25,881 nt of DNA from Candidatus Heimdallarchaeota archaeon (GCA_016839945.1 JAEOTE010000057.1:1-25881); one strand, 5' to 3'. Counted from the first letter of the stretch, positions 1-25,881 are shown. Numbers and translations are program-made. The notes: generated by a model from the letters alone, not told the origin.

Positions 1-10
1 AAGAGTAAAA

Positions 11-568
11 TCATTCCATCCCTTTTTTCTTTATATCTTCTAATAATAGTTTGACATTTCTACTCTTGATTGAGTTAACAGCATCTTCAATTGAATCTTG
101 CATTTCTTTTTTCGAAAAAACTTTATTAGAATTGAAAAAATCAATTGTGGAAGAATCACCTACTTGACCTAATAACCAGATACTTTTGGTTAATGCAGGT
201 TTAGGTAAATCCTCAAGAGTAAGTTTTTGTAGCTCAGGAGCTAATGATTCTCCATATTCTTTTAATAATTCAGCTGCTTCTGAACGCACTCTTTCAGCTG
301 GAGATGAGATTTGTTGTAAAACTGCTTGTTTTATGAACTTATTTTGTTGTTTAACCTTTAAAGATCTTATAGCTTCTTCTTTTTTCCTGCTATTAGTTTC
401 TTTAGCTATAATATCTACAAGTAATTCTATAGTTTTAGGATAATTGAAGTGTTTTAATTCTCTAATTGCAAAAATAGAAAAATCATCGCGTTTGTCATCT
501 ACTTGTTTTATTAAAAATTCAAGCAATTCTTCTTCTGAATAATCGTGTTCTGATAAATTATTATTCAA
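11..568 (-). CDS. HEAT-repeat (PBS-lyase-like) alpha-solenoid protein, 185 aa
   Basis: Repeating helical units such as 'ERVRSEAAELL', 'RKKEEAIRSL', 'SIWLLGQVGD'. TTG start preceded by a GAGG RBS (+ strand cctc at about 574-577). Confidence 0.75.
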   Translation of the reverse strand: MNNNLSEHDYSEEELLEFLIKQVDDKRDDFSIFAIRELKHFNYPKTIELLVDIIAKETNSRKKEEAIRSLKVKQQNKFIKQAVLQQISSPAERVRSEAAELLKEYGESLAPELQKLTLEDLPKPALTKSIWLLGQVGDSSTIDFFNSNKVFSKKEMQDSIEDAVNSIKSRNVKLLLEDIKKKGME

Positions 569-599
569 TTGTTCCTCAATAATAATTCTTCTTTTTGTT

Positions 600-635
600 T
601 AAAAAGAATATCCTAAAAGAAAAAGAGTTTAGGAT
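600..635 (-). terminator. Putative terminator of the surface-protein gene: 8-bp stem-loop plus U tract
   Basis: ATCCTAAA (610-617) and TTTAGGAT (628-635) form an inverted repeat directly after the stop codon. The loop is U-rich on the minus strand and is followed by ATTCTTTTT. Confidence 0.45.
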
Positions 636-2152
636 TATCTCTTTCTTTTCAGATATATAACTCCTAAAGAGATTAATCCGAGAATAGTTACAAGACCAAA
701 CGGGAATGGAACTGGGATCCAGTTAGGTTCGTCTGGTTCTATTAATTCGAAGAATATTGTTATTGAATATTCATTACCTGCGTTATCAACAATTTTGAAA
801 TCAACAGAATAGATTCGATATTCCATAAATGATAAGGTTAACTCCCCATCATCTACTCTTCCAACTTTATTACCTTCATCTGATTCTACACTAATCTCAT
901 TAATGCCACTACCACCTACATCAACACCTGATACTAGAAAAGTAACTTGTTTAGCTGTATCACTCAAAGCAATCGGATCTAATAAATCAGGTTCAACGTA
1001 TGTTCCATTTTTCATTTTGATCATTATATCACCCGTAGGTGAAACCTGATCAATTAAAACTTTAACAATTTCAGTTTTTGATGCACTGAAAGCTTTTGCC
1101 GTTACTGATATATTATAGTCTCCTGGTGATGCATATAGATGGTATAAAGTGTAGCGAGAAATATTACTAACGGTCGGAGGTATGTAAGTTTCTATTCCAG
1201 TTGTATCATTCCAATCAATATCGATGGATGTAAAGTTTGCCTTAATGAGTTCAGCATTCCAACTTATACTTACATTTAGAGAATTTGTGTACCTTATTGA
1301 ATTTACTTCTAACTCTGGATCTCCATCTACAATTGTAATAACATGAGCTTGATTTTCGACTAAAACCCTATATTCTTTGGTAATATTATCAAAATGAACC
1401 ATGAAGGCTCTTATATCTAATTTCGTATCAGGATCATAAGAATGTGCTATTGATGTTGAAACCACATCACTTGTTCCATTTTGTGTGAGTGCAACTGTTA
1501 CATTTTTGAAAGTTTCAGAATAGCCTTCAGTAATATCTCTATACATCAAACCGTAGCTTGTTATGTTATAATTAACAAGCGATATATCCACATCTATGGC
1601 ATCATATTGAGTGTAAAAATCTTGTTTGAACCAAGTTCTAGTTCTTACTCCTGTAGTTATCATGTTTGGTACATTAATATCATCTTCATATTCTCCTAAT
1701 TTTGCACGAAAGAGGATAAATTCAGATGAAAGGTTAAATGTATAATTATAGTATGCAAAAATACCTGCACCTTCAGTAACTGTAGTTTCATTATCATATG
1801 TCATAAATGTAGGTTCATTCTCTAACCAACTTAAAACATCATTTGAAGGATATCCATCATCTCCATGAAGACGTACAAGACTTTCGTTATCTCCTTGATA
1901 ATAACTATACCAGATTGAAACATTATCGTACATATCAGCTTCAATTACTGCTCCCCAATAGGCTGAATCATTTCTTGGAAAAAGTTCTGTTGCATTTTCA
2001 TCAGCATATTGAAAAACTGGTCTATATGCTGGACTTAATTTGGGGAGGGTTGTCTGTTGAATACTTTTACCATTAAAACTCAATGATATTAGACTAACAC
2101 TTAGTAGAATTACTAAAATAAACAGAGGAGATAATTGTCTTTTTTTTGTCAA
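635..2152 (-). CDS. Secreted, C-terminally membrane-anchored surface glycoprotein with PKD/Ig-like domains
   Basis: N-terminal basic + hydrophobic signal/TM; PKD-like 'IDIDWNDTTG...HLYASPGDYNISVTA'; Ig-like 'VDNAGN'; 17 N-X-S/T sequons; C-terminal PVPFPFG-TM-KRKR. The track GTG at 2161 lies inside a GGTGA RBS, so TTG at 2152 is the likelier start. Confidence 0.75.
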   Translation of the reverse strand: MTKKRQLSPLFILVILLSVSLISLSFNGKSIQQTTLPKLSPAYRPVFQYADENATELFPRNDSAYWGAVIEADMYDNVSIWYSYYQGDNESLVRLHGDDGYPSNDVLSWLENEPTFMTYDNETTVTEGAGIFAYYNYTFNLSSEFILFRAKLGEYEDDINVPNMITTGVRTRTWFKQDFYTQYDAIDVDISLVNYNITSYGLMYRDITEGYSETFKNVTVALTQNGTSDVVSTSIAHSYDPDTKLDIRAFMVHFDNITKEYRVLVENQAHVITIVDGDPELEVNSIRYTNSLNVSISWNAELIKANFTSIDIDWNDTTGIETYIPPTVSNISRYTLYHLYASPGDYNISVTAKAFSASKTEIVKVLIDQVSPTGDIMIKMKNGTYVEPDLLDPIALSDTAKQVTFLVSGVDVGGSGINEISVESDEGNKVGRVDDGELTLSFMEYRIYSVDFKIVDNAGNEYSITIFFELIEPDEPNWIPVPFPFGLVTILGLISLGVIYLKRKR

Positions 2153-2255
2153 TGAAATCACCGTTTAATAAGGGGTTTCTTTTCTGAAATCTGAAATCAT
2201 CTGTATTTTTAAACTTATCGAACTTGATTTTACTTCAGAATAAAAAGTGTTTGTT

Positions 2256-3608
2256 TTACAGGAAAAAGGAAACATCCTCAGTATACAAGTAAGGTGCTAA
2301 AATACTATAAGGAGTGTTTATAGGCCTAACAACTTTTCTATCTTCAGTGAAGATCGGATTTTTACATAAGAGATTGTGTATGTTTCCTATTACATCAAAA
2401 GTTTGAAGGGTTTTTTCTATCGAACCTTTTTCAATTTTATATGCATCATTTGCTGAAATTTTGAATGTTCCAGAGTAATAATCAGCAGTCATATATCCAT
2501 GAGTTGAATTGATGAAAATACCTTCAGATATATCATTAATTACTTGATCTAATTTCTGATTCCCTTCCCCAATTATAAGATTAGAAGGATATATTTCAGG
2601 ATAAGATTGATAATTTCTTGGGAAAAGTTCAAACATCTTTACTCTAAATGAATTCCCTGTCATCTCTTCATTCTTTTCTGCATATTGAGAATTATTTAAA
2701 GCAGTTTCAAACACTCCCTTTATAATTATGTTAGTTTTAGCTTGGCTTACACCCTCATCGTCAAAGCTTGTCGAATTTGGTAAACCTGGAACTGTTCCAT
2801 CGTCAATTAAATTAAAGTTCTCAGAAAACTGTATATTTTGGATATTCTCTGAAAATTTCTTGCTTAAGGAAGGTACTAAAGAAAATGAGAAAATCTGTGC
2901 AAAAGCCATTGGAGAGAAAATTACAGGTAATTCTTTGTTTTCTAGTACTTCACTTGGAGCAGATCTTTGAATCGTTTCTGTTACTAAATCTTCAACAATG
3001 CTTGAAACAGAGCTTGGAATCTGACGGCTTGTTAGATGTTTTTCAGAACTAGAAATCATATCATATCCACGGTATAAAGCACGTAAATCAATATCGCACC
3101 AGGTGCTTTTTTCAAAAGCAATTTTCTGAGAAGTATTTACAATAATTTTTCTTTCCAGTGAAAATAATATTGAACCATCTAGAATAATATCTTCAATCTT
3201 GTTCTCTAATTCATTCATAGAATAGGAAATATTGTACATTTCTTCTTCATTAAGTGAAGCAACTCTTTTATCATAAATCTTAGACACCGAGGAAGAGAGT
3301 TTTATTTCAGGAAACTCAAATTTATTACAAATTATTGGATAGGATACTAGAGTTGATAATTTATTGATTTCATCAAGAACTGTTGAAAGCGGAAAGCAAG
3401 CAAAATATAATTGATTTTCTTTAAAAAATCTAACTGCACAACCTACTCTATCAACAGATTGGAAATCTTTGGGAGTTCTATATTCTATCCCTCCCATCAT
3501 TTGAGAGATTGACTGTATGTAGATTTCAGCTTCTTTAACATCGTGTTGTTTATCAAGCTTAACTAAAACCTTAGTTGCAATTTCTTTGAGTTCTTCATCT
3601 GTATACAT
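2256..3608 (-). CDS. pmbA: TldE/PmbA-family non-catalytic subunit of the TldD/E metalloprotease
   Basis: 'LIDDGTVPGLPNSTSFDDEGV', 'TGNSFR', 'PSNL', 'SGTFKI'. No HExxxH motif. Lies 1 nt downstream of tldD. Confidence 0.88.
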   Translation of the reverse strand: MYTDEELKEIATKVLVKLDKQHDVKEAEIYIQSISQMMGGIEYRTPKDFQSVDRVGCAVRFFKENQLYFACFPLSTVLDEINKLSTLVSYPIICNKFEFPEIKLSSSVSKIYDKRVASLNEEEMYNISYSMNELENKIEDIILDGSILFSLERKIIVNTSQKIAFEKSTWCDIDLRALYRGYDMISSSEKHLTSRQIPSSVSSIVEDLVTETIQRSAPSEVLENKELPVIFSPMAFAQIFSFSLVPSLSKKFSENIQNIQFSENFNLIDDGTVPGLPNSTSFDDEGVSQAKTNIIIKGVFETALNNSQYAEKNEEMTGNSFRVKMFELFPRNYQSYPEIYPSNLIIGEGNQKLDQVINDISEGIFINSTHGYMTADYYSGTFKISANDAYKIEKGSIEKTLQTFDVIGNIHNLLCKNPIFTEDRKVVRPINTPYSILAPYLYTEDVSFFL

Positions 3609-3609
3609 T

Positions 3610-4977
3610 TTAACTCACCCTCATTTCTGATACTGCTAATTTAGGACATACAGAGCCAACAAACAGTCGTTGACTATTCTTAACACAACTTCCAGGATGA
3701 GCAAATAATCTATCACCTACACACTCGATTTTAGAGAGAGTATCAATCATTTTTCCACTTACTTGAAATTGGAGAATGTAATCCTGTAGTTCCCCATCTT
3801 TGATTAATCTTCCATATTGTGCATCAAGGTTATACTCTCCTGTTTGAGGTTCAGAAGAACCTCCAAGACCTTCACCTATATACAAACCGTTCTTAACATA
3901 CTCATACATTTCCTCTTCTTTGAAATCCTTAGGTTCAAAGAAGAAATTACTCATTCTTACTTGTGGTAAAAACTCAAAACTAAATGCTCTAAAATTTGCA
4001 GATGTTTCGCTATCCATTGCAGCTGCAGTGATTCGGCTATGCAAGAAATCTGATAAGATCCCTTCGTCAACAAGTAATGTTCCTCTACCTTTTGTTCCTT
4101 CTGAATCAAATTCATAATACCCTAGAGTTTCAATGTATGGATCATCAATTACACTGACAATACTTGGGGCGATTTTCATTCCCAATAAACCTGCGCTGAA
4201 TGATCTTCCTGATAAAACATTATCTGCTTCAAGTGAATGACCTAGAACTTCATGTCCTAATGTCCACGACATATCTTCACTTAATACAGCTTTGTATTTA
4301 CCTTGCTTTGCTTGTTTTGCAGTAGGAAGATTGTTTATTACATCCACAAAACGAAGAGTTTCTTCTTGGTTATTGAAAGGGATAACTTCTAGCCCACCCA
4401 TCCCCCCAAAACTGTGATAGAATTTCACTTTAAGATTATTATGTAAAACTCTACCAGTTAGAGTTAAAACACAATAGGGGTATTCTTGATAAACATTGGA
4501 ACCTTCAGAGTTAACAAAGTTTTCAGACCAATTCATGAAAAATAAATCTGTTTCAATTTTTGCATCTACTTTCAATGACTCTTTTATGTAATCATCAAGA
4601 CTCTTGACTTTTTCACTTAATTCTTCCTTTTCAATTTCTTTCCAACTTATTTTTGGTTTCTTAGTAATTGAAGCATCAGTAACAGGAGCTTCAACCAATG
4701 TAGATATTCCTTTTTTCCATTTTGTCATTAATTTCGACATGTTATATGCTTTCAGAATTTTATCATCAGCAAACTTAAAATCTGGAGTAGATGTAAATGT
4801 GACTATCCCTTCAGAAAGCATTCTTATACCATAACCTGAATTAATGCAAGTGTTTTCAGATGAGATTTTTCCATCTTCAGCAATGATATTTTTTTGTTCT
4901 ATCCTCCCATAACGAATGTCAGTATAGGAAGCTCCTTGCTTCTGTGCAGTTTCTAGCAAAGATTCTAAAGAGTCGAT
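3610..4977 (-). CDS. tldD: TldD-family zinc metalloprotease
   Basis: HEVLGHSLEAD zinc motif, 'FDSEGT', 'VRMSN', C-terminal 'GSCVK' Cys ligand. GAGGTG RBS (4984-4989) sits 6 nt before an in-frame ATC at 4977; the track start is TTG at 4959. Confidence 0.9.
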   Translation of the reverse strand: MDSLESLLETAQKQGASYTDIRYGRIEQKNIIAEDGKISSENTCINSGYGIRMLSEGIVTFTSTPDFKFADDKILKAYNMSKLMTKWKKGISTLVEAPVTDASITKKPKISWKEIEKEELSEKVKSLDDYIKESLKVDAKIETDLFFMNWSENFVNSEGSNVYQEYPYCVLTLTGRVLHNNLKVKFYHSFGGMGGLEVIPFNNQEETLRFVDVINNLPTAKQAKQGKYKAVLSEDMSWTLGHEVLGHSLEADNVLSGRSFSAGLLGMKIAPSIVSVIDDPYIETLGYYEFDSEGTKGRGTLLVDEGILSDFLHSRITAAAMDSETSANFRAFSFEFLPQVRMSNFFFEPKDFKEEEMYEYVKNGLYIGEGLGGSSEPQTGEYNLDAQYGRLIKDGELQDYILQFQVSGKMIDTLSKIECVGDRLFAHPGSCVKNSQRLFVGSVCPKLAVSEMRVS

Positions 4978-5010
4978 TCTTTACACCTCTTCGTTATTTT
5001 GTTAATTCTT

Positions 5011-5028
5011 TTAGCTATATATAGCTAA
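5011..5028. promoter_or_regulatory. Perfect 18-bp palindrome TTAGCTATATATAGCTAA with a TATATATA core: bidirectional TATA box and/or operator
   Basis: Exactly self-complementary and located between the divergent tldD and HAD phosphatase genes. Confidence 0.55.
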
Positions 5029-5079
5029 CCAAATGAGAAAATAGGAAAACTTTTGTTCTGCTTAATAAATCAAGGTTTA

Positions 5080-5739
5080 ATGAATGTAGTAATCTGTTGC
5101 GACTTTGATGGTACTATAACTTTAACTGATACTGGAAAGATATTACTTTCAAACCTTACAAACGAAGATTGGCAATATTATGATGACCTCGTTATAAAAG
5201 GGAAAATGGGAACTAGAGAGGCTTTAGTAATTCAGTGGGGGATGATTAAAAGTACAACAACTGAAGAGATAAACAGAATTGTAGATGAGATAGAAATTGA
5301 TCCTGCATTCAATCAGTTCTATGAATGGACTAAGGAAAAAGGTATTGAGTTCTTAATAATATCTGATGGATTTAAAACTTACATAAATAGGATTCTTCAC
5401 AATCACAATATCCAGATAGCAGAAACAGATATCAAATCAAATGATATGGAATTAGTCGAAGGAAAATTCAAGTTGAAATTTTTAACACCAGAATGTGAAC
5501 ATAATTGTGCGAATTGTAAGTATTCTCAAGTTAAACAATTCAAAGATAAGGGAAGAAAAATAATCTACATCGGTGATGGTTTATCTGATATTTTACCAGC
5601 TAGAGAATTAGCAGATGTAATTTTAGCAAAAGAAAATGAGGATTTGGCAAAAGAGTTAAAGAATGATTCTAGACTTATAACATTCAGAAGTTTCGCAAAT
5701 CTTTTGGAAGAGAAAACAAAAGAGTTTCTATTGGAATAG
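5080..5739 (+). CDS. HAD-IB phosphatase, MtnX/phosphoserine-phosphatase-like
   Basis: Motif I DFDGTIT, motif II ISDG, 'CANCK', motif IV GDGLSD. ATG at 5080 is preferred over TTG at 5053 because motif I normally lies a few residues from the N-terminus. Confidence 0.85.
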   Translation: MNVVICCDFDGTITLTDTGKILLSNLTNEDWQYYDDLVIKGKMGTREALVIQWGMIKSTTTEEINRIVDEIEIDPAFNQFYEWTKEKGIEFLIISDGFKTYINRILHNHNIQIAETDIKSNDMELVEGKFKLKFLTPECEHNCANCKYSQVKQFKDKGRKIIYIGDGLSDILPARELADVILAKENEDLAKELKNDSRLITFRSFANLLEEKTKEFLLE

Positions 5740-5745
5740 TAGTAA

Positions 5746-6393
5746 TTACATTAAAATGTCTTCAGAGTTTATGAAAGGATTTTCTTTTTTTTCCGTTCCT
5801 ATATCTGTAAAATCACTATGACCAGGATATACTTTGGTTTTATCTGGTAATTTTATTAGATTGTAAATAGAATTCATTAAAACTTCATATGAACCTCCAT
5901 ATAAATCAGTTCTTCCTATTCCACTTCTAAACAGAACATCACCTGTTAAGAGACAATTATTGAAATGATAACAGATGCTTCCTGGAGTATGTCCTGGTGA
6001 TAAAATTGTTTTGATTTCTAAATTACCTAGTTTCAGGATTTGATTATCTTCAACTTCAACGTCTAATTTCTCAATAACTGATGAATCAACTGCAAAAATC
6101 CTAGCAAAAAAACCTTGGTTTTCCAGAACAAAAAGTTCATTCTTATTATATGCAATTAATGCTTCAGGATACTTCTTTTTTATTATATTTATGCCATTAA
6201 AATGGTCAAAATGAAGGTGTGTAAAAAAGAGATATTTAACCTTAAGATTCTCTTTTTCTATAATAGAAACAAGATGTTCTATTTCTCCACCTACATCAAA
6301 TAGAGCTGCTTCCTTTGATTGTTTGTCATATAGAAGATAACAATTTGTATGTAAAGGACCAGTCACTTGGTGCTCAAGAACAAATTCACTCAT
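5746..6393 (-). CDS. Metallo-beta-lactamase-fold hydrolase (glyoxalase II/YcbL-like)
   Basis: 'TNCY', THLHFDH, PGHTPGS, 'TGDVLF', 'GIGRTDL', 'YPGH', 'EKKENPF'. Confidence 0.9.
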   Translation of the reverse strand: MSEFVLEHQVTGPLHTNCYLLYDKQSKEAALFDVGGEIEHLVSIIEKENLKVKYLFFTHLHFDHFNGINIIKKKYPEALIAYNKNELFVLENQGFFARIFAVDSSVIEKLDVEVEDNQILKLGNLEIKTILSPGHTPGSICYHFNNCLLTGDVLFRSGIGRTDLYGGSYEVLMNSIYNLIKLPDKTKVYPGHSDFTDIGTEKKENPFINSEDILM

Positions 6394-6514
6394 TAAAGGA
6401 AAGGATAGAGAGATATTCTTAAGCTCTTCGTCTTTTCAATTTTGTTATGAAGAGAAATCATTGAATTAAAATGATACGTTTTTTAATTCCCTTTACCATA
6501 GTTCTTTGAAATAA

Positions 6515-7255
6515 ATGAGTAAAGAAAGAGAAGAAAATGAGATTGAGATAACTATATTTGATAATAAAGTTGAACAAGTTAATATTTCTATTGAAGATTT
6601 AATCAACAATTATAGTCTTTCAAATAAAAATAAGGAAAAAACTCAAATTTTGGATCAATTGGGAGATTATACAAATTATCCTGTAGTCATAGATTTTCTT
6701 AAAGATACAGCAAAAGAGGATACATATGATTTGTGTAGAGCAAAAGCAGTTTCATATTTTTCAGATTTTACAGATAATGAAGAGATTAAAAATTTATTAC
6801 TTCAGAAACTAAATGATAGTTCTCCTAAAGTAAGATTATGGACTGTGTGGTCCCTAAGAGGAGAAATTCATGATCAAAATATACAATCAGAATTCATTAG
6901 AAGAATTAAATATATCGAGAAAGCAAAAATAGTTAGATTGTGGATTATTAGATCACTAAGCGATGTTATTGATAATGAAAATGTCCAGTATGTTTTCATG
7001 CAACTAATGAAAGAAAAACCTGATACAGAAACTCGAAAACTTCTTCTATATTATTTATTACAGAAGATCGAAAATCCTGATATAAACTACTTCATTTCAT
7101 CATATGTTTTGACAGAAATTAACAAAGATATTCGCAAGGAAATCGTAAAAAAGATGATAGAAATAAACAATGACGACGTTAAATATGCTCTTAATAAACT
7201 AATCAAAACTGAAAAAAATAAGGAAATAAAAGACCTAATCACACAATATATCTAA
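6515..7255 (+). CDS. HEAT-repeat protein, 246 aa
   Basis: Tandem repeats of about 30 aa: 'LCRAKAVSYF', 'LNDSSPKVRLWTVWSL', 'IVRLWIIRSL', 'ETRKLLLYYL', 'DIRKEIVKKM'. Confidence 0.75.
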   Translation: MSKEREENEIEITIFDNKVEQVNISIEDLINNYSLSNKNKEKTQILDQLGDYTNYPVVIDFLKDTAKEDTYDLCRAKAVSYFSDFTDNEEIKNLLLQKLNDSSPKVRLWTVWSLRGEIHDQNIQSEFIRRIKYIEKAKIVRLWIIRSLSDVIDNENVQYVFMQLMKEKPDTETRKLLLYYLLQKIENPDINYFISSYVLTEINKDIRKEIVKKMIEINNDDVKYALNKLIKTEKNKEIKDLITQYI

Positions 7256-7272
7256 TTAGAGAAAACAACTTC

Positions 7273-8709
7273 TTAATCTGCTGGTTCTTTAAAGAAATTA
7301 TTTTTTCCTCTAAGATAAGAAATTAACAATCCTAGAACAGCTATAACGACGAATATTATAAATGCTATTTGAGCGCTTTTAAGAAAGAGAGGTTCATAAT
7401 TTGGGGATTGAGTATCCACATCACTAATTATGACAGCAGATAACAGAGTCCATAATCCCAAACTAATTGTTTGACCTACAGTTCTCATAGTTCCTACAAG
7501 AGCTGAAGCTACTCCATAATCTTTTCTTGGAACCGAACTCATTATCGAATTAGCATTTGGGGAGGAGAAGAATCCAAAACCTATTCCTCCAAAAACCAAG
7601 CTTAAAATAATTATATAGAGTGGTGTATCTGCTTTTAAGAAAGTAAGTAAAGATAATCCAATTATTCCAAAACCTATTCCAGTAGTAGTTATTATTTGAT
7701 GAGCCATTTTATCAGAAATCCAACCACCGAATGGAGATAATATTGCTTGGAAGATAGGTCTAGCGAGTAGTATCAAACCCGCAATATATGCTATCCTAGC
7801 TCCAAATGTTACATGAAGATCATGAACATTCTGTAAATATAAACTAAGAATAAAAGATGTTGCAGCAGTTGCAGTATAATATGTAAAAGCTGCTAGATTC
7901 GCGAAAGTAAAGAAACGATTACTTCCAAACATTCTTAATTGTAGAATTGGGTAATCAATTTTCAGTTCCCAAACGATAAATGCTACTAATGTAATAATTG
8001 ATCCACTAATTAGACCATACCCATAGTATCTTGGTAGAGATCTTAATCCATAGAGAAGCAAGAATAGAGTTGAGATATACATTATTGAGCCAACCCAGTC
8101 AAATTTTTCTTTTGTTTCATTTTTCCATTCTCCTTTTAGTAAGAAAACAACAAGAAATGATATTATAATTCCAAAAGGAACTACACTGAAGAAAACACTT
8201 CTCCATCCTAAGGAATATGTTAGAAAACCCCCCAAGGAAGGTCCAACTGTTAGTCCGAGATAAACTGAACCTATATTGATTCCAAATGCTAATCCTTTCT
8301 TATCTGATGGAAAAACAGAAGTTAATATTGCTGTTCCTGTTGCAAAAACAAGAGCTCCCCCTATTCCTTGAACAAATCTCATTATAATTATCACTGTTGC
8401 AGAATTCATAAATCCAAGAACAAGAGCTGATAAAGAGAAAATTATTGTTCCTATAAGATATATTTTCTTTCTTCCATAATTATCTGCGATTTTACCAAAT
8501 GGTATTTGTAACATAGCTGCTGCTAGTAGGTATATTGTCATAATCCAGCTTAATTCAGGAGTGTTGATATTCAGTTCTGCAGCCATTGTTGGTGCAGCTA
8601 GACCAAAAGCTGATCCACTAAATGCTGAAATAAAAGAAGATACTGATATTATAGAAAGCGCTATAATTCTGTCTTTTATAGGACTTGGTTCAGTGGATTG
8701 AGTTGGCAT
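7273..8709 (-). CDS. MFS transporter, DHA2 (14-TM, EmrB/QacA-like) family
   Basis: Motif A 'GKIADNYGRKK', 'RFVQGIGGA', motif C 'GPSLGGFLT', 'GFGFFSSPN'; about 14 hydrophobic segments. Confidence 0.9.
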   Translation of the reverse strand: MPTQSTEPSPIKDRIIALSIISVSSFISAFSGSAFGLAAPTMAAELNINTPELSWIMTIYLLAAAMLQIPFGKIADNYGRKKIYLIGTIIFSLSALVLGFMNSATVIIIMRFVQGIGGALVFATGTAILTSVFPSDKKGLAFGINIGSVYLGLTVGPSLGGFLTYSLGWRSVFFSVVPFGIIISFLVVFLLKGEWKNETKEKFDWVGSIMYISTLFLLLYGLRSLPRYYGYGLISGSIITLVAFIVWELKIDYPILQLRMFGSNRFFTFANLAAFTYYTATAATSFILSLYLQNVHDLHVTFGARIAYIAGLILLARPIFQAILSPFGGWISDKMAHQIITTTGIGFGIIGLSLLTFLKADTPLYIIILSLVFGGIGFGFFSSPNANSIMSSVPRKDYGVASALVGTMRTVGQTISLGLWTLLSAVIISDVDTQSPNYEPLFLKSAQIAFIIFVVIAVLGLLISYLRGKNNFFKEPAD

Positions 8710-8779
8710 TTTAACACAGAAATTAATTCAGTTTCTGAACGATAAATTGACTGGTATTTATATCCTTCTTATTTAACAA

Positions 8780-8810
8780 TGAAAAAAAGAATAATTGTAA
8801 GAAAAAAGAT
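8780..8810 (-). terminator. U-tract terminator after aor
   Basis: The minus strand reads TCTTTTTTC...TTCTTTTTTTC just after the AOR stop codon. Confidence 0.45.
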
Positions 8811-8811
8811 A

Positions 8812-10608
8812 TTATAGTTCTAGATGATTTAGTTTTTCTTCTTTAGGGATTCCTTGAGCATCCCATCCTCTTAACTTATAGTATTCAATTTTAGCAGTTT
8901 CAAATCTAGCTTTATCAACAGATAATCCTTTGGCATCACCTTCAGGCATAATATCTTTGTAGAATCTTTTTGGAAGTATATCATCTTCAACTGTAATTCC
9001 TTCTCTTACATTGAATTTTCTTGTAAGATTCCATATTCTTTCTCCCACAGTAAGATAACTCTCAGGAGTATAAGAGAATCCTGTTGCTGAATTTAACATT
9101 TCTACCATTTCAGGTACATTGAAAGGTAAGAAATCACATAAGACTAAAGAAAAGCAAGTTGCTCTTTCATCTTGAGATTCTTTAACAAATTCAGGAACAC
9201 CTTCGAAGCTAAATCGCTTAAGATCTCCTCTTAGTTCAGCTCCTGGTGTCCAACATCGCTGGTGACACGCACCACGATCTGATGTTGAATAAGCTAGAGC
9301 CATTCCCCATGATCCTCGAGGTTCAACTCCTGCTAATTCATTTCCTTTTACTTGAATTGCGAAGTCCAATGAATCACGTCCAATCTCTGAAGCGGCTACT
9401 TTACTACCTTTAGCGAATATTTCACCTATTCCTTTTCTTTTAGCAATTAATTCTAGCATCTGAAGAATTGCTTCAGCATTGCCGAATTTTAAATTAGCAA
9501 CATCATCTTGTTTTAGATATCCTTTTTCTGCACACTCCATTGCAAAACTGATTGTTGCACCAGCTGAAATTGTGTCTATCCCTAGATCATCACACACTTG
9601 GCTAGCTTTAGCTACTGCAGCTAAATCATCAATTCCACAGTTTGAACCAAGTAAAGCTGTTGTTTCATATTCAGGACCTTCTACATCCAATCCTGCATAT
9701 TTCCCTTCTTTCCATTTATTCGCTTTTCCACAAGCTATTAGACAGTTGTAGCACGCTCTATGTGCATATGTGAAATTTTCTATCATATTTTCTCCTGAAA
9801 TAGATTCAGCATTTTCAAACACTCCACTCTGATAGTTTCTTGTGGGTAAAAATCCTCCTTCATTTGACATATTTACCCACATCATTGTTCCAATTTCATG
9901 TCTATGCTGGACACCTGGATTTTCGCGTACTTTTTCTCTGAAAACTTTTGTTAATTCTTTGAAATTATCATTCACAGCATCTATTTGCATGGATCCATCA
10001 GCAACAATTGCTTTCAGGTTTTTTGATCCCATAACAGCTCCTGATCCACCTCGTCCCGCCATATGTGATTTGTCAGTCATTACATTTGCATATGTGACCA
10101 GATTTTCACCAGCAGAACCTATTGAAGCTACTTCTGATTTAGGATGTTTTTCTTTGAGAATTTCTTCAGTTTCGAATGTTCCTTTTCCCCAGATATCATC
10201 TGCTGGTAGAATTTCTAGTTTTTCAGAAGAAACATGAAGATAGCATGGAGATTCAGCTTTCCCTCTTACAAGGACATAATCATATCCTGCTCTTTTTAAT
10301 CTATACCCAAATTTCCCACCTATATGACTATCTAGAAAAATACCTGTATGAGGAGATTTTGTAACTATACACCATCTCCCAGAAGTTACTACAGATGTTC
10401 CTGATAAAGGTCCTGTCATAAACAGGATAATATTTTCAGGAGAAAGTGGATCAATTCCTGGTTTGAGTTCATCATATAGTATTTTAGCTCCTAATCCTTT
10501 ACCACCAATATATTTCTCAGCTAGTTCAAGATCGAGCTTCTTTTCATGTATTTTACCTGATGATAAATCTACATCAAGGTATTTGTACATATAGCCCATT
10601 GATTTCAA
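8812..10608 (-). CDS. aor: Tungsten-dependent aldehyde:ferredoxin oxidoreductase family protein
   Basis: 'GGKGLG', 'KSP', 'AGRGGSGAVMGSKNLKAI', 4Fe-4S 'CYNCLIAC', 'EGPEYET', 'DDLGIDTIS', 'DRGACH', 'LCDF'. The TTG start overlaps the hom stop (TTGA). Confidence 0.93.
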   Translation of the reverse strand: MKSMGYMYKYLDVDLSSGKIHEKKLDLELAEKYIGGKGLGAKILYDELKPGIDPLSPENIILFMTGPLSGTSVVTSGRWCIVTKSPHTGIFLDSHIGGKFGYRLKRAGYDYVLVRGKAESPCYLHVSSEKLEILPADDIWGKGTFETEEILKEKHPKSEVASIGSAGENLVTYANVMTDKSHMAGRGGSGAVMGSKNLKAIVADGSMQIDAVNDNFKELTKVFREKVRENPGVQHRHEIGTMMWVNMSNEGGFLPTRNYQSGVFENAESISGENMIENFTYAHRACYNCLIACGKANKWKEGKYAGLDVEGPEYETTALLGSNCGIDDLAAVAKASQVCDDLGIDTISAGATISFAMECAEKGYLKQDDVANLKFGNAEAILQMLELIAKRKGIGEIFAKGSKVAASEIGRDSLDFAIQVKGNELAGVEPRGSWGMALAYSTSDRGACHQRCWTPGAELRGDLKRFSFEGVPEFVKESQDERATCFSLVLCDFLPFNVPEMVEMLNSATGFSYTPESYLTVGERIWNLTRKFNVREGITVEDDILPKRFYKDIMPEGDAKGLSVDKARFETAKIEYYKLRGWDAQGIPKEEKLNHLEL

Positions 10609-11645
10609 CTCTTTCCAAGAATTCTATTGATATCGAGAATATCTGTAAGTAATGCAAAACCTGTTGGAGCTTTCCCAGCACCTGGACCAACTATAGTAAC
10701 ATCATCAAGATATTTTGTTGAGTAAGTGAGAGCATTTGTAGGCCCCATTATGTTTGCTAAGGGATGTTCTAAAGGTATTTTTTCTGGTCTGACATAAGCT
10801 TCTACTGACCCATCAGCTTTTATTTCTGCTCCAGCAATTAGTTTCCATCTGTAACCTTCTTCTTTTGCTTTTGCAATATCATCAGCTGTAATTTTAGTTA
10901 TTCCTTCACAAGGTGGTTCATCTTTACCTAGTTTAGCTCCCATAACTGTATTAGCTAGGATTACAATTTTTCCTAATGCATCATACCCTTCTACATCAGC
11001 TGTAGGATCAGCTTCTGCATAACCTAATTCTTGAGCTTGTTTCAAGGCATCCTCATAGTCGAGTCCCTTCTCCATCTCTGTTAGAATATAATTTGTTGTC
11101 CCATTAACAATCCCTCTAGCTTTAGTTATTCCTGCTCCAGCAAGATTATAGAGACCTAAATTCAAAGCGGGAGTACCACTCAATACAGTTCCTTCATACC
11201 TCATTTCTACATCATTTTGTTTTGCTAAATCAAGTAATTCGCGAACAGCCAAAGCTATAGGTCCTTTGTTTGTAAGTACTACATGCTTCTTCTTATTTAT
11301 CGCAGTTTTTACATGAGTTATTGCAGGCTCTCCTGTTTTCAAATCAGTCCAGGCAACTTCTAAAATCATATTTGCATTTGTGTCAGTTATTGTTTTCAGA
11401 GAATCCCAGCCTTTAATCCCATCAGGATATTCTTCAATCTTCCCTGTTTCTTTAACAAGTTTCAGAAGTTCCTTTAAATCTAAACCATTTTCATCATAAA
11501 CAGAACCCTTAACGACATCTGAAATTGCTACTACTTTAAAATGAAAACTATAGTCTTTCTTTAATAGATCTTCTTGTTCAACTAAAATTTCAGCTAAACC
11601 TTGACCTACAACACCAAAGCCTATAAAGGCAATATTGAATACCAT
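10605..11645 (-). CDS. hom: Homoserine dehydrogenase, short form without ACT domain
   Basis: Rossmann GFGVVG, 'TNKGP', 'YEGTVLSGTP', 'GIVNGTTNYIL', catalytic 'AEADPTADVEGYDALGK', 'GPGAG'. GAGG RBS. Confidence 0.92.
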   Translation of the reverse strand: MVFNIAFIGFGVVGQGLAEILVEQEDLLKKDYSFHFKVVAISDVVKGSVYDENGLDLKELLKLVKETGKIEEYPDGIKGWDSLKTITDTNANMILEVAWTDLKTGEPAITHVKTAINKKKHVVLTNKGPIALAVRELLDLAKQNDVEMRYEGTVLSGTPALNLGLYNLAGAGITKARGIVNGTTNYILTEMEKGLDYEDALKQAQELGYAEADPTADVEGYDALGKIVILANTVMGAKLGKDEPPCEGITKITADDIAKAKEEGYRWKLIAGAEIKADGSVEAYVRPEKIPLEHPLANIMGPTNALTYSTKYLDDVTIVGPGAGKAPTGFALLTDILDINRILGKS

Positions 11646-11688
11646 ATTAATTCCTCAGTGTTTAATTAAATTTAGAATATAGTGCATG

Positions 11689-11696
11689 TTTATAAG
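11689..11696. promoter_or_regulatory. Putative shared TATA box (TTTATAAG on +, CTTATAAA on -) for the divergent hom and 2-TM genes
   Basis: TATA-like on both strands and about 43 nt from each proposed start codon; each start has its own RBS. Confidence 0.45.
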
Positions 11697-11738
11697 TTTG
11701 ATTACAAATAGACATCTAAGAAATTAACCAAGGCGATC

Positions 11739-12557
11739 ATTATATTAACTATAGGACCTCAAAAAGGAAAAGATAGACCTCCAAGAAATAAAATAATAGC
11801 ACTTCTGCTTTCAATTTTATGGGGTGTTTCAGGAATAACAACAGCGATTTTAGATTATAAGGATATTATAGATATAAGAGAAGTTATCAGATTACCTATT
11901 GGTTTTGTAATCCTCATTTTTGTCATAATCGGTTTTTTTGCTATCTTCACCCTTTATTCTATTTATGGAGTTATAAAGGAAATAAGGCATAATGCTAGAA
12001 CAAAAGACATAGTAACAGCTGAAGAAGTGTTCCAGGAAAAATATGGTGATGAATTAGAGATTCAAAAATCACCAGTTCTAGCACAATTAGTTGCATATCT
12101 TGAAGAGATTGGAGCTGTTAAAATTGTACAAACTCATGGATACATGCCCAAAGTTGAGTTCTTCTTTCCTTCTGATCACAAGTTTGATTCTTATCAAAAA
12201 ATAACAATGATTATTGAAAAAGAAAATGAACTAATACTTAACGCTGAGATAAAATACGAGTTCCCTTCATTTTTTAGTATAAGAAAAAGAGAGGAAATCG
12301 AAATCAAAAAGAAGAAAAGGAAACCTAAAGAAACACAACCATTCTTTGAAAAATATTTAGTAACATCAAATGATGAAAAATTTACAAGTAGAATAATAGA
12401 GGAAACTCTTATTGATGAAGTAGTTTCAGAAAAAGAAGCGCATCTTGAACAAATTTCTGTTCATGGAAACACACTTACTGCAGCTTTATCAAGTATTGAA
12501 TCAATTGAACTATTTTTCATTCTCATGTCTACAATAATGAATACTTATACTAGATAA
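11739..12557 (+). CDS. Membrane protein with 2 N-terminal TM helices and a soluble alpha/beta domain; probable ATT/ATA start (about 272 aa)
   Basis: The frame is open from 11712 (after TAG 11709-11711) to 12557. The roughly 96 codons upstream of the track GTG (12027) encode two hydrophobic segments ('IIALLLSILWGVSGITTAIL', 'LPIGFVILIFVIIGFFAIFTLYSIYGVI') and contain no ATG/GTG/TTG. RBS-like AGGCGA at 11731-11736. Confidence 0.7.
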   Translation: MILTIGPQKGKDRPPRNKIIALLLSILWGVSGITTAILDYKDIIDIREVIRLPIGFVILIFVIIGFFAIFTLYSIYGVIKEIRHNARTKDIVTAEEVFQEKYGDELEIQKSPVLAQLVAYLEEIGAVKIVQTHGYMPKVEFFFPSDHKFDSYQKITMIIEKENELILNAEIKYEFPSFFSIRKREEIEIKKKKRKPKETQPFFEKYLVTSNDEKFTSRIIEETLIDEVVSEKEAHLEQISVHGNTLTAALSSIESIELFFILMSTIMNTYTR

Positions 12558-12596
12558 GAAAAAAAGAAATAGCTGTAATCTATTATTACATTACGA

Positions 12597-13427
12597 ATGA
12601 TTATTGATGGACATGCTCACGCTATGGGAGAATTTGGTGATCCAGATTTACTTGTGAAACTTTTAGATAAACTTGGAGTAGATAAAGTGGTTTTATGCTC
12701 TGGAGGTTTTAACTCATCAGAAAGACCTAATGTACCAAAAATAAAGGAGAGTCGAATTGTAAAAAACCGACATTTAATCATGTTTTCTAATAGGTTTCTT
12801 CATTCACTTATCCATCTTAAAGGAGGAGTAAAGGAAAGCGATATTGGGAATGAACTTGTTTATTCTTTTAAACAGAAATATCCAGAGAGAATCATTCAAT
12901 ATTATTGGACAACTCCAAACCAGCAGAATATTTTAGAAAAACTTGAAAATGTAAGAACTTCAATGAAAATCGATGGTATTAAATTACATCAGTGTGTACT
13001 GAGATTTTCTAACTCAAGTTCAGGAATGGAGAAATTAGTAAAATATGCTGGAGAGTATCAATTACCAATTTTCATTCATCCATATTCTCCAAAAGAAATT
13101 AAGATACTCATACAGTTAGCGAAAAAATATTCTGATACAAAGTTTACAATAGCTCATTTAATGGGTTTAGAAATTATCGCTAGATATGGAAAAGAACTTG
13201 AAAATATATACTTTGACATTTCTCCTTATCATGTAATCTCAGAAAAAAGAATTTTCAGAGCTATTGATAAATTTGGGATTAAGAAGATAATTATGGGGTC
13301 TGATACTCCCATGGGAGAAAATAATTTAGAGAGAAACATAAAAAAAATAAGAAACTTGAATCTTTCCAAAAAAGATAAAGATTTGATTCTTGGGGATAAT
13401 ATTGCTAGACTTCTAAAAATTATATAA
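12597..13427 (+). CDS. Amidohydrolase_2 family TIM-barrel metallohydrolase
   Basis: 'IIDGHAH', 'GIKLH', 'PIFIHP', 'IAHL', 'YFDIS', 'GSDTP', 'ILGDNIARLL'. Confidence 0.88.
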   Translation: MIIDGHAHAMGEFGDPDLLVKLLDKLGVDKVVLCSGGFNSSERPNVPKIKESRIVKNRHLIMFSNRFLHSLIHLKGGVKESDIGNELVYSFKQKYPERIIQYYWTTPNQQNILEKLENVRTSMKIDGIKLHQCVLRFSNSSSGMEKLVKYAGEYQLPIFIHPYSPKEIKILIQLAKKYSDTKFTIAHLMGLEIIARYGKELENIYFDISPYHVISEKRIFRAIDKFGIKKIIMGSDTPMGENNLERNIKKIRNLNLSKKDKDLILGDNIARLLKII

Positions 13428-13437
13428 AAAAAGAAGT

Positions 13438-14598
13438 TTAGTCAAATGATTCTTTGATCTGTTTAACTGCTTGATTAATTGTCTCAACTGAGGTAGCATA
13501 TGAAAATCTAATATAACCTTCACCATTTGGACCAAATGATGAACCAGGGAGACAACACACATGAGCATTATAAAGAAGGTGATCAGCCATTTCTCTTGAA
13601 GACATTCCTGTTTTTTTAATGTTTGGGAAAGTGTAGAATGCTCCTTCAGGTGTTAAACAAGAGAAATTAGGAATACTATTCAAACCTTTAACAATAGCAT
13701 CTCTTCTTATCCTAAATAATCTCATCATTTCGAATAGTGGTTCTTGATCCCCTTTTAATGCAGTAATCCCTGCTTTTTGAACAAAAGAAGTAGTACAAGA
13801 AAGAGCATTAATCATAAGTAAACCCATCTTTTCAATAACATGTTGAGGTCCAATTATGTATCCTAGTCTCCAGCCAGTCATTGAATATGATTTCGAAAAT
13901 CCATCAAGAAGAATTGTTCTTTCTTTTGTTTCATCTCTAACAGTTACTGAATGAAATTCTGCATCATAAAGCATTTTGGAATAGATTTCATCTCCAAGAA
14001 CATATATCTCATGTTGTTCTGCTAATTCTGCAATTTTTTCTATTTCTTGCTTTGTCATAACAGAACCAGTAGGATTTTGGGGACTGTTTAATATAATTAA
14101 CTTAGTTTTTTCAGTAATTCTGTCTTCAATATCATCAGGATTCAATCTGAACTCATTTTCTTCTTTTAGAGCTATTGGGACATCTCCTGCATTTAGATAT
14201 TTTACAACAGAACCATAGGTTGGAAAACCTGGATCTGGATAAATTACTTCATCTCCAGGGTTTACTAATCCTAGCATGGTAAAAAATATTCCAGGTTTAG
14301 CTCCAGGGAGAATAAGTATTTGTTCAATATCTGGTTTGAAACCTCGAGAGAATTCAACTTCCTCTTGAATAGCTTGTTTTAATTCGAGTATTCCAGTAGC
14401 AGCAACATAGCCAGTAAAATTAGTTTTAATTGCATCATAAGCAGTTTCTTTGATATGTTCAGGAGTTGGAAAGTCAGGTTGCCCAATTTCAAAGTGAAGA
14501 ATCGTTTTTCCTTCTCTTTCCAAAGCTTGAGCTTTCGCTAGATACTCAAATGCACCTTCTCCGAGGATTTTATACATTCCACTAGCCATTTTTTTCAT
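13438..14598 (-). CDS. PLP-dependent class I/II (aspartate-type) aminotransferase
   Basis: 'GQPDFPTP', 'LNSPQNPTG', 'DEIY', PLP-lysine 'GFSKSYSMTGWRLGY', 'GYIRFSYA'. ATG at 14598 follows AGTGA; the track start is GTG at 14607. Confidence 0.93.
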   Translation of the reverse strand: MKKMASGMYKILGEGAFEYLAKAQALEREGKTILHFEIGQPDFPTPEHIKETAYDAIKTNFTGYVAATGILELKQAIQEEVEFSRGFKPDIEQILILPGAKPGIFFTMLGLVNPGDEVIYPDPGFPTYGSVVKYLNAGDVPIALKEENEFRLNPDDIEDRITEKTKLIILNSPQNPTGSVMTKQEIEKIAELAEQHEIYVLGDEIYSKMLYDAEFHSVTVRDETKERTILLDGFSKSYSMTGWRLGYIIGPQHVIEKMGLLMINALSCTTSFVQKAGITALKGDQEPLFEMMRLFRIRRDAIVKGLNSIPNFSCLTPEGAFYTFPNIKKTGMSSREMADHLLYNAHVCCLPGSSFGPNGEGYIRFSYATSVETINQAVKQIKESFD

Positions 14599-14617
14599 TT
14601 TATTCACTAGCTTGAAT

Positions 14618-15901
14618 TTATCTGTGATGTAGATTTCTTGCAGCTATGAAAGAGAGACCTTTTTCAGTCAGAGCTTTTGCTGTATCATTAATAGCAGTTT
14701 GTCTGTCAAGATAATTTAATTCTAAATGATGCCAAATACCTTCTTCATGGATTTGTTCTTTTGTTTTGAAGTAATCAAGTATATCAGTAGGATGTTCTCT
14801 AGCTTGATCTATTTCAACAGGACCACCTTCATGTTTGGCACTGATGTTTCGAACTTTAGGAGCTATCTCCAATAATTCTTGAGTTCTATCATAGGGTTGT
14901 CTAACTATTGATTTCTGAGTCTCTATAATATGATGTTCTAAGCGAATAACTTCTTCAAAATCAAAATAATTTCTAACATCTGAGCTTAGCTCAATAGTCC
15001 AATTGTTAACAGCATTTGAAAGGTTGAAACCAATTAATGGACTAGTTCCATCAGATCTAGAAAATAGTTTTGCAGTTAATATTGTCCAAAGAACACTGTA
15101 TGGATTGTCATTACCCATATAAACTGATATTTTGAACTCATTATTAACACCCAACTTGTAAAGCATATAACCTAATATGACGGTTCCAGGATTTATATTC
15201 AAAACTTCTTTGATACCATATTTTGTGTAGTAATAAAGAAACTCGTCTACCCACTTTAGAGCAAAATCATTAGGTTGACCAACACCACCAAAATAACCTG
15301 TAATTGTTGCAGGACCACCTAGATGAACATTTACTGGTAAACCATCTGGACCAGGTTGTGTTCCTTTTGTATCTAATGTTTCAACTCGTGAAGCTCCTAT
15401 GATATCCACAGCAGCTGTCATAGCTAATAAGTCACCATCTTTTTCCTGTTCACTCATATTCCTTACACGAATGATTCTTCCAGGTAGTAATTCTTTCTCT
15501 GCAATGGCTCTTTCTGCTCCTTTTATCAAGAATGGAAAATATTGACAAGCTGATAATTCAAGTGTTACAGCAAAGGAATCATCAAAAGTCATTCTATCAA
15601 TTGCGTTTCCTAGAATTTTTCTTTTATATTCGTTAACACTAATGAAAGACTCATTATCTCTCTGCTTGATTAACCATTCAAGATTATCAATATAATCTGG
15701 ATTTACATCTGCAAGCTTATCATAAATGGTTTCGAGTTTTCTAGCTTCTACGAATTTCTTGTTAATTTCATCTACTCCTCCATATTTATCTATTACATTT
15801 AATAGATCATTTATGAACGGATTATTTTCATCTAAAAGAAATTGTTGTATGGCATGGAAACTTTCCAATGAAATTTCTAATCTTTTTCTAATATCAGACA
15901 T
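14618..15901 (-). CDS. Hypothetical protein with enzyme-like motifs, probable (beta/alpha)8 barrel, 427 aa
   Basis: GGAGG RBS + ATG. Eight short beta-like segments alternate with helices (TLELS, IIRVR, VETLD, VLNIN, FKISV, IGFNL, RLEHH, ISAKHE). Gly-rich loop 'NVHLGGPATITGYFGGVGQPND'. Ends 10-19 nt upstream of the aminotransferase start. Confidence 0.8.
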   Translation of the reverse strand: MSDIRKRLEISLESFHAIQQFLLDENNPFINDLLNVIDKYGGVDEINKKFVEARKLETIYDKLADVNPDYIDNLEWLIKQRDNESFISVNEYKRKILGNAIDRMTFDDSFAVTLELSACQYFPFLIKGAERAIAEKELLPGRIIRVRNMSEQEKDGDLLAMTAAVDIIGASRVETLDTKGTQPGPDGLPVNVHLGGPATITGYFGGVGQPNDFALKWVDEFLYYYTKYGIKEVLNINPGTVILGYMLYKLGVNNEFKISVYMGNDNPYSVLWTILTAKLFSRSDGTSPLIGFNLSNAVNNWTIELSSDVRNYFDFEEVIRLEHHIIETQKSIVRQPYDRTQELLEIAPKVRNISAKHEGGPVEIDQAREHPTDILDYFKTKEQIHEEGIWHHLELNYLDRQTAINDTAKALTEKGLSFIAARNLHHR

Positions 15902-15997
15902 TTATTATCCTCCAAATCATTTGGATTATTTTTGAGTATATCTTTCTGACAACAAGATTAAGCTATTTTAAATATATCTCCAGAAGCTTTCTCAAAC

Positions 15998-16840
15998 CTA
16001 TTTTTTCTTCCTTATCTTTACTAAGGCTTCTTGAGCACTTTTCTGCACAAAAGGATTATCATCTTCTAGCAACTTTTCAAGAGGTTCCATTGAACTGACA
16101 TTGCCTATTATTCCTAGTATTTCAGCTGCATTTTGTTTAATGAACCAATCTTTGTCATGAGTAGCTACATGGAGTAAATCAATAACTTTAGATGAACCAA
16201 TTTTTCCCAATGCTTTAGCAGCACTAATTTTAACGTCATTATTTAAATCAATCATAAATAAATCGAAGAGAGGTTGAATTGCTTCTGAATCACCAATTTC
16301 ACCTAAAACCCATGCAGCTTTAGATCTTACATCCTTATCTTTATCCCCCAAGAAATTGAGTATTTTGAATAAATTAAGCTGCTCTAGTATTAGCAAATCT
16401 TCCCATTTCTCTTTTGCTATAATAGTAAGAACTTCTTCATCGATATTCTTTGGAATCCATCCTAAGTATTCCAAAACTACTGCTACTTCACTTCGTACTT
16501 CCCAGTTTTCATCCTCAAGTTTCCATACAAGTTCATTCATTGCGTCAAATGCATACATATCTCCAAGAGCTCTTGCAACACTTTTTCTGACTCTCCAATC
16601 ACTATCATCTAAAGCTTTAACTAACTCATCTAAAGCTTCTGTAGCTTCAATCTTCCCTAAAGCCCATGCTGCTCTACTCCTAACTTCAGAAGCTTCATCA
16701 AAAAGACACTTTATCAAAGAAGGTATAGCAGATTTATTATTACTATTATCAACTATGGAATTAATAGTAAAAACTCTAACATGAGGATCTTCATCTCTTA
16801 AACTCTCTAAGAGATATTCCATTTCGTCTTCATCAAGCAA
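15998..16840 (-). CDS. HEAT/PBS-lyase repeat protein, 280 aa
   Basis: Canonical repeats 'DEASEVRSRAAWALGKI', 'DSDWRVRKSVARALGDM', 'DKDKDVRSKAAWVLGEIG', 'DVKISAAKALGKIG'. Confidence 0.92.
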   Translation of the reverse strand: MLDEDEMEYLLESLRDEDPHVRVFTINSIVDNSNNKSAIPSLIKCLFDEASEVRSRAAWALGKIEATEALDELVKALDDSDWRVRKSVARALGDMYAFDAMNELVWKLEDENWEVRSEVAVVLEYLGWIPKNIDEEVLTIIAKEKWEDLLILEQLNLFKILNFLGDKDKDVRSKAAWVLGEIGDSEAIQPLFDLFMIDLNNDVKISAAKALGKIGSSKVIDLLHVATHDKDWFIKQNAAEILGIIGNVSSMEPLEKLLEDDNPFVQKSAQEALVKIRKKK

Positions 16841-16873
16841 CTATACCACTCTAAAATAATAGATAGTCAAAAT

Positions 16874-17185
16874 CTAATTAAAACATTCCCAATCTTCTAC
16901 AATAATCTGATATTCTCTGTAAACTTCTTCAGAAGTGTCTCCAGGTCTTTTAGATTTTCCTGAAACTTCTATGACTTTTCCTTTGATTCTTACTTTCTTC
17001 TCACATTTTATATTTTTTTTCGAATAGATTACAATCTGGCTTCCATCTTCTAAATCCAAATACCCAATATTGCTATATTCTTCATTATAATCAATAAGAT
17101 GCTGCCAAGGAGTATTGGAAATAATTCCAACTATAGAAATCTTATTTCCCACATTTTCAGATAATTTCACTGACATATTTGCCAT
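16874..17185 (-). CDS. Small OB-fold-like protein, 103 aa
   Basis: OB-fold strand pattern: 'VGNKISIVGII', 'YLDLEDGSQIVIY', 'KKVRIKGKV', 'YQIIVEDWE'. Confidence 0.6.
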   Translation of the reverse strand: MANMSVKLSENVGNKISIVGIISNTPWQHLIDYNEEYSNIGYLDLEDGSQIVIYSKKNIKCEKKVRIKGKVIEVSGKSKRPGDTSEEVYREYQIIVEDWECFN

Positions 17186-17292
17186 CTCTTTTAATTTTTT
17201 CTCAATTCTACGATAGAATCAACTAATTTTAATATTTGTACAAAAAAACTATTTTAAGAAGTCAGATAATTAAATCTATAGAGGTTATACAT

Positions 17293-20200
17293 ATGGATGA
17301 CCTAAATCGAGAAGAATCTAGTACAATTAATAAAAATATAATCAAAGTTTTACATATTGATGATGAAGAAGATTTCCTTATAATCACAAAAGAATTTGTT
17401 GAAAGACTCAGTGAAGGAGAGATTTCAGTAGTTTCAAGTTCTAACCCATTAGAAGCATTAGAGAGAGTAGAAACAAAAAAATTTGATGTTATTGTTTGTG
17501 ATTATATGATGGAAGAGCTTAATGGTTTAGATCTTCTCAGAAAATTAAAAACACAAGATTATGATATACCCTTTATAATCTTTACAGGAAGAGGGAGAGA
17601 AGAAGTAGTGATAAAAGCACTAAACCTAGGTGCTGATTATTATCTTCGAAAAGGATTAGATGCTAAAAGTCAATATGCTGAACTCGTACATCAAATTAAG
17701 ACTGTCTTTAGACACAAAACAGCTGAAAGGGGTTTACGTGAATCAGAAGAAAAATTTTCTCTATTTCTAAATAATGTTCCAGCAGTTGCTTATTTGAAAG
17801 ATGAAGAAGGGAGATATACTTTCTTTAATGATTATCTATATGATGTTTACAAAGTAACACCAGAAGAAATAATTGGAAAAACAGCTTCAGAGTTTTTTGG
17901 AGAAGAAGAAGGTAAAGAGATAGAAAAAGAGGATGAGATAGTATTAAGGGAAGATTTCTGGACATCAATAGGAACTAGGACACTAGGTGATGAAGAGTAT
18001 ACTTTCAAGATGTACAAATTTCCATTAAAAAGAGAAGGAAAACCTACAATAATTGCTGGTTTTAGTGAAGATGTCACCCAACAAAGAGAAATGGAAAGAA
18101 TTTTGCATGAAACAGTATCAAGATATAGAAATTTAGTAGAATCATTTAATGATATTGTTTTTATTACTGATTTAGAATCAAGAATGCTTTATGCAAATCC
18201 TGCATTAAGAAATCAAACAGGATTTACTAAGGATGATTTTCAATTCACACAAGCAGAAAATCCATTCATTCACCCAGAAGATGCTGAAAGAGTTGCAAAA
18301 TTCATACTTGACTTCATTCAAAGTGAACAGGAACAATCTGATATAATTGAAAATAGGTTCATTGATAAAGAAGGGAAAACATATTGGTTTTCATCAGTTA
18401 TCACAAAAATCACATATGAAGGAATTCCAGCTTTACAATACATTGTTCATAATATAACAGAAAGAAAAGAATTAGAAGAAGAACTGAAGGATGAAAGAGA
18501 TTTATCTAATCTTTATCTAGATGAAGCAGGAGTCATGTTTGTTATAGTAGATGAAAATGAAGAAACTCTTCAAATAAACAAAAAAATGACTGAAGTGCTA
18601 GGTTATACAGAAGAAGATTTAATAGGTAAAAATTGGTTTGAAACTGTCTATCCTAGAGAGCTTCAAGATGAGTTTAAGTTTAGTTTTCAGCAAGTAATTG
18701 CAGGAGTATCAGAACCAATCGAATACATAGAAATTGATATGCAAACAAAGGATGGAGAGAAGAAATATGTTTCATGGAGAAATATAGCAATTAAGGATAA
18801 AACCGGGAAAATAATTCAACTATTGGGAACAGGGGAAGATATTACAGAAAGAAAAGATATGGAGAAAGCTCTACAAGAACAAGAAGAGCGATATAGAACA
18901 GTAGTTGAGTTATCTCCAGATTCTATTGTTTTAGCAGATTTGAAGGGAAATATAGTTTTTGCAAATAATAGCGCAGCAATTATGCATGGCGTTGAGAATC
19001 CAGAAGAACTTATAGGTTCAAGCATGATAGAATTTACTGCTCCTGAAGATCATCAAAGATTAGTTAATAATCTTAGGAGAAATTTTGCAGACGCTCAATT
19101 CGATCAAACTATGGAATATACAATGTTGAAAAAAGATGGAACTCATTTTCCAGTTGAATTAAGAGCTTCAATGATATTTGATGATCAAGGTAAACCTTTT
19201 GGTTTATTAGGTGTTGGAAGAGATATTTCTGAAAGAAAGAAATTCGAAAGAGAACTTAAGCTATCAGAAGCGTTATACAGAACTATATTTGAGTCAATTG
19301 GATCAGCAAATGCAATTGCTAGAGATGATAAAATTGTAACTTTAGTAAATGCAAAAATGGAGGAATTGTCAGGATATTCAAAAGAGGAAATAGAAGGAAA
19401 GATGAGTTGGACTGAATTTATTCCTGAAACTGATTTAGAACGCATGAGAGAAATAAGTAACAAAAGATTGGAAGATCCAAGTTCTGCTCCTTCCAGCTAT
19501 GAAAGTAAATTCATTACAAAAAGTGGTGAGATAAGGAATAGTTTACTTCATGTGGGAGTAATTCCAGGAACGAAAAATGTTGTTGTTTCAGTAATGGATA
19601 TCAAAGAACTAAAAGAAGTAGAACAAAAATTGAAAAAATCCGAAAATCTTTACAGAACTATTTTTGAAACTACTGGGACAGCCAATGCAATAGTTAAGGA
19701 AGATACTTCTATTACACAAGTAAATTCCAGATTGGAAGAATTGATTGGCTATTCAAAGGAGGAATTATTGCGTAAAAAATGGATAGAATTAGTACCACAA
19801 TCAGAGCTTCCAAAGTTGAGAGAATTTCAAGAATTACGAGCAAAAGATCCTAGTATAGCACCTTCAAAATATGAAACGATAATGATTACTAAGGGAGGAG
19901 AAACTAAAGATATCTTAGTTTATATCGATAAAATTCCTGGAACTGATGAGTCTATAGCTTCTGTAATGGATATCTCAGATTTAAAAAGAATTCAAGAAGA
20001 ATTAGAACGATCTGAAAACCTTTATAGAATGTTATTTACAAGTACAGGAGCTGCTAACATTACTTTTGATGAAGAAGCGAATATTACAATGATTAATTCA
20101 AGGATGGAAAAACTCTCAGGTTACACAAGAGAAGAAGTTGAGGGAAAAATGAAATGGACCGAATTTATACCTGAACCTGAACTAAGTATGATGTTAGAAT

Positions 20201-21012
20201 ATAACGAAATAAGAAAAAAAGATCCTCGATTAGCTCCAATACAATATGAAAGTAGATTTATCGATAAGGAAGGAAACATAAAAAACATCTTATTAAATGT
20301 TAATCAACTACCTAACTTGGATATTTTTGTTGCGTCTTTAATGGACATTACATCTAAGAAGAAAGTAGAAGAGGAATTAAAAAAGCAACGAGAGGAGTTA
20401 AGCGATTTTGCTCATTTAATGGCTCATGATATCAGAAATAGCTTGTCTGCAATTGAAGGATTCATTGATCTTCATATCGAAACAAAAGAGGATGAGTATA
20501 TAGGAAAAGTAAACAAACAAACATTATATCTGAGAGGGTTACTTGATAGATCAATTGAACTTGCTGAAGCAGGACAAAGTGTAGAAAAGTCAGACAATGT
20601 GGATTTAAATGAGCTTGTTAAATCAGTTGCTGAAATGATTTTACCTAAAGGAATAAGAATTACACAAAAAGATCTAACAACTATTCGGGCTGACAAAAGT
20701 AAACTGTCACAGATTTTAAAGAATCTATTTGAAAATGCAGTCATCCATGGGAAACCTAAGAGTGTTGCTGTTAAGCAATTAGAAACAGAGGGTGAAATAA
20801 TTCTAATTATAAAGAATGATGGTGCAAAGATTAGCCCTAAGGTTGTGAAAGATGCATTTGAAACCAGTTTTTCAACAAAGGAAATGCTTGAATGGCACGG
20901 TTTAACTATTGTAAAGAAACTAGTTACAGCTCATGGATGGGATATCAGACTTGATGAATATGATGAAATGACTTGTTTCGAAATAATTATCCCAAAAAAG
21001 GTTAGATATTAA
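17293..21012 (+). CDS. Cytoplasmic hybrid sensor kinase: REC - 7 PAS/PAC - HisKA - HATPase_c
   Basis: REC 'HIDDE...VCDYMM...FTGRG...YLRKG'; seven PAS units ending in D/N-I-T-E-R-K-like motifs; H-box 'AHDIRNSL'; N-box 'NLFENAVIHG'. GAGGT RBS at 17281 supports ATG 17293 over TTG 17236. Confidence 0.92.
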   Translation: MDDLNREESSTINKNIIKVLHIDDEEDFLIITKEFVERLSEGEISVVSSSNPLEALERVETKKFDVIVCDYMMEELNGLDLLRKLKTQDYDIPFIIFTGRGREEVVIKALNLGADYYLRKGLDAKSQYAELVHQIKTVFRHKTAERGLRESEEKFSLFLNNVPAVAYLKDEEGRYTFFNDYLYDVYKVTPEEIIGKTASEFFGEEEGKEIEKEDEIVLREDFWTSIGTRTLGDEEYTFKMYKFPLKREGKPTIIAGFSEDVTQQREMERILHETVSRYRNLVESFNDIVFITDLESRMLYANPALRNQTGFTKDDFQFTQAENPFIHPEDAERVAKFILDFIQSEQEQSDIIENRFIDKEGKTYWFSSVITKITYEGIPALQYIVHNITERKELEEELKDERDLSNLYLDEAGVMFVIVDENEETLQINKKMTEVLGYTEEDLIGKNWFETVYPRELQDEFKFSFQQVIAGVSEPIEYIEIDMQTKDGEKKYVSWRNIAIKDKTGKIIQLLGTGEDITERKDMEKALQEQEERYRTVVELSPDSIVLADLKGNIVFANNSAAIMHGVENPEELIGSSMIEFTAPEDHQRLVNNLRRNFADAQFDQTMEYTMLKKDGTHFPVELRASMIFDDQGKPFGLLGVGRDISERKKFERELKLSEALYRTIFESIGSANAIARDDKIVTLVNAKMEELSGYSKEEIEGKMSWTEFIPETDLERMREISNKRLEDPSSAPSSYESKFITKSGEIRNSLLHVGVIPGTKNVVVSVMDIKELKEVEQKLKKSENLYRTIFETTGTANAIVKEDTSITQVNSRLEELIGYSKEELLRKKWIELVPQSELPKLREFQELRAKDPSIAPSKYETIMITKGGETKDILVYIDKIPGTDESIASVMDISDLKRIQEELERSENLYRMLFTSTGAANITFDEEANITMINSRMEKLSGYTREEVEGKMKWTEFIPEPELSMMLEYNEIRKKDPRLAPIQYESRFIDKEGNIKNILLNVNQLPNLDIFVASLMDITSKKKVEEELKKQREELSDFAHLMAHDIRNSLSAIEGFIDLHIETKEDEYIGKVNKQTLYLRGLLDRSIELAEAGQSVEKSDNVDLNELVKSVAEMILPKGIRITQKDLTTIRADKSKLSQILKNLFENAVIHGKPKSVAVKQLETEGEIILIIKNDGAKISPKVVKDAFETSFSTKEMLEWHGLTIVKKLVTAHGWDIRLDEYDEMTCFEIIIPKKVRY
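19264..20380 (+). repeat. Three tandem paralogous PAS domains (PAS5-7), period 375/372 nt
   Basis: 'SEALYRTIFESIGSANAI', 'SENLYRTIFETTGTANAI' and 'SENLYRMLFTSTGAANIT' start at 19264, 19639 and 20011 and share 'GYS/T-KEE/REE', 'W(T/I)E(F/L)(I/V)P', 'DP..AP..YE'. Confidence 0.85.
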
Positions 21013-21029
21013 CAATCAGAGTGTCTTAA

Positions 21030-21893
21030 ATGAGTAAAAATCAGATTCTCGAAAAATTGTTAGCACTTGTTTATCTCTTTAGACCCGAAAGAACAATTAT
21101 GGTAGCATCAATTACAGGAACAGCTGCTGTTGCCTCTGGTGCCCAATGGCAAGACATTCTCTGGATTACATTAGCTGGATGGTTTTTAGCTATTGCTGGT
21201 TTTTCTCTCGATTTCTGTGCTGATAAGGAATTAGATAAATTAGCACCAAGAGCTAAGATAAGAAGAAATCCTATTGCTAGAGAAATGATCCCTCTACCTG
21301 TAGGTATAATTTTTTCTCTTTCATTTATGATTGGAAGTTTTGTAATAACTCTACTTAAAACACCATTCGGTTTAATTCCTTGGGGAATTATTGTTTTGAT
21401 TATTATAGGATTAGCCTTTCATTGGTTCAACTCTCCAATAGCTAGAGGTTTAACACTTGGTGTTCTTCAATTGTTGTATTTCTTCATGGGAGCAACAGTT
21501 GGAACAATAACTGACGAAATAATTGTGCTAGCTATTATGTTCTTTTTTGCAATGTTTGGAGGAAAAGGTGTAACTGATATAAGAGATTTCCCTCAAGATC
21601 AAGAAACACCGGTTCAAACATTTCCCAAGAGATTTGGTATCAAAAGAACTGCACAAATAACAGCTGCAAGTTTATCAATCGCATATGTATTAAGCTTAGT
21701 TGCTTTTTTCATAAGTGATTTTAGCAATCTCTATCTTTATCTGGATATTGTCTTCATTGTTACAGGAGTAATAATAACTGGTCTTTTCTTGTATAAAGCT
21801 TCTCCTGAACTTGCATTAAGAATAACTATGGTTTATATGATGGGTCAAGGAGTAGTTATTTGTTTAGCAATAATTCTAGGTACATTGCTTTAA
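21030..21893 (+). CDS. UbiA-superfamily intramembrane prenyltransferase (divergent)
   Basis: N-terminal 'LFRP'; first acidic motif 'DFCADKELD...RNPI'; second motif 'TDIRDFPQD...TFPKRFG'; about 9 TM segments. Starts 17 nt after the kinase stop. Confidence 0.85.
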   Translation: MSKNQILEKLLALVYLFRPERTIMVASITGTAAVASGAQWQDILWITLAGWFLAIAGFSLDFCADKELDKLAPRAKIRRNPIAREMIPLPVGIIFSLSFMIGSFVITLLKTPFGLIPWGIIVLIIIGLAFHWFNSPIARGLTLGVLQLLYFFMGATVGTITDEIIVLAIMFFFAMFGGKGVTDIRDFPQDQETPVQTFPKRFGIKRTAQITAASLSIAYVLSLVAFFISDFSNLYLYLDIVFIVTGVIITGLFLYKASPELALRITMVYMMGQGVVICLAIILGTLL

Positions 21894-21934
21894 CTAACTC
21901 GTATCAGAAATCTACAAAGTCCTGTGAAAGTTTC

Positions 21935-21960
21935 TGGAAATAAAAAGAAAAAAGAGATAT
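21935..21960 (-). terminator. U-tract terminator after the zinc-ribbon gene
   Basis: The minus strand reads CTCTTTTTTCTTTTTATTTC just after the stop codon at 21963. Confidence 0.4.
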
Positions 21961-21962
21961 AA

Positions 21963-22520
21963 TTATACCATTTTTGATCCACAATTTTCACAGAATTGAG
22001 CTCCAGCTGGAGGTTTATGACCACAATATGGACAATAATTTGTTTCAGGTATTACTTGAGTAGTTGCTTGTCTTTTTGTCATTGGTCCTGCAAATTCCGG
22101 AGCTTGTTGGTAACTTATGGATTCTCCAAAAACAATTTCACCAGAAGTAGTATCATATCTGTATTTAATTTGTCCAACATTTCTTAAATCTAGAAGAATT
22201 CTAAGTATATCATTAGCACGTATGTTAGTTTCTGTGGATAAAACTTCAAGCTTGATACTACTATTTCCTTTAGCTTGTGCAGTTGTTAGCATAGTTCTTT
22301 TTAACCTTCTATCAGTATATACACCGCTTATTCCACCTATAAGAATGAAGAAAGCAGGTATAAACATATAATATCCCCATGCACTTAAACCGATGAAATC
22401 AGCAGGAGTATATAGAAAGATAATACCTAAGATCCCAACAAACGCAAAAACAGCAGCTGTTCCAAAAGCTGACCAACTTCCTGTATATTGTTTTTTTGTA
22501 TAATAACGATCTTTAGCCAT
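21963..22520 (-). CDS. Membrane protein: 2 TM + PCI-like winged helix + C-terminal zinc ribbon
   Basis: Two hydrophobic helices; wHTH pattern 'IKLEVLSTETNIRANDILRILLDLRNVGQIKYRYDTTSGEI'; 'CPYCG...FCENCG'. Confidence 0.72.
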   Translation of the reverse strand: MAKDRYYTKKQYTGSWSAFGTAAVFAFVGILGIIFLYTPADFIGLSAWGYYMFIPAFFILIGGISGVYTDRRLKRTMLTTAQAKGNSSIKLEVLSTETNIRANDILRILLDLRNVGQIKYRYDTTSGEIVFGESISYQQAPEFAGPMTKRQATTQVIPETNYCPYCGHKPPAGAQFCENCGSKMV

Positions 22521-22587
22521 AAAATCAACTCAATCTATAATTTCTCTTGTAATTAATAAGGATTTAGGGAAACAGAAGCAAAGAGTT

Positions 22588-23640
22588 TTAGTTCTTTCTC
22601 TTCAATCTTTCTTGAACAACTTTTTTTATCCTAGGTTTTGCTAATCTGAATGATTCAACTAAAAGAAAAACACCATAAATATATATAAATAAAATACCTA
22701 TTTGTGTTCCAGGAACATCACTCGAATAAGCATCTTCGAATATTTCTCCGATTTTGATTAATGGAAATAGAATAATATATGCAGGATTTAGTTTGTGTTC
22801 TACACTATAAGAGGAACCAAAGGAATTATAGATATAATCAGTTCTTTTCGCTTTTAGTTCATTAAAAATCGCTTGTTCAGAAAATTCAGAAGTGTTAAGA
22901 GTTGTCCAGCTATAGACTTGTTTAGGTTCGTGCATATCAGTAGAGGCTAAAATTCCAATACTTTTGTTAATACAAAATTGATGGTTTTCTTCATAATACT
23001 CATCATTATTCACTATTTCAAAAAAATCTACACCCCAATCAAAAAGTTGTTCTCTTGTTGGAATATTATCTGTTAATCTTCTATTTGAAGAATAATGATT
23101 TACAGAAACTAATCCTCCGATTGAGTGAACAGATTCAATAACATTTTGAATTTCTTGATCTGTTGGTTTAGCGATATAGCTTTTTATCGTTAATACGCTT
23201 TCATATTCCTCTGAAATCACAGTAGGTGGAAAAATAAAGTTCATATGAATCCTTGCAGTTGTCCATTCAACTCCAGCAAGAACTTTAATTGTATCATTAT
23301 ATTCAGTTCTAGCAATTTCTCGGATTTCATCAATTCCATCATAAGTATTATGATCTGTTAAAACCATAGCATTATAACCCATTGATATATGCCAGAGAAG
23401 ATTTTGTCTTGGACTTAAACTACCATCAGAATGAAATGTATGTGAATGAGGATCGAGAAGAATATTCCATTCAGTTTCATTATAATCAGGAGAATAACTG
23501 AAATCATCCCAATCATTATCTGTATACTTGTATGTTGATGGACCTGCAACATTAACAGGAATAGAAATACCAATGACTATCCAAATTATTAAATTATAAA
23601 TTCCGAATCTTTTCAAGAAGATTTTTAGTTTCTGATTCAT
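22588..23640 (-). CDS. Membrane-anchored PHP-domain phosphoesterase (paralog 1)
   Basis: PHP motifs HSHTFHSDG, TDHNT, GVEW...H, NH, STDMH; N- and C-terminal TM segments. ATG at 23640 matches the paralog's N-terminus; the track start is 23667. Confidence 0.88.
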   Translation of the reverse strand: MNQKLKIFLKRFGIYNLIIWIVIGISIPVNVAGPSTYKYTDNDWDDFSYSPDYNETEWNILLDPHSHTFHSDGSLSPRQNLLWHISMGYNAMVLTDHNTYDGIDEIREIARTEYNDTIKVLAGVEWTTARIHMNFIFPPTVISEEYESVLTIKSYIAKPTDQEIQNVIESVHSIGGLVSVNHYSSNRRLTDNIPTREQLFDWGVDFFEIVNNDEYYEENHQFCINKSIGILASTDMHEPKQVYSWTTLNTSEFSEQAIFNELKAKRTDYIYNSFGSSYSVEHKLNPAYIILFPLIKIGEIFEDAYSSDVPGTQIGILFIYIYGVFLLVESFRLAKPRIKKVVQERLKRKN

Positions 23641-23661
23641 ATGAACACATACATTTTTCTT

Positions 23662-23678
23662 GAACATTAAATATGTTC
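23662..23678 (-). promoter_or_regulatory. Inverted repeat GAACAT-N5-ATGTTC enclosing a TATA-like ATATTTAA
   Basis: Centred about 30 nt upstream of ATG 23640, which is leaderless-promoter spacing. Confidence 0.4.
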
Positions 23679-23812
23679 TATTTATTTTTTCTCAAGACTT
23701 AGATACAAACAAAGAATTCTTTAGATGCATATAATGCGCATAGTAGGGGGGAATTACACTAGAATATAAGAGATTTTTTCTTAGAATATTCAAGATTTAA
23801 GGTGGACACCTA

Positions 23813-23977
23813 ATGGATAGTATCAAAGATGTAATAATTGATGAGCTAGAAGAGAGATTAGTAGGAATCTTAAGCAATTGGTTTAGTAAAAAGACAACTG
23901 AAGCAGAAGATAAAGCAAATAGAGAAGAACTTGATAAGATTCTACAAAGAGCTGATGAAGTTATAAGTAGATTCTAA
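23813..23977 (+). CDS. Small acidic helical protein, 54 aa (not in ORF track): MDSIKDVIIDELEERLVGILSNWFSKKTTEAEDKANREELDKILQRADEVISRF
   Basis: AAGGTGG RBS at 23799-23805, ATG at 23813, TAA TAA stop. It fills the intergenic gap and ends 18 nt from the convergent M23 stop. Confidence 0.7.
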   Translation: MDSIKDVIIDELEERLVGILSNWFSKKTTEAEDKANREELDKILQRADEVISRF

Positions 23978-23995
23978 TAATTTCGTCTTAATATT

Positions 23996-24613
23996 CTAAC
24001 TGATAGGATCTTCTGGGAATTTTCCGAAACTTAAGCACAACTCCCACAATAAAACTTTAGCTTGCTCATTGAGATAATCATAGGGAGATACATGTTGTCT
24101 TTTTCCCCATAAGGTGTGATTTGTGATTGTCCAGTGAATATGGGGGAATTCTGATCCTGGAATTGGATTAAGAATACCAAGAGATTGGTTAACAGCTACA
24201 GTATCTCCAGTTTTTACTGAAATCGAAAGCATTTGATCATCTATAACAGATTCCTCTGTTGTCCATGGTTCAAAAGCTATAAACATTGTCCACTTAGCAT
24301 TGATTTTGATATTTACATCTATAATCCAATATCCATTTGACATCATGTGTTTATTGACATTAGTTATCTTACCTGATATTGGTGCAAAAATTACAGTATT
24401 TGTTTCTAATTTAAAATCAAAACCAATGTGTGATTGAGTGGATCTATTATCATGAAATACTTGAACTCCAGTAACATCTTCTAAATTATGAACTGGTAAA
24501 GAAAATAAAGGTGTTTCAGCTAATGAAAAAACAATAGAAAATCCTGCGAATATGCAACCTGTTGTAATTCCGGCAAAAATAATAAAAAAGAGTATTATTT
24601 TACCTTTCTTCAT
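23996..24613 (-). CDS. Membrane-anchored M23/LytM-family metallopeptidase-like protein
   Basis: HxxxD 'SHIGFDF', 'IFAPISGKI', 'VKTGDTV', HxH 'PHIHW', 'VSPYDYL'; N-terminal basic + TM segment. Start is ATG 24613 or GTG 24622, which overlaps the PHP stop. Confidence 0.8.
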   Translation of the reverse strand: MKKGKIILFFIIFAGITTGCIFAGFSIVFSLAETPLFSLPVHNLEDVTGVQVFHDNRSTQSHIGFDFKLETNTVIFAPISGKITNVNKHMMSNGYWIIDVNIKINAKWTMFIAFEPWTTEESVIDDQMLSISVKTGDTVAVNQSLGILNPIPGSEFPHIHWTITNHTLWGKRQHVSPYDYLNEQAKVLLWELCLSFGKFPEDPIS

Positions 24614-24618
24614 TGCTT

Positions 24619-25671
24619 TCACTCAACCTTCTTTCTATCTTTTATTTTCTTCTTAATTTTTGGAACGAAAAATCTTAACACCTCTACTACGATAAAAGCC
24701 CCATAAACATAAACTAAGAATACTGTAAGTTGAGCTCCATATGCTTCACTTGAGTACATTTCTTTAAACATTTCACCAAATTTGATAAGAGGGAATCCTA
24801 TAATATATGTTGGATTTATCTTGTGATCCACATCATAAGGTGATGCTATTCCAGTAAAAATAAAATCTGTCCTTTTCGCTTTTAATTCATCAAATATTGC
24901 TTGTTCTGAAAATTCTGAAACATTTAGAGTTGTCCATGCATAAACAGGTTCAGCATGATGCATATCAGATCCTGTAATGATACCTACATTATTATCCAAA
25001 CAGAAATAATATGATTCATTATCAAACTCATTCTCATTTATAACTTCTATATAATCGACTCCCCAATCATAAAATTGTTGTCTAGAAGGTTGATCTCTAC
25101 AGAAACTTTGTGACCAAAGATAATGGTTAACAACTACTAAACCACCTATAGAATGTGTTAATGAGATAAGATTTTGTATCTCTGCATCAGAAGGAGTATA
25201 TGTAGAACTTTTAGAAGTAAGAAGAGTTTCCCAATCTTCTTCAGTTGTATCAGGTGGAACTATCACATTAAGATGACATTTATCTGTTGTCCATTCCATT
25301 CCTACTAGAACCTTGATTGTATCATTATACTCTTCTCTGGCAATTTGTCTGATTTCATTTATTCCATCAAATGTGTTATGATCAGTTAATACCATAGCAT
25401 TGAAACCTAGAGAGACATGCCATAAAATATTTTGACGAGGAGTAAGATGACCATCTGAATATTTTGTGTGAGAATGTCCATCAAGTAAAACATTCCAGCG
25501 ACTCTCATTATAATTTGGTTTAAAGGAGAAATCGTCCCAATCAGAATCAGTATAAGAATACTTATGAGGACCGCTGAATAAGAGAGGAACTGAAATACCA
25601 ATTAATCCCCAGAGGACAATATTAAGGATAACAAATCTTAATGCTAGTTTCTTCAAATACTTCCAATTCAT
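24619..25671 (-). CDS. Membrane-anchored PHP-domain phosphoesterase (paralog 2)
   Basis: HSHTKYSDG, TDHNT, GMEW...H, NH, GSDMH; colinear with paralog 1 over its full length. Confidence 0.9.
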   Translation of the reverse strand: MNWKYLKKLALRFVILNIVLWGLIGISVPLLFSGPHKYSYTDSDWDDFSFKPNYNESRWNVLLDGHSHTKYSDGHLTPRQNILWHVSLGFNAMVLTDHNTFDGINEIRQIAREEYNDTIKVLVGMEWTTDKCHLNVIVPPDTTEEDWETLLTSKSSTYTPSDAEIQNLISLTHSIGGLVVVNHYLWSQSFCRDQPSRQQFYDWGVDYIEVINENEFDNESYYFCLDNNVGIITGSDMHHAEPVYAWTTLNVSEFSEQAIFDELKAKRTDFIFTGIASPYDVDHKINPTYIIGFPLIKFGEMFKEMYSSEAYGAQLTVFLVYVYGAFIVVEVLRFFVPKIKKKIKDRKKVE

Positions 25672-25685
25672 AGAACTAAAGTATT

Positions 25686-25880
25686 TTAGTTCCTTTTAAA
25701 TCTTAATTTTGGAATCAAAGCTGGAGTGTTCTTTTTGTACTCTTCATAATCCTCTTGTCCTCCCCACTTCTTGTCTGCTCTCTTTTCTAACATTGATACT
25801 CCACTGATTAATGTTAATTGTAATATTATATATACTGGGGAAATTAATGCTACAAATCTCCAAGTTGCAAGAGTTGGTAA
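25686..25880 (-). CDS. 3' end of a DUF1295 / steroid-5-alpha-reductase-like membrane protein (truncated by window edge)
   Basis: Hand translation ...LPTLATWRFVALISPVYIILQLTLISGVSMLEKRADKKWGGQEDYEEYKKNTPALIPKLRFKRN* fits the DUF1295 C-terminal pattern 'ISP...SG...LE.R....WG....Y..Y...TP.LIP'. Confidence 0.8.
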   Translation of the reverse strand, partial: LPTLATWRFVALISPVYIILQLTLISGVSMLEKRADKKWGGQEDYEEYKKNTPALIPKLRFKRN

Positions 25881-25881
25881 T

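Follow-up and report, generated by a model that had tools for sequence, protein, structure and literature searches.

A conserved gene unit joins an orphan enzyme, a predicted TIM barrel, to an aminotransferase, homoserine dehydrogenase and aldehyde:ferredoxin oxidoreductase in Heimdallarchaeota, with a possible oxidative role

In the MhpD/E/F and DmpFG modules of meta-cleavage pathways, a 2-oxo acid is converted to a 4-hydroxy-2-oxo acid, which an aldolase splits into pyruvate and a toxic aldehyde that is captured by a physically coupled enzyme. The synthetic 'homoserine cycle' and aldolase-transaminase cascades, which are engineered or in vitro systems, lead from pyruvate and formaldehyde via 4-hydroxy-2-oxobutanoate (HOB) to homoserine. 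Canavanine degradation in Pseudomonas canavaninivorans and Rhizobiales proceeds from homoserine via aspartate semialdehyde (ASA) to aspartate by means of homoserine dehydrogenase (Hom) and an aldehyde dehydrogenase, a route that has been reconstituted in Pseudomonas (PMC9533460). In the literature searched, we found no description of a natural counterpart of the synthetic cascades or of the step of U427, a 427-residue orphan protein that is encoded with an aminotransferase (AT), Hom and an aldehyde:ferredoxin oxidoreductase (AOR) in a Candidatus Heimdallarchaeota archaeon. Compared with the canavanine-type arrangement, Hom here also clusters with an aldehyde-oxidising enzyme, the AOR, and aspartokinase (AK) and Asd are absent from the cluster; a PLP gamma-lyase head, an NAD-dependent aldehyde dehydrogenase and an aspartase are not in the window cluster.

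The window, i.e. the whole stretch of 25,881 nucleotides that was analysed (GCA_016839945.1 JAEOTE010000057.1:1-25881), carries the four genes on its minus strand as two pairs, U427 (14618..15901) with AT (13438..14607) and Hom (10605..11645) with AOR (8812..10608). An earlier note on this DNA had described both pairs, and ORF calls together with Pfam and NCBIfam profiles returned the genes where it had placed them and with the families that it had named. AT starts 10 nt downstream of U427, and the start of AOR and the stop of Hom overlap by 4 bp. The 1.8-kb gap between the pairs is taken up by two plus-strand genes, one for a 176-residue unknown protein (12027-12557) and one for a 276-residue Amidohydro_2 protein (12597-13427); this insertion (12027..13427), with a weak PDB match to 3CJP, is present in loci L038 and L057-L060 and absent from L037 and L061-L063 of the same genus. 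U427, AT, Hom and AOR are contiguous in that order in Heimdall and Hod genomes other than the host's, and in many other archaea the U427-AT-Hom-AOR operon is unbroken; in the window it is a variant, split by two opposite-strand genes. The recurrence that the earlier note had proposed to look for was found beyond these groups as well, with the genes reordered in MAGs of Thermoplasmatales (L122, U427>Hom>AOR>AT; identity to the window proteins 62% for Hom, 63% for AT and 46% for AOR) and of Bathyarchaeota (L109, Hom>AOR>U427; 58% and 54% identity). The AORs of these two loci are closer to the window AOR than are the host's own paralogs, which number seven including the window AOR and are all at most 40% identical. 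Elsewhere, AOR orthologs (46-80% identity) adjoin Hom or U427, and in 16 loci U427 is followed by an AT ortholog (61-86% identity). The linkage of the four genes exceeds chance, and they are a conserved functional unit.

The 346-residue Hom scores 423 bits against NF004912, above the equivalog cut-off of 373 bits, with 200 bits for PF00742 and 26 bits for PF03447, and its best PDB match is 3DO5. Pfam reports three dehydrogenase domains only, so that Hom would lack a regulatory domain. The host genome gave no further Hom (a single match at 88% completeness), and the sequence upstream of this one shows, on the minus strand, a TATA-like box of its own (~11695-11689) and a GAGG ribosome-binding site. 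The AOR is of the tungsten/molybdopterin type (AFOR_N 267 bits, AFOR_C 453 bits), with both domains full-length (profile positions 2-198 of 199 for PF02730 and 2-385 of 385 for PF01314), and the closest solved structure is that of P. furiosus, 1AOR (462 bits vs. 362 bits for FOR). Enzymes of this family normally oxidise aldehydes. Since the AOR and Hom genes overlap and are conserved neighbours, we infer that the AOR substrate is ASA. As to AT, it belongs to the class I aminotransferases of the AspAT/aromatic-aminotransferase subgroup (PF00155, 223 bits); it scores 325 bits against the archaeal AspAT model NF041091, below the cut-off of 550 bits, and none of the 25 best matches listed reached its NCBIfam cut-off. 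Its closest PDB matches, 1DJU and 1GD9, make an AspAT and an aromatic aminotransferase its nearest solved relatives, and by these matches we take it to be an AspAT-like class I aminotransferase.

Downstream of AOR lies a gene for an MFS transporter (7273-8709, minus strand; PF07690, 231 bits) of the DHA2/EmrB-like kind, which also follows AOR in L037, L061 and L062. The earlier note was right about this position, but the gene is probably transcribed separately, from a promoter of its own: T6 and T7 tracts follow the AOR stop codon, and the 102-nt spacer holds T tracts and a TATA-like box. The transporter looks like an efflux pump (efflux_EmrB, 187 bits, below the cut-off), and whether it belongs to the module is uncertain. 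The operons of relatives are flanked by Opp peptide transporter genes and by a small AsnC-type regulator.

U427 had been called an unknown protein in the earlier note and guessed to be a TIM barrel, and both descriptions hold. No Pfam or NCBIfam family and no PDB sequence matched it, none of the 20 members searched gave a Pfam hit when the E threshold was relaxed to 5, and its AF2 model (pLDDT 91) comprises an N-terminal helical domain (residues 1-103) followed by a (beta/alpha)8 barrel (residues 112-420). Upstream of the gene, a GGAGG ribosome-binding site (~15913-15909) and a TTTAAAA box (~15972-15966) were read on the minus strand. More than 8000 homologs (60-97% identity) were found in Asgard, Bathyarchaeia, Thermoplasmatales and some bacteria, with E115, R142, R147, H193, K257, D265, E322, H324, K356, H357 and E358 invariant; the three invariant His residues together with invariant Glu and Asp are compatible with a candidate metal site. 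In a Foldseek search with the model, class II metal aldolases ranked first (E 1e-4 to 1e-3, probability about 1.0), those of the fructose-bisphosphate/YdjI type being the best matches to the barrel, but with a TM of only 0.33-0.48 and 8-12% identity, and U427 differs from them in its extra helical domain of 100 residues, its conserved Gly-rich loop (178-212) and the absence of sequence similarity. VIA-align returned a flat list (Z 11-12.6) in which CutC, IspG and BKACE came first and class II aldolases were not at the top. Because the fold matches are flat by both measures, they point at best weakly to aldolase-like chemistry. Two family assignments were rejected on sequence: 1) the class II metal-dependent aldolase family PF01116, to which no Pfam or NCBIfam match was obtained; 2) peptidase U32 (PF01136), for which there was no Pfam hit in 20 members and for which hhalign of the U427 alignment against ten Asgard U32 proteins gave a probability of 0.2%, the same as unrelated controls. 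The U32-type Mk0906 (5D88) scored Z 11.2 against the model, rank 23 in the flat list. U427 is a genuine enzyme of an undescribed family, and it is single-copy in the 103 of 201 Asgard genomes that carry it.

Each U427-bearing Asgard family also has either the cluster-type Hom, found in 15 of 21 genomes of family f1 and nine of ten of f5, or a fusion of a DHDPS-type aldolase to formaldehyde-activating enzyme (Fae), found in 3/3, 41/43 and 40/40 genomes of f6, f10 and f13. At U427 sites without AT-Hom-AOR, it is such an aldolase, usually in its fused form, or PanB that adjoins. Of 101 loci, about 55 have the DHDPS-type aldolase as the immediate neighbour of U427; the aldolase overlaps the start of U427 by 4 bp in L056 and is fused to it in P0272. 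On three unrelated contigs of a divergent bacterial subfamily, PanB precedes U427, directly in L137 and L165, whereas in L163 a single FGGY kinase gene separates the two; L163 and L164 also have DHDPS and AOR nearby. In Calothrix, the U427 cluster contains an ELFV amino-acid dehydrogenase, DHDPS and a PanE-type reductase. All of these neighbouring enzymes act on 2-oxo acids, and PanB as well as, in aldol additions, DHDPS-type enzymes yield 4-hydroxy-2-oxo acids. From what these neighbours could share, we surmise that the common metabolite is HOB, and U427 most likely joins the pathway at HOB rather than entering directly at homoserine or ASA. The known substrate of PanB is alpha-ketoisovalerate, not pyruvate, so the PanB and PanE neighbours point equally to ketopantoate, and the PanE-type reductase and ELFV dehydrogenase of Calothrix would suit an alternative in which U427 acts on the PanB product or an analogue, with Hom and AOR oxidising a pantoate-like primary alcohol. 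We regard this as very improbable, given that the window Hom passes its homoserine dehydrogenase cut-off, that AT is AspAT-like and that 148 of 201 Asgard genomes, including the host, have a separate PanB away from U427.

Alternatively, ASA itself could be the hub, with U427 as a metal-dependent aldolase or lyase that frees it from a larger amino-acid skeleton, e.g. a C7 keto acid that comes from diaminopimelate or lysine, and with Hom, AOR and a DapA-like partner acting on it; the disproportionation of ASA to homoserine and aspartate raised in the earlier note would belong here. ASA is a known or plausible substrate for Hom, putatively for AOR and for the DHDPS family, the leading Foldseek matches are aldolases, and L103 has an AOR alongside U427 and DHDPS-Fae, as L163 and L164 have one alongside DHDPS. 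Even so, we judge this improbable, as evidenced by: 1) the presence of DHDPS-Fae in 18 of 19 f16 genomes, which are without Asd, Hom and U427, so that the fusion cannot act on ASA there; 2) its motif, YNIPxCT or YQLPALT, in which Cys or Leu replaces the Arg of YN.P.RT, which we take to be the ASA-binding residue of true DapA; 3) the PanB and Fae partners, which indicate hydroxymethyl (C1) chemistry on 2-oxo acids. The DapA score of DHDPS-Fae was 214.6 bits vs. a cut-off of 206 bits; DapA identity was rejected for this partner on its f16 distribution and its motif.

Our preferred reading, held tentatively and at somewhat less than an even chance, is that the four genes form one module at the homoserine/ASA node, with oxidative flux from HOB to aspartate and oxaloacetate. 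U427 would be a metal-dependent, aldolase-like TIM barrel that supplies a 2-oxo acid of four carbons, HOB being the likeliest, for which methionine's keto acid is a candidate precursor. The AspAT-like AT would convert HOB to homoserine and Hom would convert homoserine to ASA, an unfavourable step that the translationally coupled AOR would pull through its ferredoxin-linked oxidation of ASA to aspartate; AT may then act again, taking aspartate to oxaloacetate. In net terms, HOB, NAD(P)+ and oxidised ferredoxin would yield oxaloacetate, NAD(P)H and reduced ferredoxin, and in lineages without AT-Hom-AOR, HOB would be split to pyruvate and a C1 unit by aldolase-Fae or PanB. The catabolic pathway of the earlier note is thus retained in part, with the conserved unit, the AspAT-like aminotransferase and an oxidative precedent (PMC9533460) in its favour, but its entry point shifts to homoserine's keto acid. 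Weighing against oxidation of HOB is that Hom, AOR and a DapA-like partner are just as directly compatible with ASA, that the distribution of AK, Asd and ThrB vs. U427 in family f2 fits biosynthetic replacement too, and that the host has threonine synthase (ThrC) and may want homoserine for biosynthesis.

Such a biosynthetic role would have AOR run in reverse, reducing aspartate to ASA with reduced ferredoxin, and Hom pull ASA to homoserine, as an ATP-free substitute for AK and Asd in lineages that have lost these two; AT would turn oxaloacetate into the aspartate needed, and U427 would use or process homoserine's keto acid. The absence of AK, Asd and ThrB that the earlier note had seen in the window extends to the whole 3.0-Mb host genome, 88% complete, where DapA/Fae and HcyBio were likewise not found; the complete lysC-asd-thrBC set that, by its account, would speak against a catabolic role is therefore not present there. 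In the host's family, Asd was found in 0 of 21 and AK in 0 of 12, yet Hom and a bona fide ThrC (561 bits) are kept in the host, and this ThrC, together with one O-acylhomoserine-sulfhydrylase-like or MGL-like enzyme, means that homoserine may serve biosynthesis. The sister family f2, of the same class, has canonical AK, Asd and ThrB without U427, whereas cluster-bearing families are without AK and Asd, and in Thorarchaeota ThrC stands beside U427. There is precedent, in acetogens and in an engineered Pyrococcus, for acid reduction by AOR with a subsequent alcohol dehydrogenase step. Nevertheless, we consider the biosynthetic direction unlikely: f13 has both Asd and U427; homoserine kinase (ThrB) was not found in the host, and U427 is no obvious substitute for it since both occur together in four f5 genomes; no ASA consumer other than Hom, i.e. 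neither DapA nor HcyBio, was found in the host; ferredoxin-driven acid reduction is thermodynamically uphill; and the operons of relatives have genes for peptide uptake at their flanks.

It is possible, although we would sooner doubt it, that U427 catalyses a reaction outside the enzyme catalogue, in a widespread C4 pathway with either AT-Hom-AOR or aldolase-Fae/PanB. The reaction could be a metal-dependent gamma-elimination/hydration that turns methionine's keto acid or vinylglyoxylate into HOB, or else a new C1-C3 aldol step. If true, Asgard, Bathyarchaeia and further anaerobes of sediments would share an unseen C4 route that connects carbon from amino acids either with aspartate/oxaloacetate or with pyruvate and methylene-H4MPT.

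The scheme proposed for the window is like the synthetic homoserine cycle in its intermediates and in combining a 2-oxo-acid aldolase or PanB, a transaminase and Hom. The pair of U427 and DHDPS-Fae recalls in its layout the hydratase-aldolase-aldehyde dehydrogenase modules of meta-cleavage, but U427 is not FAH or MhpD-like, the aldolase is of the DHDPS type, the aldehyde would be captured by Fae/H4MPT, and in the window this branch is replaced by AT-Hom-AOR. The canavanine system, with a head enzyme that makes homoserine, a short NAD-dependent Hom, an aldehyde-oxidising enzyme and a transporter in the cluster, is like the window module (PMC9533460). Its head is a PLP gamma-lyase, its aldehyde dehydrogenase is NAD-dependent and its exit is an aspartase, whereas the window, from anaerobic archaea unlike the canavanine degraders, has an orphan predicted TIM barrel, a ferredoxin-linked W/Mo-pterin AOR and an AspAT-like transaminase in the corresponding places.

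The genes of the cluster all lie on the minus strand and comprise, in the order in which they would be read, U427 (P0001, 14618-15901), an orphan ORF of 427 residues without any Pfam or NCBIfam match; a class I aminotransferase (AT, 13438-14607, by family scan); homoserine dehydrogenase (Hom, 10605-11645, with an NF004912 score of 423 bits vs. a cut-off of 373); and an aldehyde:ferredoxin oxidoreductase (AOR, 8812-10608), matched full-length by AFOR_N and AFOR_C. U427 is situated 10 nucleotides upstream of AT, the stop of Hom overlaps the start of AOR by 4 bp, and the upstream sequence of both U427 and Hom reveals a TATA-like box followed by a GGAGG/GAGG ribosome-binding site. Between Hom and AT, gene calls and family scans placed two plus-strand genes (12027-13427), one for a 176-residue unknown protein and the other for an Amidohydro_2 protein. 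The four genes are contiguous as U427>AT>Hom>AOR in one direction in other Heimdall and Hodarchaeales genomes, sometimes with the MFS gene after them, while the two-gene opposite-strand insertion is present in some genomes of the window's own genus (L038, L057-L060) and absent from others (L061-L063); the window therefore carries a split version of one operon. Given that the Amidohydro_2 family takes in lactonases and decarboxylases, the inserted genes may conceivably have a functional link to the module. The MFS transporter gene (7273-8709, minus strand, by gene call and family scan) is probably a separate transcription unit, as judged by the T6 and T7 runs after the AOR stop and a TATA-like box of its own. 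We rejected MFS as a conserved partner, since the MFS beside a bacterial U427 homolog is unrelated (~25% identity over 154 residues). The MAG to which the contig belongs is Asgard (Heimdall-type), 3.0 Mb in size and 88% complete; elsewhere, the window holds a tandem TldD/PmbA-type metallopeptidase pair (2256-4959, minus strand) followed by a 508-residue ORF that neither Pfam nor NCBIfam matches (635-2161, minus strand), a gene for a 1258-residue hybrid response-regulator/PAS/histidine-kinase (17236-21012, plus strand) and three separate, dispersed HEAT-repeat proteins (11-568, 6515-7255 and 15998-16840).

The earlier note had proposed that these four genes form a linked unit, and this was borne out beyond the Heimdall and Hodarchaeales genomes. 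A Thermoplasmatales MAG has the order U427>Hom>AOR>AT, with 62%, 63% and 46% identity to Hom, AT and AOR of the window, respectively, and the order is Hom>AOR>U427 in a Bathyarchaeota MAG, whose Hom and AOR are 58% and 54% identical to those of the window; the six other AOR paralogs of the host show at most 40% identity. Adjacency is thus kept despite rearrangement across three phyla, which argues for functional coupling rather than inherited synteny.

Homologs of U427 fall into more than 8000 sequence clusters and occur in more than 571 stretches of the species-genome collection. They are 60-97% identical across Heimdall, Loki, Thor, Hod, Hermod, Odin, Bathyarchaeia, one Thermoplasmatales MAG and one Thermoflexia MAG, with a divergent branch (36-46%) in Anaerolineae, cyanobacteria and deltaproteobacteria, and the gene is single-copy in 103 of the 201 sampled Asgard genomes. 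By these comparisons, U427 ranks among the most conserved proteins of Asgard archaea and Bathyarchaeia that belong to no known family. Scanning P0001 and 20 members against Pfam and NCBIfam gave no relative, nor did single-sequence and profile searches of the PDB, and the ESM Atlas, queried by features and by structure, returned nothing usable. A 385-residue homolog with 50% identity (P0124, L138:8001-9158) resides on a contig of 41 kb that bears a VirSorter label, among a clamp-loader-like gene, ERCC4, Vsr, ThiF and many tiny ORFs, and may be a virus-carried metabolic gene. The most divergent homolog (P0131, 36% identity) heads a cluster at locus L024 with an IlvD/EDD-type dehydratase, an MBL-fold hydrolase, Dak1/Dak2 and an IclR regulator, which looks like a sugar-acid context, one that would likewise give a 2-keto-3-deoxy (4-hydroxy-2-oxo) acid.

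An AlphaFold model of U427 built from 32 sequences (pLDDT 91, pTM 0.90) replaced an earlier 20-sequence AF2 model (pLDDT 75) that had yielded generic barrel matches only. The new model comprises a helical N-terminal domain (residues 1-103) and a (beta/alpha)8 barrel (112-420), in keeping with the TIM barrel guessed at from the sequence alone, together with a Gly-rich loop (178-212) that is strongly conserved and poorly modelled; E115, R142, R147, H193, K257, D265, E322, H324, K356, H357 and E358 are among the invariant residues, and H193, H324 and H357 together with E115, E322 and E358 are candidates for a metal site. In Foldseek, class II metal-dependent aldolases ranked first, albeit weakly (E ~1e-4, TM 0.33-0.48), and exhaustive VIA-align gave a flat list at Z 11-12.6 that included CutC, IspG, BKACE and GlmE, with the U32 protein Mk0906 at rank 23. 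A relationship to peptidase U32 found no support in profile comparison, as hhalign against ten Asgard U32 proteins gave a probability of 0.2%, equal to that of unrelated controls. From the model, we consider a metal-dependent enolising barrel a reasonable but weakly based assignment for U427.

Whole-genome searches of the host, for which 14 reference genomes supplied the positive controls, detected in this 88% complete MAG no aspartate-semialdehyde dehydrogenase (Asd), no aspartokinase (AK), no ThrB above cut-off, no DapA or Fae and no HcyBio; the complete lysC-asd-thrBC set, the presence of which would speak against a catabolic role according to the earlier note, was hence not seen. The cluster Hom is the sole Hom of the host, which also encodes a bona fide threonine synthase (ThrC; 561 bits on PRK08197) and one Cys/Met-family PLP enzyme that reached no specific cut-off, and a biosynthetic demand for homoserine is possible. 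Asd and AK were found in 0/21 and 0/12 genomes of the host's family, and the sister family f2, devoid of U427, has AK in 3/3, Asd-type matches in 7/7 and ThrB in 6/7. This distribution within the class, together with the presence of ThrC in the host, would suit a module that works in the opposite direction and turns aspartate into homoserine without ATP, in place of AK and Asd. We regard such a route as a serious rival to the oxidative reading, though a less likely one; against it speak the coexistence of Asd and U427 in family f13, the failure to find a homoserine kinase in the host and the thermodynamics. The coexistence in f13 likewise led us to reject the cluster as a strict Asd substitute. 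Many Asgard and Bathyarchaeia genomes lack AK, Asd and ThrB and yet harbor Hom and ThrC; ThrC was observed in the host as well as at Thor loci. ThrB, a homoserine kinase of the GHMP type, was present in only 15/201 Asgard genomes, a sample in which Hom is common, and in most Asgard archaea the enzyme with this role seems yet to be recognised. U427 itself was rejected as a ThrB substitute, as four genomes of f5 carry the two together and neither is present in many lineages, with no anticorrelation.

Across 101 loci, family scans of the adjacent genes disclosed three patterns around U427: 1) AT-Hom-AOR, as in the window; 2) a DHDPS-type aldolase fused to formaldehyde-activating enzyme (DHDPS-Fae), directly downstream of U427 in Loki, Hermod, Odin, some Thor and some Heimdall and divergently transcribed from it in Bathyarchaeia; and 3) in Thorarchaeota, an ECF S-component upstream along with a divergent ThrC-PadR gene. 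Patterns 1 and 2 are complementary at the genome level: families f1 and f5 carry U427 (16/21 and 10/10) with cluster-type Hom (15/21 and 9/10) and no DHDPS-Fae (0/21 and 0/10), while f6 and f10 carry U427 (3/3 and 41/43) with DHDPS-Fae (3/3 and 41/43) and little or no cluster-type Hom (0/3 and 2/43); in f13, U427 (26/40) accompanies DHDPS-Fae (40/40), with no cluster-type Hom and a different Hom, ~38-40% identical, in 20/40. DHDPS-Fae is ~500 residues long (L041:7240-8754 and ~55 other loci, e.g. L049-L053 and L064-L098), scores just above the dapA cut-off and occurs in 142/201 Asgard genomes, including lineages without Asd or Hom. Given its presence in 18/19 f16 genomes, where Asd, Hom and U427 were not seen, and the Cys or Leu in place of the Arg of the YN.P.RT motif, which we take to be the ASA-binding residue of DapA, DHDPS-Fae is probably not a true DapA but a mislabelled pyruvate/formaldehyde (H4MPT) aldolase. 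We rejected a role for it as an H4MPT-dependent stand-in for PanB (ketopantoate hydroxymethyltransferase), since families f10, f13 and f16 have both.

U427 is tied to DHDPS-type aldolases in other ways too. At L056, the start of U427 shares 4 bp with a DHDPS-like gene that lacks Fae, and a 759-residue metagenomic ORF (P0272, L139:2979-5258) joins an N-terminal DHDPS-like domain to a full U427 domain (54% identity), a fusion on one contig only that may stem from misassembly or a frameshift. The divergent bacterial branch has PanB immediately upstream of the U427 homolog at L137 and L165 and, at L163, upstream with one FGGY kinase gene in between, on three unrelated contigs; DHDPS and AOR adjoin U427 at L163 and L164, and a cluster in Calothrix has the order TPP-enzyme > PanE-type reductase > ELFV amino-acid dehydrogenase > DHDPS > U427. 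PanB and a Fae-coupled aldolase each interconvert a 2-oxo acid plus a methylene-pterin/formaldehyde unit with a 4-hydroxy-2-oxo acid, which AT (or the amino-acid dehydrogenase), Hom and AOR would in turn interconvert with aspartate via homoserine and aspartate semialdehyde (ASA). We surmise that U427 acts at 4-hydroxy-2-oxobutanoate (HOB), the one metabolite common to the alternative partner sets; that ASA is instead the hub, with U427 as an ASA-releasing aldolase, appears improbable, and ketopantoate-type chemistry, for which PanB and PanE as neighbours would speak, more improbable still. The keto acid of methionine is a candidate precursor of HOB and would suit an enolising enzyme followed by a transaminase.

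For the module as a whole, we tentatively hold to the oxidative reading through HOB, at a confidence just short of even. Several grounds favour this direction: 1) aldehyde oxidation, the usual reaction of AOR enzymes, would pull the unfavourable Hom step; 2) Hom is the sole ASA consumer seen in the host; 3) in relatives, the operon is bordered by genes for peptide transporters and for a small regulator of the AsnC type; and 4) the conversion of homoserine via ASA to aspartate has been reconstituted with Hom and an aldehyde dehydrogenase in the canavanine pathway (PMC9533460). If oxidative, the ferredoxin-linked oxidation of homoserine and ASA would give peptide fermentation a further source of electrons, at low potential; if reversed, the module would provide an ATP-free way to homoserine; in either direction, it amounts to four directly testable recombinant enzymes.

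Asgard archaea and Bathyarchaeia, in which U427 is found, dominate anoxic sediments, and the former are central to models of eukaryote origin; their amino-acid metabolism has so far been reconstructed from annotation alone, and the occurrence of Hom and ThrC without AK, Asd and ThrB bears on how threonine, methionine and aspartate are metabolised. In the literature searched, we found no description of this cluster, the U427 family or a Hom-AOR pairing: searches on Asgard with Hom and AOR, a Fae-DHDPS fusion, or Hom and AOR with ASA retrieved no paper, and one on Heimdall threonine unrelated papers only; the sole match on HOB, homoserine, archaea and formaldehyde was a review of biocatalytic C-C bond formation, not a natural pathway (PMC7918591). 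The reaction of the head enzyme U427 may itself be new; the logic of coupling Hom to aldehyde oxidation has a precedent in the bacterial canavanine pathway.
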